A stretch of DNA of 64,000 nt. It comes from an uncultured Chloroflexia bacterium (GTDB taxonomy: Bacteria > Chloroflexota > Dehalococcoidia > UBA2979). The notes beneath the pieces are model-generated. The model searched no databases. It saw only the letters and a list, made by a program, of their open reading frames with translations, and had not been told where the DNA came from. Shown here piece after piece: positions 1 to 64,000 of the stretch. The stretch lies in the NCBI GenBank assembly GCA_963728205.1, contig CAVSIV010000002.1, positions 384,001 to 448,000 of the forward strand. The letters run 5' to 3'. Numbering within the stretch: position 1 is the first letter of the stretch; the number at the start of each line of letters is the position of its first letter. Made by a program: the position numbers and the translations under genes.

Positions 1-690
1 GGCGCCCCGCCCGCCGGGCACGTGACACGCGTACGCACGGCGGGCGACGTGCGCTGGACGCGTCGCCAGGCCGCGCGCACGCCGGCGCTGTGGATGCTGA
101 TCGTCTCGTTCGGGTTCGCCAGCATGGGCCTCGGCGCGATGCTGCTCCACCTCTACCCGTATCTCACCGACCGCGGCTTCACGCCCGGCGAAGCAGCGGC
201 GGGCTTCAGCACGATCGGCATCACCGGCCTGATCTCGAAGCCACTGTGGGGCGTCGCGCTCGAGCGTTACGAGACGCGGCTGTGCGCCTGCGCCGAGTTT
301 CTCTCGATGGGGCTCGGGATTCTGCTGGTCCTGCTGATCCGCAACGTCGCGACGATGTTCGGCGCGATCTTCGTGCTGGGCATCGGCATCGGCGGCGTGA
401 TCACCGTGCAGGAGGTGGTCTGGGCGAACTACTTCGGGCGGCTCACGCTCGGGACCGTGCGCAGCATCGGCCGCCCGTTCACGATCGTCACCAGCGCCGG
501 CGGGCCGGTGCTCGCCGGAGCGGCGTACGACATCGGCGGCTCGTACACGGTGGCGTTCATCGTCTTCGTGATCACCTACGTGATCGCGGCGGGGCTCATT
601 CTCGTGACGCCCCAGCCGCGTCCGCCGGCCGGCAGCGAGGTACCCGCGGAGCCCGTGCCGGTGGCGGCCGGGGTGCGTCAGGCCGGGTAG
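1..690 (+). CDS. MFS transporter, C-terminal half (5' truncated by window edge)
   Basis: Frame open from base 1; six hydrophobic helices; VWANYFGR-LG loop and GPVLAG motif typical of MFS. Confidence 0.85.
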   Translation, partial: GAPPAGHVTRVRTAGDVRWTRRQAARTPALWMLIVSFGFASMGLGAMLLHLYPYLTDRGFTPGEAAAGFSTIGITGLISKPLWGVALERYETRLCACAEFLSMGLGILLVLLIRNVATMFGAIFVLGIGIGGVITVQEVVWANYFGRLTLGTVRSIGRPFTIVTSAGGPVLAGAAYDIGGSYTVAFIVFVITYVIAAGLILVTPQPRPPAGSEVPAEPVPVAAGVRQAG

Positions 691-1589
691 CCGGCCCGCA
701 CCTCGATCACACGCCGCGTGCCGCGCAGGTCGCGGTGCGCGGCGGCGGCGGCGCCCGGCCGGTCGACGGCACCGAGCAGCATGTCCTCGACGAACGGCGC
801 TTGCCCCCCGCCGATCTCCATCAGCACCGCGACGGGGCCGTCCGCGAGGTGCGCCGGCAGTTGGGCGCAGAATCGGCGGTACAAGTCGAGGCCGTCCTCG
901 CCGCCGTCGACGGCGACGCGCGGCTCGTGCGCGCGGATCTCGTCGGGGAGCGCCTCGTATTCCTCGGTGGGGATATACGGGAGGTTCGCGAGCACGACGT
1001 CGAGCGGCTCGGAGAGCGGCTCGAGCAGGTCGCCCGCGAGCAGGACGACGCGGTCGAGCACCCCGAGCCGGCGCGCGTTGCGACCGGCCCACTGCAGCGC
1101 GTCGGTCGAGACGTCGGTCGCGAAGAGCTTCGCGGTCGGGGCATGGCGCGCGACCGACACGGCGACCGCGCCCGAGCCCGTGGCGACGTCGGCGACGCGC
1201 ACCAGCCGGCGCGCGCGCGGGTGCGCGCGAACGGCCGCGAGCGCGGCCTCGACCAGCGTCTCGGTCTCGGGCCGCGGCACCAGGCACCCCGGGCCGACGA
1301 GGAACTCCAGCCCGTAGAACTCGCGCCGGCCGAGGATGTACGCGAGCGGCTCGTGGCGCAGGCGACGGTCGAGGAGCGCGTCGAACGCCGCCAGCGCCGC
1401 AGGCTCGGGCGGCGCCGCACCGGCCGCGATCACGTGCTCGCGGTCGAGGCCGGCCGCCTGTGCGTAGAGCAGCTCTGCCTCGAGCCGCGCCTCGTCGAGA
1501 TCCTCCGAGCAGTGGCGCAGCAGCAGGCGCTCGGCGGCGCGCTGCAGCGCGGCGCGCAGCGGCTCGGCGGGCGCGGGTGCGGCCGTCAT
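678..1589 (-). CDS. prmC: Release factor glutamine N5-methyltransferase
   Basis: EPLAYILG-EFYG, LVPRPETE, DVATGSG, ANLPYI (NPPY-like) motifs; ATG at 1589 overlaps trmH stop; near prfA. Confidence 0.95.
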   Translation of the reverse strand: MTAAPAPAEPLRAALQRAAERLLLRHCSEDLDEARLEAELLYAQAAGLDREHVIAAGAAPPEPAALAAFDALLDRRLRHEPLAYILGRREFYGLEFLVGPGCLVPRPETETLVEAALAAVRAHPRARRLVRVADVATGSGAVAVSVARHAPTAKLFATDVSTDALQWAGRNARRLGVLDRVVLLAGDLLEPLSEPLDVVLANLPYIPTEEYEALPDEIRAHEPRVAVDGGEDGLDLYRRFCAQLPAHLADGPVAVLMEIGGGQAPFVEDMLLGAVDRPGAAAAAHRDLRGTRRVIEVRAGYPA

Positions 1590-2395
1590 GCGCCGTCGGG
1601 GCGCTCGCGGCGACGGAGCACCTCGTACAGGAGGACGCCGGTCGCGACCGCGACGTTCAGCGACGACGCGCGGCCGAGCATCGGGATGCGCACGACGGCG
1701 TCGCACGCGGTGCGCTGCTCGAGCGAGAGCCCCTCGCGCTCGCTCCCGATGAGCAGCACGGTCGGGTCGCCGTAGTCGACCTCGCGGTAGTCGGCGGCGC
1801 CGGAGGCGGACGATCCGACCAGGCGCGCGCCGGTGAGCTGCGCCCACGCCACGAGATCCTCGAACGACGCGCGCGCCACGCGCTGCGAGAAGACGGCGCC
1901 CATCCCGGCGCGCACCGACGCCGGGTCGTACGGGTCTGTGGACGCGCCGACGAGCACCACGCCCGCGGCGCCGCTCGCGTCGCACGTCCGCAGGATCGTG
2001 CCGAGGTTGCCGGGGTCGGCGATGGCATCGAGCGCGACCCAGCGGTCGCCGTGTGCCAGCCGCACGCCGCCGAGGTCGGCCCACCGCTGACGCACGACGG
2101 CAGCGAGCCCCTGCGGGCCGTCGCGGTCGGAGAGCGTGCGGAAGACGTCGGTGGTCACCTCGAGGACCGGCACCTCGCGGTCGGCGGCCTCCGCGACGAG
2201 CGATTGGCCGAAGTCGCTCGAGAGGCGGCGCGGGGCGACCACGAGCGTCTCGACGTCGGCGCCGGCCTGGATCGCCTCGCCGACGGCGCGGATGCCCTCG
2301 ACGTAGCACAGCCCGCTCTGCTCGCGCGCCTTGCGGGTGCGCAGCGCGCGGATGTCGCGGACGCGGGCGTTCGACGTGCTCGTGATCAGGGGCAT
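1586..2395 (-). CDS. TrmH/SpoU family RNA 2'-O-methyltransferase
   Basis: DPGNLGTILRT, IGSEREGL, VRIPM-SLNVAVA SPOUT motifs. Confidence 0.93.
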   Translation of the reverse strand: MPLITSTSNARVRDIRALRTRKAREQSGLCYVEGIRAVGEAIQAGADVETLVVAPRRLSSDFGQSLVAEAADREVPVLEVTTDVFRTLSDRDGPQGLAAVVRQRWADLGGVRLAHGDRWVALDAIADPGNLGTILRTCDASGAAGVVLVGASTDPYDPASVRAGMGAVFSQRVARASFEDLVAWAQLTGARLVGSSASGAADYREVDYGDPTVLLIGSEREGLSLEQRTACDAVVRIPMLGRASSLNVAVATGVLLYEVLRRRERPDGA

Positions 2396-2441
2396 CGGTC
2401 CGTGCCGTTCAGTTCGCTCGACGGCTCGATCGTGCCCGCGC

Positions 2442-2507
2442 CCGTTCGCCCTGAGCCTGTCGAAGGGCGCCGGCGGATCGCCCTTCGCCTGCGCTCGGGG
2501 CGAACGG
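2442..2507. repeat. REP-like inverted repeat
   Basis: CCGTTCGCCCTGAGCCTGTCGAAGGGCG (2442-2469) and CGCCCTTCGCCTGCGCTCGGGGCGAACGG (2479-2507) are near reverse complements; intergenic. Confidence 0.7.
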
Positions 2508-2521
2508 ATGAGGCCGCCGGG

Positions 2522-3586
2522 TCAGGCCGTCGCGGCGAGCGCGCGTGCCTGCTCTTCGCCCGTCACCGCGTCAATCAGGGCGTCGATCTCTCCGTCCATC
2601 ACCCGCGGGATGCCGTGGATGGTGAGGTTCACGCGGTGGTCGGTGATGCGGTCCTGCGGGTAGTTGTAGGTGCGGATCTTCTCCGCGCGGTCGCCGGTGC
2701 CGACCTGCGAGCGGCGCGCGGCGGCCTCTTCCTGCGCCGCCTTCTCGCGCTCGATCTCGTAGAGGCGCGCGCGCAGGTGCGCCTCGGCCTTCGCGCGGTT
2801 CTTCGCCTGCGAGCGCTCGTCCTGGCAGGTGACCACGATGCCGGTCGGCACGTGCGTCATCCGCACCGCCGTCGCCACCTTGTTCACGTTCTGACCGCCG
2901 GCGCCGCCCGAGTGGAAGATGTCGATCCGCACGTCGTTCCAGTCGATGTCGACGTCGACCTCGTCGACCTCCGGCAGCACCGCGACGGTCGCGGTCGAGG
3001 TGTGGATGCGGCCCTGCGATTCCGTCTCGGGCACGCGCTGCACGCGGTGGACGCCCGACTCGTACTTGAGGCGCGAGTAGGCGCCGCGGCCGTGGACCTC
3101 GAAGGTGATCTCCTTGTAGCCGCCGCTGGCCGCGGCGGAGGTATTGATGATCTCGGTCGTCCAGCGCTGGCGCTCGGCGTAGCGCTGGTACATGCGAAAG
3201 AGGTCCGCGGCGAAGAGGCCGGCCTCGTCGCCGCCGGCGCCGCCGCGGATCTCGACGATCACATCGCGCTCGTCGGCGGGGTCCTTCGGCAGCAGCGCGA
3301 CACGCAGCTCCTGCTCGAGGCGCTCCGCCTCGGGCTCCAGGCGCTCGACCTCCTCGCGGCCGAGGTCGCGCATCTCGGCGTCGGCGTCGCGCTGGAGCAC
3401 GCGGGCGTCGTCGAGCGCCGCCTGGGCGTCGCGGAAGGAGCGGTAGAGGGTGACGACGGACTCGAGGCCGGAGCGTTCGCGCGCGATCTCCTCGACGCGG
3501 CGGTGATCGGCGATCACGTCCGGGTCGGCGAGGAGGGCGGTCAGCTCCTCGTAGCGGGCCTCGATCTCGGCGAGTCGTTCGAGCAT
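2522..3586 (-). CDS. prfA: Peptide chain release factor 1
   Basis: [10 protein letters not shown] (GGQ), VQRVPETE with the RF1 PxT motif, [10 protein letters not shown]. Confidence 0.98.
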
Positions 3587-3627
3587 GGGTTCAGGTTAGC
3601 AGCGGAGGGCGGTACGGGCCGGGCCGG

Positions 3628-3716
3628 AGCCTGCCTCGAGCGGCAGCCCGTAGGGAGCCGCTCGCTCCGCGAAGCCTGCGTCGAGCCGCAGCCGGAAGGG
3701 TGCCGTTCGCTCCGGA
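3628..3716. repeat. Imperfect 45-bp tandem direct repeat between hisS and prfA
   Basis: AGCCTGCCTCGAGCGGCAGCCCGTAGGGAGCCGCTCGCTCCG at 3628 vs AGCCTGCGTCGAGCCGCAGCCGGAAGGGTGCCGTTCGCTCCG at 3673. Confidence 0.6.
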
Positions 3717-3841
3717 GGCGTGGGCGGAGGATCGGGCAATTCCAGGGGCGGCGCCGGGGGCAGCTCGCGGTGCGGCCGAGCTCGTTGTGCCGCCCTGCGC
3801 GACGTCGGGGAGGCACGTGCACTCGGGGATGGATCGGCAGC

Positions 3842-5128
3842 CTACCGGCTGCCGCTCGATGTGGTGGCGTGGATGGCGTGTGCCGCCTCTCCGGCGGGAA
3901 CGGTTCGTTGCTCGCCGTCGCCGACGAGCGGCTTCACCTGCACGACGCCGTCGGCGGCCTCCTGGTCGCCGACGATCACCGCGTACCGCGCGCCACTCGA
4001 GGACGCGCCGCGCAGCTGCGCGCGCATCGACCGGCCGGGGACGCCGCCGCGCACGACGAGGCCCGCGCCGCGCAGGTCGCGGGCGACGCGCAACGCCGCC
4101 CGCGCGCCCTCGTCGCCGAGGGGGATCATCGCGACGTCGGGCGCGGCATCCGCCGCGGCGTCGGGACCGAGCCCGCGCTCGCGGAGGTTCATCACGATGC
4201 GCTCGATGCCGGTGCCGAAGCCGACGCCGGGCGTGTGCGGCCCGCCGAGCAGCTCGATCAGCCCGTCGTAGCGCCCGCCGGCACCCACGGTGGACTGCCC
4301 GCCGGCGCCCGGCGGCTCGAACTCCCAGACAGTCCGCGCGTAGTAGTCGAGGCCGCGCACGATGCGCGGCTCGACCGCGTAGGCGACGCCGAGCGCGTCG
4401 AGCGAGGCGCGCACCGCTGCGAAGTGATCGGTGTCGGCGGGGGAGAGGAACTCGAGGATGCTCGGCGCCGCGCGCACGGCGGGGTGGTCGGCGTCCTCCT
4501 TCGAGTCGAGGATGCGCAGCACGTTCGTCTCGAAGCGGCGCTGGGAGTCGGCCGAGAGCGTCGCCACGTGCGGGCGGAAGTAGGCGCGCAGTGCCTCGAC
4601 ATAACGCTGACGCGTCTCGGCGGTGCCGATGGAGTTCACGCGCAGCACGAGGTCGTCGAGCCCGAGCTCCCGGTAGAGCGTGTGCTGCAGCTCGATCACC
4701 TCGACGTCTGCCGCCGGCGATTCGTCGCCGATGTTCTCGACGCCGAACTGCTGCAGCTGGCGGTAGCGGCCGGCCTGCGGGCGGTCGTATCGGAAGAACG
4801 TGCCCATGTAGTAGAGGCGGACCGGCTGCGGGCGGCTGCCCATGCCGTTCTCGAGGTACGCGCGGCAGACGCCGGCGGTGCCCTCGGGGCGCAGCGCGAG
4901 CCGGTCGCCGCCGCGGTCCTCGAAGACGTACATCTCCTTCGAGACGATGTCGGATTCGTCGCCGGCGGTCCGCTGGAAGACCGCGACGTCCTCGACCAGC
5001 GGCGTCTGGATCAGGCCGTAATCGAACGAGCGTGCGACTCGCTCCGCCGTGTCGCGCACGAAGCGCCAGAGCGGGGCGTCCTCGGGGAGAACGTCGTGCA
5101 TGCCGCGGGGAGCGCGCAGGTCGGGCAT
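3842..5128 (-). CDS. hisS: Histidine--tRNA ligase
   Basis: LRPEGTA, FRYDRPQAGRYRQ, VRGLDYY, GGRYDGL, GFGTGIER. Confidence 0.98.
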   Translation of the reverse strand: MPDLRAPRGMHDVLPEDAPLWRFVRDTAERVARSFDYGLIQTPLVEDVAVFQRTAGDESDIVSKEMYVFEDRGGDRLALRPEGTAGVCRAYLENGMGSRPQPVRLYYMGTFFRYDRPQAGRYRQLQQFGVENIGDESPAADVEVIELQHTLYRELGLDDLVLRVNSIGTAETRQRYVEALRAYFRPHVATLSADSQRRFETNVLRILDSKEDADHPAVRAAPSILEFLSPADTDHFAAVRASLDALGVAYAVEPRIVRGLDYYARTVWEFEPPGAGGQSTVGAGGRYDGLIELLGGPHTPGVGFGTGIERIVMNLRERGLGPDAAADAAPDVAMIPLGDEGARAALRVARDLRGAGLVVRGGVPGRSMRAQLRGASSSGARYAVIVGDQEAADGVVQVKPLVGDGEQRTVPAGEAAHAIHATTSSGSR

Positions 5129-5235
5129 GCGGGGGAGTCTACGGTCGCCTCACGCCGACGGCGAGCAGCGAGCCGTCAGCGCCGCGACACCCCCCGGGGG
5201 TACGTGGAGGTCATCTCTGCTACGCTGAGGGCACG

Positions 5236-7413
5236 ATGGTTGTCTCCGACCAGGCCCCGGCCGGCACCGCGGAGCTACTCAAGACCCTCGCGACCTACCT
5301 TCCGCAGGATCGCATCGACGCCGTTCGCGCTGCGCTGGACTTCGCCATCGAGCAGCACGAGGGCCAGACCCGCCTGTCCGGCGAGCCCTACGTGATCCAT
5401 CCGATCGCGGTCACCCAACTCGTCGCCGACCTGCATCTCGACACGCAGACCGTGCAGGCCGCGCTGCTGCATGACGTGATTGAGGACTGCGGCGTCACGC
5501 ACCAGGCGCTCGCACAGCGCTTCAGTGCCGACGTCGCGCGACTCGTCGAGGGCGCCACGAAGATCGAGCATCTGCCGATCGGGAACGCGTCGGACACCCA
5601 GACCGCCGACGCCGAGACGCTCCGCAAGATGCTGCTGGCGATGGCCGAGGACGTACGGGTCGTCATCATCAAGCTCGCCGACCGGCTCCACAACATGCGC
5701 ACGCTCGAGTACCTGCCGCGCGACCGCCAGCTCTCGATTGCGCGCGAGACGCTCGACATCTACGCGCCGCTCGCCTCTCGACTGGGTATCTGGCAATTCA
5801 AGTGGGAGCTCGAGGACCTCGCGTTCCGCTACGTCGAGCCGGAGGCCTACCGCCGCGTGGCGCGCATGGTCGCGACCAAGCGCAGCGAGCGCGAGCGGTT
5901 CGTGCGGCGCGTGGAGGCCGAGCTGCGCAAGACGCTCGAGGAGGCCGGCATCGAGGCCGAGATCAGCGGCCGCGTGAAGCACCTCTATTCGATCCACCAG
6001 AAGATGCGGCGCTACGCCGAGCAGGGGAAGTCGCTGGACCAGATCCACGACCTCCTGGCGGTGCGCGTACTCGTGCGGTCGGTGGGCGACTGCTACAACG
6101 CGCTCGGCGTCGTGCACCAGACCTGGCGGCCGATCCCCGGCGGCTTCGACGACTACATCGCGAACCCGAAGGAGTCGCTCTACCAGTCGCTGCACACGTC
6201 CGTGCTCGGCCCGGGCGCGCGGCCGTTCGAGGTCCAGATCCGCACCTACGAGATGCACGACGTCGCCGAGTACGGCGTCGCCGCGCACTGGCAGTACAAG
6301 GAGGAGCCGCGCCGCCGCGACGTCCAGTACGAGGAGCGCATGGCGTGGCTGCGCCACCTGATCGAGTGGCAGCAGGAGTCGTCGGGCACCGAGGACTTCC
6401 TGGAATCGGTGAAGACCGACGTCTTCAACGACCAGGTCTTCGTCTACACGCCGCGCGGCGATGTGCGCGTGCTGCCGTCGGGCTCGACGCCGCTCGACTT
6501 CGCGTACCGCATCCACACGGACCTCGGGCACAATTGCGTCGGCGCGAAGGTGAATGGGCGCATCGTCCCGCTGGCGACGGCGCTGAACAGCGGCGACATC
6601 GTCGAGATCATGCGCAGCCGCAGCCCCAAAGGGCCGTCGCGCGACTGGCTGCAGCCGTCGCTGGGCTACCTCGGGTCGTCGCATGCGCGCCAGAAGGTGC
6701 GCCAGTGGTTCCGGCGGCAGCAGCGCGGGGACAACATCGACCGCGGCCGCGAGGCGGTGGACCGCGAGGTTGCGCGTCTCGGTCTCGCGCGCCTGCCCGA
6801 TGACCTGTACCAGAAGCTTGGCTACGACGCGCTGGAGGACCTCTACGCGGCGGTCGGGTCGGGCGACCTCTCGGTGCAGAAGCTGGTGAACCGGCTGGTC
6901 GAGCAGTCGCCGCTGCCCGCGACGCCGCCGCTCGACACGCCGACCATCGACACCTCGAACGGCGCCCCTGGAGCGCCCGGCGTGCACGTGCTCGGGACCT
7001 CCGGGCTGCACGTGACGCTGTCGCGCTGCTGCCGGCCGGTGCCGGGCGACCCGATCATCGGCTACATCACGCGGGCGCGCGGCATCTCTGTACACCGGCG
7101 CGACTGCCGCAACGTGCAGCGCACCGACGAGACGGCGCGGCTGATCGAGTGCGACTGGGGCGCGTCGGCCGATCGCTACTCGGCCGCGGTCGAGGTCAAC
7201 GCCTGGGATCGCGTGGGCCTGCTGCGCGACATCAGCACGATCGTCGCGGGCGACGGCGTGAACATGGTGGGCGTGCGCACCGAGGAGCACACGGACCGCA
7301 CGACGACCGTGCACCTCACGCTGGAGACGGAGGGCGGCGCGCAGTTCGCGCGGCTGCTCTCGCACCTCGACGGCGTGCGCGGCGTGATCTCCGTGCGCCG
7401 CGGCGGCGGATAG
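5236..7413 (+). CDS. relA: Bifunctional (p)ppGpp synthetase/hydrolase Rel (HD-SYNTH-TGS-ZFD-ACT)
   Basis: R-SGEPYVIHP, LLHDVIED, KLADRLHNMRTL, YQSLHT, EVQIRT, TGS TPLDFAYRIHT, CC-PVPGD, ACT DRVGLLRDI; start at ATG 5236. Confidence 0.97.
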   Translation: MVVSDQAPAGTAELLKTLATYLPQDRIDAVRAALDFAIEQHEGQTRLSGEPYVIHPIAVTQLVADLHLDTQTVQAALLHDVIEDCGVTHQALAQRFSADVARLVEGATKIEHLPIGNASDTQTADAETLRKMLLAMAEDVRVVIIKLADRLHNMRTLEYLPRDRQLSIARETLDIYAPLASRLGIWQFKWELEDLAFRYVEPEAYRRVARMVATKRSERERFVRRVEAELRKTLEEAGIEAEISGRVKHLYSIHQKMRRYAEQGKSLDQIHDLLAVRVLVRSVGDCYNALGVVHQTWRPIPGGFDDYIANPKESLYQSLHTSVLGPGARPFEVQIRTYEMHDVAEYGVAAHWQYKEEPRRRDVQYEERMAWLRHLIEWQQESSGTEDFLESVKTDVFNDQVFVYTPRGDVRVLPSGSTPLDFAYRIHTDLGHNCVGAKVNGRIVPLATALNSGDIVEIMRSRSPKGPSRDWLQPSLGYLGSSHARQKVRQWFRRQQRGDNIDRGREAVDREVARLGLARLPDDLYQKLGYDALEDLYAAVGSGDLSVQKLVNRLVEQSPLPATPPLDTPTIDTSNGAPGAPGVHVLGTSGLHVTLSRCCRPVPGDPIIGYITRARGISVHRRDCRNVQRTDETARLIECDWGASADRYSAAVEVNAWDRVGLLRDISTIVAGDGVNMVGVRTEEHTDRTTTVHLTLETEGGAQFARLLSHLDGVRGVISVRRGGG

Positions 7414-7417
7414 CCGG

Positions 7418-8161
7418 CTAGTCCCCGGCCTCGGCGGGCGTCGGGTCGGTCGCCTGCGTCCCGCTCGGAACGCTCTTGAACGTCAGGTAGCCGGCGTGGC
7501 TGATCGCGAGCAGCGAAACGATGCCGCCGTTGATCGCGGGCAGCGCCGTGATCACGTGGCCCGGGCCGCCGGCCGTCAGCAGCTCGCCGACGGCCGAGGC
7601 GTACGCGACCAGCACGACCAGGGTCAGCATCAGCACCTGGATCTTGCTGAGGTCGAGCCGGTTCTCCTCGCCGCGCTTCTCGCCCTGGACGATGTCGGTG
7701 AGGTGGGCGTCCCGCAGGCTGTCGTTCGGCTCGATCTTGTCGTCCTGGATCTGGGTGCTCTTGATCAGCTGCGAGCCGGCGAAGCTGGCGGATGAGATGC
7801 CCATCAGCACCCAGAGCTCGGCGGGGATCGTGATGTCGAGCGGGTTCGACGCGCCGCGCGCGGTGTTGACGCCGGCGATGGCGAACACGGCGGCGAGGGT
7901 GAGCACGGTCCACGCGGCCATCTGCATGCGCGAGAGGCTCACGCGGCAGCGGTCGTCGATCAGCGCGCCGAGCCAGCGGCCGTTCGTACCCTTGCCGAAG
8001 GCGCCGAGCGCGAAGGCGAGGAGCGCCATGGTGGCGATCCAGGCCGCGACGGGGCCGCGCGCCGTGGTGTTCCAGCGCGGGACCATCATGCCGGCGACGA
8101 GGGCGACTCCGACGGCGAGCAGCCCGACCCAGAACCAGCGGTTACGAGTTTCTGCGCTCAT
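7418..8161 (-). CDS. Hypothetical multi-pass membrane protein with internal duplication
   Basis: Several TM helices; repeated unit SLSRMQ..WT / DLSKIQ..LT followed by LMGISS / LLAISH. Confidence 0.75.
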   Translation of the reverse strand: MSAETRNRWFWVGLLAVGVALVAGMMVPRWNTTARGPVAAWIATMALLAFALGAFGKGTNGRWLGALIDDRCRVSLSRMQMAAWTVLTLAAVFAIAGVNTARGASNPLDITIPAELWVLMGISSASFAGSQLIKSTQIQDDKIEPNDSLRDAHLTDIVQGEKRGEENRLDLSKIQVLMLTLVVLVAYASAVGELLTAGGPGHVITALPAINGGIVSLLAISHAGYLTFKSVPSGTQATDPTPAEAGD

Positions 8162-8389
8162 ACGGCCACCAGATCGCATGGCCGGCCCTGATCGGGGGCA
8201 TGATAGCGAGGTCGCGGGATCGCGTGGGGGATGCCGCGCTGCGCGAACCGAGGCACCTCCGGTAGAGTCGCGAGCGACATCGCTCGGTCGACGGTCGGCG
8301 CCCTCGGGGCGCCGGTACGGCGCCGACCCGATGGGCGGCGTATCCGCCGGTCGTTGTGCGTGAAGCCCGACTGCGAGCAGGGGGCGCGA

Positions 8390-8929
8390 GTGACCGCCGC
8401 AGACCGCGGCTCCGTGATCGGGACCTTCCACGCGCGCGCCGAGGAAGCGCGCTCGACCGTGCACGCGCTCGCCGGCTGGTCCGACGTCGCGGCGCTCGCG
8501 CTGGAGCTGGCGGGCGACGGGCGCATCGTTCTCGCGCCGTCGCTCGCGGCGGCCGCGCCGGCGCTGGCGGCGCGGCTCGGGAGCCGCGCGGAGCTGCCGG
8601 ACGCGCGCGACCCCGTGGCGTCGGTCGCCGATGCCGAGGTCGGCGTCGTGCGCGGCGCCCTCGCGGTCGCGGAGACCGGATCGGTGCTGCTCGTCGAGGG
8701 CGCGCTCGCCGATCGCGCGGTGTCCATGCTCTCGCGAACGCTGATCCAGGTGGTCGACCGCGGCGACGTCGTGCCGGCGCTCGAGGCGGTCGCGGAGCGG
8801 CTGGTCGCGGGCGACATGGCACCGTACGCATCGCTCACCACGGGGCCGTCGCGCACCGCCGACATCGAGCGTTCGCTGACCATCGGCGTGCAGGGCCCGA
8901 GCGCGGTGCACGTGGTGATCGTCGGATGA
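8390..8929 (+). CDS. lutC: Lactate utilization protein C (LUD domain)
   Basis: AVAETGSVLL, TGPSRTADIER-L-IGVQGP; GTG start at 8390 after a G-rich RBS. Confidence 0.88.
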   Translation: MTAADRGSVIGTFHARAEEARSTVHALAGWSDVAALALELAGDGRIVLAPSLAAAAPALAARLGSRAELPDARDPVASVADAEVGVVRGALAVAETGSVLLVEGALADRAVSMLSRTLIQVVDRGDVVPALEAVAERLVAGDMAPYASLTTGPSRTADIERSLTIGVQGPSAVHVVIVG

Positions 8930-11115
8930 CGCCGCGTGACGGGGCCGCGCCGGCACCGGGGCTCGCCCCGTTCGCGGAGCGCTACCGGCGCGCGCTCGCC
9001 GACCCCAACGTGCGCGAAGGCCTGCTCGGCTTCCAGCGCTCGTGGCGGGAGACGCGCGACGGGCAGATCGCGTCGCTGGAGGCGATCACCGGCCGTGCGT
9101 TCGACGACCTGCGTGCGGAGCTGGCGGCGGTGAAGGACCGGGTCCTCGCCGACCTCGCCGGCCACGTCGCACGCTTCCGGGCGCGCGCGGAAGCGGCCGG
9201 CGCGACCGTGGTGGAGGTGCCGGACGCCGCCGCCGCCAACGCCTACATCGCGCACCTCTGCCACGAGCGCGGCGTGACGCTCGCGGTGAAGGGCAAGTCG
9301 ATGGTCTCCGAGGAGATCGGCCTCAACGCTGCCCTCGCCGCCGCGGGCGTGGAGGCCGTCGAGACCGATCTCGGCGAGTGGATTCTGCAGCTGGCGGGTG
9401 ACCACCCGAGCCATCTCGTGATGCCGGCGATCCACAAGCGGCGCGGGCAGGTCGCCGAGTTGCTGACGCGCGTGCTCGGCCGTCCCTTCGACCCCGACGA
9501 CATTCCCGCGATGGTGCACAGCGTGCGCACCGCGCTGCGCGAGACGTTCCTCACCGCCGGCCTCGGCCTCACCGGCGCGAACGCCCTGATCGCGGAGACC
9601 GGCACGGTGATGCTCGTGACGAACGAGGGCAACGGCCGCATGTCGTCGAGCCTGCCGCCTGTCCACGTCGTCACCGCCGGCGTGGAGAAGCTCGTCCCGA
9701 CGGCGGCCGACGCCGTGAAGCAGTTGCGACTGCTCGCCCGCTCGGCCACCGGCCAGCCGATCACGACGTACACGACGTTCGTCAGCGGTCCGACGCCGGG
9801 CCACGAGCTGCACATCGTGCTGATCGACAACGGCCGCCGCGCGATGGCCGCCGACCCGGCGGTGGAATCGGCGCTGCGCTGCATCAAGTGCGGGGCCTGT
9901 GCGAACGTCTGCCCCGCGTACCAGGTCGTCGGCGGTCACGCGTTCGGATACGTGTACACCGGGCCGATCGGGCTGGTGACGACCGCGTACCACCACGGCC
10001 TCAACGCGGCGTCGGGGCCGCAGTCGCTCTGCGTGTCGTGTGGCGCGTGCGCGACGGTGTGCCCGGTGGACATCCCGCTGCCCGCGCAGATCCTCGAGGT
10101 GCGCCGGCAGGTGGTGGCGCGCGGCGGTGCACCGTGGTGGATGCGCACGGCGCTGCGCGGGTTCGCATCGCGCCGGCTGGTGGAGGTCGCGAGCCGCGCG
10201 CTGGCGGTGGCGGCGCTGCCGCTGCGGCGCGGCCGCTTCACGCGCCTGCCGGTGCGGCTGGCGCCGCGGCACCTGCGCTGGCGCACGCCCCCGGCGCTGG
10301 CCGTGCGGCCGGCGCACGCGCGCGCCGCGCTGCGCGCGGCGGCGCCCGCGCCGCTGCCCGGCGCGCCGCTCGCCGGACGGCGCGTCACGCTCTTCCTGCA
10401 GTGCGTCGCCGACCGCGCGGCGCCCGAGGTGCCGGTGGCGGCCGCGCGCCTGCTGCGCGCGTCGGGCGCCACCGTGACCGTCCCCGCGGCGCAGCACTGT
10501 TGCGGGCTGCCGGCGTTCGACGCCGGCGACTGGGGCGCCGCGCGCCGCATGGCCCGCGCGACGATCGCCGCGCTCGAGGGCGAGGACGACGTCGTCACGC
10601 CCGCGCCGAGCTGCGTGGTGGCGATGCTCCACGAATACGCGCGGCTCTTCGCGGAGGAGCCGGCGTGGCGCGACCGCGCGGCGCGGCTCGCGGGCCGCGT
10701 GCACGACCTCACGTCGTACCTCGCGGGCCCGGCGCGCCTGCCGGACGCCGCGCTGGCGGGGCGCCCGGGCGGACCGGTCGCGGTCGACCGCTTCTGCCAG
10801 GGCGCGAACATGCTCGGCGCCGGCGACCGGCTCGAGCGCCTGCTGCGCGACGTCGCCGGTACCGAGGTCGTGCCGCTCGCGGAGGCCGAGGTGTGCTGCG
10901 GCTTCGGCGGCTCGACGTCGCTGAGCGCGCCCGAGGTCGCCGCGCGCATCCTCGAGCGCAAGCTCGACAACGTGCGTGCCTCGGGCGCGACGACCCTGGT
11001 CACCGATAACCCCGGCTGCCTCCTGCACTTGCGGGGCGGCGCGGACGCGGCGGGGCTCGGCCTGCGCGTGGTGCACGTCGCGGAGTACCTGGCGGAGCGG
11101 CTGCCCCGCGACTGA
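8926..11115 (+). CDS. lutB: LutB lactate oxidation Fe-S protein fused to two CCG (LutA-like) domains
   Basis: KGKSMVSEEI, ETDLGEWI, PSHLVMPAIH, NEGNGR, two CxxCxxCxxxCP ferredoxin motifs, QHCCG and VCCGFGG. Confidence 0.92.
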   Translation: MTPRDGAAPAPGLAPFAERYRRALADPNVREGLLGFQRSWRETRDGQIASLEAITGRAFDDLRAELAAVKDRVLADLAGHVARFRARAEAAGATVVEVPDAAAANAYIAHLCHERGVTLAVKGKSMVSEEIGLNAALAAAGVEAVETDLGEWILQLAGDHPSHLVMPAIHKRRGQVAELLTRVLGRPFDPDDIPAMVHSVRTALRETFLTAGLGLTGANALIAETGTVMLVTNEGNGRMSSSLPPVHVVTAGVEKLVPTAADAVKQLRLLARSATGQPITTYTTFVSGPTPGHELHIVLIDNGRRAMAADPAVESALRCIKCGACANVCPAYQVVGGHAFGYVYTGPIGLVTTAYHHGLNAASGPQSLCVSCGACATVCPVDIPLPAQILEVRRQVVARGGAPWWMRTALRGFASRRLVEVASRALAVAALPLRRGRFTRLPVRLAPRHLRWRTPPALAVRPAHARAALRAAAPAPLPGAPLAGRRVTLFLQCVADRAAPEVPVAAARLLRASGATVTVPAAQHCCGLPAFDAGDWGAARRMARATIAALEGEDDVVTPAPSCVVAMLHEYARLFAEEPAWRDRAARLAGRVHDLTSYLAGPARLPDAALAGRPGGPVAVDRFCQGANMLGAGDRLERLLRDVAGTEVVPLAEAEVCCGFGGSTSLSAPEVAARILERKLDNVRASGATTLVTDNPGCLLHLRGGADAAGLGLRVVHVAEYLAERLPRD

Positions 11116-11118
11116 CGG

Positions 11119-13452
11119 CTATCGCGCGGCGGGCGAGGGCGCGGGCGAGGGCGCGGCGGTGGCGTTCGCGCCCGGGGTCGCGGTCGCCGCGGATCCCGTG
11201 GCGCCGCCGGTGGCCGGGCCGTCAGCGGGCACATCCGGCGGCGGCGCGCCCGTCACCGCGAGCAGCCGCCACTTGTGGATGCTCGGCACCTCGACGTCCT
11301 GTGCGAGCCACGGGTAGCCCGCGCTCCAGATCTTCGGCCACTGCAGGAAGAGCAGCGAGCGTGTGACGACGTCGAACGTCGGCTCCGGCGCCAGCACGAA
11401 GTCTCCGTACTTCCACGGCGCGCCGAGCATCTGCGAGCGGAAGTCCTGGTCCGTCGACGTCACGAACTGCTCGGGGTGCCGCACGTAGAGGACGATCGCG
11501 CCGCCCGACGACACGTCGAACAGCACGGTCTGGTGCGGCGCGACGGTGCGGTCGACCGCGGCCGCGACATCCTTCCACTCGGTCACGGCCTCCTGCCGCG
11601 TTGGCACCGAGCCGAAGTCGGTGTTCGTGAAGACGGCGTTCTGCCAGCGCTGCGCGGTCGTCGGATGCTGGGCGTCAAAGCTCTGGTAGGTGATCAGGAA
11701 CGTGCGGAGCACGGGCATGAACGCGACGGCCACGACGATCGGGGCGAGCAGCACGCGCATGTTGCGATTGTGGCTCAGGCTCATCGCGTAGACCGCGGTG
11801 ACGACGCCCATCGGCGCGACCCAGTACCAGTAGCGGCCGTACGGCGGCAGCGACCCCAGGTAGCCGGTGATGACCCCGAAGGCGGGGATCGACCAGGCGA
11901 CGCCGACGACCGCGAGGCTGCGGGCGTCGCGTCGGCGCAGGGCGTGGACGAGCAGCACGAGGGTGAACACGAGCAGCAGCGGCGAGAAGTAGCCGACGCG
12001 GTCGAGCACCATGCTCACGGTGCCCGCGAGCGAGTGGTACGCGTGGTAGACGAGCGTGCCCTGCGGACCGTAGCCGGCGAGGTCGGGACCGGCGAGGGCG
12101 GCGGTGTCCGGCGACTGCTTCGTCGAGCCGGAGCCGGTGAGGAAGTAGAACGGCGATCCGACGGTCTGGAGGCTCAGGTACATCCAGACGCCGAGCGCGA
12201 AGCCGCTGGGCACGCCGAAGGCGAGCAGGTTGTTCCACGCCGGCGCCATGCCGTGGTCGCGCTCGGCGCGCGCGTCGCGGAAGAACCGGAAGCCGGGCAC
12301 GCCGCCGTAGAGCACGATGAAGATCGCGAGTCCCATGGCCGCGGCCCAGAACGCGGCCTCGTAGCGGCAGAGGATGGCGCCCCCGGTCGCGACGCCTGCG
12401 ATCGCGACAAGCCCTGACTGCGGATCGCGCAGCCACTTCACGAACGCGAGCAGCGACGCCAGCAGGAAGAACGCGAGCACCGGCTCGGACAGGCCGGCGA
12501 CGGAGGTCTGCAGGAACTGCTCGTTGAGCAGCAGCGCAAGCGAGAGCAGCAGCGCGAGCGCCCGGCCGGCGTGCAACTGGCGGAGCAACGCGTAGAACAG
12601 CAGCACGGCGCCGGCCGCGTAGAGCGAGCCCATGACCGTCCCCGCGAAGAACGGCTGACCGAGCGGCTGGGCGAAGAGCAGGAACGGCACGTCGGAGAGC
12701 GACGGGATCGGCGGCCACACGAACCCGAGCGCGCCGAGGTGCGGGTGCCGGCCGAACACGACCTGGAACGCCTGCATCACGCGCGCGCCGCCGTCGCCGG
12801 TGCTCATCCCCATGCCGACGACGCCGATCCATCCGTAGACGATGCACGCGCCTAAGACGCCGAAGTATGCCCCGATCCACGCGCGCCGCGCCCACAGGCC
12901 CTGCGCCACGCGCTCGCCCCCGGCGATCGACATCAGCTCGACGTCGAAGACGGGTGCGGCGTAGGAGAGGTCCATCGGGCGCGCCACCGGGTGCATCGGC
13001 TCCAGCCGGTAGCCCCAGATGTGGAGGACCACGAAGGTCGCGGTGTACTGGAGCGCGCACGGCAGCATGAGCATGCCCGTCACCGCGGGCAGGTCGAACT
13101 CTTCGGTGGTGACGCGCGTCCCGGCGAGCGCGACGAAGGCCGCGACCTGCACCAGCATGCCGAACAGGTTCGCGAGCATGAAGCGGCGGAGGGCCGGCCC
13201 GCGGAAGAGCACGCCCGAACGGAACGCGAGGATCGAGTTGCCGACCAGCGACGCGACGATCCCCGCGAGCGCGGCGGCGGTGTCGAACGTGGCGAGACCG
13301 GGGCGACCCGCGATCGCGTGCGAGCGCAGTCCGGCGTAGAGGACGACCGCGGTCGTGAGGAAGGCGGGGACGTTGCTCAGCGCGTACGCGATGCCCTGGT
13401 AGGCGAGCGGGGTGACGCCCGTGAAGCGGCGGGGTTCACTGCGGGCGCCCAT
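11119..13452 (-). CDS. Membrane glycosyltransferase (GT-C/PMT-like) with N-terminal GtrA-like domain
   Basis: Four N-terminal TMs with RRFMLAN; then GDG-AR, GFVWPP, LSEP, CRYE-A motifs, many TMs and a soluble C-tail. Confidence 0.7.
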   Translation of the reverse strand: MGARSEPRRFTGVTPLAYQGIAYALSNVPAFLTTAVVLYAGLRSHAIAGRPGLATFDTAAALAGIVASLVGNSILAFRSGVLFRGPALRRFMLANLFGMLVQVAAFVALAGTRVTTEEFDLPAVTGMLMLPCALQYTATFVVLHIWGYRLEPMHPVARPMDLSYAAPVFDVELMSIAGGERVAQGLWARRAWIGAYFGVLGACIVYGWIGVVGMGMSTGDGGARVMQAFQVVFGRHPHLGALGFVWPPIPSLSDVPFLLFAQPLGQPFFAGTVMGSLYAAGAVLLFYALLRQLHAGRALALLLSLALLLNEQFLQTSVAGLSEPVLAFFLLASLLAFVKWLRDPQSGLVAIAGVATGGAILCRYEAAFWAAAMGLAIFIVLYGGVPGFRFFRDARAERDHGMAPAWNNLLAFGVPSGFALGVWMYLSLQTVGSPFYFLTGSGSTKQSPDTAALAGPDLAGYGPQGTLVYHAYHSLAGTVSMVLDRVGYFSPLLLVFTLVLLVHALRRRDARSLAVVGVAWSIPAFGVITGYLGSLPPYGRYWYWVAPMGVVTAVYAMSLSHNRNMRVLLAPIVVAVAFMPVLRTFLITYQSFDAQHPTTAQRWQNAVFTNTDFGSVPTRQEAVTEWKDVAAAVDRTVAPHQTVLFDVSSGGAIVLYVRHPEQFVTSTDQDFRSQMLGAPWKYGDFVLAPEPTFDVVTRSLLFLQWPKIWSAGYPWLAQDVEVPSIHKWRLLAVTGAPPPDVPADGPATGGATGSAATATPGANATAAPSPAPSPAAR

Positions 13453-13634
13453 GACACCAGTGGACCGCGAGTGCGGTGACTGCGGCAAGCCCCGCAGGCC
13501 CGTACTTCCCGCAGGGGGTGATCGCTCGCAGCCGCGGCGTGCCTAGCATCGCTGCGGGCGGTGACGGAGGTCGTCGTGCGCGAAGCGGCAGCGCATCTCC
13601 CGGGGCGGCGAGGCGGCCGGCGGGCCTGCCCGCG

Positions 13635-15152
13635 ATGAGCTACGCGCGGGTGCGATCAGTCGCGTTCGTCGGCATCGAGGGGATCCCCGTCGATGTCGAG
13701 GTGAACATCAGCAGCGGGTTGCCGGCGTTCTGGGTGGTGGGCCTGGCGGATACGGCGGTTCAGGAGGCGCGCGAGCGGGTGCGCGCGGGGATCCGGAACG
13801 CCGGGTTCGAGTTCCCAATGCGGCGGATCGTCGTCAGCCTCGCGCCGTCGGACGTGCGGAAAGAGGGGCCGATCTACGACCTGCCGATCGCGGTCGCCAT
13901 CCTGCTGGCGACCGGCCAGCTGCAGCCGCAATACGCGGAGATGGCGTTCGTCGGGGAACTCTCGCTCGAGGGCAGGCTGCGGCACGTGAACGGCGTGCTG
14001 CCATTCGTCGCGATGTGCCTGGATGCGAGGATCGAGACGGCGGTCGTCCCGGCGCTCGACCTGGCGGAGGCTCGCGGGATGGACGGCGTGCGGGTGCTCG
14101 GCCTGGAGTCGCTGCGCCAGGTCGGCCGGCCGATCGAGGACTGGCGCTCGCCTGTGGCGTCGGGTGCAGAGGGTGGCGGCGTCGAGGAGCCGGCGCACGA
14201 CGTCGCGGTGGTGCAGGGGCAGGATCACGCGAAGCGCGCGCTGGAGATTGCCGCCGCCGGCGGACACAACCTGCTGATGCAGGGGCCGCCTGGCGCGGGC
14301 AAGACGCTGCTCGCGCGCACGCTCCCCGGCCTGCTGGCGCCGCTCACCGCGCGCGAGGCGATCGAGGTCTCCAAGCTCTACTCGGTGGCGGGTCTGCTTT
14401 CGAGCGACCAGCCGCTCCTTCACGCGCGGCCGTTCCGCGCGCCGCACCACACGATCTCGTACGCGGGGCTCGTCGGCGGCGGCGCGCACGTGCGGCCGGG
14501 CGAGGTGTCGCTCGCGCACCGGGGCGTCCTCTTTCTCGACGAGCTCCCTGAGTTCTCCAGCGCCGCGCTCGAGGCGCTCCGCGAACCGCTGGAGTCGGGC
14601 GTCATCACAATCTCTCGCGCGCGTGGCTCCGTGACGTTCCCCGCGCGCCTGCTGCTGGTCGCGGCGATGAACCCGTGTCCGTGTGGCTATTACGGCGACG
14701 CCCGACGCGAGTGCTCCTGCGCGGAGGCGGCGGTCTCGCGCTACCAGCACCGCATCTCCGGTCCGCTGCTCGATCGCCTCGACCTCTTCGTCGACGTCCC
14801 CCGCGTCGAGTACGCAGAGCTGACGGAAGGCGCGCCCGGGGAGCGGTCCGCCTCCGTGCGCGCCCGGGTGGTGGAAGCGCGCGCCCGCCAGCTGGAGCGC
14901 CTGCGCGGGACCGCCCAGGCGTCGAACGCGGAGATGGGACCGCTCGAAGTGCGTCGCCACTGCCAGGACGCCCTGGCAGAAGACGCCGCGCCGCTCCTTG
15001 CGGCGGCGACTGAGCGCCTCGGCCTGTCCGCACGAGCGTTCCATCGCGTGCTCAAGGTCGCGCGGACGATCGCGGACCTGGCGGGATCGGACCGCATCGA
15101 GAGCGCGCACGTCGCGGAGGCGATCCAGTACCGCCGTCGCGGGAGCGAGTGA
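13635..15152 (+). CDS. comM: YifB/ComM family AAA+ ATPase (Mg-chelatase-like)
   Basis: VGLADTAVQEARERV, GPPGAGKT, PFRAPHH, LFLDELPEF, NPCPCG, ISGPLLDR. Confidence 0.95.
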   Translation: MSYARVRSVAFVGIEGIPVDVEVNISSGLPAFWVVGLADTAVQEARERVRAGIRNAGFEFPMRRIVVSLAPSDVRKEGPIYDLPIAVAILLATGQLQPQYAEMAFVGELSLEGRLRHVNGVLPFVAMCLDARIETAVVPALDLAEARGMDGVRVLGLESLRQVGRPIEDWRSPVASGAEGGGVEEPAHDVAVVQGQDHAKRALEIAAAGGHNLLMQGPPGAGKTLLARTLPGLLAPLTAREAIEVSKLYSVAGLLSSDQPLLHARPFRAPHHTISYAGLVGGGAHVRPGEVSLAHRGVLFLDELPEFSSAALEALREPLESGVITISRARGSVTFPARLLLVAAMNPCPCGYYGDARRECSCAEAAVSRYQHRISGPLLDRLDLFVDVPRVEYAELTEGAPGERSASVRARVVEARARQLERLRGTAQASNAEMGPLEVRRHCQDALAEDAAPLLAAATERLGLSARAFHRVLKVARTIADLAGSDRIESAHVAEAIQYRRRGSE

Positions 15153-15250
15153 ACCGGGGGATGACGGGAGGACGTCAGCGCAGCGGTCGGGAGGTTGCGC
15201 GCGGTGCCATCGGGTGGCGGGGCGTCGCGCGCCCCGCCATACTCCCGCGC

Positions 15251-16384
15251 ATGAGCATGCTCCCGTTCCGCATCGAGTTCTCCGAGCGCGCCATCGACGA
15301 CCTCCACCGGCGCATCGACAACACACGCTGGCCGGAGATCGCCGTCGACCAGGGCTGGGCCGCCGGCGTCAACGACGCGGTGCTCCGCGACCTCGTCCGC
15401 TACTGGCGGCGCGACTACGACTGGTTCGCGGTCCAGGAGCGCCTGAACCGGCTCACGCACCTGCGCGGTCCGATCGGCGGCGAAGAGATGCATTGCGTCG
15501 TGTACACGGGCCCCGGGAGCGAGCGACGCACCCCGCTGCTCCTGCTGCACGGCTGGCCGGGGTCGTTCGTGGAGTTCCTCGCCGCGGCGGAGCTGCTGGC
15601 GGCGGGCATGGACGGTCGTCCGCCGTTCGACCTCGTGATCCCGTCGCTCCCCGGCTTCGCGTTCTCCGAGGCGCCGCGCGAGCCCGGCATGCACCCCGGC
15701 AAGGTCGCCGAGCGGATGCACCTGCTGATGCGTGAGCTCGGCTACGAGCGATACGGCGTCCAGGGCGGCGACTGGGGCGGGATCATCGCGCCCGCGCTCG
15801 CGCGGCAGCAGCCGGACGCGGTCCTCGGGCTACACGTGAACTTTGGCGTGGGCGGCCCCCCGCCGCCGGCCGGCGTCGAGCAGTCGCCCGCCGAGCGGGC
15901 CTACCGCCGGCAGCGCCAGCGCTTCGAGGCGGAGGAGACCGGGTACAGCCGCATCCAGGGCACGCGCCCGCAGAGCCTCGCCTACGCGCAGCACGACTCG
16001 CCGGTCGGTCTGCTCGCGTGGATCCTCGAGAAGTTCTGGGTGTGGAGCGATCACGGCGACGATCTCTGGGACACGTTCGACCGCGAGGCCGTCCTCACCA
16101 ACGTGACGCTGTACTGGCTGACCGGCAGCATCCTGTCGGCGGCGCGCATCTACTACGAGACCTCGCACTCCGGTGGCGCGTTCATGGGCGGTCGCGTCGA
16201 GGTGCCGACCGGATACGCGCGCTTCCCGGCCGAGCCGTTCGCACCGCCGCGCGAGGTGATGGAGCGTGTGGTCAACCTCGTGCACTACGCGGAGCCCGAG
16301 CGCGGCGGCCACTTCGCCGCCATGGAGCAGCCCGAGCTCTTCGCGCGCGACGTCGCGGCATTCTTCGGCGCGCGCGGGCGGTAG
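15251..16384 (+). CDS. Epoxide hydrolase (microsomal-type alpha/beta hydrolase)
   Basis: EHN N-terminus, HGWPGSF, GGDWG nucleophile, GGHFAAMEQP. Confidence 0.93.
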   Translation: MSMLPFRIEFSERAIDDLHRRIDNTRWPEIAVDQGWAAGVNDAVLRDLVRYWRRDYDWFAVQERLNRLTHLRGPIGGEEMHCVVYTGPGSERRTPLLLLHGWPGSFVEFLAAAELLAAGMDGRPPFDLVIPSLPGFAFSEAPREPGMHPGKVAERMHLLMRELGYERYGVQGGDWGGIIAPALARQQPDAVLGLHVNFGVGGPPPPAGVEQSPAERAYRRQRQRFEAEETGYSRIQGTRPQSLAYAQHDSPVGLLAWILEKFWVWSDHGDDLWDTFDREAVLTNVTLYWLTGSILSAARIYYETSHSGGAFMGGRVEVPTGYARFPAEPFAPPREVMERVVNLVHYAEPERGGHFAAMEQPELFARDVAAFFGARGR

Positions 16385-16447
16385 CCGGGGACGCGCGTCG
16401 CATCGCATTGCTCGCAATCTAGCCCGTTCGTACACTGGCGCCCACGC

Positions 16448-16522
16448 GCCCTCGTAGCTCAGGGGATAGAGCACCGGCCTCCGGAGCCGGGTGCGCAGGT
16501 TCGAATCCTGCCGGGGGCACCA
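16448..16522 (+). tRNA. tRNA-Arg(CCG)
   Basis: GCCCTCG acceptor, anticodon arm CCGGC-CTCCGGA-GCCGG, GGTTCGAATCC T-loop, encoded CCA. Confidence 0.97.
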
Positions 16523-16628
16523 TCGAACCGACCCACCCGCACCGACCAGCGCGCGCGGCTTCCCGGACACGCCCCGACCCGGCTGTGCATGGGCCGCGCC
16601 GCGCCGACCCACAGATGGGGGTTCACCT

Positions 16629-17420
16629 GTGAGCAGTGATCGAAGGCGGAACCGCCGCCGCCAACGGCGCGCGTCTCGCCCCTCCGGCTACACCCCGGCC
16701 GGGCCGGTGCAGTTCACCGGCGTGATGGGGTTCTTCCAGCGCAACACCAAGGCCTTCTTCATCGTGGGTATCGCCGTGATGCTCGTGAGCCTCGGCAGCG
16801 TCGTGATCGCGTCGAAGCTCGGCAACGTCGCGAGCAACACGGCCGCCACGCCCACCGTCGAGGCCAGCGCCACGGCGTCGTCGTCCGCGACCGCAACGGC
16901 GACCGTGCAGCGCACGTACAGCGCACCGCCGCCGATGAGCATCGACACCAGCAAGACGTACGACGCCGTGATCCACCTCGAGAGCGGCGATGTGAAGATC
17001 CAGCTGCTGCCGAAGGACGCGCCGCAGTACGTGAACAACTTCGTGTTCCTCGCGCAGCACCACTTCTACGACGGCCTGACGTTCCACCGGGTCGTGCCCG
17101 GCTTCGTCGCGCAGGCGGGTGACCCGAGCGGCACGGGTTACGAGGACGCCGGCTACAGCCTCCCCGAGGAGACGAACACGCTGCCGTTCGACGCCGGCGT
17201 GATCTCGATGGCGAAGGCCGGGACGCGCGTCAGCAGCTCGCAGTTCTTCATCACGCTCGCGCCGGCCGGCAACCTGAACGGCCAGTTCACCGTCTTCGGC
17301 AAGGTCACGAGCGGCCTGGAGCTGCTGCAGGCGCTGCCCACGCGCGACCCGACCAACCCCGAGGCGCCGTCGGGCGCCGTCATCAAGAGCATCGACATCA
17401 CGGAAGGGAGCGGAGGATGA
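16629..17420 (+). CDS. Membrane-anchored cyclophilin-type peptidyl-prolyl isomerase
   Basis: Arg-rich N-terminus, one TM, Ser/Thr/Ala linker, FYDGLTFHRVVPGFVAQAGDP, SQFFI. Confidence 0.9.
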   Translation: MSSDRRRNRRRQRRASRPSGYTPAGPVQFTGVMGFFQRNTKAFFIVGIAVMLVSLGSVVIASKLGNVASNTAATPTVEASATASSSATATATVQRTYSAPPPMSIDTSKTYDAVIHLESGDVKIQLLPKDAPQYVNNFVFLAQHHFYDGLTFHRVVPGFVAQAGDPSGTGYEDAGYSLPEETNTLPFDAGVISMAKAGTRVSSSQFFITLAPAGNLNGQFTVFGKVTSGLELLQALPTRDPTNPEAPSGAVIKSIDITEGSGG

Positions 17421-17920
17421 GCCGCCAGTACGACGCGCCGCCGCCCATGACCATTGACCCCGAGGGTGCCTACCAGGCCGTGCTGCACACCGAGCGCGGC
17501 GACATCACCGTGCGGCTGATGCCGGACGTGGCGCCCGTCACCGTCAACAACTTCGTGTTCCTCGCGCGCGAGGGCTTCTACGACGGCTGCACGTTCCACC
17601 GCGTGATCCCCGGGTTCGTCGCCCAGGGCGGCGACCCCACCGGCTCCGGCCGCGGTGGCCCCGGCTATCGCATCCCCGACGAGCTCAACGAGACGCCGTT
17701 CGACCAGGGCGTGCTCGGCATGGCGAACGCCGGCCCGAACACGAACGGGTCGCAGTTCTACCTGATGATCGGCGACGCACCCCACTTGAACGGGCGCTAC
17801 ACGGCGTTCGGGCGTGTGGAGTCCGGGATGGATGTCGCGCTCGCCCTGCGGCCGCGCGACCCGGCGAGCGACCCCAGCCCGGGCGATCGCATCGAGTCCG
17901 TGGAGATCGTCGAGGGCTGA
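17417..17920 (+). CDS. Cyclophilin-type peptidyl-prolyl isomerase
   Basis: FYDGCTFHRVIPGFVAQGGDP, MANAGPNTNGSQF; ATGA overlap with the upstream gene. Confidence 0.95.
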   Translation: MSRQYDAPPPMTIDPEGAYQAVLHTERGDITVRLMPDVAPVTVNNFVFLAREGFYDGCTFHRVIPGFVAQGGDPTGSGRGGPGYRIPDELNETPFDQGVLGMANAGPNTNGSQFYLMIGDAPHLNGRYTAFGRVESGMDVALALRPRDPASDPSPGDRIESVEIVEG

Positions 17921-18018
17921 GCCCCGACGCGCGACCCCGTCGCCCGGTGAGACGCCCGTATCGGGTGCGATAGATACGGAACCGGCCCGCTTCCGCCGAT
18001 ATTGATCGGGGGGCAGGC

Positions 18019-19566
18019 ATGGATCCCGATGGACGTCCTCGTGTGCTCGTCGTCGGCGATGAAGAGGCCGAGTGTGACGTCCTGATCGCCGCGCTCCACC
18101 AGGCCGGCTATACGACCGACCTCGTCCGCGGCGCCGCCGCCGCCTGCGCCGCCCTCCGCCGCTCTGACTTCGACGCGGTGCTCGCCGACCTCCCGGCGCC
18201 CGACGTCGACGCCTTCGCCATCCTGCGCGCCTCGCGCCGCCGCTCGCCAGCGCCGCGCGTCGTGTTCCTGCTTCCCGCGACGCCACTTGGCGCCGAACCG
18301 CTGCTGCCCAGCCTGCGCGGCGAGGCGTTCGACTGCCTGCGCCACCCGCTCGCTCACGCCGCGATCGCCGACCGCCTGGCGGCCGCCGTCGCGGAGTCGC
18401 GCGCGGAGGAGCGCGCGCTCGCGGTATCGCGCGTGCACGGTGCGCGCGCTCCGATGAACCTGAACGAGAGCCGCGCCGACCGCTGGGGGCAGCTTCTCAC
18501 CACGCTCGCCGATCCCGTGATCGGTCCCGAGGACCTCGTGCACGTCGCGGTGGCCGGCGCGCGCTCCGCCACGGCCGCCGTCGATGCCTGGGTGTATGCA
18601 CCCGGCCCGGCCGCGGGCGACGCGAGCTGTATCGCCCACGCGGGCGGCGCCGGCGACCAGGCGGCGGTGGTCGCCGCGAGCCTCGGCCGCGAGACGCGCA
18701 CCGAGGGACGGCCGCTCTCGATCGTCGTCGGCTCCGCCGAGGACGCCGCCGCCGGCACCTACGAGGCGCTGCCGCTGCCGGGAATCGACGGCATCCGCGC
18801 GCTCGTCCTCTACTTCGCCGCCGGGTCGGCGCTGGCCGCCGAGGACCGCCCGCTGCTCGCCGCGGCCGCGGCTCACCTCGGCCGGCGACTCTCCGGGAGC
18901 GGCGACGGCGCGGTGCTCGGCGACGGCGACCCGACCGTCGACTACATCGTGCAGGCGCTGGCCGGGGCGCTGGCGCTCCACGACGCCGCCACCGAGGAGC
19001 ACTCGCGGCGCGTCGGCGCGTTCGCCAGCGACCTCGCGCTGGCCGCCGGCCTGCCGCCTTCGAGCGCGGAGCTGCGCGACATCGAGCGCGCGGCGCTGCT
19101 GCACGACATCGGCAAGCTCGCCGTCGGCAAGGAGCTGCTGCGCAAGCGCGCGCCGCTCACGGCGTTGGAAGCGCTGGAGCTGCGCGACCACCCGCTGCAC
19201 GGCTACCAGGTGCTGCGCGAGATCCCGGGGCTGCAGGGCGCGGCAGCGATGATTCACGCGGCACACGAGCACTGGGACGGCCGCGGCTACCCGCGCCGCC
19301 TGGCGGGCGAGCAGATCCCGCTGGGCGCGCGCATCGTGCTGGTCGCCGACACCTGGGACACGATGACGGCCGGGCGCCCGTACCGCTCGCCCGTCGGTGC
19401 GGAGGCCGCGGCGCGAGAGATCCGGGGCCTCGCGGGGGCGCAGTTCGACCCGCTGGTCGTGCGCGCGTTCGAGCAGGTGGTCGCGCGCTGGTCGGCGCTG
19501 CTCGGCGCTGAGCCGGGCGCCGTCGAACCGCAGTTTGCAGACGGCTGGCGGCGGACCGCGGCCTAG
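18019..19566 (+). CDS. HD-GYP phosphodiesterase with degenerate receiver and GAF-like domain
   Basis: HS-RV, LLHDIGK, HEHWDGRGYP, RPYR, QFDP; N-terminal REC-like RVLVVGD. Confidence 0.88.
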   Translation: MDPDGRPRVLVVGDEEAECDVLIAALHQAGYTTDLVRGAAAACAALRRSDFDAVLADLPAPDVDAFAILRASRRRSPAPRVVFLLPATPLGAEPLLPSLRGEAFDCLRHPLAHAAIADRLAAAVAESRAEERALAVSRVHGARAPMNLNESRADRWGQLLTTLADPVIGPEDLVHVAVAGARSATAAVDAWVYAPGPAAGDASCIAHAGGAGDQAAVVAASLGRETRTEGRPLSIVVGSAEDAAAGTYEALPLPGIDGIRALVLYFAAGSALAAEDRPLLAAAAAHLGRRLSGSGDGAVLGDGDPTVDYIVQALAGALALHDAATEEHSRRVGAFASDLALAAGLPPSSAELRDIERAALLHDIGKLAVGKELLRKRAPLTALEALELRDHPLHGYQVLREIPGLQGAAAMIHAAHEHWDGRGYPRRLAGEQIPLGARIVLVADTWDTMTAGRPYRSPVGAEAAAREIRGLAGAQFDPLVVRAFEQVVARWSALLGAEPGAVEPQFADGWRRTAA

Positions 19567-19760
19567 CGCGGCGGCGTGGCCGCGTGGCGCTCGACCAGCA
19601 GCATGAGGCCGATCGAGGGGATGAACATCAGCAGGGCGATGATGGCGGGCACGACGAGGCCGCCGATGAGCAGCAGCAGGCCGATCGCGAGGGCGAACGA
19701 CATCCCGAGCACCGACCCGATGCGCGCAACGAGCAAATAGGGGGGAATTCCGTCAGGCAT
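19563..19760 (-). CDS. Small hydrophobic membrane protein (65 aa)
   Basis: MPDGIPPYLLVARIG...LLVERH, two TM segments, GC3-rich codons. Confidence 0.6.
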   Translation of the reverse strand: MPDGIPPYLLVARIGSVLGMSFALAIGLLLLIGGLVVPAIIALLMFIPSIGLMLLVERHAATPPR

Positions 19761-22700
19761 GAGGCTGCGGCAGATCGTAACAGCGGCCCCCGGAAGGGAC
19801 AACGAATCGCTCGCCGTGCTCGACGGGGAGCGTCGTCGGCGCCTGCGGAACGTCTCGCTGATCCGGCGGCTCATGGTGGCGGGCTCGCTCCCGCTCGCCG
19901 TGCTGATGCTGATCGGCGCGACCCCGCTCCCGCGCAGCGGCGGCGCCGTGCTCCTCGCCGCGGCCGTGCTCTCCGAGTCCGAGCTGCTCGTGCTGCGCGC
20001 GATGCGCCGCCCGTCGCTCTTCGAGGCCTGCCTGCTCGTCTCCCGCCTGCTCTCGGCGACCGCGATCGTGGCGGCGTTCACCATCACGCGCTGGCCGGTC
20101 GACCTGATGCCGGCCGCGCTGCTGCTCGTCATCCTCTCCTCGGCCGCCGTGCTGCGCGACTGGGCGACGATTGGGGTCGTCGTCTACACCGCGACGGTGA
20201 TGCTCGTCGCGGCCGACCTGTTGCCGCTGGTGCACCTGCCGGCAGCGATCGGCGACAGCGACATGTCGGCGACCGCAATCGTCTACGCCCTGGTCGTCTT
20301 CCCCGGCGCGGCCTGGTACGTGCGCCACGGGCTGCGGGTCACCCATATCGCGCGCGAGTCGCTCGACGAGGTGCGCGGCCGCCTGGGCGAGACCGAGGCG
20401 GCGTTGCGGTCGTCGCAGCGAGAGCTCGAGGGCTGGAACCAGCAGCTCCAGCGCGAGGTCGCCGCGCAGACGTCTGAGCTGGAGGAGCGCAACCGCTACC
20501 TCTCGATCGTCAGCGCCGTCTCGTTCACGCTCAGCGACTCGATGGATGGCGGCGACTCGCTCGAGCGCGCGATCCGCCTCGTGGCGCGTCTGCTGGAGAT
20601 GCGCGCCGGCCAGGCGTACCAGCTCGGCACTGCCGACCGCCCGGGCGTCTCCCTCTTCGTGCCGGTGCAGGGCGATGACCACGACGCCCCGCGCCTCCCG
20701 GAGTCCGTGCTGCGGCTGGCCGCGGAGCGCGGGAGCTACCTGCGCTCCGACCAGGCCGGCGAGGCGGACCTGCCCGACATCGGCGAGCCGTACGTCGCCG
20801 CCCCGCTGGTGGCGAAGGGGCGCGTGGTCGGGTCGTTCGCGCTGATCGGTCACGGGCGGCGCGCGCTCGGCGAGCAGGAGCATCACCTGCTGCTGCTGCT
20901 GGGGCGCGAGATTGGGATCGTGCTCGAGAACGGTCGCCTGTACCACGAGGCGGTCGAGCGCGCCGACCGCGAGCAGCTGCTCGCCGAGGCCGTGCGACTG
21001 ATGAACGGGCGCAGCTCGCGCGACCGCGCGATGACCCAGGCGCTCGAGCTGATCTCGCGCCACCTCGGCGCCGAGGTCTCCGCGCTCGTCGGGCTGCCCG
21101 AGGGTCCGCGGAAGCCGCAGCTTGTCGCGAGCGTCTCCTCGGGGCACGCGCCCGTCGACGAGGCGATCGACCGCGTGCTGCGTGGCGTGCCGTCGCTGAT
21201 CAGCGACCGCTGGGCCCCGATGGTGCTCGGCGAGGGCGGCGAGGCACCGCTGTCGAGCGAGCTGGCGCAGCGCGGCATCGGCACGCTGGTGCTCGCGCCG
21301 GTGATCGCGGCCCGCAGCACGCAGGGCCTGCTGCCGCAGCGCGGCAAGGAGCCGGCGCCGCTGCGGCCGCCCGTGGCGACCCGCTCGATCGTCGGCGTAC
21401 TGACGATTGCGATGGCAGCCGGCGGAGGCTGGGACGCGGGCCGCACCGCCGTGGTCGAGCGCGTCGCCGGCATCCTCTCGCGGCGCATGGAGACCGACGA
21501 GCTGCTGCAGCTGCAGCAGCGGCGCATCACCGAGCTGTCGAGCCTTGCGGAGATCGCGCGCCTGATGCAGACCGGCGCCGATACCGAGCGCCTCTACAGC
21601 GGCTTCGCGCAGTCGCTGTTCACGCTGCTGAGCTACCAGGACCTGTACATCGCGCGCCTCGACGACGCCGGCGAGCTGCACGAGATTCCGAGCTTCACCG
21701 CCGGCGGTCGCCCGCAACCGCAGCCGGCGTTCGCCCGGGAGGACGCGCGCCACCGCTGGTTCGGGCTGCGCGGCGCGGCGTCGTGGATCGCGCTCGAGGA
21801 GCAAGCGCCGTCGTTCGTCGACCGCGACGACCGCGTGGGGCTCGTGGTGCCGATGCGACCCAAGGGGCAGCTGCTCGGGCTCGTCGTGCTCGGGCTGTCG
21901 ACGCCGGCGCAGCTGGACCAGGTGCGCATCGTGGAGCAGGCGGTCGAGCAGCTCGCGCTCGCGCTGGACGGCGCCGCGCTCTACCGGCAGGCGACCGAGC
22001 GCGCCTCGCACATCCAGGCGCTGAGCAACCTGGCCCGCATCGTGGCGTCGGTGGTGGACCTGCGCGAGGCGTTCGACGCCTTCGCCGAGGAGGTCCGCTG
22101 GCTGATCCCGTTCGAGCGCGCCGTGATGCTGCTGATGGACGCGCAGTCGGAGCTGATTCGAGCCGTACGCCACCTACCCCGAGGAGCCGGCGGGACGCCG
22201 CCAGCAGCGTCCGCTGGCCGGGTCGCTGGCGGAGGTCGCGGTCGAAGCGGGCGTGCCAATCACGCTGAGCCGGTCCGACGAGCGCTACTCCGCGCACGAG
22301 TGGAGCCTGTTCGGGGACGACGCGCAGCACGTCGCAGCGGTGCCGGTGCGGCACGGCACACGCACGGTGGCGGTGTTTGCTCTCGTGCAGAGCGGGGACG
22401 CGGCGTACTCGGCGAGCGACCTCGACGCGCTGGGCGAGGTCGCCGGTCTACTCGGCGTCACGATCGAGCGCCTGCGCCTCTACGAGCAGGCCGAGCACAG
22501 CGCGCGGCACGACGCCCTCACCGGGCTGCCCAACTACCGCTACCTGCAAGAGCGGCTCGGCCGCGTCCGGGCGGGCGTCGGCGCGGCCGGCGAGAGCGCG
22601 GTGTTCCTCGTCGACATGGACAGCCTCAAGCTCTTCAACGACACCCTCGGCCACGAGGCCGGCGACCGCGTCATCCAGATCGTCGCCCGCACGCTCCGCG

Positions 22701-23506
22701 AGTCGGTGGGCGAGTCCAACTTCGTCGCGCGCACCGGCGGCGACGAGTTCGTGGTCGTGATGGAGGGCGTCTCCGCCGAGGAGGCGGAGGCCGCGGCGGG
22801 CCGCATGCACGAGCGGCTGCGCGAGGCGCACTTCGAGTTTGCGAACGCGCCGTGCTCAATCGGCATCTCGGTCGGCGTGGCGATGGCGCCGGGCGACGCC
22901 GACAACACGGCCGACCTCCTGCAGCTGGCAGACCACGCGATGTACACGGCGAAGTTCGGCGGCGGCAACCGCACCGTGTTCGCGACGGAGGGCATCAGCG
23001 GCAACGTGCCGGTATCGCTTCGCGGACGTCAGAGCCGGCTGCTCGAGCTGACGATGCAGGCGTGCACCGACGGCGCGACGGGCGTCGAGCGCTCGGCCCT
23101 CGCGCGCGCGGAGCGGTACGTCGCGGCGCTCGCCGCCCGCTACCAGCTCTCGGATCTGCCCCAGATGGCGCTGCGGCTGCTGGTCGCCGCCGAGGTCGGG
23201 CAGCGCATCACGCTGACGGGCAACGCGATGAACCGGCGTATCGCGGACGTGCTGGTGCGCGGGGCGCGCCTCGAGATCGAGACGATGGCGCCGGACCAGG
23301 CCGCGCTGCTGACGGCGATCCCGACGGCGCTCGTCGACGTGGCATGGCAGCAGCAGGGGACGGGCGGACAGGCGGTCGACGTCGAGACGGCGCTGCGCGT
23401 CGTGCGGGCGCGGTACGCGGGCCGGCTGCCGGAGCGCGTGCTCGACGACATCGACGCGATCGCCCTGGCCGACGCCGGCAGCCATAGCGACCGCCGCGCC
23501 GCCTGA
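19759..23506 (+). CDS. Membrane multi-GAF diguanylate cyclase (GGDEF); +1 frameshift near 22158
   Basis: N-terminal TMs, coiled coil, GAF repeats, HDALTGLPN, D-D-LK-FNDTLGH, ARTGGDEF; removing one T in GATTC at 22155-22159 joins the two ORFs; start may be slightly downstream. Confidence 0.85.
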
Positions 23507-23634
23507 GCGCCGCCGCTCCTTTGTCGACCCTGCTGCGTCCCCGCCCGTCTCGCTGCGCCGGCACCGCAACGCGCCCGCGTCGCGTACGCTCGCGCGCGCC
23601 GCGATCCGCGACGCGGCGGAGAGGAGCGGCCGGC

Positions 23635-24728
23635 ATGACCGCGCAGCGCATCGCGGTGATCCCGGGAGACGGCATCGGCAAGGAAGTGGTGCCCGAGGGC
23701 ATCCGGGTCCTCGAGGCGGCTGCGTCCCGGTTCGAGCATCGACGCTGCAGTTCGACCGTCTTCGACTTCGCGTCGTGGGACTACTACGAGCGGCACGGCA
23801 AGATGCTGCCCGACGACTGGAAGGACCAGATCGGCGGCCACGACGCCATCTTCTTCGGCGCCGTCGGCTGGCCGGCGAAGATCGCCGGACCACGTCTCGC
23901 TGTGGGGCTCGCTGCTGCAGTTCCGCCGCGAGTTCGACCAGTACGTGAACCTGCGGCCCGGCGCGGCTGATGCCCGGCATCGTCGCGCCGGTGGTGCGCC
24001 GCGACGGCTCCGCCCGCGAGCCCGGCGAGATCGACATGTGATCGTGCGCGAGAACACCGAGGGCGAGTACTCGAGCATCGGCGGCCGCATGTTCGCGGGC
24101 ACCGAGCGCGAGATCGTGATGCAGGAGACGGTGATGTCGCGCATCGGCGTCGACCGCGTGCTGAAGTTCGCGTTCGAGCTGGCGCGGTCGCGGCCGAAGA
24201 AGCACCTGACGAGCGCGACGAAGTCGAACGGCATCGCGATCACGATGCCGTACTGGGACGAGCGCGTCGCGGCGATGGCGAAGGCAGTACCCCGAGGTCA
24301 CGGTCGACCAGCTTCCACATCGACATCCTCACGGCGCACTTCGTGCAGCGGCCCGAGTTCTTCGACGTGGTGGTGGCGAGCAACCTCTTCGGCGACATCC
24401 TGAGCGACCTCGGGCCGGCGTGCACGGGCACGATCGGCATCGCGCCGAGCGCCAACCTCAATCCCGACCGCGGCGTTCCCGTCGCTGTTCGAGCCGGTGC
24501 ACGGCTCGGCGCCGGACATCGCCGGGAAGCAGCATCGCCAACCCGATCGGGCAGATCTGGTGCGGGGCGATGATGCTGGAGTTCCTCGGGCATCGCGCGG
24601 CGCACGACGCGATCCTGCGCGCGATCGAGGAGGTGCTCGACCCGGAGAGCGGCGCGCCGCGCACGCCGGACATCGGCGGCACGGCGCGGACGAGCGAGCT
24701 GGGCGCCGCGATCGCGGACGCGCTGTAG
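23635..24728 (+). CDS. Tartrate/D-malate dehydrogenase (decarboxylating), multiply frameshifted
   Basis: IAVIPGDGIGKEV, VRENTEGEYS, TKSNGI, VVASNLFGDILSDL, EPVHGSAPDIAG spread over several frames; about 9 single-base indels. Confidence 0.88.
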
Positions 24729-24779
24729 CCGGTCGCGGCTCGCCGTGCGGATCGAGTCGAGCCGCCGGCCCGCGGTGTC

Positions 24780-26000
24780 TCAGTGCAGGGTGTCGATGAA
24801 CCGCTGAAGTGCGGCGGTGTCCACGCATATCTTGTCCGCGGTGCGATCGCAGTTGAGCGACCACGCCCACGCACCCGCGTAGCCCTTCGCCTCCCAGTCC
24901 ACCCAGCGCTGGTACGCGTCCACGTCGGAGCCGGCGTCGAATTCGCCGATCACGATCGGCGCGCCGCCGATCTCCGGGAACTTCGAGCGGATGCCGACCG
25001 CCGTCGTGCAGCGTGCGCACCAGATCCCGCCGTCCATGTAGTCGTACCAGTGGGGCTGGTACACATCCACGCCTGCGCCCGCCCAGTCGGGGAGGCCGTC
25101 GACCATTGCGGAGCCGACCGTCGCGAGCCGCGTCGAATGTCCGTGGATCGAGGCGTCGATCGCGGTCGTGAGGTCGACGATCGGCTGCTGCGCGTAGCCC
25201 CGGTTCCAGTAGTCCCACTCGGGCTCGTTGAACGCCTCCCATGCGTAGATGCGAGAGTCGTCCGCGTAGCGCGTGAACAGCTGCCCCAGCACGTTTGCGA
25301 GCGCCGTGCGCTGAGCGGCGTCCGTGAACCAGCTCTGCGGGAGCGCGTCGGGCGCGCTGAACAGCACGAAGTCGTAGCGGATGTGGAAGCGGGACGCGAG
25401 CGCGAGCGCCGCGTCGATGTCCGGATACACGCTCGGATCGATCCCGGTGGGGGTGCCGTCCGGCGAGCGGGTGATCTGCTGCGCCGGGCCCTCGAACATC
25501 CACCACCGCACGGTCGTGATCCCGGGCACGGTGGCCAGCCGCGCGGCGATCGCGTCGGACGTATGCGCGACGCCCGTCGAGCACCCGAAGTCGCACGCCC
25601 AGTTGTACCAGGGCATGTTCACGCCCACGTCGAAGGCAGCTGCCGCCGGACCGGCCGTCGACGGCGACGCGCAGCGCAGCAGGAGGATCGTCCCGTCCGG
25701 GATGTCGCCGGGGTACTGGGCCGTGAACGCGGCAGTCACGAAGCTCGGCGCGCCGACGACGTAGCCGATCGCGCTGCCGTTGACGAAGACCCACGCCGAG
25801 GTCGTGGCGCAGCCCTTCGCGTCGGCGGCCGTCACCAGTTGCTCGACCGTGCCGCCGCCCCAGACCACCGGTGCGATGCCGCCCGAGGGCGGGATCGTGC
25901 CCTGGATCTCCCCGGGCGCGGCGTGCGCGGGGTGCGGGGCGAGCAGGATGCCGATCGCGATCACGATGACGACGACGATGGCCGGCGGTGCATGTCGCAC
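24780..26000 (-). CDS. Secreted clan GH-A (GH5-like) glycoside hydrolase with N-terminal accessory domain
   Basis: Signal peptide ending AHA, GVNMPW, VRWW-F, WEAFNEPE acid/base, HWY, PIVIGEF nucleophile, GAWAWS. Confidence 0.8.
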   Translation of the reverse strand: MRHAPPAIVVVIVIAIGILLAPHPAHAAPGEIQGTIPPSGGIAPVVWGGGTVEQLVTAADAKGCATTSAWVFVNGSAIGYVVGAPSFVTAAFTAQYPGDIPDGTILLLRCASPSTAGPAAAAFDVGVNMPWYNWACDFGCSTGVAHTSDAIAARLATVPGITTVRWWMFEGPAQQITRSPDGTPTGIDPSVYPDIDAALALASRFHIRYDFVLFSAPDALPQSWFTDAAQRTALANVLGQLFTRYADDSRIYAWEAFNEPEWDYWNRGYAQQPIVDLTTAIDASIHGHSTRLATVGSAMVDGLPDWAGAGVDVYQPHWYDYMDGGIWCARCTTAVGIRSKFPEIGGAPIVIGEFDAGSDVDAYQRWVDWEAKGYAGAWAWSLNCDRTADKICVDTAALQRFIDTLH

Positions 26001-26306
26001 GGGGTGTCCGTCTCTGGGGGGTCTGCGCTGGCCATGGTACTCCGCGAGAGATGCGTGGCCCGCCGTGAATCGCTTGCGTGGCGCACAGGGCGTCGGCGGA
26101 TCAACAGGAGCGCATGGACATGCTCTTCGCTGCGATCGACGACGAGCGATAGGGCGCCCAGGTCCACGAGGCCCACGGGCGCATGGCCTCGTCGCACTCC
26201 CCATCCCGCGCGGTCCGTCTCGATGCCACGGGACCGGGAAGTGCTGGCGGCTCCTGTTGCACGAGGGACCGGCCAGGTCCCGAGTGGCTTGAGCTTTTCG
26301 GCGGGG

Positions 26307-26330
26307 TCGTAAAGGGACTCGTTAGGGGAC
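26307..26330. repeat. 12-bp tandem direct repeat 3' of tRNA-Pro (possible integrase arm-type site)
   Basis: TCGTAAAGGGAC TCGTTAGGGGAC, 38 bp beyond the tRNA 3' end. Confidence 0.5.
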
Positions 26331-26368
26331 CCGGCCCCCTGTCGAGGTCCTCTCCGAAGCTGTTGGAA

Positions 26369-26445
26369 TGGTCGGGGCGCGCAGATTCGAACTGCGGGCC
26401 TCTGCGTCCCAAACGCAGCGCTCTACCAGGCTGAGCTACGCCCCG
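26369..26445 (-). tRNA. tRNA-Pro(TGG)
   Basis: CGGGGCGTAGCTCAGCCTGGTAGAGC, anticodon arm CTGCG-TTTGGGA-CGCAG, GTTCGAATC, CCA end. Confidence 0.97.
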
Positions 26446-26477
26446 ACGGAACCGACCGACTCGCAGCGGATTCGACG

Positions 26478-26846
26478 CTATGTGGCGCACTGTTCGCACG
26501 TCAACGGCTCGCTGCGCGCGTAGCCGCACCCGGCGCACTCCCACGCCACGAGGCCGCCGGCGAGCGCCCCCGGCCGCGCGTGGTCATGGCGTGACGCGAG
26601 CGCCGCGCGGCACCGCGGGCACTCGCCGCGCGCCAGCGCGGCCTGCTCGCGATCGGCGCGCGCCCAGCGCCCGATCGTGAGGACCACCACCGCGGCCGCC
26701 GCCACGCCGATCGCGGGTGACGCCGCGCCAAGGCCCAGGTGCGACGAAACGCGAGCCCCGGTCTCGAACCAGCCCGCGGCGGCGACCGCCGCCAGCGCGG
26801 TCCACGCGAGCGTCCCCAGCGCCGGCAGGCGCCGCAACCATGCCAT
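26478..26846 (-). CDS. Membrane-anchored hypothetical protein with C-terminal zinc-ribbon
   Basis: Two TMs, then CPRC, CAGC and CEQC. Confidence 0.65.
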   Translation of the reverse strand: MAWLRRLPALGTLAWTALAAVAAAGWFETGARVSSHLGLGAASPAIGVAAAAVVVLTIGRWARADREQAALARGECPRCRAALASRHDHARPGALAGGLVAWECAGCGYARSEPLTCEQCAT

Positions 26847-26852
26847 CGCCGG

Positions 26853-27782
26853 CTAGTCCCGCCGGCGCGCGACGCCGCGGATCTCGTCGAGCGAGCGCAC
26901 GCCCTCGGCCTCGCACCAGGCGCGCAGCTCGCGCAGGCAGCGCCACGGCGCCTCTGGGTCGAGGAAGCTCGCCGTGCCGATCTGGACCGCCGACGCACCG
27001 GCCATGATGAACTCGACCACGTCGGTGCCGTTCATCGCGCCGCCCGAGGCCACGACCGGAATCTCCACCACCGACGACGCGAGGTAGACGTTGCGCATCG
27101 CGATCGGCTTCACGGCCGGCCCCGAGAGCCCGCCGAAGCCCATCGGCAGCACGGGGCGCCGCGCCTTCACGTCGATCGCCATCGCGGGGAGCGTGTTCGC
27201 CACGGTGAGCGCCTGCGCGCCGGCCTCGGCGACGGCCTCGGCGACCGGCCGGATGTCGGACACGCTGGGGGTGAGCTTCACGAGCAGCGGCAGCGCGGTG
27301 TGCCGGGCGACCGTGCGCACGACGTCGGTCGCCATGCGCGGGTCCTGCCCGAACTCGAGGCCGCCGACCTCGACGTTCGGGCAGGAGATGTTGACCTCGA
27401 GCGCCGCCACGCCCGGCACGCCATCGAGGCGCGCGGCCAGCTGACCGTACTCGTCGACGGTGTCGCCCATCATGTTCACGATGCAGGGGACCCGCCACTG
27501 CTCCCAGATCGGCGCGACGTTCGCGATCAGCGCGCCGACGCCGATGTTCTGGAAGCCGATGGAGTTGATCATGCCCGCCGGCGTCTCCACGGTGCGCGGC
27601 GTCGGGTTGCCGCGCCGCGGGCGCAGCGTGGTGCCCTTGGAGACGATCGCGCCGAGCTCGTCGACGTCGAAGTGCTTCGCCATCTCGAGGCCGTTGGAGA
27701 ACGTGCCGGAGGCCGTCATCACGGGATTGGCGAGCCGCAGCTCGACCTTGTGACGCGGCGCCAGGTTCACGCTCAGGTCCAT
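26853..27782 (-). CDS. pyrD: Dihydroorotate dehydrogenase (class 1B catalytic subunit)
   Basis: NPVMTASGT, GNPTPR, EVNISCPN, KLTP, GGLSGPAVKP; ATG 27782 after GGAGG. Confidence 0.96.
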   Translation of the reverse strand: MDLSVNLAPRHKVELRLANPVMTASGTFSNGLEMAKHFDVDELGAIVSKGTTLRPRRGNPTPRTVETPAGMINSIGFQNIGVGALIANVAPIWEQWRVPCIVNMMGDTVDEYGQLAARLDGVPGVAALEVNISCPNVEVGGLEFGQDPRMATDVVRTVARHTALPLLVKLTPSVSDIRPVAEAVAEAGAQALTVANTLPAMAIDVKARRPVLPMGFGGLSGPAVKPIAMRNVYLASSVVEIPVVASGGAMNGTDVVEFIMAGASAVQIGTASFLDPEAPWRCLRELRAWCEAEGVRSLDEIRGVARRRD

Positions 27783-27832
27783 GCGGCCTCCGCGGCGATG
27801 ATACCCCGGGCGTGCGGCAGGGACCCACGAGA

Positions 27833-27862
27833 CATAAAGGCGGCGCCCCGTGGGGCGCCGCC
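27833..27862 (-). terminator. Intrinsic terminator after the CxHHW gene
   Basis: 11-bp GC hairpin GGCGGCGCCCC/GGGGCGCCGCC followed by TTTATG on the minus strand. Confidence 0.7.
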
Positions 27863-27889
27863 GTGTGTGCTGCCGCCGGCCGGACGGAT

Positions 27890-28141
27890 TTACTCTTCGT
27901 CGGCCAGGCGAACGTCTGAGTTCTTCGAGAAGCGCGTGCTGTCCCGCAGGTCGTTGCGGATGGTGTTGGTCTGCTCCCACATCACGCTCTCGGTCGAGTT
28001 GACGAATTCCTTCGCCAGCCCACAGCGCTTGCAGACGCCACGGCTCTCGCGGCCGTTCGGCGATTCGATGAGCCAGTGGTGCACGCAGTTGGCCTGCTGC
28101 TTCCTGGTGGCCGGCCGCTCGGGAGTTGCTGTGCGGTCCAT
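27890..28141 (-). CDS. Small Cys/His-rich putative zinc-binding protein (CxHHW...CxxC)
   Basis: CVHHWLIESPNG-S-GVCKRCG-KEF-NS; AAGGA RBS; own promoter and terminator. Confidence 0.85.
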   Translation of the reverse strand: MDRTATPERPATRKQQANCVHHWLIESPNGRESRGVCKRCGLAKEFVNSTESVMWEQTNTIRNDLRDSTRFSKNSDVRLADEE

Positions 28142-28242
28142 CGCGATGATCTTCCTTCGCTACCCGGGCCGGTCCGCTTGCCGGGCCAACCCGGACCCCG
28201 TCGTCCCCGGTCGGCTCATCCGACCGAGATTTCGACACCGCG

Positions 28243-28271
28243 AGTATCCACAGTAGAATCTCGCGCGTCAA
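28243..28271 (-). promoter_or_regulatory. Sigma70-type promoter of the CxHHW gene with AT-rich upstream element
   Basis: TTGACG-17 nt-GATACT with extended TG; AT-rich tract 28272-28308. Confidence 0.7.
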
Positions 28272-28570
28272 CCTTCTTCTGATAAAAACGTGTTAAACTT
28301 CGCTTAACGCGGCGTGTCGGGAGTGTTCCCCGCGGTTTTCCCCCTGCGCGACCGCTCCGTATACTCGGGGCGAGTCGGCCTTCTCGGGCCCGCGCCTCGG
28401 GATCCGGCTGCGGAGCCGCGGATGACACTCCTGCGGGCCCGGCCCTGTCTCGCGCGCTCGGCGCGGCGGCCACGATCCCTGTGATGAGAACGGCTGCATG
28501 AAGAAGAACGTTCGGGAGCGGGGCGGGGTTCCCTCGCGCGTCCTGCTCCCGTGTCTGCGAGGTATCACCC

Positions 28571-29611
28571 ATGGTTGACCAGCAAGCGGTCCTGGCCGCG
28601 CTGCGGTCCGTCAACGACCCCGAGCTCCACCGCGACATCGTGTCGCTCGACATGGTCCGCGACGTCGCGATCGACGGCGGGAACGTCTCGTTCAAGCTCG
28701 TCCTGACGACGCCCGCCTGCCCGCTCCGCGAGACCATCGACAAGGACGTGCGCGACGCCCTCTCCGGGGTCGCGGGCGTAGAGGCCGTCGAGATCGACTG
28801 GGGCGCCGAGGTGCGCAGCACGGCGCCGCGCGAGGGCGGTCCGAAGCCCATCGCCGGCGTGAAGAATGTGATCGCGGTGGCGTCGAACAAGGGCGGCGTG
28901 GGCAAGTCCACCGTCTCCGTGAACCTGGCGGTCGCGCTGGCGCGGCTCGGCGCGAAGGTCGGCCTGCTCGACGCCGACATCACCGGTCCGAACATCCCCA
29001 CGATGATGGGCATCCAGGGCGGTCTGCAGTCGGACGGCCAGCGCGGCCTGCGGCCGATCGAGGCGCACGGCGTCCAGGCCGTCTCGATCGGCTTCGTGCT
29101 GCCGCCGGGCACGCCCGTCGTATGGCGCGGCCCGATGATCGGCTCGGGCGTCCGCCAGCTGATGCACGACGTCGACTGGGGCGAGCTCGACTACCTCGTG
29201 ATCGACCTGCCGCCGGGCACGTCCGACGCCTCGATGAGCATGTGCCAGGACGCGCTGATCGCCGGCGTGGTAATCGTCTCGACGCCGCAGAAGGTCGCGA
29301 TCGAAGACGCGCGCAAGGCGATCGGCATGTTCGACCGCCTGGGGGTGCCGATCTTCGGCATCGTCGAGAACATGAGCGGCGACATGTTCGGTCGCGGCGG
29401 CGCGCGCGAGGCGGCCGACGAGCTCGGCGTCGAGTTCCTGGGCGAGTTGCCCCTGGACGTGACCATCCGCGAAGGCGGCGACAGCGGCGCGCCCGTCGTC
29501 GCGACGCATCCCGAATCCCCGGTGTCCGAGTCGTTCGTCGAGCTGGCCGAACAGGTCGCGGCGCGCTGCTCGGTGCTCCAGTTCGCCGGCGAGGCCGGCG
29601 CGGTCGCGTGA
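28571..29611 (+). CDS. mrp: Mrp/ApbC/NBP35 Fe-S cluster carrier ATPase
   Basis: DPELHRDIV-L, LTTPACP, KGGVGKST, WRGPM, DLPPGTSD, GIVENMS. Confidence 0.96.
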   Translation: MVDQQAVLAALRSVNDPELHRDIVSLDMVRDVAIDGGNVSFKLVLTTPACPLRETIDKDVRDALSGVAGVEAVEIDWGAEVRSTAPREGGPKPIAGVKNVIAVASNKGGVGKSTVSVNLAVALARLGAKVGLLDADITGPNIPTMMGIQGGLQSDGQRGLRPIEAHGVQAVSIGFVLPPGTPVVWRGPMIGSGVRQLMHDVDWGELDYLVIDLPPGTSDASMSMCQDALIAGVVIVSTPQKVAIEDARKAIGMFDRLGVPIFGIVENMSGDMFGRGGAREAADELGVEFLGELPLDVTIREGGDSGAPVVATHPESPVSESFVELAEQVAARCSVLQFAGEAGAVA

Positions 29612-29639
29612 TCGCGACCACGGAAGGGCCACAGCACTC

Positions 29640-30774
29640 ATGACAGACGACGGGCGCGGTTCGCGCAGCAGCAGCAGTGGCGGGTCGCGCGGCGGCGGGC
29701 GGAGTTCGTCCTTCATCGCCGGGCGGCGACCCGGCGCGGCGAAGAGCGCGGCCGATGACGAGCGCCGCGGCACGACGGGCGACGACGTATCGACGGCGGG
29801 TGCCACGGGCGGACGCGCGGCGTCCGCCTCGGGCGGCCGGCGCGATGGCGCCGCGGACAAGGGCGGCACGGACGAGGCGCGGCCGAAGCGCCGCCGCCGC
29901 CGTCCGGCGGGCGCCGCGGCGCGCGAGGCGGCGGAGGCCGAGGGCGCGCAGGCGGAGCCTGCGCGGCCGGCGACGAGCCGCGCGGCGCGGACCGTGGACG
30001 AGGCGGAGCCGGAGTCGAAGACCGAGCAGCCCGCCGCCTGCGCGCGCGGCCGCGCGGCCCGCGGCGGAGGCCGCGGAGGAGAAGGCCGCCGAGGCGGCGC
30101 GGGCCAGCGCCGCGGCAGGCGCGACGGCGGCCGTCGCCGCCCCCGAGCGCACGACGCGCTCGCGCCCGTCGGCCGACGGCGGCGACCTCACGGCGCTGCG
30201 CAGCCTGATCGAATCGCAGTCGGACATGATCGCGGACCTGCGCTCGAGCTTCGCCACGCTGGAGGCGCGCGTCGAGAACGCGGGGAAGCGTGCGCGCCTC
30301 GGAGTCTTCGTCGACGTGCCGAACCTGCTCTACGGCCAGGACGTCGACGAGAAGCCGATCAACGTCGGCAAGCTGCTCGACTACCTCGCCGACGGCCGCG
30401 ACCTCGTGCGCGCCACCGCGTACTCGCCGGTCTCCGACGACCCCTCCGAGGCGATCGAGCACCAGAAGTTCGTCGCGCCGTTCGTGCCCTTCGAGTACCG
30501 CATCGTGACGAAGCCGCTGAAGCGCTTCGCCGACGGCTCGATCAAGGGCAACTTCGACGTCGAGATGGCGATCGACATGATCACGATGGCGGACCGCCTC
30601 GACGTGATCGCGATCGTCTCGGGCGACGCCGACTTCGCGCGCGCGGTGGAGACCGTGCAGTCGCGCGGGCTGCGGGTCGAGGTCGTGGCGTTCGCGCGCA
30701 GCACGTCGCTGGAGATGCGCGCGCTGGCGGACCGCTACGTGGAGCTGAGCAGGCTCGTCGACCGGCTGCGCTGA
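29640..30774 (+). CDS. NYN (LabA/DUF88) domain protein with long low-complexity N-terminus; +1 frameshift near 30030-30065
   Basis: VFVDVPNL, KGNFDVEMAIDM, VSGDADF, ADRYVEL; N- and C-terminal parts in adjacent frames. Confidence 0.85.
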
Positions 30775-30778
30775 GCGG

Positions 30779-31069
30779 CTACTCCGCGCCCGCGTCCCGG
30801 CGCGGAGGCAGGTCGTCCAGCAGGCGCGGGATGTCGTCCTCGTACTCGTCGAGCCACTCGAGGTCGCGCGGGTTCGGCCGCGGGCCGGAGATGAGTTGCT
30901 GCCCCGACGCGATCGCCGCCACGAACGCGCCCCCGAGCAGCCCCATGCCGGCGCCGAAGAGCAGGCCGAAGATCGGCGTGGGCGTCTGCATCACGAAGAC
31001 GCCGAAGAGGACGCCGACGACGAGGCCGGCCGCGATGATGAAGGTGTGGGGCGCCAGGTAGCGGGACAT
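30779..31069 (-). CDS. Small membrane protein (2 TM, acidic tail)
   Basis: MSRYLAPHTFII..., two TMs; TACCAT -10 box 7 nt upstream. Confidence 0.7.
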   Translation of the reverse strand: MSRYLAPHTFIIAAGLVVGVLFGVFVMQTPTPIFGLLFGAGMGLLGGAFVAAIASGQQLISGPRPNPRDLEWLDEYEDDIPRLLDDLPPRRDAGAE

Positions 31070-31095
31070 GCGACCCATGGTATCGCGGGTCCACC

Positions 31096-31186
31096 GGCGA
31101 GCGGAGGGCGTCCCGCCCTCCGACTTCGCTGGCGGGCTGCGGCGAGATGCGAGCAGAGTCGGAGGGCGGCACGCCCTCCGCTCGCC
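31096..31186. repeat. REPIN-like inverted pair of palindromic units
   Basis: GGCGAGCGGAGGGCGTCCCGCCCTCCGACT and AGTCGGAGGGCGGCACGCCCTCCGCTCGCC are 30-nt inverted arms, each containing a GGAGGGCG/CGCCCTCC hairpin. Confidence 0.75.
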
Positions 31187-31965
31187 TAATAGAGGTCCCG
31201 CAGGTCGAACATCGGACCGTCGTGGCAGACCAGCTTGACGCCGCCGCGGCGCGGGAAGACCGCGCACGAGTAGCAGATGCCGAACCCGCAGCCCATGCGC
31301 GCCTCGTAGAGCGCCTGGACCGGCTTGCGCAGGCCCGAGCGGCGGACGACGTCGTAGAGCGCGCCGAACATCGGGTCGGGGCCGCACGTGAACGCCTGGT
31401 CGCACCACGGGAGCAGGCGCTCGAACGGCGCGGTCACGCGGCCGCGCTCGCCCATCGAGCCGTCCTCGGTCGTCACCACGATCTCGACGTCCGGCGGGAG
31501 AAACGGCGCGGGGTAGATCTGCGTCTCGCTGCGCCCGCCGAGGATCAGCGTCACCTCTCGGCCCTGCGCGACCAGCTCGTCGGCGAGCCAGATCAGCGGC
31601 GCGGAACCGATGCCGCCGCCCACGAGCAGCATGCGCTGCACGCGCGGTCGCGGCTCGAAGCCGCGACCCAGCGGACCCACCATGCGCACGACGTCGCCCT
31701 CGCCCCGGCGCGACAGCCACTCCGTGCCGCGCCCGACAATGTCGAACAGGATCGCCCACTCCGGGCCGCTGTCGCGCTCGCGCAGGCGGTGGATCGACAT
31801 CGCGCGGCCGAGCAGCGGGTCGGCGCCCTCGCCGCAGTACGCCATCACGAACTGGCCGGGCGTGATCGTCTGCAGCTGCGGCCCGCGACGGAACCACAGG
31901 ATGTGCGTTCTGCCGTAGAGGCGCGCGCTCTCCGTCACCTCGGCGTCGAAGCTCGTCGGGCTCAC
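31186..31965 (-). CDS. pyrK: Dihydroorotate dehydrogenase electron transfer subunit
   Basis: [46 protein letters not shown]. Confidence 0.94.
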
Positions 31966-32656
31966 GCGCGCGCCTCTACGCCCTCGAGCAGCACATCGCC
32001 GACCGCGTCGAGCGCGCGGACGACGTGCGTTGCGCCGCCGGCGCGCAGCTGTGCGTCCGACCGCTCGCCCACGAGCCCGACCACCCAGTGCAGCCCGGCG
32101 TCGCGCCCGCAGCCCGTGTCGAACTCCGTGTCGCCGACGATCGCGGCCTCGACGGGCGCGACGCCGAGCCGGTCGAGCAGCAGCCGCGCGCCGTCGCCCG
32201 CAGGCTTCGGCCGCCCGCCGGAGTCGCGGCCGGCGATCGCGTCGAAGACGTCGTCCCAGCCCTGGACCGCCACCATCTGCCGCCCGCCGGCGACGACCTT
32301 GTTCGTGAGCACGGCGAGGCGCACGCCGGCGTCGTGGAGCCGATCGAGCAGGGCGCGTGCGCCGCGCATCGGCGGCGTGTGCTGGATGTAGTCGCCGTAG
32401 TAGAGGCGCATGAAGTCGTCGTTGACGCGGTCGGCGACCTCGCGCGGGCAGCCGGTCATCTCCTCGACGAGCAGGTTCATCGGCGGGCCGATGCGCGGGA
32501 TCACCGCCGCGGGCGCCACGTCGAACCCGTGCGCGTGCATGGCCTGCGCCATCGCCGCGGCCACCGTGGGCAGCGAGTCCACCAGGGTGCCGTCGAGATC
32601 GAAGATCACGGCCCGGGGCGGCACGTGGCCGCCGGCGGCGCCCGGCGCCGCCGCGC

Positions 32657-32660
<4 letters not shown>
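31962..32660 (-). CDS. HAD-superfamily hydrolase (phosphoglycolate phosphatase/nucleotidase-like)
   Basis: [22 protein letters not shown]; GTG start overlaps the carB stop. Confidence 0.9.
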
Positions 32661-35960
<3,300 letters not shown>

Positions 35961-36007
35961 GTACGGGGCCGCCGAGCCCTGGTATGACGCGGGCGAGTCA
36001 GTCGTGG

Positions 36008-36760
36008 TCAGTTGTGGTACCCCTTGCGATGGTCCGCGCCGAGGAGCGGGATCTCGGCGATGACGTCGATGTCGATGTAGTGGTCGTGCGGCTGGATCGG
36101 AAGCCGCGCCATCTTCATGTGCGTGAGCGGCACCTCGCCGACCTCGAAGTCGCGGTAGCGCTCCAGCACCTCGATCACGCGGCGGCGATCGCCGCGGCCG
36201 GTGAGATACCCGATGTCGATCGTGGGGATGAAGCGATCGCCCTCGGGGGTGAGCAACGGGTCGTCCTTGGCCTTTTGATGCACGACCGGCACACCGAGCC
36301 GGATCTGGCGCCGTGCCTCGCGGTAATTGCCGCCGTCGTCGACGCCGAGATAGATGCGCTCGTCGTCTGCGACGGAGACGCCGGCGAGCCGCAGCGAGAA
36401 CGGCTCGATGCGGCGCAGCCGCGGCGCCGCATTCACGTAGAACGACTCGACCTGCGACCAGAGGATGTCGACGGCGCGCAGGAACCCGACGCGCACGTAC
36501 GTGGTGTGCAGCCAGGACACCGGCGGGACGTCCACCTCGTCGAGCTCCGCCAGTTCCGCGAGCAGCGGCTGCAGCGGGTCGAACAGCGCCGGCGCCTCGG
36601 TACCGAGCGGCTGCAGGAACTCGACGGGGAACTTCCAGGAGAAGGACTCCTCCTCCCAGTGCGCCCAGTAGTCGGCCGGCGGGCCGGTGACGGCGACGAA
36701 CGCCGCCCAGTCCTGCGCGCGCTGCTCGGCGTAGGTCGTCGTCACGTCCGACGTCGTCAT
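36008..36760 (-). CDS. 2H-phosphoesterase (2'-5' RNA ligase-like) fold protein, second motif degenerate
   Basis: WLHTT first HxT motif; FIPTIDIGY where FxPHxT is expected. Confidence 0.6.
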
Positions 36761-37230
36761 GCGGACTCCTCGCCGTTCTGGTAGATGGGGAGCTCGAAGA
36801 CGGTGCCCGGGCTCATCAGCGGCACGAGCGCGCCGATCGACGAGAGGAACGACAGCGCCGGCTCGTTGCGCTCGGGCAGGCGCGCGCGGATGCGCTTGTA
36901 GCCGTGCTGCCGCGCGAACGCGAGCGCCTCCTCGGCCAGCGCCGAGCCATGGCCCTGGCGGCGGTTCCGGGCGCGCACCCACGCGCCAAACGTGCTTTCC
37001 TCCGGCTTCGACGAGTCGAAGTCCATCGCGGCGAACGCGACGATGTGACGGCCGTCGTCGACCACGAACATCGCGCCGTGCTCACCCTGGCGCTTGATCC
37101 AGGCACGCACCTCGTCGGGCGTCCATTCGCGCTGGAAGCCGACGGGGTTCGGCTCGGCGACGACCCCCGCGATGATCTCGGCGATCTGCTCGGCGTCGTC
37201 GGGCGTGGCGCGGCGGATGGTTGCGGGCAT
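36757..37230 (-). CDS. GNAT family N-acetyltransferase
   Basis: [19 protein letters not shown] motif A, N-PAL-FL-S-G. Confidence 0.9.
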
Positions 37231-37274
37231 CGGTCGCTCTTTCGGGTGCGAGGCGTGGGTGGTCCCGGGGCGGG

Positions 37275-38452
37275 CTACTGGCGGGCCGCCGGACGGCGTT
37301 CCCACTCGGATACTAGCGTCGCCATGAACCGGTCGAACAGGAACTCGGTGTCGTTCGGCCCGGGCGACGCCTCCGAGTGGTACTGGATGGTGAAGACGGG
37401 CTCGGAGCGATGCTGGAGCCCCTCGACCGTGCCGTCGTTGAGATGGACCTGGCTGACGTCGATGTCCGCGCCGAGCCCGGTGCCGTCGATGGCATATCCG
37501 TGGTTCTGCGCCGTGATGTAGACGCGGCCGGTGACCTCGTCGCGGACCGGGTGGTTCGCGCCGCGATGGCCGAACTTCAGCTTGTAGCACGACGCGCCGA
37601 ACACGCGCCCGAGCACCTGGTGGCCGAGGCAGAATCCCCATCAGCGGCGTGCGGCCGACGAGGTCCCGCGCGCTGTCGACCACGTGGTCGAGCAGCATCG
37701 GATCGCCGGGGCCGGGCGAGAGCAGCACGCCGTCGGGGCGCAGCGCCAGGATGTCGCCGGCGGTGGTGGTGTGCGGGACGGCGGTCACGGTCGCTCCGCG
37801 GTTGCGCAGCAGCCGCATGATGTTGCGCTTGACGCCGAGGTCGACGACGACGACGTGCGGCGCAGGGCCGATAGCGCCGGGCGGCGTCGCGGGCGGGATC
37901 GTCCACGGACGGTCGTCCTCGAAGTCGAACGGTGCCGGTGTCGAGACCTCGTGCACGTAGTCGAGCCCGCCGTAGTCGGGCTCCCGGCGCAGCCGCGCGA
38001 GCGCCTGCTCCGCCGGTCTCGTCCGCGGTGATCGTGCCCATCACGACGCCCTGCGACCGCAGGTGGCGGGTCAGCGCGCGCGTATCGACTCCGGCGATCC
38101 CGGGGATGCCGTTGGCCTTGAGGTACTCGTCGAGCGTGTGCTCGCTGCGCCAGTGCGACGGCAGGTCGGTGAGCTCGCGCACGACGAACCCGCGGACCTG
38201 GACGACGCGCGACTCGTCGGTGTAGCGGTTCGTGCCGTAGTTGCCCTGCAGCGGGTAGGTCATCGTGAGGATCTGCCCACGGTAGGAAGGGTCGGTGAGG
38301 CCCTCCTGGTAACCGGTCATCGAGGTGTTGAACACGACCTCGCCGGTGGCGTGCGCGGCGGCGCCGATGGCGTTGCCCTCGAAGACGCGGCCGTCGGCCA
38401 GCACCAGGCGCGCTGTCGGTCGCTGTGGGGACAGGTAGCGGGTGTCCGGCAT
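37275..38452 (-). CDS. carA: Carbamoyl-phosphate synthase small subunit; two +1 frameshifts (about 38015, 37634)
   Basis: GEVVFNTSMTGYQE-LTDPSY, GVDTRALT, SPGPGDP, ICLGHQ after correction, KFGHRGANHPV, QYHSEASPGP. Confidence 0.95.
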
Positions 38453-39795
38453 CAGAGCGCGACCGCCCGTTCCGTCTGGTACACGATCGTTCCTCCCAGC
38501 ACCGTGGCCACCACGCGGCCGCGCAGCGCGCGGCCGGCGAGCGGCGTGTTTCGTCCGCGCGACGCGAAGGTCGCCGGGTCGACCGTCCACTCCGCGTCGG
38601 GGTCGAGCAGGACCACGTCGCCGAGCGCTCCCGGCGCGAGCGTCCCGAGCCCGTCCAGCCCCGGCCGCCGGTCGAGCCCCCAGGCGCGCACCGGACCGGC
38701 CGTCATGCGTTCGAGCAGCACCGGCAGCGAGAGCGCACCGGCGTGCACGAGCCTCATCGACAGCCCGAAGGCGGTCTCCAGTCCGCTGATCCCCGCCGCG
38801 GCGAGGTCGAACTCGATGTCCTTGTCGATCGCGGCGTGCGGCGCGTGGTCGGTCGCGATGGCGTCGATCACGCCGTCGCGCAGCGCCTGCTGCAGCGCCT
38901 CGAGATCGGACTCCTCGCGCAGCGGCGGGTTCACCTTCGCGTTCGTCTGGTAGAGCAGCTCCGCGTACGAGTCGCCGAACGCGACCTCCTCGTGGGTGAG
39001 CGCGAGGTGGTGCGGGGTGACCTCCGCGGTGACGTGCGCGCCGCGCTCGCGCGCCGCGCGGATCAGCGCAACGGAGCCGGCGGTGGAGACGTGGCAGATG
39101 TGCAGGTGCGCACCGGTGAGCTCCGCGAGCGCGATGTCGCGCGCGACGAACGTCTCCTCGGCGCTGGCGGGGCGGCCGCGCAGGCCGAGCCGCGTGGCGA
39201 CCCAGCCCTCGTGCATCTGGCCGTCGCGCACCAGGCGCGGGTCCTCGCAGTGCTGCGCGACGGGCAGCGCGAAGCGCGTCGAGTACTCGAGCGCGTGGCG
39301 CATCAGGCTGGGGTCGGCGACGGCGTCGCCGTCGTCGGACAGCGCGACCACGCCGGCGCCCGCGAGCTCGCCGGCGGGCGCCAGTTCCTTGCCGGCGCGG
39401 CCGTGCGTGATGCAGCCGATCGGCAGCACGCGTACGCGCGCCGAGGCCTCGGCCTCGCGCAGCACCGACTCCACCGCCGCGCGACTGTCGAGCGGCGGCT
39501 GCGTGTTCGGCATCGCGCAGACGGTGGTGAAGCCGCCACGCGCGGCCGCCTCGGTGCCGGTCGCGATCGTCTCCTTGTACTCGAAGCCCGGCTCGCGCAG
39601 GTGCGTGTGCAAATCGACGAAGCCGGGCGCCACGACGAGCCCGCTCGCGTCGATGCGCTCCGCCTCGACGACCATGTCGCCCTCGTCGGGGCCGACACGC
39701 GCGATGCGCCCGTCGACGATCACGACGTCGGCGATGCCGTCGCGCCCGAGGGCCGGGTCGATCACCCGGCCGTTGTGAATGGCGAGCGTGCTCAT
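38452..39795 (-). CDS. pyrC: Dihydroorotase
   Basis: PGFVDLHTHLREPG, MPNT, HCED, HVST, EVTPHHL, KVNPPLR, TDHAPH. Confidence 0.97.
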   Translation of the reverse strand: MSTLAIHNGRVIDPALGRDGIADVVIVDGRIARVGPDEGDMVVEAERIDASGLVVAPGFVDLHTHLREPGFEYKETIATGTEAAARGGFTTVCAMPNTQPPLDSRAAVESVLREAEASARVRVLPIGCITHGRAGKELAPAGELAGAGVVALSDDGDAVADPSLMRHALEYSTRFALPVAQHCEDPRLVRDGQMHEGWVATRLGLRGRPASAEETFVARDIALAELTGAHLHICHVSTAGSVALIRAARERGAHVTAEVTPHHLALTHEEVAFGDSYAELLYQTNAKVNPPLREESDLEALQQALRDGVIDAIATDHAPHAAIDKDIEFDLAAAGISGLETAFGLSMRLVHAGALSLPVLLERMTAGPVRAWGLDRRPGLDGLGTLAPGALGDVVLLDPDAEWTVDPATFASRGRNTPLAGRALRGRVVATVLGGTIVYQTERAVAL

Positions 39796-40895
39796 CGCGC
39801 GTGCTCCTCGTCCTGGCGCGCAGCGGCCGGGCCACCGGGGAGCTCGGTGCCGCCGGACAGCAGGTAGAGCAGCGCCATGCGCACCGCGACGCCGTTCGTC
39901 ACCTGCTCCTCGATGATCGAGTGCGACCCGCGCGCGACCGCGCCCGAGATCTCGATGCCCTCGTTCTTGGGGCCGGGGTGCATCAGCAGGTGGTTGGGAT
40001 TGGCGCGTGCCAGCCGCTCCTCGGTGACCTGGTAGTGCTGTGCGTACTCGTGCAGCGAGGGCAGCAGCCCGCCCTCCTGCCGCTCGCTCTGCAGGCGCAG
40101 CGCCATCACGACGTCGGCGCCCTCGATGGCGCGATCGGCGTCGGTCTCGATGCGCACGGGCGGGAGCGCGCTCTCGGCGTGCGCCGGCCGATCGGCGACG
40201 CGCAGGCCGCGCGGCAGCAGCGTGGGCGGACCGCAGACGACGACGTCGGCGCCCATCGCGGCGAGCCCCCAGAGGTCGGAGCGGGCGACGCGCGAGTGCG
40301 CGATGTCGCCGACCATCACCACGCGCTTGCCGTCGAGCTCGCCGACGTGCCGGCGCATGGTGTAGAGGTCGAGCAGCGCCTGGGTGGGGTGGGCGTGCGC
40401 GCCGTCGCCGGCGTTGATGATCGACGCGTCGGTGTGCGTCGCGGCGAGGTACGGCGCGCCGGCCATGGCGTGGCGCATCACGATCGCGTCGGCGCGCATC
40501 GCGCGCATTGTGCGCACGGTGTCGATCAGCGACTCGCCCTTGACGACGGACGACGTGCTGGCGTTGAGGCTGAGCACGTCGGCGCCGAGCACCTTGCCGG
40601 CGAGCTCGAACGACGCGCGGGTGCGGGTCGACGGCTCGTAGAAGAGGTTGACCACCGTGAAGCCGCGCAGCGCCGGCACGCGGGCGATGCGGCGGTCGAG
40701 GATCTCGCGCATGCGGTCGGCGAGGTCGAGCACCGTCACGATTTCGTCGCGCGAGAAGTTGTCGAGGTCGAGGACGTCGGTGTGCGTCCATGTGATGTGC
40801 CGCGAGCTCGCGGTCTCGCGGGCGTCGCGCGGCGGTTCGGCGGCGGAGGCGCCCGTCGCCTCCGCCGCGAGCTGACCGGTGAGGTTCGTTGTCAT
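39792..40895 (-). CDS. pyrB: Aspartate carbamoyltransferase catalytic subunit
   Basis: FYEPSTRT, KGESL-DT, NAGDG-HPTQALLD, HSRVARS, MHPGP, QVTNGVAVRMA. Confidence 0.97.
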   Translation of the reverse strand: MTTNLTGQLAAEATGASAAEPPRDARETASSRHITWTHTDVLDLDNFSRDEIVTVLDLADRMREILDRRIARVPALRGFTVVNLFYEPSTRTRASFELAGKVLGADVLSLNASTSSVVKGESLIDTVRTMRAMRADAIVMRHAMAGAPYLAATHTDASIINAGDGAHAHPTQALLDLYTMRRHVGELDGKRVVMVGDIAHSRVARSDLWGLAAMGADVVVCGPPTLLPRGLRVADRPAHAESALPPVRIETDADRAIEGADVVMALRLQSERQEGGLLPSLHEYAQHYQVTEERLARANPNHLLMHPGPKNEGIEISGAVARGSHSIIEEQVTNGVAVRMALLYLLSGGTELPGGPAAARQDEEHAR

Positions 40896-41437
40896 CACTC
40901 GATCCTCCCGCGGACGACCTCGACCGCGTCGCGGCCGTCCTCTTCCTGCAGCAGCACGCGCACGTCGTCGGCCCGCGAGGTGGGGATGTTCTTGCCGACG
41001 AGGTCCGCTCGGATGGGGAGCTCGCGGTGGCCCCGGTCGACCAGCACCGCGAGGCGAATCACGGCCGGCCGGCCGTAGTCGTTGAGGGTGTCCATCGCCG
41101 CCCGGGTGGTGCGACCGGTGTAGAGCACGTCGTCGACGAGGAAGACGACCTTGCCCTCAATCTCGGGCAGGGTCGTGGGGCGCGGCGCCTGGCGCAGGCC
41201 GGCGCGCGTGAAGTCGTCGCGGTGCATGGTGACGTCGAGCGCGCCGGTCGCCGGGCGGCGGCCCTCAAACGCCTCGATGGCGTCGGCGAGCCGGTTGGCG
41301 AGCGTGACGCCGCGGCTCTGGATGCCGACCAGCACGACGTCGTCGATGCCGCGGTTCTGCTCGACGACCTCGTGGGCGAGGCGCGTGAGCGCGCGGCGCA
41401 TGCCATCGGCGTCGAGCACGAGGGTGGCGTCAGTCAT
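40895..41437 (-). CDS. pyrR: Pyrimidine operon attenuation protein / UPRTase
   Basis: [38 protein letters not shown]. Confidence 0.97.
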
Positions 41438-41470
41438 GGCCGACGCTCCCGGGGGCGACGCCGACGCCAC

Positions 41471-41500
41471 AAAAAACCCTCCCACGGGAGAGGGAGGGTT
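41471..41500 (-). terminator. Attenuator terminator in the pyrR leader
   Basis: AACCCTCCC-loop-GGGAGGGTT followed by a T run on the minus strand. Confidence 0.9.
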
Positions 41501-41560
41501 CGTCGCGATGGCGGGTCCCGCGGTGCGCGGGGGCGTAGTGGCAGGTCACCGAATCTGCGT

Positions 41561-41590
41561 CCTTCCCGGCCTCACGGGACCGGCTTAAAG
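41561..41590 (-). promoter_or_regulatory. PyrR-binding RNA element (anti-antiterminator)
   Basis: CTTTAAGCCGGTCCCGTGAGGCCGGGAAGG matches the CUUUAA...GUCCnGnGAGGC...AAGG PyrR binding loop; upstream of terminator and pyrR. Confidence 0.9.
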
Positions 41591-41613
41591 ACACGCGCTG
41601 TGTCGTTGGATGC

Positions 41614-41642
41614 AGGATAGCACCGGCCGCGAGGAGGGGCAA
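41614..41642 (-). promoter_or_regulatory. pyr operon promoter
   Basis: TTGCCC-17 nt-TATCCT with extended TG. Confidence 0.7.
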
Positions 41643-41690
41643 AACGGGGCGGCCGCTCGCCGCCCGCGCGCCGGTTGCGGTGGAGCCCGC

Positions 41691-42596
41691 CTACGCCTCG
41701 TCGGTGCCGCGCTGCTCGCGCAGGAAGCGCTCCAGCTCGTCGACCATCGTTTGCGCGTCGGGGAGGTCCTCCGGCGGACCGCCGGCGCTGTCGACGTCGT
41801 CGCCATCGTCGTCTTCCTCGTCCGGCCCGGCCGCCTCAATCCGCCGTGCGTACTCGGCGACCTCGGGGTTCTGCGCGATGTCCGAGGCGACCTGCGCGTC
41901 GAAGCGCGCGGCGAAGACCTCGAGGTCGTGCAGCGTGAGGCCGAACTCGAAGCCGTGGTTGATGCGCTCGAGCAGCGCGAGCGCGCCCTTCGGGTTCGGC
42001 GAGCGACGCACGTAGAAGGGGATGTTGGCCCACACCGAGCCGCTGGGGATGCCGGCGTCGCGCACGGCCTGCGAGAGCACGCCGGTGATGCCGGTCGGTC
42101 CCTGGTAGCGGCTGCCCGCCGAGCCGAGCGAGAGCCGGGCGGCCAGGCTCTCGTCGGTGCTGCTGCCGGTGACGCGCACCGCGCGTGAGTGGCTGACCTC
42201 GGCGAGCAGAGCGCCGAGCGTGAGGAATCCCGACACCTCGTAGGTGCGACACAGCTCGAGCACGCAGTCGACGTACGTGCGCCACGCGAGGTGCGGCTCG
42301 GTGCCGGAGAGCAAGATCACGTCGCGATCGGCGTCCTCGATGCGGCGCGCCGAGAACTCGTTCGGCGGCCAGTCGAGCACGCGCTCGCCGCGCTCGAGGC
42401 GCACGCGCGGGCGGGACTGCGTGAAGTCGTAGAAGTTCTCGGCATCGATCTCCGCGAACGGCTTGAGCCGCCACCGCCGCGACATGAAGCGAACCGCGCT
42501 GGTCGCAGCCTCGCCCGCGTCGCTCCAGCCCGAGAAGGCCGCGATCAGGATCGGTCGCCGCAGCTCGGGACGCTCCTTGAAGACGAGGTCGCTCAT
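41691..42596 (-). CDS. PAC2 family (proteasome assembly chaperone-like) protein
   Basis: AAFSGWSDAGEAA, FYDF-RP, GTEPHLAW, YQGPTGI-GV, WAN-P-Y, ELERFLR. Confidence 0.9.
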   Translation of the reverse strand: MSDLVFKERPELRRPILIAAFSGWSDAGEAATSAVRFMSRRWRLKPFAEIDAENFYDFTQSRPRVRLERGERVLDWPPNEFSARRIEDADRDVILLSGTEPHLAWRTYVDCVLELCRTYEVSGFLTLGALLAEVSHSRAVRVTGSSTDESLAARLSLGSAGSRYQGPTGITGVLSQAVRDAGIPSGSVWANIPFYVRRSPNPKGALALLERINHGFEFGLTLHDLEVFAARFDAQVASDIAQNPEVAEYARRIEAAGPDEEDDDGDDVDSAGGPPEDLPDAQTMVDELERFLREQRGTDEA

Positions 42597-42625
42597 GTCG
42601 CCAGCATAAGCGGTCGGGGCGAGCG

Positions 42626-42674
42626 TGGTTCGACTGCGCTCACCACGAACGGGGCGTGCTCACCACGAACGGGG
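42626..42674. repeat. REP-like element with 17-bp duplication
   Basis: TGGTTCGACTGCGCTCACCACGAACGGGG; GCTCACCACGAACGGGG at both 42638 and 42658; shares the TTCGnCTGCGCTC-N4-CGAACGG core with 2479-2507. Confidence 0.65.
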
Positions 42675-42805
42675 GCGCTCAACGCAAACGGCGGCGCTCG
42701 CCGCTCGCGGAGGTGTCGACGCGAACGGATCGGCCATCGGGCGAGCGGAGCGCGTCCCGCTTCCGACAGCGTGCGGGAGCCGGCCCGGCGAGCGCGCGCC
42801 CGGCG

Positions 42806-43996
42806 TCAGACGTCGAGGGCCGCGAGGTCGAGGCGAGACAGCGAGGGGCCGGCGCGCTGGACGGCGCGGTCAATCAGCTCGACGCCGCGCTCGTGCGAGA
42901 GGTCGAGCGCGCCGAGCAGGAACGCTCCCTGCATCGCAAGCCATGCCTGCGCGAGCGTGTAGTCGCGCCGACAGTCGTCCCAGGCGTAGTCGCGCACCCC
43001 GCCGGCGACGAGCTCGTCGTAGTAGGTGCGCAGGAGCCCGTCCTCGGCGGCGTCGGCATGCTCGGGCGCGAGGTTCGGGCGGAGGAAATAGGCGACGTCA
43101 ATCATCGCGTTGCCGATGCGCAGCCCCTGGAAGTCGATGACCGTGACGCCGCCGGGGTCGTCCGCGCAGCCGGCGTCGAAGAACAGGTTGTCGAGGCGGT
43201 AGTCGCCATGCAGCAGCGTGTACGGCGGCCGGGCGAAGCGCTGCAGCATGCGCCGGCCGTTGTGGTCGAGCCAGCGGCCAATCGCGTCGACGTTTGTGAC
43301 GGCGGCCCGGTAGCGCTCGGTGAACAGCGGCCAGGTGCGCTTGCAGAGGCCGAGCACCAGCGGGGCATCGACGTCGATGGCGCGCAGCCACGGCCGCTCG
43401 AGCAGCGGGCTGTTCCACATGCCGGCGTGGAAGCGCGCGAGCGCCCGCAACGCGGCACGCGCCTGCACGACGTCGCACCCCGCGACCTGGTCGCCCACCT
43501 GCGAGGCGTCCAGGTCCTCGATCAGCAGCGCGTAGGCGCGGTTGCTCTTCGCGGCCGCGTTGCGCAGCGGGTTGAGCAGCGCCATCGTCACGGCGCCGGG
43601 GAGGCGTGCGAGCGCCCAGGAGACGGCGCGCGACGAGCCGGGCTCGGGGTCGAAGCCGGCGTAGTAGAGGCGCGGGACGCGGACGGGCACGCGGTCGGCC
43701 AGCTCGCGGTAGAAGCGGATCTCGGTCTCGTAGAGGCCGGCGACCACGCCGAACCCGCGGTTCTGCGCGATCGGCGAGGGGAACTTGCCGACGAGCGACG
43801 CCGGCGCGCCGTTCTCGGCGCGGTCGTACTGGAGCCGTATGCGCGCGAGCTGGCCGATGAAGCCGACGCCCTCGCCGAGGACCTTCCAGTCGAAGCTCGT
43901 GACCGCTGCCTGCTCGAGCGAGCCACCGGCGCGGAGCGCCTCCGTGAGCCACTCCGAACCGACGTCTGCGAGGGTCATCGGCAGTCGCGTCGTCAT
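42806..43996 (-). CDS. APH/ecdysteroid-kinase-like phosphotransferase
   Basis: G-G-G loop, E-RFY, LLIEDL, LLHGDYRLDNL, IDFQ. Confidence 0.9.
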   Translation of the reverse strand: MTTRLPMTLADVGSEWLTEALRAGGSLEQAAVTSFDWKVLGEGVGFIGQLARIRLQYDRAENGAPASLVGKFPSPIAQNRGFGVVAGLYETEIRFYRELADRVPVRVPRLYYAGFDPEPGSSRAVSWALARLPGAVTMALLNPLRNAAAKSNRAYALLIEDLDASQVGDQVAGCDVVQARAALRALARFHAGMWNSPLLERPWLRAIDVDAPLVLGLCKRTWPLFTERYRAAVTNVDAIGRWLDHNGRRMLQRFARPPYTLLHGDYRLDNLFFDAGCADDPGGVTVIDFQGLRIGNAMIDVAYFLRPNLAPEHADAAEDGLLRTYYDELVAGGVRDYAWDDCRRDYTLAQAWLAMQGAFLLGALDLSHERGVELIDRAVQRAGPSLSRLDLAALDV

Positions 43997-44126
43997 GGCC
44001 CGCTCGCTCTCGCTGCCCGGGCCGCTCGTGGCAGGGCCCGTCGTGTTCGCGGCACTATAACGGCGCGAAACCCGGCCCGCCAGCTTATCCGTGACATAAG
44101 ACTTCGGCTGGCAGGGCCGCTGCCTC

Positions 44127-44162
44127 TTGACGAGATGTCTTTGTGGTGTCACTGTGACACCA
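44127..44162 (+). promoter_or_regulatory. Promoter overlapped by a perfect operator palindrome
   Basis: TTGACG at 44127, CACTGT 17 nt later; TGGTGTCA-CTG-TGACACCA at 44144-44162. Confidence 0.7.
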
Positions 44163-44239
44163 ACATGTGAAGCAGGGTGCGAGCCGACCCGGGTCCCCCC
44201 AGCCTAACCCGTGCGCGGCGCGCCGAGGAGTCCACACCG

Positions 44240-44737
44240 ATGCGAATCCAGGTCGACGACGTCTTCAAGGCCTTCGACGGCGCTCTCGCGCTGATCGAGG
44301 ACGAGCGCCAACGCCAGACCTTCGAGCGGGTGCTCGCCGCGAGCCGCGATTCCGTGCAGCGCGCCATCGGCGACCTCGTGCGGCAGGTCGTCGACGACGT
44401 GAACGAGGTCGCCGGCGGCGTGCTCGCACTCGAGCTCGTCTACCAGCCGGACGGCCTCGAGGTGCGCGCCTCGACCGCCTCGCTCGAGGAGCCAATCGAG
44501 GACGAGGCGGCCTTCGGGTTCGACGCCGAGGACGTCGATCGCCTCACGCTGCGGCTCCCGGCGGAACTGAAGGACATCGCCGCGGCGGCGGCGGAGCAGG
44601 CCGGCATCTCGCTGAACACGTGGCTGACGCGCCTGGTGACGCGCGAGGCCGTGCAACGCACGCGCGGTCGCGGTCGCGCGCCGCGGGCGCAGCGCAGCGG
44701 CTCGAGTCAGAGCCTGAAGGGGTGGATCGGCGGCTAG
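44240..44737 (+). CDS. Ribbon-helix-helix DNA-binding protein (HicB-like annotation family)
   Basis: RLTLRLPAELK..AAAAEQAGISLNTWL RHH motif; C-terminal LKGW; GAGGAG RBS. Confidence 0.8.
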   Translation: MRIQVDDVFKAFDGALALIEDERQRQTFERVLAASRDSVQRAIGDLVRQVVDDVNEVAGGVLALELVYQPDGLEVRASTASLEEPIEDEAAFGFDAEDVDRLTLRLPAELKDIAAAAAEQAGISLNTWLTRLVTREAVQRTRGRGRAPRAQRSGSSQSLKGWIGG

Positions 44738-44753
44738 GCCCGTCGCACAAACC

Positions 44754-45675
44754 ATGCAGTACTACCGCACGATTGAGCGGACCTTCCGCGCGGGCGACCG
44801 GCCCGCCCTCAAGGTCTCGAACCGCCGCGGCGAGCTGATCGTCGTCGGCGAGGACCGCGACGACATCGCGTTCACGGCGCAGCTGTCCGTGCAGGCCGAC
44901 GACGAGGGCGCCGGCAACGAGCAGCTCGACCGCATCGGTCTCCCCATGAACGAGGCGGACGGCCGCGTCGAGATCGGACCACCCCAGTATGACGAGAGCG
45001 CGTTCTCCGGTATGACGCTGTTCGGCTTCCGCGTGCCGATGAGCTTTGGGTTCGGCACGCGCGTCGACATGCAGGTGCGCGTGCCGCGCGGCTGCACGGT
45101 GGAGGCGCTGAACCGCGCGGGCACGCTGCGCGTGACGGGGATCGAGGCGAAGGTCGCGCTCGATGCCCGCTCCGGCCGCGTCGAGCTGCGCGACGTCGGC
45201 GGGCCGGCGCACGTCGACGCACGCAGTGGGACGGTCGAGGTGCAGGACGTGCGCGGCGACGTCGAGGTCGACTCGCGGTCCGGCAAGGTCGAGATCGAGG
45301 ATGTCGGCGGCGCGCTGCGCGTCGCGAGCCGCTCGGGCACGGTGAACGTGCGCAAGGTGGGCGGCCGGGTCGCCGTCGAGAGTCGGTCCGGGCGCGTGCG
45401 CTTCGAGGACGTGGCCGGGCCGATTCGAGCTCGTGTCGGCGTCGGGCAGCGTGGAGTTCCGCGGCCGCGTCGCGCAGCCGATCTCGATGGAGGTGACGGC
45501 CGGCTCGGTGCGCCTCGCCGTGAGCCGCGACTCCGGGTTCTTCCTCGACGCGGAATCGCGCGCGGGCTCGGTGCGCTCCGAGCTGCCGGTTGGGTACCTC
45601 GAGCGTCCGCCGAAGGATGCGCCGACGGTGCGCGTGCGCACGCAGAGCGGCACGATCCGCGTGGTCGCGCTCTAG
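44754..45675 (+). CDS. DUF4097 beta-strand repeat (adhesin-like) protein; +1 frameshift near 45425
   Basis: About 18-aa repeats V--RSG-V-L-DVGG; ends VRTQSGTIRV; removing one T in GATTC at 45422-45426 restores the frame. Confidence 0.85.
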
Positions 45676-45715
45676 CTGCAGGCGGTTCGGGGTTCGAGCG
45701 GCTGGGGGCCGTGCG

Positions 45716-47098
45716 CTACGTGGGGATCGTCGCGAGCAGCGCGGCGGGGTCGTGGGCGACGCCGCCCTGGACGACGCGCCACGTGTGGCGCACGTCGGCC
45801 ATGTCGCGGAGCGGGTCCCCGTCCACCACCAGCATGTCGCCGAGCTTGCCGGGCTCCAGCGTGCCGATGTCGTCGGCGTGCCGCAGCACCTCGGCCGCGA
45901 CGCGTGTCGCAGCCTGCAGCACGTCGGCGTGCGCGATGCCGGCAGCCGCGAGCAGCTCGAGCTCCGCGAGCAGCGAGAAACCCGGCACGAGCCCCGTGTG
46001 CGAGCCGCAGTCGGTGCTGGGCACGATCCGCACGCCCGCGGCATGGGCGCGGCGCAGGAACGCGAGCTCCTGGTCGCGGGCGCGGCGGCCGGTCTCGCGG
46101 TCGGGCTGCATCGCCGCGGGCCCCGGGCGGCCGGCGCGCTCCGCCTCCTCGCGCAGCTGCTGCATGCGGCGCTGGCGCTCCTCGCGCGCCTCAACCATCG
46201 GTCGCGGCGTGTACGGCAGGCCGGGCTCCGCGGCCGACTCCGTGGTGGCGATGCCGTTCGTCACGAGCACGGTCGTCGGGCTGAGCGCGACGTCGTGCGC
46301 GGAGAGACTCGCGATGAAGCGCTGTACGTGATCGGCGTCGAGGTCGGCGCGCGCCCAGCCCGCGTTCAGCCACGTCCAGTAGTTCGCCATGCCGCCGTTG
46401 CCGCCCTCGCGCGTGTGCCGGTCCTCCGGTCGCGCGATGTCCTGGTAGCAGGTCGCGTGCACGTGCTCGAGGCAGTCGATCCCCGCGTCCACGGCCTCGC
46501 TGGCCCAGGTGCGTCCGAGGTGCCCCGTGACCGGCACCGCGCCGTCCACCGCGCGGATCATCGCCGCGACCAAATCGGGACGCAGCCCGGCGTAGAGCTT
46601 GAGCCCGTCCACGCCGCGCGCGATTAGCGCGCGCACGGCCGCGACGCCTTCCTCGGGTGTGCGCAGCGGCTGCGGGTGCACGATCACGCCGACGCCGGTG
46701 CCGGCGGGAAAGATCGGCGGGTCGCCGTCGAGGAGCGGGCCGTACGTGAACAGCCGCGGCCCGGTGCGCTTGCCGGCGGCGAGCGCGGTGCGCAGGGGCA
46801 GCAGCACGTCGGGCGCGCCGCCGACGTCGCGCACCGTCGTGACACCCGCGCCGAGGAACGCCGGCAGCGAGCTCTCGCCGCCGGACAGCAGCACGTGCAC
46901 GTGCATGTCGATGAGGCCGGGCATCACGAAGCGGCCGCCCGCGTCGAGCCGTGCGATCCGCTCGGGCGCGGGCACGCCGGGGCCGGCCGCGGTGATGCGG
47001 CCGTCCTCGACGACGACGGTTGCGCCCTCCTGCGGCGGGCGGCCGGTCCCGTCCCAGAGCCGCGCGTTGACGACGGCGAGCGATGCGTTCGCGGGCAT
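45716..47098 (-). CDS. Amidohydrolase family protein
   Basis: PGLIDMHVH, GVTTVRDVG, LEH, STD, G-LEPGK-GD-LVVDGDPL. Confidence 0.92.
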   Translation of the reverse strand: MPANASLAVVNARLWDGTGRPPQEGATVVVEDGRITAAGPGVPAPERIARLDAGGRFVMPGLIDMHVHVLLSGGESSLPAFLGAGVTTVRDVGGAPDVLLPLRTALAAGKRTGPRLFTYGPLLDGDPPIFPAGTGVGVIVHPQPLRTPEEGVAAVRALIARGVDGLKLYAGLRPDLVAAMIRAVDGAVPVTGHLGRTWASEAVDAGIDCLEHVHATCYQDIARPEDRHTREGGNGGMANYWTWLNAGWARADLDADHVQRFIASLSAHDVALSPTTVLVTNGIATTESAAEPGLPYTPRPMVEAREERQRRMQQLREEAERAGRPGPAAMQPDRETGRRARDQELAFLRRAHAAGVRIVPSTDCGSHTGLVPGFSLLAELELLAAAGIAHADVLQAATRVAAEVLRHADDIGTLEPGKLGDMLVVDGDPLRDMADVRHTWRVVQGGVAHDPAALLATIPT

Positions 47099-47112
47099 CG
47101 GCGACACTCCGG

Positions 47113-47994
47113 CTAGGGCGCCACGGCCTCGCGGTACCACGCGGCGATCGCTTCGCCGATCGCGTGGGGCGAGTCCTCCTGGATGAAGTGAGAGCCCGGC
47201 ACGGTGACCTCGCGCTGGTTCGGCCACGAGCGGCAGAACGCCCGCTGGTCGCCGACGAGGATGGCCCCCGGATCGGCGTCGATGAACAGCTTCGGCACGT
47301 CGCTCTCTGCGAGCCACGCGCCGTAGTCGCGCACGATCTGCGCGACGTCCGCCGGCTCGCCGTCGATCGGGATCTCGCGCGGCCATGCGAGCGTGGGCCG
47401 ACGGCGCTCGCCCGGCTCGCGGTAGGGCTCGCGGTAGACGTCCAGCTCCTCCTCGGTCAGACCGCGCAGCACGGAGTTCGGCAGGATGCGCTCGACGAAG
47501 TAGTTCTGCTCGAGCACCAGCTGCTCGCCGTCGGGGCCGCGCATGCGCTCGAACGCCCGGCGCGGGGGCCACTGCTCCCACGTCACCGGCATCACGATCG
47601 CCTCCATGTAGGCGATGCCGGCAACGCGCTCCGGGTGCCGCCGCGCCCAGTGGAACCCGAGCGCCGAGCCCCAGTCGTGGACGACGAAGATGATGCGATC
47701 GCCGGGCCGGACGGCGTCGAGCCATGCGTCGAGGTACGCGGCATGATCGACGAAGCGGTACGAGCCATGCCCGGCTCTGCCGGAGCGCCCCATGCCGATG
47801 AGGTCCGGGGCGAGGCAACGCCCGAGCGGCTCGAGGTGCGGGATCACGTTGCGCCAGAGGTACGACGACGTCGGATTCCCGTGCAGGAAGACGATCGCCT
47901 CGCCGGTGCCGATGTCGACGTATGACATCTCGCTGTCCAGCACCGGCATGCGGCGACGCGTGAGCAGGTCTTCCGCGGAGATCGTCTCGGCCAT
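47113..47994 (-). CDS. Haloalkane dehalogenase (LinB/DhaA-type)
   Basis: HGNPTSSYLWRN, HDWGS, YMEAI, WPREIP, HFIQEDSP. Confidence 0.93.
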   Translation of the reverse strand: MAETISAEDLLTRRRMPVLDSEMSYVDIGTGEAIVFLHGNPTSSYLWRNVIPHLEPLGRCLAPDLIGMGRSGRAGHGSYRFVDHAAYLDAWLDAVRPGDRIIFVVHDWGSALGFHWARRHPERVAGIAYMEAIVMPVTWEQWPPRRAFERMRGPDGEQLVLEQNYFVERILPNSVLRGLTEEELDVYREPYREPGERRRPTLAWPREIPIDGEPADVAQIVRDYGAWLAESDVPKLFIDADPGAILVGDQRAFCRSWPNQREVTVPGSHFIQEDSPHAIGEAIAAWYREAVAP

Positions 47995-48129
47995 GTCACC
48001 TCCTGCGACGCGCGCCCGCGCGGCCGGGCAACGCCGCGGAGCATAGCGCAGCGCGGGCGCCGGCCGGCGCGACGGATGACGGTGGCGAGAGGGGGGCGGT
48101 AGGCTCCGATCGCGTCGAGCGCGGAGCCC

Positions 48130-48203
48130 TGCCGGGTGGTGTAACGGTAGCACGGAGGACTTTGGATCCTTGAGTCTGGGTTCGAATCCCAGCCCGGCAT
48201 CCA
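48130..48203 (+). tRNA. tRNA-Gln(TTG)
   Basis: TGCCGGG acceptor, GAGGA-CTTTGGA-TCCTT anticodon arm, GGTTCGAATCC, CCA. Confidence 0.96.
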
Positions 48204-48240
48204 GACACGGCCGCCCGCGTCGCGAACCTCGACTTACGAA

Positions 48241-48265
48241 CAGGGCCGGCACGAGGCCGGCCCTG
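48241..48265. terminator. Hairpin between convergent tRNA genes
   Basis: CAGGGCCGGC-ACGAG-GCCGGCCCTG perfect 10-bp stem. Confidence 0.6.
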
Positions 48266-48281
48266 CGCGGTTGGCGTGAGA

Positions 48282-48357
48282 TGGCTCCCCGACGAGGACT
48301 CGAACCTCGAACCTAGCGGTTAACAGCCGCCCGCTCTACCGATTGAGCTATCGGGGA
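48282..48357 (-). tRNA. tRNA-Asn(GTT)
   Basis: TCCCCGATAGCTCAATCGGTAGAGC, GCGG-CTGTTAA-CCGC anticodon arm, GGTTCGAGTCC, CCA. Confidence 0.97.
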
Positions 48358-48536
48358 ACTGGTCACCATTGTGACCGGGCGGAGCACTCGCGGGCAAGAC
48401 GGGGCGCAACGAGTTCGCCCGCCTTCTCCGATTCGCGGCGTTATGATCCCGCGGGAGGCGCGGCGCCGCGGGCCCGGTGCGCGCCGCGGGCGGACGCGGG
48501 CGAGCGGCCGCGGGGTGGCGGTGCCAGACTGTGACC

Positions 48537-49916
48537 ATGCCCGATCGTTCGCAGCTCGTGCGCGTCGCCATCACCGAGATCCCGGACATTCACCTGCTGC
48601 CCGGCTGGGACCGCCAGTTCCAGGTCGAGCAGCCGATCGACCTCGAGATCCAGCGCGTCAACTCGCGCCAGGCGCACGCGTTGCTGTCGGGCGACCGCGG
48701 CACGCCCTACGACGTCGCGATCGTCGCCGAGGAGCCCACGCTCGCCGAGTACCCGACGGAGGCGTACGAGCGCGTCGTGATCGGCGCCGACACGTTCTCG
48801 CTGGTGATGTGCAGCGACGACGCGCACCCGCGGCTCGCGGCGCTTCGCGCGTGGGGACCGTACGTCCGCTACCCCGAGCTCAAGGACCTGCTCCTGCACC
48901 TCGGCGACCACCGCCTGCTGATGCGCGAGCGCGGCGCGGGGGTGAACGTCTACATCTTCGAGCACCTGCTCGGCGGGCTGGTCGCGGACGGGCGCATCGG
49001 GCCCGACGGGTGCGTGCTGCTCGAAGAGGAGCGCGCGAACGAGGCGCTCGTCGGCGGCGTGTCGGGCGGCGACGACCTCGTCGCGATCGTCCCCAACTCC
49101 GTGCTGTGGGACGTGACGGTCCCGCGCGGTCAGGTCGACGTCGTGCCGATCGTGCACGCGCCGTTCCGCCCGTACTTCATGCTGCGGCGCCGCGAGGGCG
49201 AGCTCGACAGCGCGCACGAGCGCGCGATCGGCGTGCTGTGGGACTACCTGCTCGACTACGTCGGCGCGCGGCGCGAGCGCTCGCAGCTCGGCGCCGACCG
49301 CGTGCCGGTGGCGCGCCGGCCGGAGGCGGTGCTGCTCGGCGTCGACATCGTGAACTTCACGCTGATGCGGCAGGAGCACCAGCGCACGGCGGTGCGGCTG
49401 CTGAACTCGCTGACGCAGCACGTGGTCGCGAGCATCGAGCCGGTGCGCCGCGCGCTGTGGACCGCGATCTCGACCGGCGACGGCCTGATCCTCGTGCTCG
49501 ACGGGGCGCTCGCCGCGACGCCGCTGTTCGACGCGATGATCGGGATCAACCTCGCGCTGCGGCAGCTGTTCGACACGCTGGGGCGCAACCTCGGGCTGGG
49601 CGGCGGCATCGGCGCGCGCATGGCGATGCACTCCGGGCCGGTGCTGACGGTGTACGACCCGGGGGGCGACCTCAACTTCGTGGGCCCCGGCGTGAACGTG
49701 CTGCAGCGGATCCTCGAGTTCGGGAACGCCGGCCAGGTGCTCGCAACGCACGAGGCCCTCGGCGCGCTGACCGGCGCCGACGGGGTCGGCGCGATGGCCG
49801 ACCAGGCGTGGTCCGGCTGGGACAAGCACGGCATCGAGTACCGGGTGCACGCGATCTCGGGCGAGGGCTTTGGCGACCCGACGCGCCCGGCGCGGCTGGA
49901 CCAGCGCTTCCGCTGA
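48537..49916 (+). CDS. LysR-type substrate-binding domain fused to class III nucleotidyl cyclase
   Basis: N-terminal LLP/NS/DVAIV/HP/RERGAG pattern of LysR effector domains without HTH; C-terminal DIVNF, TGDG, RMAMHSGPV, G-GVN-QR, GQVL. Confidence 0.8.
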   Translation: MPDRSQLVRVAITEIPDIHLLPGWDRQFQVEQPIDLEIQRVNSRQAHALLSGDRGTPYDVAIVAEEPTLAEYPTEAYERVVIGADTFSLVMCSDDAHPRLAALRAWGPYVRYPELKDLLLHLGDHRLLMRERGAGVNVYIFEHLLGGLVADGRIGPDGCVLLEEERANEALVGGVSGGDDLVAIVPNSVLWDVTVPRGQVDVVPIVHAPFRPYFMLRRREGELDSAHERAIGVLWDYLLDYVGARRERSQLGADRVPVARRPEAVLLGVDIVNFTLMRQEHQRTAVRLLNSLTQHVVASIEPVRRALWTAISTGDGLILVLDGALAATPLFDAMIGINLALRQLFDTLGRNLGLGGGIGARMAMHSGPVLTVYDPGGDLNFVGPGVNVLQRILEFGNAGQVLATHEALGALTGADGVGAMADQAWSGWDKHGIEYRVHAISGEGFGDPTRPARLDQRFR

Positions 49917-49946
49917 CCCGGCCCGCCGCGCTTCCGTGGCGCGCGG

Positions 49947-50756
49947 TCAGAGCGCGATCGTCATCCCGTCGTACGCCGCCTCGGTCGCCGCGAAGCGAGC
50001 GCGCGCCTGCTCGGCGATCTCGTCGATCTCGGCGTCTGCTCGGCGGGGGTCGTGGCTCGTGAGGACGAGGCGCCCGACGCCGGCCGCGATGGCGACCGCC
50101 GTCGCGTGCTCCCACGTGCTGTGGCCCCAGCCGGCGCGCGTCGTCGTGAACTCGCCCGGCGTGTACTGCGCGTCGTGCACGAGCACGCCCGCGCCGGCGG
50201 CGAGCGCCACCAGGCGCGCATCCGCGGCGGCGTCGCCCGGCTCCACGTCGGTGGCGAAGACGAGCGTCGTCGAACCCGCTGCGACGCGGTAGCCGGTGAC
50301 GCCGTCCGGGTGCGAGAGCGCCTCGTGATCGATCGCGAAGGGGCCCACCGCGAGGCGGTCCGGCAGGTCGACGAAGGTCTTGCGCGACGGCGTGTCGTCG
50401 AAGGCGACGGGAAACCAGGGCGGGCGGACGGGCCCGGCGAGCGCGTCGTGCAGCGAGAGCCCGGCGGGCGCGCGTCCGACAAAGGTGAGGTGCGCGCCCG
50501 CGTCGAGCAGTGGCTCGAAGAACGGCAGCCCCTGGATGTGATCCCAGTGGAAGTGGGTGAAGAGGATCGTGAAGTCGGTCCGCCCTGCGGTGTCCACGCT
50601 GAGCAGACCGGAGCCGGCGTCGATCAGCAGCACCGGCGCGCCGGTGCTGCTGATCTCCAGGCACGTCGTGTGGCCGCCGTACCGGGCGCTGGCGGGGCCG
50701 GAGACGGGCGAGGAGCCGCGGGTGCCGTGGATCGTGAGCTGCGCGGGCGTGGCCAC
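49947..50756 (-). CDS. MBL-fold metallo-hydrolase (putative cyclic-nucleotide phosphodiesterase)
   Basis: GTRGS-P, RYGGHTTC, DAGSG, THFHWDHIQG, HDAQY, WGHS; GTG after GGGAGG. Confidence 0.9.
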   Translation of the reverse strand: MATPAQLTIHGTRGSSPVSGPASARYGGHTTCLEISSTGAPVLLIDAGSGLLSVDTAGRTDFTILFTHFHWDHIQGLPFFEPLLDAGAHLTFVGRAPAGLSLHDALAGPVRPPWFPVAFDDTPSRKTFVDLPDRLAVGPFAIDHEALSHPDGVTGYRVAAGSTTLVFATDVEPGDAAADARLVALAAGAGVLVHDAQYTPGEFTTTRAGWGHSTWEHATAVAIAAGVGRLVLTSHDPRRADAEIDEIAEQARARFAATEAAYDGMTIAL

Positions 50757-50796
50757 GGTCCTCCCGTCGTCGCGCGGTGCGGGCACGCGTGGCCGT

Positions 50797-50826
50797 TTGA
50801 CGGCCGTTGGCGGCGGTCCCTAGTCT
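50797..50826 (+). promoter_or_regulatory. Sigma70-type promoter of the cNMP-binding gene
   Basis: TTGACG-18 nt-TAGTCT. Confidence 0.6.
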
Positions 50827-50859
50827 CCGCGCTCAAGCGCTGCTCGGACAAGGAGCTCG

Positions 50860-51315
50860 ATGATGGATGCCGCGCAGAAGGCGACGGCCCTGGCCGCGGT
50901 GCCGCTGTTCTCACAGGTGGGCCGGTCCGATCTCGAGCGCCTCGCGCGCGCGGCGGTCGAGCGGCACTTCGCGGCCGGCTCGACGATCGTCAAGGAGGGC
51001 GAGCGCGGCGTCGCCATGTTCATCATCGTCTCCGGCCAGGCCCAGGCGACGAAGGGCGAGACGAAGCTGGCCGAGTACGGCCCGGGCTCGTTCTTCGGCG
51101 ACCTGGCGCTGTTCGAGAGCTTCCCGCGCAGCGCCACGATCACGGCGACGAGCGACCTCGAGTGTCTCGCACTCACCGAGTGGGACTTCCAGTCGGAGAT
51201 CCGCGCGAACCCGGCCGTGGCGATCCAGCTGCTCAAGGCGATCGCGCGGCGGTTGCGCGACACCTCGGCGGAGCTCGCGGCGGCGCGCGGCGAAGGTCAG
51301 CCTCCGCTGGACTGA
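50860..51315 (+). CDS. Stand-alone cyclic nucleotide-binding domain protein
   Basis: VPLF, IVKEGE-G-MFII-SG, GSFFGDLAL-PRSATI phosphate-binding cassette; no HTH; AAGGAG RBS. Confidence 0.92.
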   Translation: MMDAAQKATALAAVPLFSQVGRSDLERLARAAVERHFAAGSTIVKEGERGVAMFIIVSGQAQATKGETKLAEYGPGSFFGDLALFESFPRSATITATSDLECLALTEWDFQSEIRANPAVAIQLLKAIARRLRDTSAELAAARGEGQPPLD

Positions 51316-51393
51316 GCGCGCCCACACCGGCCGCGCGAAGCGTGGCACGCGCGACACCGCCGCGCTCACACCGAGAACGAGAGGGACGAGCGC

Positions 51394-52011
51394 ATGGCTC
51401 CGCAGACGTACTACATCGAGCCGGTCGAGCCGGTGCTGCGGCGTTTCGTCGAGGACTTCCGCAACGTCGTCGCGCGCGAAGGTGAGGCGCCCGGGCTGCT
51501 CGACGCGCTGCGGGGGCCAACGGAGCGGCTGCTGGAGGACCCGACCTGGATCGCCGAGGCGTACCGCAAACCGGTGCCCGGCGCGACGGCCACCTGGGCC
51601 GTCTACCGGTCGCAGGACCCGGACCTCTGCATCTTCACGATGGTCGTGCCGCCGGGCGAGATGACGAAGGTGCACAACCACCTCACGAGCGGCTGGGTCG
51701 GCCTCGTGCAGGGCGGGCAGGTTGAGCGGATGTTCCGCCGCACCGATGACCGCTCACGGCCCGGCTACGCCGCGCTCGACCTCGTGTCCGAGACGAGCGT
51801 GGCGCTCGGCGAGCTCACGCCGCTGCAGTACCCGGACCACGACATCCACCAGGTGGTGACGACGTCGCGCGACGCCTCGGTATCACTGCACGTGCTCTGC
51901 AACGACCTGGGCACGGTCGAACGGCAGATGTTCGAACCGGAGGCGCACCGCGTGCAGGACTTCGTCTCCGGGTACACGAACGTGACGGGGCAGTCCGCGA
52001 TCGGTCGCTGA
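51394..52011 (+). CDS. Cysteine/thiol dioxygenase-like cupin
   Basis: VHNH, W-GLV-G, DIHQV, SVSLHV three-His cupin motifs. Confidence 0.8.
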   Translation: MAPQTYYIEPVEPVLRRFVEDFRNVVAREGEAPGLLDALRGPTERLLEDPTWIAEAYRKPVPGATATWAVYRSQDPDLCIFTMVVPPGEMTKVHNHLTSGWVGLVQGGQVERMFRRTDDRSRPGYAALDLVSETSVALGELTPLQYPDHDIHQVVTTSRDASVSLHVLCNDLGTVERQMFEPEAHRVQDFVSGYTNVTGQSAIGR

Positions 52012-52034
52012 GCGCAGCGCGGCGCGGGGAGGAG

Positions 52035-52394
52035 TCAGTCGTCGGGCAGCGCGTAGAAGCGCCGCACGGCGTCCTCCCAGGCAGTGTCCAGGAACCAGTC
52101 GACGCCGAGGTAGTCGAGCGTGCGCGCCATCATGCGCGGCAGCGTGTCCACGGCCGCGCCGTCGACGGCGTAGGGCGGCTCGCGACCGGGGAAGCACTCG
52201 CGGTGGCCCCACTCCCACGTGACGAGCGCCGGCGACGGCTCCGCGCCGGCCGCCACGGCGGCGCGGCGCCCGTCGACCAGGGCGACCGGCACGGAGAGCA
52301 GCCCCTCCGCGGGCGCGGCGAGCGGGCGGTCGCCGCAGGCGTCGCAGGCGCGCCAGCCCGCCATCGGCAGCGTGGTCGGGACGTCGTCGGCCAT
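52035..52394 (-). CDS. Hypothetical protein with CxxC and HxxC
   Basis: CDAC, WGHREC; coding-like GC3; follows the histidine kinase on the same strand. Confidence 0.65.
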   Translation of the reverse strand: MADDVPTTLPMAGWRACDACGDRPLAAPAEGLLSVPVALVDGRRAAVAAGAEPSPALVTWEWGHRECFPGREPPYAVDGAAVDTLPRMMARTLDYLGVDWFLDTAWEDAVRRFYALPDD

Positions 52395-52442
52395 CGGGCC
52401 ATCCGTTCGGGTCGCGCGAACGTGGGTGACCCACGCGGCGGG

Positions 52443-54209
52443 TCAGTCTTCGTTGAGCAGGACCTCGCGGGTGAGCGGCAGCCGGACGACGAACTCCGCG
52501 CCGCCGCCGACGGGCTCGCGGAGGATGAGGTCGGCATGGAGTCGCGCGGCGATCAGCTGCGAGAGGTAGAGCCCGAGCCCCATCCCGCGCACCTTGCGCG
52601 AGGACTCGCCGCGCACGAAGCGGCCGAAGATGCTGGAGCGCAGCTCGGGGGCGACGCCGGGCCCGCGGTCGCGGACCGCGATGGTCGTCCGGCGGTCCTC
52701 GGCCGTCAGCGTGAGCGTGATGTGCGGCGCCGGGCCGCCGTGCTTCGCGGCGTTGTCGAGCAGGTTGCCGACGATCTGGCGAATGCGATCCGGGTCGGTG
52801 AGCGCGATGTGCGGGCCGTCGGGGTAGACGCGATCGACCCGCACGCTGGGGAAGCGGCGCAGCATCGCCTGCACCTCCTCGTCGAGCAGGTGGCGCAGCT
52901 CGACGGGCTCCGGCGCCAGCTCGACGCGGCCGGACTCGAGGTCCGCGAGGTTCAGCAGCGTGTCGAGCGTCGTGCGCATGCGCCGCGCCTCGGCGGCGAG
53001 CGTTTCGATGTCCGCCCGCGTCTGCTCGTCGAACTGGTCGGCACGGCGGGAGAGCCGGTAGGAGTACCCGAGCACGCTCGTGAGCGGCGTGCGCAACTCG
53101 TGCGAGACGGACGAGAGGAACGCCTCGCGCACGTCCGCGGTCTCCTGCGCGAGCCGGTAGTTGCGCGCGTTGTCGACGGCGAATGCGGCGCGCGAGGCGA
53201 GCTCCATACCGAGGGTGATGTCCTCGTGCCCATAGCGGTGCTGCGGGTGGCTCGACACCATCTCGATCACGCCGATCGTGCGGCCGCGCGCGACCATCGG
53301 CAGCAGGAGCGCGGAGCGGATCGCGAGGATCTCGAGCAGCTCGCGGTGCTCGGCGTCGCGGGCCTGCGTCTCGAGCGTGCCGGAGGGGATGGTCGAGTAA
53401 ACCTCCGGCTGGCCGGTGCGGATCACGTTCTGCAGGCCCTGGCGGGTGCCGCGCGCCTCGCCGTAGTCGCGGCGCAGGCGACGCACGCGCTCGACGAGCC
53501 GGGGGTCGCGGTGCGCGATCTCCAGCTCCCGGACGTTGCCGTCGTCGTCGACGAGGTGCACGGCCGCCCAGTCGGCCATGCGCCGCACGAGCAGCTGCGC
53601 GAAGGCGCGCAGGGTCTCCTCGTACTCGAGCGAGTTGCTGAGGAGCGCCGTGGCCTCCGAGAGCAGGTCCTGCGCGCTCGCGTGCTGGCGGAGGTGGATC
53701 GCTGCGCCGAGCACGTTCGCAACCGCCTGCAGGAAGTTGCCGTCATCCTGCGTGAAGGTGCGGCGCTCCCGGGTGTGCGCGCCGACGACGCCGAACGACT
53801 TGCGCGGGCCGCGGATCAACACGCTGATGCCGGAGACGACGTCGTGATCGAGCAGCAGCTGCGCGCTGTGGAAGCGCCGCTCGCTTGCGAGATCCTCCAC
53901 CATCACGGGCTGATCCGAGGCGAGCGCATAGCCGGCCTGCGAGTCCAGCCCGCCCGGGAGGATGGCGGAGCCGACCAGCCCCTCGTGCCAGCCGTAGCCG
54001 GCGCGCAGCAGGAGCTCCTGGCTTCCCGGCAAGCGCTGGAGAATCTTCACGAACTCGACGTCGAGGTGGTTCGCAATCAGGCGCGCCGCGTCGTTGAGGA
54101 ACTCGTCGAGCTCGGGCGTCGTGAGCGCCCGTTCACCGAGCTCGGCCACGAGGGCTTGCTGCCGCAAGCGACGCTCGAGGACGCTGTCGGCGAGGCGGGA
54201 GTCGGCCAT
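52443..54209 (-). CDS. Cytoplasmic GAF-GAF sensor histidine kinase
   Basis: Two GAF domains, SHELRTPL H-box, NLLDNAAKH, D-GPG, GMGLGL. Confidence 0.93.
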   Translation of the reverse strand: MADSRLADSVLERRLRQQALVAELGERALTTPELDEFLNDAARLIANHLDVEFVKILQRLPGSQELLLRAGYGWHEGLVGSAILPGGLDSQAGYALASDQPVMVEDLASERRFHSAQLLLDHDVVSGISVLIRGPRKSFGVVGAHTRERRTFTQDDGNFLQAVANVLGAAIHLRQHASAQDLLSEATALLSNSLEYEETLRAFAQLLVRRMADWAAVHLVDDDGNVRELEIAHRDPRLVERVRRLRRDYGEARGTRQGLQNVIRTGQPEVYSTIPSGTLETQARDAEHRELLEILAIRSALLLPMVARGRTIGVIEMVSSHPQHRYGHEDITLGMELASRAAFAVDNARNYRLAQETADVREAFLSSVSHELRTPLTSVLGYSYRLSRRADQFDEQTRADIETLAAEARRMRTTLDTLLNLADLESGRVELAPEPVELRHLLDEEVQAMLRRFPSVRVDRVYPDGPHIALTDPDRIRQIVGNLLDNAAKHGGPAPHITLTLTAEDRRTTIAVRDRGPGVAPELRSSIFGRFVRGESSRKVRGMGLGLYLSQLIAARLHADLILREPVGGGAEFVVRLPLTREVLLNED

Positions 54210-54447
54210 CGGGCGTCCTTCCTCAGCGCTGCGACCTTTCGGGAGGATACCCCCTGCGATCACCTTCGCCGATGGCACGAATCGCGAGCATGCGCGCGGA
54301 TGGACCAGCGATGAGGACCCTCATCGCCGTACGGACAGCCATCGGGGCTGAGCCGTGGGACCGCTTCTCGCGCCGGCTGGAGGAGCCGGGGCGCGTGGTG
54401 CGGCGAATCGCGTCCGAGCGCGCCCTCGGGCCGGCCTGAGCGGGCCG

Positions 54448-54798
54448 CTACCAGTACGTCGGCTCGCCGTAGTGACCGTGGATCTCCTGACCCCACGCCC
54501 GATCGGCGAAGTCCGGCACCTCGTCCCGCGCGTAGCCGGGCGCCCGCAGCAGCACGTCGCGCTCGATGTCGAGCAGGAGGGTGTCCCGGTCGTCGCTCAG
54601 CCGGAAGAGCGACCACGGCACGGCGAAGCGCTTCCCAGGCTGTCCGAGCTGCTCGTTGAACGAGAGGATCGCGTACGCGACGCGGCGATGCTCCAGGTCG
54701 AGCACCACGTCCTCGATCCAGCCCAGCGGCTCGCCCGCGATATTCGTGACACGATCGCCCATGAGGTCGCTGGCGGCGATGACGGTCGACTTCGGCAT
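54448..54798 (-). CDS. PRC-barrel domain protein
   Basis: ASDLMG-V-N-GE-LG-IEDVVLD, VAYA-LSF, AVPW, APG. Confidence 0.9.
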   Translation of the reverse strand: MPKSTVIAASDLMGDRVTNIAGEPLGWIEDVVLDLEHRRVAYAILSFNEQLGQPGKRFAVPWSLFRLSDDRDTLLLDIERDVLLRAPGYARDEVPDFADRAWGQEIHGHYGEPTYW

Positions 54799-54967
54799 GT
54801 GGCGGCGCCTTTCCGTGACCACGCGGCGCTGCAGGGCCGTGCGCGCGCTCTCTTCGCATGATGCCGCGCGACGGCAAGCGCGCGCAGTGGCGGAGGTCCT
54901 CGCCGAGGGTGACCAGCAGGCCGAGCGGACGGCCCGCGCTCGGGATCCGCCGCAGCGGTGGGCTGCC

Positions 54968-56095
54968 TCAGTGGTCGCGGCGTCGCGCGGCGGGGCGCCG
55001 CGCGTGCGTGTTCGCCGGCGCGCGGTCGATGCGCCGCGGACCGGGCTCGGCGCCGAGCGGCTGCACCCGGTCGTCGTCTTCGACCTCGACGGCGACGGCT
55101 GCGGGACGCGCCATGCCTCCGCGTACGCCGCCCATCGAGACGCGAGCGCGCCAGCGCCGAACGGCGGACGGCGCGTCCCACACGAGCCAGAACGAGAGCA
55201 TCGCGTACAGCGAGCCGGCGACGCAGTCGACGACATAATGCTCACCCATGTAGACGACCGCGAAGGTCATCAGCACCGGGTAGAGGACGGTGAGCCAGGA
55301 CCAGCGCCCCGGCCACAGCCGCGTCGCCACGAGGAACACGAGGAACGGATAGCCGATGTGCAGTGACGGCATCGCGGCGTACGGGTTGGGATCGATCCAC
55401 TGGTAGACGGTGAAGAACGGTCTGAAGAGGACGAAGTGGCCGACCGTGTACGCAAAGACATCGGTGAGCGGTTGCACGGCACCCTGCGCGTAGGCCAGCC
55501 GCGGCGGCATCGCCGGGAAGATCGCGTAGGTCGCGAAGCCCAGGTAGGAGAGCACGAGGACGGCGAGGACGTAGCGCCAGTAGGTGCGCCGGTCGTGGCG
55601 CAGCCAGAGCCAGAACGCGAGGCCGAGCACGCCGACGAAGTGCACGAAATACAGTCCGGTGGCGAAGACGTCGATGGGACCGACGTGGCCCGGCACGTAC
55701 AGCAGGTGCTGGAGCCGCACGGTCGGGATCGGCGTCCCGAAGAGCAGGCGCTCGAGCGACGCGATGTCGCCGACGTGGATGTGCCCGTCCCAGTGCAGCG
55801 ACAGGCCGCGGAACTCCTCGTACGCGAGCAGCAGGAGCGCGAAGGGGATCCAGTCCGCGAGGAACGTCTTGCCGCGCCGCATCACGATGGCAAGCGGGAA
55901 GAACGCCAGCGCGAGCAGATCGATCGTCGGGAAGTAGCCGTCGACCACGAGCAGCGCGGTGACGACGGCGAGGTAGATCAGGAAGCCGACCGAGATCAGC
56001 CGCCACTCGGTGCGCCCGAAGGCCGTGCGCGGTTGCTCGGACGGCGTGCCGCCCTCCGCCGGCTCGCGGTCGGTCGGCGGCACGCGGTCGCTCAT
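54968..56095 (-). CDS. PAP2/AUR1-like (inositol phosphorylceramide synthase family) membrane protein
   Basis: DW-PF, FPAMPPR, YAAMPSLH, VYMGEHYVVD. Confidence 0.88.
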   Translation of the reverse strand: MSDRVPPTDREPAEGGTPSEQPRTAFGRTEWRLISVGFLIYLAVVTALLVVDGYFPTIDLLALAFFPLAIVMRRGKTFLADWIPFALLLLAYEEFRGLSLHWDGHIHVGDIASLERLLFGTPIPTVRLQHLLYVPGHVGPIDVFATGLYFVHFVGVLGLAFWLWLRHDRRTYWRYVLAVLVLSYLGFATYAIFPAMPPRLAYAQGAVQPLTDVFAYTVGHFVLFRPFFTVYQWIDPNPYAAMPSLHIGYPFLVFLVATRLWPGRWSWLTVLYPVLMTFAVVYMGEHYVVDCVAGSLYAMLSFWLVWDAPSAVRRWRARVSMGGVRGGMARPAAVAVEVEDDDRVQPLGAEPGPRRIDRAPANTHARRPAARRRDH

Positions 56096-57390
56096 GCGGC
56101 GCTCCCGGTGCCCGCGGTGGTGAGCTCGGGCGCGTCGCTCGTGGCGGCGGCGGTGGCGGACGCGGCGCGGCGCGCATGGCGGCGGTAGCCGAGCGCGATC
56201 GCGACGCCGGCGATGCAGACCATCCCCATCTCGACAGTCGCGAGCTGGACGCCCTGGCGCTCGGCCAGCGAACCGACGATCACGCTCCCGATGGGAGTGC
56301 TACCGGCAAAGAGCAGCATGTAGATGCTCATGACGCGTCCTCGCAGGGCGGCCGGCGCGGTGAGCTGGAGGCGGGTGTTCGCGGTCGCTGTAAACAGGAT
56401 ACTGAACAGGCCCAGCACGACCAGCAGCGGCAGCGTCGCCGGCCACCAGCGCGAGCAGGCGACCGCGACGAGCGCCAGGCTGAAGCCGGACGCGCCGATG
56501 AACAGCGTGCGCTCGGTGGCGCGGCCGCGGTACGCGATCCAGACCGATGCGACCAGCGAGCCGACCGCCATCGCGGAGGTGAGCGCCCCAAAGCCGAGCG
56601 GGCCGGCGCGCAGCACGTACTTCGCGATCAACGGGAGCAGGACCGTGAAGTTGTACCCGAAGGTCCCCAGGATGCCCATCATGATCAGGACGATCGCGAT
56701 GTCCGGCGTACCGACGGCGTACCGCAGTCCCTCGCCGATCTGGCGCAGCATGCGACCGTGGGCCCGCGCGGGCGGGGCGAGCAGCCGATCCGGGCGCAGC
56801 ATGAACAGCGCCGCGAGCACGCCGACGTACGAGACGGCGTTCAGGTAGAACGTGCCGGCGATGCCGATCAGCGCGATGGTCGCCCCGCCGAGGCCGGGAC
56901 CGACGATGCGCGCCGCGTTGAACTGCGTCGAGTTGAGGGCCACGGCGTTCGGGAGGTCTTCGGGACCGACCATCTCCACCACGAACGCCTGCCGTGTCGG
57001 GTTGTCGATGGCGGACGCGATGCCGAGCACGGCGGCGAGCACGTAGACGTACTCCACGCGCACGAGCCCCGTGGACGTGAGCACCGCGAGCACGGCGGCC
57101 TGCGCGAGCATCACGCTCTGCGTCACGAGCAGGATCCGGCGCTTCGGGAAGCGGTCGGCGATCACGCCACCGAACAGCGAGAACGCGAGGATCGGCGTGA
57201 ACTGGATGGTCGTGACGAGACCGAGCGCCAGCGGGGAGTTCGTCAGCCGGAGCACCAGCCATGCCTGGCCGATGCTCTGCATCCAGGTGCCGGTGACGGA
57301 GACGAGCTGGCCGAACCAGAAGAGGCGGTAGTTGGGGTTGCTCAGCGCGCGGAACGTGCGCTGGACCCCCTCGCGGGGGTGGCGATACAT
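56092..57390 (-). CDS. MFS transporter
   Basis: 12 TMs, GQ-VS-GTWMQ, GGVIADRFPKR, NAVALNS, RGRVMS. Confidence 0.93.
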   Translation of the reverse strand: MYRHPREGVQRTFRALSNPNYRLFWFGQLVSVTGTWMQSIGQAWLVLRLTNSPLALGLVTTIQFTPILAFSLFGGVIADRFPKRRILLVTQSVMLAQAAVLAVLTSTGLVRVEYVYVLAAVLGIASAIDNPTRQAFVVEMVGPEDLPNAVALNSTQFNAARIVGPGLGGATIALIGIAGTFYLNAVSYVGVLAALFMLRPDRLLAPPARAHGRMLRQIGEGLRYAVGTPDIAIVLIMMGILGTFGYNFTVLLPLIAKYVLRAGPLGFGALTSAMAVGSLVASVWIAYRGRATERTLFIGASGFSLALVAVACSRWWPATLPLLVVLGLFSILFTATANTRLQLTAPAALRGRVMSIYMLLFAGSTPIGSVIVGSLAERQGVQLATVEMGMVCIAGVAIALGYRRHARRAASATAAATSDAPELTTAGTGSAA

Positions 57391-57481
57391 CGAGGGGTTC
57401 CTTCTACGGGCGATCCCGCGAGAGGCGCGCCTGTGCCGGCCGCTGAACGCGCCGCCGGCTGAGGTGATGCGTCAGAACAAG

Positions 57482-57500
57482 ATGATACGGTATCGCCGTA
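57482..57500 (-). promoter_or_regulatory. -10 box overlapped by a palindromic operator upstream of the MFS-PAP2 genes
   Basis: TATCAT (57487-57482) overlapped by TACGG-N5-CCGTA (57486-57500). Confidence 0.45.
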
Positions 57501-57528
57501 GTACATGGGAAGCCGCAGAGGAGTTGGG

Positions 57529-57927
57529 TTACGCGCCGCCGGGGCGCCGGAGCTGCTCCTCCACCCGTTCCAGCAACTCGTCGAGGTCGAACGGCTTGGC
57601 GATGATCGAGGCGGCACCGGGGAGCGAGCGGCGCGTCTCGTCCGTGATGCGGCGCGCCGTGACGACGATCACCGCCGGCGCCGCTGCGTCGCCGATGCGG
57701 CTGCGCAACTCGCGGTAGAACGTGACGCCGTCCATCACCGGCATCATCAGGTCGAGCACGATGACGTCGGGACGCTCCGCCTGGACGCTGTCGAGGGCCT
57801 GGGAGCCGTCGCCCGCCGTACCGACGTCATAGCCCTCGTCGGTGAACACGGCTTCGAGCATGGAGCGGATTGCGGGATCGTCGTCGACCACGAGGATGCG
57901 CGCAGTCTGCGTGGGTGCGTTCTTCAT
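57529..57927 (-). CDS. Single-domain response regulator (CheY-like)
   Basis: ILVVDDD, LDLMMPVMDG, VTA, AKPF. Confidence 0.93.
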   Translation of the reverse strand: MKNAPTQTARILVVDDDPAIRSMLEAVFTDEGYDVGTAGDGSQALDSVQAERPDVIVLDLMMPVMDGVTFYRELRSRIGDAAAPAVIVVTARRITDETRRSLPGAASIIAKPFDLDELLERVEEQLRRPGGA

Positions 57928-58195
57928 GGCTCCACTCTGCCTATACGGACCGGTCTCCGCCGGCATGGGGCATGCCTGCCGCACGTCTCCCACACATCGA
58001 GCCTCACAGACGCACACAACCCCGGCTCCGGCCGCGCTCCCACGCCGGTCGGCGCCTCGGACTCTGGTGCCGCGAGCCGAGGCCAACGCTAGCGAACGTG
58101 GGCGTCCGGAGGGAAGAGGGCGATCCCCGAGTCCCGTCGATCTGCAACGATGTTGCAAGTGTCATATCACGAGCCGGAAGTTGGCGTGCGGCCGC

Positions 58196-59977
58196 TTACG
58201 TCTCGTCGATCGCCTCCGCGACCTCCTCGAGATCGAGCATGCCGACCAGCCGATCCGGCGCGCCGGGATCGACGACCGGCAGTTGGAGCACGTCGGCGTC
58301 CGCCATGCGTGCGTGAGCGTCGCGCAGGCTCTCCACCGTGGACGCCGTGATCACCTCGCGCGACATCGACTCGCCGACGCTCGCCTGACCGGCTTCTCGC
58401 GCGCGGAGGAGGTCGAGGATGGTGAACATGCCGACGAGCCGCCCCTCCTCGACGACGGGCAGGGCGCGCAGGCGGGATGCCTCCATCAGGTGCTCCGCCG
58501 CGTCGAGTGGGCTGCCGGGCGCAACGGTCTGGGGATCGGGCAGCATGACGTCGCCGACGGTGAGGCCGGCGTGCAGCGTGGTCTCGATCTCGCGGCGGTG
58601 CGACGGCGACTGCTCGCGCGTGGCGACCTGGCTCTCGTAGATGCTGACCTGCCCGCTGACGAGGTACGCCATCGACGCCGCGAGCATCGCCGGCACGATC
58701 ATGCTGAACTCGCCCGTCATCTCGACGACCATCAACGTGACCGCCACCGGCGCATTCGCGATGCCCCCGAACAGCGCCATCATGCCGACGATGACGAACG
58801 GCCCCGCGGTCGGCGTGAGCGCGAAGGCGTGGCCCGTCGAGAGGACGGCCCACAGCGCCCCGCCGAGCGCCCCGCCGATGACCAGCCCCGGCGCGAAGAC
58901 GCCGCCGCTGCCGCCGGAGCCGATGGTGAGCGACGTGCCCACGATCTTCGCGACGACGAGCAGCAGCATCGTGCCGTAGGCGAGGCGGGCGGTGTTGCCG
59001 TCGATCGCGTACTGGAGCCAGCCATAGCCGGTGCCGGTCACCTGGGGCAGCCAGATCGCGATGACGCCGACCACGAGGCCGGCGATCGCGGGCTTCACGT
59101 GCGGGGGGAGCGGGATCCGGCGGAAGAAGTCGCGCGTGCGGTAGAACGACAGGACGTAGACGCGCCCGACGACCCCGCACGCGACGCCGAGCACGGTGTA
59201 CCAGATGAGCGCCAGCGGGTCGGAGAAGGTGAAGCCGGACTGGCCGAAGATCGGCGAGAAACCGGACCACACGGCGTAGATCGTGAAGCCGATCGCCGAG
59301 GCGATGAAGCCCGGGATGATCGCCGACGCCTCGAAATCGCGCCGGTAGGGCACCTCGGCGCCGAGGATCGCGCCGCCGAACGGCGCCTTGAAGATCGAGC
59401 CGATCCCGGCGCCGATGCCGACCGCGATCGCCGTGCGGCGGTCGCGCTGGTCGAGGCGCAGCAGCTCGCCCAGCCACGACGCGAAGCCGGCGGAGATCTG
59501 CGCGGTCGGGCCCTCGCGGCCCGCGCTGCCGCCCGAGCCGATCGTGATCGCGGAGGCGACGAGCTTCACCGCCGGGATGCGCGGGCGGATGCGGCCGGCC
59601 GTCTCATGCAGCGCCTTGATCGCGGCGTCGGTGCCGTGGCCCTCGGCCTCGGGAGCGAGCGTGAACACGATCACGCCGCTCAGCAGCCCGCCCGCGCCCA
59701 CGATCACGGGCAGCAGCCAGCGACGCGTGGGCCCGACCGGCGTGCTCGTCAGCGCCTCGCCGCGCGGCAGCGGCGGCACGTAGCCGGCGCCGAGCTCCAG
59801 GAAGAGGTGTGTGGCGAGGTGGATCGCGGCGGAGAAGAGGATCGCGCCGACGCCGGCGGCGATGCCAATCAGCACGCCGAGCACGACCCAGCGGCGCAAG
59901 TAGCCGCCGAGCACACGGTTGCGCAGCGTGACGAAGCGGTGGCGCGGCGGCGGAGCGGGCAGCGGACCTTCGTGCAC
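58196..59977 (-). CDS. CLC (EriC) chloride channel/antiporter with CBS pair
   Basis: EAEGHGTD, GREGP, FKAPFGG, GGVFAP, EMTG, two C-terminal CBS domains. Confidence 0.95.
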   Translation of the reverse strand: MHEGPLPAPPPRHRFVTLRNRVLGGYLRRWVVLGVLIGIAAGVGAILFSAAIHLATHLFLELGAGYVPPLPRGEALTSTPVGPTRRWLLPVIVGAGGLLSGVIVFTLAPEAEGHGTDAAIKALHETAGRIRPRIPAVKLVASAITIGSGGSAGREGPTAQISAGFASWLGELLRLDQRDRRTAIAVGIGAGIGSIFKAPFGGAILGAEVPYRRDFEASAIIPGFIASAIGFTIYAVWSGFSPIFGQSGFTFSDPLALIWYTVLGVACGVVGRVYVLSFYRTRDFFRRIPLPPHVKPAIAGLVVGVIAIWLPQVTGTGYGWLQYAIDGNTARLAYGTMLLLVVAKIVGTSLTIGSGGSGGVFAPGLVIGGALGGALWAVLSTGHAFALTPTAGPFVIVGMMALFGGIANAPVAVTLMVVEMTGEFSMIVPAMLAASMAYLVSGQVSIYESQVATREQSPSHRREIETTLHAGLTVGDVMLPDPQTVAPGSPLDAAEHLMEASRLRALPVVEEGRLVGMFTILDLLRAREAGQASVGESMSREVITASTVESLRDAHARMADADVLQLPVVDPGAPDRLVGMLDLEEVAEAIDET

Positions 59978-60016
59978 GCACCCCTGCCGATCCCGCCCGG
60001 CGCCGCCGCTCGCGTG

Positions 60017-60445
60017 CTAGAGCAGCGGCTCCGGCTCGCCCGGCACCACGCCCGGGCGGACGAGGATCGCGGGCACGTTCACCGCGTCGAGCACGTCCTC
60101 CGAGACGCTGCCGAACATCATCTTGCTGACGCCCCTGCGCCGGTGCGTGGCCATCACCACGAGGTCGACGTCCTTCTCGCGGATGGCGTCGGCGATCACG
60201 CGCGCGGGCTCGCCGTCCACTGCAAAGTAGCCGATCCCCTCGACGTCGCGGAGCGCGGCGATGCGCTCGTTGAGCCGGCGCTCGAGCTCGGCACGCTTGC
60301 CGGGCGCCTCGAGGTCGTCAACGGCCTCCCCCACCGTGAGCAGCACCAGCTGCGACGGCTGGCCGCAGCCGCGGGCGATGTCCTCCGCGTAGGCGATCGC
60401 CGACTGCGAGAGCGCCGAGCCGTCGACGGGCACGAGGATGCGCAT
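60017..60445 (-). CDS. Universal stress protein
   Basis: ILVPVDGS, DLVVMATH, FGSVSE-V, P-ILVR. Confidence 0.93.
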   Translation of the reverse strand: MRILVPVDGSALSQSAIAYAEDIARGCGQPSQLVLLTVGEAVDDLEAPGKRAELERRLNERIAALRDVEGIGYFAVDGEPARVIADAIREKDVDLVVMATHRRRGVSKMMFGSVSEDVLDAVNVPAILVRPGVVPGEPEPLL

Positions 60446-60483
60446 GCGTTCCTGCCTCTCCGGTGCGCCGCCCGCGGTCCCGC

Positions 60484-61014
60484 TCAGCGCGCCCCTGCGG
60501 GCTCGCGGCCGCCGGCGAGCACGCCGAGCAGCCCACGCGTGAAGTCCGGCAGGTCGCCCGGCGCGCGCGACGTCACGAGGTTGCCGTCGACGACGACCGG
60601 CTCGTCCACCCACTCGGCGCCCGCGTGCCGCAGGTCGTCGCGGATCGACGGGAACGACGTGACGCGGCGGCCGGCCACCACCTCGGCCGACGCGAGCATC
60701 CACGCCGCGTGGCAGACCGCGGCGACCGGCTTGCCGGCGGCGTGCATGGCGCGCACGAGGGCGACCATGCGCTCGTCGCGGCGCATGTGGTCCGGCGCGT
60801 AGCCGCCGGGGATCACGAGCGCCTCGAGCCCGGCGGCGTCGACGTCGGCGGAGGCGACGTCGGAGGTGACAGGATAGCCGTGCTTGCCGGTGTAGGCGTG
60901 GCCGGCCTCGCGGCCGATCAGGCGGACGTCGAATCCCGCCTCCTGCAGGCGGTAGTACGGGTAGATGAGCTCGGGGTCTTCGAACATGTCGGCGACGAGC
61001 ATGCCGATGGTCAT
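60484..61014 (-). CDS. PfpI/DJ-1 family protein
   Basis: FEDPE, LVIPGGYAPD, AAVCHA, VVVDGNLVTSR-P-DL. Confidence 0.94.
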   Translation of the reverse strand: MTIGMLVADMFEDPELIYPYYRLQEAGFDVRLIGREAGHAYTGKHGYPVTSDVASADVDAAGLEALVIPGGYAPDHMRRDERMVALVRAMHAAGKPVAAVCHAAWMLASAEVVAGRRVTSFPSIRDDLRHAGAEWVDEPVVVDGNLVTSRAPGDLPDFTRGLLGVLAGGREPAGAR

Positions 61015-61090
61015 CGGGGCCTCCTCGCGGGTGCGTCGAGTGGGGCGGTCACGGATCGATCGTACCGAGCGGCGCGAGCGGTCTCCGGCG

Positions 61091-61477
61091 TCAGCGGAAA
61101 GCACGCGCGAGCAACGGGCGTGCGTGGCTGACGACGGCGTAGCCGGCCTCCCGCAGGCGCCAGGCGAGGGGGAGGTCCAGCAGCCCCGCGAGCGCGCCGC
61201 CCGGCAGCATGCGCAGGGTGCGCGTGACGCTCTCGCCGCCGTGGTACTCGCGGCCGCCCGGGAGCACGAGGTGCGCCATCGCTGCCACCTCGTGCTCGCT
61301 GAGCGCAGTCAGCCAGCCGCGGCCGTAGACGTCCTGGAACGGCACGACCGCGAGCGGCAGCCGCGCGTGGCGCTGCGCGAAGCGCGCGACCCACGTGCAG
61401 AACGGGCACGACCCGTCGTAGACGAGGACCGGCTGCGCGGGCGGGACGGCGGCGCGGGTCGGCGGGTGGTAGGCCAT
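61091..61477 (-). CDS. DCC1-like thiol-disulfide oxidoreductase
   Basis: LVYDGSCPFC DxxCxxC motif; Y-V--R C-terminus. Confidence 0.85.
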   Translation of the reverse strand: MAYHPPTRAAVPPAQPVLVYDGSCPFCTWVARFAQRHARLPLAVVPFQDVYGRGWLTALSEHEVAAMAHLVLPGGREYHGGESVTRTLRMLPGGALAGLLDLPLAWRLREAGYAVVSHARPLLARAFR

Positions 61478-61619
61478 CGCGATCGAGGGTACGGCCGCGG
61501 TGCGAGAATACCGCAGCATCTCAAGATAGTCACGATCCATGCGATTATCACGATCGCGCACGATGGTGTCGCCGGCGCTGGCGCCGCGAGGGGCCCGCGC
61601 CGGTCGGCGAGAGCAAGGC

Positions 61620-63002
61620 TCAGTCGAGGCTGCGCATGCGGGGCGAGAAGGCGAGCACCGAGAGCGCGATCACGACCATCAGCACGGCGGTGCCACCGAG
61701 CGCGGCCTGCGCCCCGAAGATCGACGAGAGCACGCCGACGATGAACGTGCCCAGCGACGTCAGCCCGAACTGCAGCATGTAGACGCTCATCACGCGGCCC
61801 CGGTGATCGTCGTCGGTGTAGGACTGCACCAGCACCTGGCTGTACGACTGGCGCCCGGCCTGGCCGATGCCCATCAGCGCCATCACCGGGGCGGTCAGCC
61901 AGAACCACGTCGACCAGGAGAAGACGATCAACATGACACCCTGGAACAGGGACGTGAGCAGGTAGAGCAGCCCCCGGCGCTTCGGCGGCAGGCCGGCGAT
62001 CACCAGCGCGCCCAGCAGCGAGCCGCCACCCGTCAGGCTCAGCAGCACCCCGAGCTTCGCCGGTCCCTCGTGAAGCACGCTCGAGACGAAGCCCGGGAGC
62101 AGGAACAGGTACGGCATCGACATCAGGATCAGCAGCACGTTGACGCCGAGGAGCAGTCGGACCGTCGGCTCGCTCCGGATGTAGCGCAGCCCGTCGAGCA
62201 GCCCCGCCGCGCTCTTCTCCTGGCCCGCGTGGCGCGGTCGCTCGTCGTCCGCGTCGCGGTCCGCGTAGAACGCCGGGTCCGGGTCGCCGGGCACCTTGAT
62301 CAGCGCGACCGTCGCCCACAGGTATGCGGCCGTCATCAGGAAATAGACGAGCGACGGGCTGAAGATCGCAAGCAGGTACCCGCCGAGGGCGGGCGCCAGC
62401 ATGCGCATCGAGTTCATGCCGGCGGAGCTGAGCGCCACCGCGTTCATCAGCCGCTTCATGCCGACGATCTCGGGGATCATCGCCTGCCGCGCCGGCATCA
62501 TCAGCGCCATGATGATGCCCTGCAGCACCGCCGCGACGAGCAGCGCCGGGTAGCTCAGCATCCCCATCACGATGAACACGGCGATCCAGAGCGCGTTGAC
62601 CGCGCTCAGGAACTGCCCCGCCATCACCACGTACTTCTTCTTGCGCACGCGATCGGCGAGCACGCCGCCGTGCAGCGAGAGCACGATCATCGGCGCCGCG
62701 CCGGCGAACGAGACGACGCCGAGGTCCGCGTACGACCCCGTGAGCTGGTAGACGAGATAGCCGCGCACGAGCATCTGCATGTTCAGCGAGGCCATCTGGC
62801 CCATCATCGCCGCGAAGAACCAGCGGAAGCCGCGGTGCCCGAGCGAGTCGAACATCGACGACGCGAATGCGCGGCCGCGCGACGGGGGCGGTGCGGAGGG
62901 TGGGGTTGCGCCGGAGGGCGCCGTCGCGACGGTGGCGTGGTCGGGGTGATCGTGCTCGTGTCCGCGGGCGGCGGACCGTCGGCTCGTGGACTCGATGCTC
63001 AC
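61620..63002 (-). CDS. MFS transporter
   Basis: 12 TMs, GGVLADRV-KK, PARQA, NAVAL, RGRVMS. Confidence 0.92.
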   Translation of the reverse strand: MSIESTSRRSAARGHEHDHPDHATVATAPSGATPPSAPPPSRGRAFASSMFDSLGHRGFRWFFAAMMGQMASLNMQMLVRGYLVYQLTGSYADLGVVSFAGAAPMIVLSLHGGVLADRVRKKKYVVMAGQFLSAVNALWIAVFIVMGMLSYPALLVAAVLQGIIMALMMPARQAMIPEIVGMKRLMNAVALSSAGMNSMRMLAPALGGYLLAIFSPSLVYFLMTAAYLWATVALIKVPGDPDPAFYADRDADDERPRHAGQEKSAAGLLDGLRYIRSEPTVRLLLGVNVLLILMSMPYLFLLPGFVSSVLHEGPAKLGVLLSLTGGGSLLGALVIAGLPPKRRGLLYLLTSLFQGVMLIVFSWSTWFWLTAPVMALMGIGQAGRQSYSQVLVQSYTDDDHRGRVMSVYMLQFGLTSLGTFIVGVLSSIFGAQAALGGTAVLMVVIALSVLAFSPRMRSLD

Positions 63003-63212
63003 TACGGCTCCGCTCGCGGCAATGGCTCCGCCCGCGCGGTGGAGCGGACCCGCAACGGCTGACGTTCACGGGAAAGTTAGCTGTCCTTCCACCCTACCAC
63101 TCGACCCCCCGACGATCCCCGGGCGGCCCGCGCCGAACCCTGTGCACTCCTGTGCGCCTTACGGCGAACGGGCCCCATCACGCGCCCGCCCCGCCCATGT
63201 ATCATTCGTTAC

Positions 63213-63764
63213 ATGCAGGAGCAGACGACGCGCGAGGGCTGGCTGCTCGTCTCCTACCACGTCCCGACGCACCCGAGCGCGCTGCGCGTCGCCACCTGGC
63301 GCGCGCTGAAGCAGCACGGGGCGGTGCCGCTGGGCTACGGGCTCTACGCGCTGCCGGCGACCGACGCGAACCGGGAGGCGCTCTCGTCGGTGGTCGCGCG
63401 CATCACCGACGGCGGCGGCGAGGCGATCGCGTTCCGCGCGACGGCGCTCACCGCGGTCGACGCGGGCGCGCTGCGCGCGAAGTTCGAGGCCGCGCGCCTC
63501 GACGAGTACGCGCAGGTCGTGAAGAGCGCGCGCAAGCTCGTCGCGCACATCGGCCGGGAAGAGGACGAGGGCGACTTCCGCTACGCGGAGGTCGAGAGCC
63601 TCGAAGAGGAGCTGAACAAGGTGCGGCGCCAGCTCGCGCTGGTCGCGAACCGGGGCGGCGGCGACCTGCCGGCCCACGCGGAGGCGCGCGCGGCGGTGAC
63701 CGACGCCGAGGAGCGGTTGCAGGCCTATCTCGACCGGGCCTACAGAGAGGACTGTCGATCATGA
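63213..63764 (+). CDS. ChrB N-terminal-domain-like protein
   Basis: WLLVSY-VP-PSALRV-TWR-LK-GA, F-YAE-E-EE-L-K. Confidence 0.8.
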   Translation: MQEQTTREGWLLVSYHVPTHPSALRVATWRALKQHGAVPLGYGLYALPATDANREALSSVVARITDGGGEAIAFRATALTAVDAGALRAKFEAARLDEYAQVVKSARKLVAHIGREEDEGDFRYAEVESLEEELNKVRRQLALVANRGGGDLPAHAEARAAVTDAEERLQAYLDRAYREDCRS

Positions 63765-63801
63765 TGCGCAGGGGTGGGAGCATCCGGAGCGGGGGCGGCT
63801 C

Positions 63802-64000
63802 GTGAGCATGTTGCTGCTGGTACTGGCGTCGTTCCTCGCATCGACCGTCGAGGTCGTCGAGGCGTTTACGATCGTGCTCGCGGTCGGCCTCACGCACGGC
63901 TGGCGCGCCGCGGCCGTCGGCGTGGCGGCCGCCGCCGGGCTGCTGATCATCGTGGTCGCCGCGCTCGGGCCGGCGCTCGTGCTGATCCCGATCAGCGTGC
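63802..64000 (+). CDS. COG4280-like membrane protein (3' truncated)
   Basis: FLAS-VE-VEAFTIVLAVG---GWR-A motif. Confidence 0.75.
   Translation, partial: MSMLLLVLASFLASTVEVVEAFTIVLAVGLTHGWRAAAVGVAAAAGLLIIVVAALGPALVLIPISV

Follow-up and report, generated by a model that had tools for sequence, protein, structure and literature searches.

Which of the genes lined up beside a tRNA-Asn in the window (the whole 64,000-nucleotide stretch analysed here) work together, and what would they do? A sequence-only reading had seen four adjacent genes at this tRNA, encoding a class III cyclase, an MBL-fold hydrolase, a cyclic-nucleotide-binding protein and a cupin, and had proposed that they serve one second messenger. 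We propose, with a probability of about 0.65, that the unit consists of three genes and not four: a cytosolic sensor-cyclase, an MBL phosphodiesterase of the YhfI/Rv1339 type and a stand-alone cNMP receptor, which together form a cassette bordered by tRNA-Asn on one side and by an older gene for a putative thiol dioxygenase on the other.

Locus architecture

The four open reading frames were confirmed as real, at the places where they had been reported; their GC content at the third codon position is 0.93-0.97 in a window of 72% GC, like that of the window's other real genes. ARAGORN finds tRNA-Gln (ttg; 48130..48203, + strand) and tRNA-Asn (gtt; 48282..48357, − strand), the latter being the left border of the three-gene cassette. 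The sensor-cyclase gene (459 aa; 48537..49916, +), whose start agrees with database protein P0001 and with homologues, converges with the MBL gene (279 aa; 49947..50786, −), with 30 bp between the stop codons. The MBL gene in turn diverges, across a gap of 73 bp, from the gene of the cyclic-nucleotide-binding domain (CNBD) protein (151 aa; 50860..51315, +). The cupin gene (51394..52011, +) follows on the same strand, 79 bp beyond the CNBD stop codon.

A divergent cyclase with a LysR-type sensor

What is the evidence that the first gene encodes a cyclase? The protein lies below the threshold for Pfam calling (PF00211, E 0.074; 13.1 bits where 21.9 are required). The class III assignment is nevertheless borne out by a phmmer match to the guanylate cyclase domain 3et6 in the PDB (E 1.6e-6), by the presence of PF00211 in 13 of the 15 scanned library matches, and by the fold of the AF2 model (pLDDT 87.9), of which residues 258-447 align to Cya2 (2w01, Z 17.7), 3et6 (Z 17.3), CyaB (3r5g, Z 17.2) and Rv1264 (1y10, Z 17.2). 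Library matches at E≤1e-3 number 726 and cover residues about 264-455; from phmmer, alignment and model comparison, the catalytic domain spans residues about 258-455 (49308..49901, +). This domain is divergent in sequence, but its catalytic residues are intact, namely the metal ligands Asp270 and Asp315, Arg361, and Asn387 and Arg391 of the transition state. Five full-length homologues share all of them, and of the 152 nearest cyclase domains, 143-152 retain each residue. The base-specifying positions are Ile311 and Asn380, unlike those of both adenylyl and guanylyl cyclases (Ile/Asn as against Lys/Asp or Glu/Cys), and this pair is common to the nearest relatives (132 and 141 of 152, respectively). 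Rv0386 carries Gln/Asn at the equivalent pair.

The N-terminal sensor domain (residues 1-245; 48537..49271, +) has the fold of the effector-binding domain of LysR-type regulators (Foldseek E 2e-11), and superimposes on BenM, OxyR and ACIAD0746 with Z 18.4-18.6 and rmsd 2.5-2.7 over 199-208 residues (VIA-align). The window's own sensor domain gives no Pfam match; PF03466 is scored by the cyclase homologues P0006, P0007 and L016:293-730. Only three other clusters among 1.84 billion representatives match this sensor. The protein resembles Rv1264, CyaB and Cya2, class III cyclases with cytosolic sensors, in its fold and in having every metal-binding and transition-state residue, and differs from them in that its sensor is a LysR-effector-type (PBP type 2) domain.

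The candidate phosphodiesterase and candidate cNMP receptor

The hydrolase reported opposite the cyclase proved to be as described: it matches PF12706 at E 1.2e-13 and carries the motif THFHWDH at residues 77-83, and H78, H80, D82, H83, H159, D180 and H222 are among the residues of its intact metal motifs that do not vary in 34 relatives. Its best full-length PDB match is B. subtilis YhfI (6kns, E 4.5e-7; 2.4e-17 with the family profile), at 21-23% identity, and the top six Foldseek rows for its AF2 model (pLDDT 95) are all YhfI (E 6e-17, TM 0.81). According to the part of PMC9293780 that treats them, the atypical class-II phosphodiesterases are defined by Rv1339 of M. tuberculosis, YhfI of B. 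subtilis and CpdA of C. glutamicum, with the motif [T/S]HXHXDH, PF12706 and a length of about 250-280 aa, all of which the window's protein shares; we set it beside YhfI by sequence and structure, and beside Rv1339 and CpdA by their descriptions. On sequence and modelled structure it groups with these enzymes and is a candidate phosphodiesterase. YhfI itself prefers cAMP/cGMP, as given in the relevant part of PMC9117128.

One could suppose instead that the genes are juxtaposed by chance, with an RNase Z/PhnP-like MBL enzyme whose substrate is RNA or some other phosphodiester, and a CNBD-fold protein that binds a non-nucleotide ligand. Many CRP/FNR-type CNBDs do not bind cNMP. In keeping with such a chance arrangement, the MBL family profile ranks RNase Z/BN (2cbn, 4e-21) slightly above YhfI (2e-17), and NCBIfam matches are weak and sub-threshold, including 'cyclic nucleotide-degrading phosphodiesterase' (40.7 bits, far under the 400-bit cut-off). 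However, RNase Z can be aligned only as two segments, since some 45 residues that separate them are missing from the MBL family, RNase Z models reach only 52-54 bits against cut-offs of 252-293, and the structural top matches are YhfI. Together with the gene neighbourhoods described below, this makes chance juxtaposition improbable.

The CNBD protein, which had been described as divergently transcribed and HTH-less, matches PF00027 (E 5.3e-19) and the MloK1 CNBD (4muv, E 2e-19), and Pfam finds no further domain or HTH in its 151 residues. Its phosphate-binding cassette reads FGDLAL...PRSAT, with Arg90; this Arg is conserved in an alignment with MBL-adjacent CNBDs. At the ribose-binding Glu position the window's protein has Asp, whereas 11 of 12 partner CNBDs have Glu.

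Could these proteins form a Pycsar-like anti-phage system, in which the cyclase makes a pyrimidine cNMP for a CNBD effector? As portrayed in the part of PMC9117128 concerned, the biology of Pycsar (PycC with a CNBD-TIR/TM effector) and phage Apyc1 likewise involves a cyclase of class III type, a reader with a CNBD and a cNMP phosphodiesterase of the MBL fold. The non-canonical specificity residues of the cyclase, a match of the CNBD protein to the CNBD part of the PADLOC PycTIR model (E 3.5e-15), and a tRNA-adjacent location with patchy distribution would all fit. However, the cyclase matches no PADLOC model at E≤0.01, PycC included, the CNBD protein, with its single domain, lacks a TIR or membrane effector portion, and the Apyc1 structure (7u2s) ranks 39th for the MBL protein (E 2e-10), well under YhfI. 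Moreover, a phosphodiesterase encoded alongside would cancel a signal for abortive infection, and related loci have sensory and regulatory neighbours. We consider an anti-phage role extremely unlikely.

Conservation of the linkage

Is the association of the three genes conserved? Among the best 80 genome loci, of at least 478 relatives of the MBL protein, a CNBD or cyclase ORF lies no more than 600 bp from the MBL gene at 17 and solely beyond that distance at three; Pfam confirmed all 16 adjacent ORFs submitted. Such a neighbour is found at 9 of the 11 loci closest to the window's MBL, and CNBD and/or cyclase genes lie near it in all five family-level relatives with readable context. In the MBL tree, 22 of 86 rows have an adjacent CNBD or class III cyclase ORF and 64 have none; the window's protein falls in a clade of 17 rows (SH-like support 99) in which 13, from several phyla, have such a neighbour. 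MBL and CNBD genes are co-directional in most relatives, as against divergent in the window and in L067. Fusions occur as well: L087 encodes an MBL-REC-CNBD-GGDEF protein, and MBL-(REC)-GAF proteins are found in L077, L084, L088, L089, L060 and L097. This enrichment of cNMP genes around the MBL gene and its fusions to CNBD and GAF speak against chance, all the more since such genes occur at none of 19 control loci, those of cupin homologues in the same taxonomic family. Iron/redox proteins (Fer4-cyclase, Rieske-CNBD, CDGSH, ferritin-like) are also seen at relatives' MBL loci.

It might be argued that the MBL-CNBD pair alone is functional and that the cyclase is an unrelated chance neighbour. 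A CNBD gene alone is the most frequent neighbour (13 rows, against 8 with a cyclase only), and the sole close cyclase homologue with visible context (L003/L004, 70% identity) lies in another setting, with a luciferase-like monooxygenase downstream and neither MBL nor CNBD in the 0.7-0.95 kb visible; in the one organism checked, therefore, the pairing is not conserved for the cyclase's own family. Against this, cyclase genes of other types adjoin the window's MBL clade in L023, L024, L029, L040, L057, L070 and L091, and the window's cyclase is the only cyclase domain detected in its genome: PF00211 retrieves none, and our cyclase-domain and MBL profiles each retrieve one ORF at E≤1e-3, the window's own. 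Likewise, neither the cyclase nor, at E≤1e-10, the MBL gene was detected in three same-genus genomes, and the best match to the CNBD protein in that genus is only 33% identical. In 24 family-level genomes searched for both genes, the MBL gene was detected in four, all within the six that have PF00211 cyclases, a pattern that is descriptive only, because kin are not independent. We therefore think it unlikely that the cyclase is a bystander. By comparative genomics, the adjacencies, the fusions and the finding of a single cyclase domain and a single MBL gene of these families in the genome support the linked writer/eraser/reader set of the sequence-only reading. In the kind of neighbourhood search that had been suggested, the MBL clade recurrently adjoins CNBD or cyclase genes, no cupin homologue accompanies them at the other loci fetched, and the 70%-identity cyclase homologue has neither an MBL nor a CNBD gene in the stretch visible beside it.

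Proposed mechanism and relation to known systems

We propose that the cyclase dimer would be switched on or off by a small metabolite bound to the LysR-effector-type domain, and that it would make a 3',5'-cNMP, most likely cAMP. The Ile/Asn base-reading pair leaves the specificity uncertain, so that the messenger may, as the sequence-only reading suggested, not be cAMP. This product would be hydrolysed by the MBL enzyme and read by the CNBD protein. The latter may be a regulatory partner of the phosphodiesterase, giving substrate-activated feedback, or may act on another target. The genome has six matches to PF00027, and the four scanned, three CRP-type regulators and one CNBD-DUF2225 protein encoded elsewhere, may be further outputs.

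All of the component families are already known. The claim that this is not a described system stands in part. The MBL protein belongs with the atypical class-II phosphodiesterases, and a CNBD-governed MBL phosphodiesterase is known in fused form: in the account excerpted from PMC11988041, the class IIb enzymes GbpA/GbpB (PdeD/PdeE) of Dictyostelium carry two CNBDs that activate them. They set a precedent for hydrolysis switched on by its product or substrate, and the window's pair may be a split form of them. The window differs in having separate divergent genes and one CNBD; a fused bacterial form occurs in L087. What is new is that the pairing is conserved, that the cyclase is fused to this sensor and that the gain resembles that of a cassette. 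YhfI, Rv1339 and CpdA are described as stand-alone housekeeping enzymes in that portion of PMC9293780, whereas the window's MBL clade is embedded beside CNBD and cyclase genes.

The cupin and the probable gain of the cassette

Does the cupin belong to the unit? The three histidines noted earlier, His94, His96 and His152, align with the iron ligands of thiol dioxygenases, and the protein is homologous to 3-mercaptopropionate, cysteine and mercaptosuccinate dioxygenases (E 5e-12 to 6xb9 and 3uss); it matches no Pfam family even at E 10, and by this homology it is a putative thiol dioxygenase. As an output, or a modifier of ligand or messenger, it would be co-transcribed with the CNBD gene, and the short same-strand gap, with no terminator-like site in it, would allow this; the iron/redox proteins at relatives' MBL loci would also suit such a role. 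However, no CNBD, MBL or cyclase gene lies within 1.5 kb of the orthologues of the cupin (59-80% identity) that 12 family-level genomes encode, nor do any of the 19 cupin-homologue loci examined carry these genes. Similarly, the other MBL and cyclase loci fetched (L002-L004, L006-L098) show no cupin homologue, and in G019 the cupin and an MBL-CNBD pair lie on separate contigs. The conserved partners of the cupin are instead the tRNA pair, which it directly adjoins in four relatives (L102, L104, L106 and L109), and orf119. The role proposed for it as output or ligand-modifying enzyme is unsupported, and a four-gene unit is very unlikely.

The three-gene reading takes the cupin as an ancestral neighbour of the tRNA pair, an unrelated older resident and not a module member. 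Since its orthologues stand beside the tRNAs without signalling genes, the trio is what separates the cupin from the tRNAs in the window. The tRNA order is Gln, Asn in the window versus Asn, Gln in relatives, so the locus has been not only expanded but also rearranged. A search for flanking repeats or an integrase was negative, and composition shows no deviation. Finally, orf119 (52035..52394, −), a conserved 119-aa ORF convergent with the cupin gene and without a Pfam match or known family, recurs next to the cupin orthologues of L100, L101 and L106 at 54-57% identity (tblastn); it travels with the cupin rather than with the signalling module.

A proposed three-gene unit beside tRNA-Asn

Which genes lie beside tRNA-Asn, and do they belong together? 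ARAGORN places tRNA-Gln at 48130-48203 (+ strand) and tRNA-Asn at 48282-48357 (−). Immediately to the right of tRNA-Asn is the sensor-cyclase gene (48537-49916, +; 459 aa), followed by the convergent gene for the MBL-fold hydrolase (49947-50786, −; 279 aa), with 30 bp between the two stop codons, and, divergent from the latter across a gap of 73 bp, the gene for the stand-alone CNBD protein (50860-51315, +; 151 aa). The cupin gene (51394-52011, +) begins 79 bp past the CNBD stop codon. Third-position GC in the four ORFs is 0.93-0.97, as in other credible genes of the window, whose overall GC is 72%. ORF positions, third-position GC and the ARAGORN calls all agree with the four-gene layout that the sequence-only reading had described. 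A promoter and terminator scan returned no promoter and a single terminator, located outside the module. Upstream of the region, at 44177-45675 (+), a HicB-like ORF precedes a DUF4097 ('toastrack') ORF.

We propose that the cyclase, the MBL protein and the CNBD protein form a functionally linked unit of three genes, a reading to which we assign a probability of about two in three, and that the trio works like a minimal cNMP writer/eraser/reader circuit. In this genome (89% complete) a profile of the cyclase subfamily has exactly one match, the window's own, and the MBL profile also has one at E≤1e-3; a PF00211 scan found no cyclase and missed the window's as well. PF00027 matches six proteins; the four scanned comprise three CRP-type regulators and a CNBD-DUF2225 protein. 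The genome also encodes one CYTH protein. Among 24 family-level genomes searched for both MBL and PF00211 proteins, the MBL protein occurs in four, and all four are among the six with PF00211 cyclases.

A class III cyclase with a LysR-type sensor domain

The catalytic half of the cyclase falls below the Pfam gathering score for PF00211 (13.1 bits, E 0.074, against a cut-off of 21.9), and NCBIfam has no match for the protein. By phmmer the C-terminal half matches the guanylate cyclase domain 3et6 at E 1.6e-6, and an exhaustive search of 1.84 billion representatives gave 726 matches at E≤1e-3, nearly all at residues ~264-455; PF00211 is present in 13 of the 15 cyclase-domain matches scanned. In the AF2 model (pLDDT 87.9, pTM 0.89), residues 258-447 superpose on Cya2 (2w01; Z 17.7, rmsd 2.8, 179 aligned), 3et6 (Z 17.3), CyaB (3r5g; Z 17.2) and Rv1264 (1y10; Z 17.2). 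As modelled, the C-terminal half is thus a class III cyclase domain with the cyclase-homology-domain fold, despite the Pfam miss.

The cyclase has two metal-binding Asp residues (Asp270 and Asp315), the phosphate-binding Arg361 and the transition-state residues Asn387 and Arg391, roles assigned from the 3et6 alignment and the residue spacing of such enzymes. All five are invariant across five full-length homologues, and 143-152 of the 152 nearest cyclase domains retain them; because they are intact, the window cyclase looks enzymatically active. Canonical class III cyclases specify the base by a Lys/Asp pair for ATP or a Glu/Cys pair for GTP. The corresponding residues here, Ile311 and Asn380, are neither, and since the pair is non-canonical the nucleotide is not readable from sequence. 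A hydrophobic/Asn pair is typical of the whole subfamily, with Leu or Ile in 132/152 domains and Asn in 141/152. We note that this 152-domain subfamily, to which window positions 49308-49901 are related and in which the catalytic residues are all kept, frequently occurs in fusion with modules of the AAA/TPR, NB-ARC or kinase-FHA type.

Pfam gives no match for the first 245 residues of the window cyclase. Their predicted fold resembles the effector-binding domains of LysR-type regulators (BenM, OxyR and RipR; Z 18.4-18.6, rmsd 2.5-2.7 over ~200 residues), Foldseek matches them to such domains at E 2e-11, and the few homologues of this domain (database proteins P0006 and P0007, and locus L016) score against PF03466. 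The full-length architecture is rare: five proteins in 5.8 billion, the window's included, and one of 60 related genomes, there as a partial match only; three same-genus genomes have no match. At L016 (related genome G032) a LysR-substrate-like domain (293-730) and a PF00211 cyclase domain (808-1485) are two adjacent ORFs, either a split form of the window's architecture or a frameshifted copy of it.

An MBL protein, candidate for the atypical class-II PDE group

The MBL protein carries PF12706 (E 1.2e-13, 51.6 bits against a cut-off of 27). Its residues 77-83 read THFHWDH, matching the signature [T/S]HXHXDH, and His78, His80, Asp82 and His83 are shared by all 34 relatives compared. In a single-sequence phmmer search, the solved structure that matches best over the full length is B. 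subtilis YhfI (6kns; E 4.5e-7, residues 14-248), which a profile of the 34 sequences matches in one continuous stretch at E 2.4e-17. The AF2 model (pLDDT 95) finds YhfI at Foldseek ranks 1-6 (E 6e-17, TM 0.77-0.81), followed by BA1088 and then RNase Z, with yeast PDE1 and Apyc1 lower. In Thomson et al. (PMC9293780), Rv1339, YhfI and C. glutamicum CpdA, all PF12706 proteins, are termed 'atypical class-II PDEs', defined by [T/S]HXHXDH and placed near RNase Z; Hobbs et al. report a preference of YhfI for cAMP and cGMP (PMC9117128). By these sequence definitions the window protein is a member of the group. Hydrolysis of 3',5'-cNMP is its candidate function, suggested by genomic context. It reaches 40.7 bits against a cut-off of 400 for NCBIfam NF041851, a cyclic nucleotide-degrading phosphodiesterase, and is therefore not that equivalog.

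Could the protein instead be an RNase Z/BN? The 34-sequence profile scores RNase Z/BN slightly above YhfI, yet it aligns to 2cbn in two pieces that skip chain residues 155-219, because the MBL family lacks the residues between the pieces; the tRNA-binding arm of RNase Z/BN lies outside any continuous alignment of the profile. The NCBIfam RNase Z models give 51.7-53.7 bits against cut-offs of 252-293, and we reject this assignment.

A CNBD protein with no output domain

The CNBD protein is a single PF00027 domain (68.4 bits against a cut-off of 27.5) that aligns end to end with the MloK1 CNBD at E 2e-19. Its Arg90 (PRSAT), in the phosphate-binding cassette, is shared by all 12 sequences aligned. 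Where 11 of 12 related partner CNBDs have the cassette Glu, the window protein, and no other, has Asp. It is not a CRP/FNR transcription factor, as it has no HTH_Crp_2 or other second Pfam domain and scores 44 bits against the 266 required by the NCBIfam CRP model.

The cupin is a bystander

The sequence-only reading had included the cupin as the output of the module or as a ligand-modifying enzyme. The cupin matches no Pfam family; it resembles 3-mercaptopropionate, cysteine and mercaptosuccinate dioxygenases (E 5e-12 to 7e-10), and its His94, His96 and His152 align to the iron ligands of 6xb9 and 3uss (E 5e-12 over residues 15-196). Homology and the three-His iron site class it, by sequence, as a thiol dioxygenase (CDO/MDO). 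Its orthologues (59-80% identity, in 13 of 36 family-level genomes) keep other company. The tRNA-Asn/tRNA-Gln pair directly adjoins the cupin gene in four related loci (L102, L104, L106 and L109), and in L101 a GDSL lipase gene lies between them. As a control, CNBD, cyclase and MBL genes are all absent from the 3.6 kb of each of 19 cupin loci belonging to that taxonomic family, and no other fetched MBL or cyclase locus has a cupin homologue. The cupin is a bystander to the signalling module, and the borders drawn from sequence alone are corrected accordingly. Right of the cupin gene and convergent with it lies orf119 (52035-52394, −), an ORF of 119 aa that contains Cys and matches no known family. 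The thiol-dioxygenase-like cupin and orf119 form a conserved pair beside tRNA-Gln/Asn, spanning window positions 51394-52394 and recurring in L100, L101 and L106.

Because the cupin adjoins the tRNAs in relatives, the three signalling genes (~48.4-51.35 kb) fill a slot between the two. Same-genus genomes have no MBL match at E≤1e-10, and their best CNBD match is 33% identical. The tRNA order at the window locus is inverted relative to other genomes, searches for an integrase or for att-like direct repeats flanking the trio found only short GC-rich chance repeats, and no compositional break was found there. Insertion of the trio is for these reasons the parsimonious reading and not a demonstrated event.

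MBL relatives recur beside cNMP genes

Is the association of the three genes conserved? The sequence-only reading had named a lack of conserved synteny in related genomes among the things that would speak against its proposal, and the cyclase and MBL families answer differently. Among genome contigs, 16 pattern matches to cyclase relatives yielded no confirmed case, and among metagenome contigs only two short ones carry a relative. The sole close homologue with visible flanks (70% identity, on these two contigs) has a luciferase-like monooxygenase downstream and no MBL or CNBD gene in view; taken alone, this locus would refute the proposal on the synteny that it named, the sample for the cyclase family being one organism. 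Two further relatives of the cyclase (P0004 and P0005), 52-54% identical to it, are encoded on contigs of 160 kb and 521 kb. The MBL relatives speak for the proposal, lying recurrently beside cNMP genes. The MBL protein occurs in 7 of 61 related genomes, its own included, and all five family-level relatives with readable context have cNMP genes at the locus: Fer4-cyclase, MBL and free CNBD in G029; Fer4-cyclase, Rieske-CNBD and MBL in G019; a CNBD-NTE_Ploop protein and MBL in G012; and SnoaL-cyclase, PAS protein, MBL and GAF kinase in G014 and G033. We note that a GAF-GAF-HisKA-HATPase histidine kinase gene (52443-54278, −) also lies two genes past the cassette in the window.

A wider scan, with one genome per species, confirmed 478 MBL relatives, and the loci of the best 80 of these were screened with profiles built for this analysis. 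A CNBD or cyclase ORF lies within 600 bp of the MBL ORF in 17 of these best 80 loci, whose members are relatives and so not independent, and solely further out in 3 of the 80; the 11 closest MBL relatives have such a neighbour in nine cases. Pfam confirmed all 16 adjacent ORFs submitted, which include free CNBDs, a CNBD-NTE-patatin protein and cyclases of the CHASE2, REC, Reg_prop and AAA/TPR types. In a FastTree phylogeny of 86 MBL domains, the window protein falls in a 17-row clade (SH-like support 99) in which 13 rows have a CNBD or cyclase neighbour and the other four sit at the end of a contig or on short ones; across the whole tree, 64 of 86 rows have no such neighbour. Measured from domain to domain over the 80 loci, 15 distances fall within 1.5 kb and 9 beyond (density ratio ~4, binomial p ~1e-3). 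This result is less strong than the count by genes, since in long multidomain neighbours the cyclase domain lies far off. Fusions occur as well: MBL-REC-CNBD-GGDEF in one protein and MBL-(REC)-GAF in six. This recurrent adjacency, together with the fusions, argues for the linked trio.

The four-domain fusion is a single ORF at L087 (5809-8220, +), a locus of a Methylomirabilia MAG, in which MBL (PF12706), REC, CNBD and GGDEF domains would couple the hydrolysis and sensing of cNMP with the synthesis of c-di-GMP. The MBL-(REC)-GAF proteins (L077, L084, L088, L089, L060 and L097; ORFs of ~600-620 aa) form a clade whose architecture recalls GAF-regulated eukaryotic phosphodiesterases.

How the trio may work

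How might the three proteins act together? We propose that a metabolite bound in the LysR-type cleft would control the cyclase dimer, and that the product, most likely cAMP, would be the substrate of the MBL hydrolase and the ligand of the CNBD protein. Since the CNBD protein has no output domain of its own, it would have to act via a partner, for which the PDE is the leading candidate in view of the conserved adjacency, the L087 fusion and the precedent of Dictyostelium GbpA and GbpB. In the latter, an MBL PDE is activated by CNBDs (PMC11988041). GbpA and GbpB carry the MBL catalytic domain and the CNBD(s) in one polypeptide, whereas the window encodes them in separate genes; the fused bacterial relative is L087. 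Simple co-expression of a reader with an eraser is an equally fair account, because MBL-adjacent readers in relatives sometimes bear Rieske or patatin domains of their own. Predictions of the MBL-CNBD complex scored 0.00 in both runs, with no call, which counts neither for nor against binding.

Building on the partnership of CNBD protein and PDE, a bolder reading, which we consider unlikely, would make the free CNBD the allosteric subunit of a two-subunit, messenger-activated MBL PDE of the atypical class II. Such an enzyme would be the counterpart of GbpA/GbpB in prokaryotes, in split form, and perhaps their forerunner. It would be joined with a LysR-type, metabolite-sensing cyclase, whose Ile/Asn pocket would perhaps make a messenger other than cAMP, as the sequence-only reading had also entertained, in a portable 3-kb cassette. 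If so, a genome otherwise without a cyclase could gain cNMP signalling in full from this cassette.

All parts of the trio belong to known families. What is new are variants: a cyclase that carries a LysR-type sensor, the Ile/Asn pocket of the subfamily, the apparent cassette-like gain, and the association, across phyla, of atypical class-II PDEs with genes for CNBD, GAF and cyclase proteins. The trio is not a Pycsar system: the cyclase has no PADLOC (PycC) match, the CNBD protein matches the PycTIR models in their CNBD portion alone and has no TIR or membrane effector domain, and PADLOC makes no defence-system call. A keyword search of open-access text, which does not imply absence from print, returned no description of a bacterial MBL-PDE/CNBD operon. 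Atypical class-II PDEs were recognised only recently, via Rv1339, and we know of no account of how they are regulated. One clade of these enzymes appears to be wired to cNMP readers and cyclases in several phyla, at times by fusion to CNBD, GAF, REC or GGDEF domains. This offers three testable ideas: a possible control of bacterial cNMP hydrolysis; a candidate for a split version of the cNMP-activated MBL PDEs of eukaryotes; and a minimal transferable maker/breaker/reader set whose cyclase has a new metabolite-type sensor domain.

Finally, we note other surroundings of MBL relatives. A distant clade in Ilumatobacteraceae and other Acidimicrobiia (L038, L046, L048, L056, L059, L075, L090 and L096) has, upstream, an ORF resembling alpha/beta-hydrolases and, downstream, genes for prolyl oligopeptidase, flavin reductase and MauE, with no cNMP genes at these eight loci. 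At L058 (5925-8318) and in a 22-locus cluster, mostly of Myxococcota, the gene that comes after the MBL gene encodes a GAF-sigma54-activator-HTH_8 regulator (Pfam assignment on the representative). The MBL-CNBD pairs at L012 (genome G029; 3569-9642) and L013 (genome G019; 5107-9437) sit amid iron-sulfur and redox proteins, namely a ferredoxin (Fer4)-fused cyclase, a Rieske-CNBD fusion, a Fer4_19+CDGSH protein and a ferritin-like protein, which suggests redox- or iron-linked cNMP signalling.
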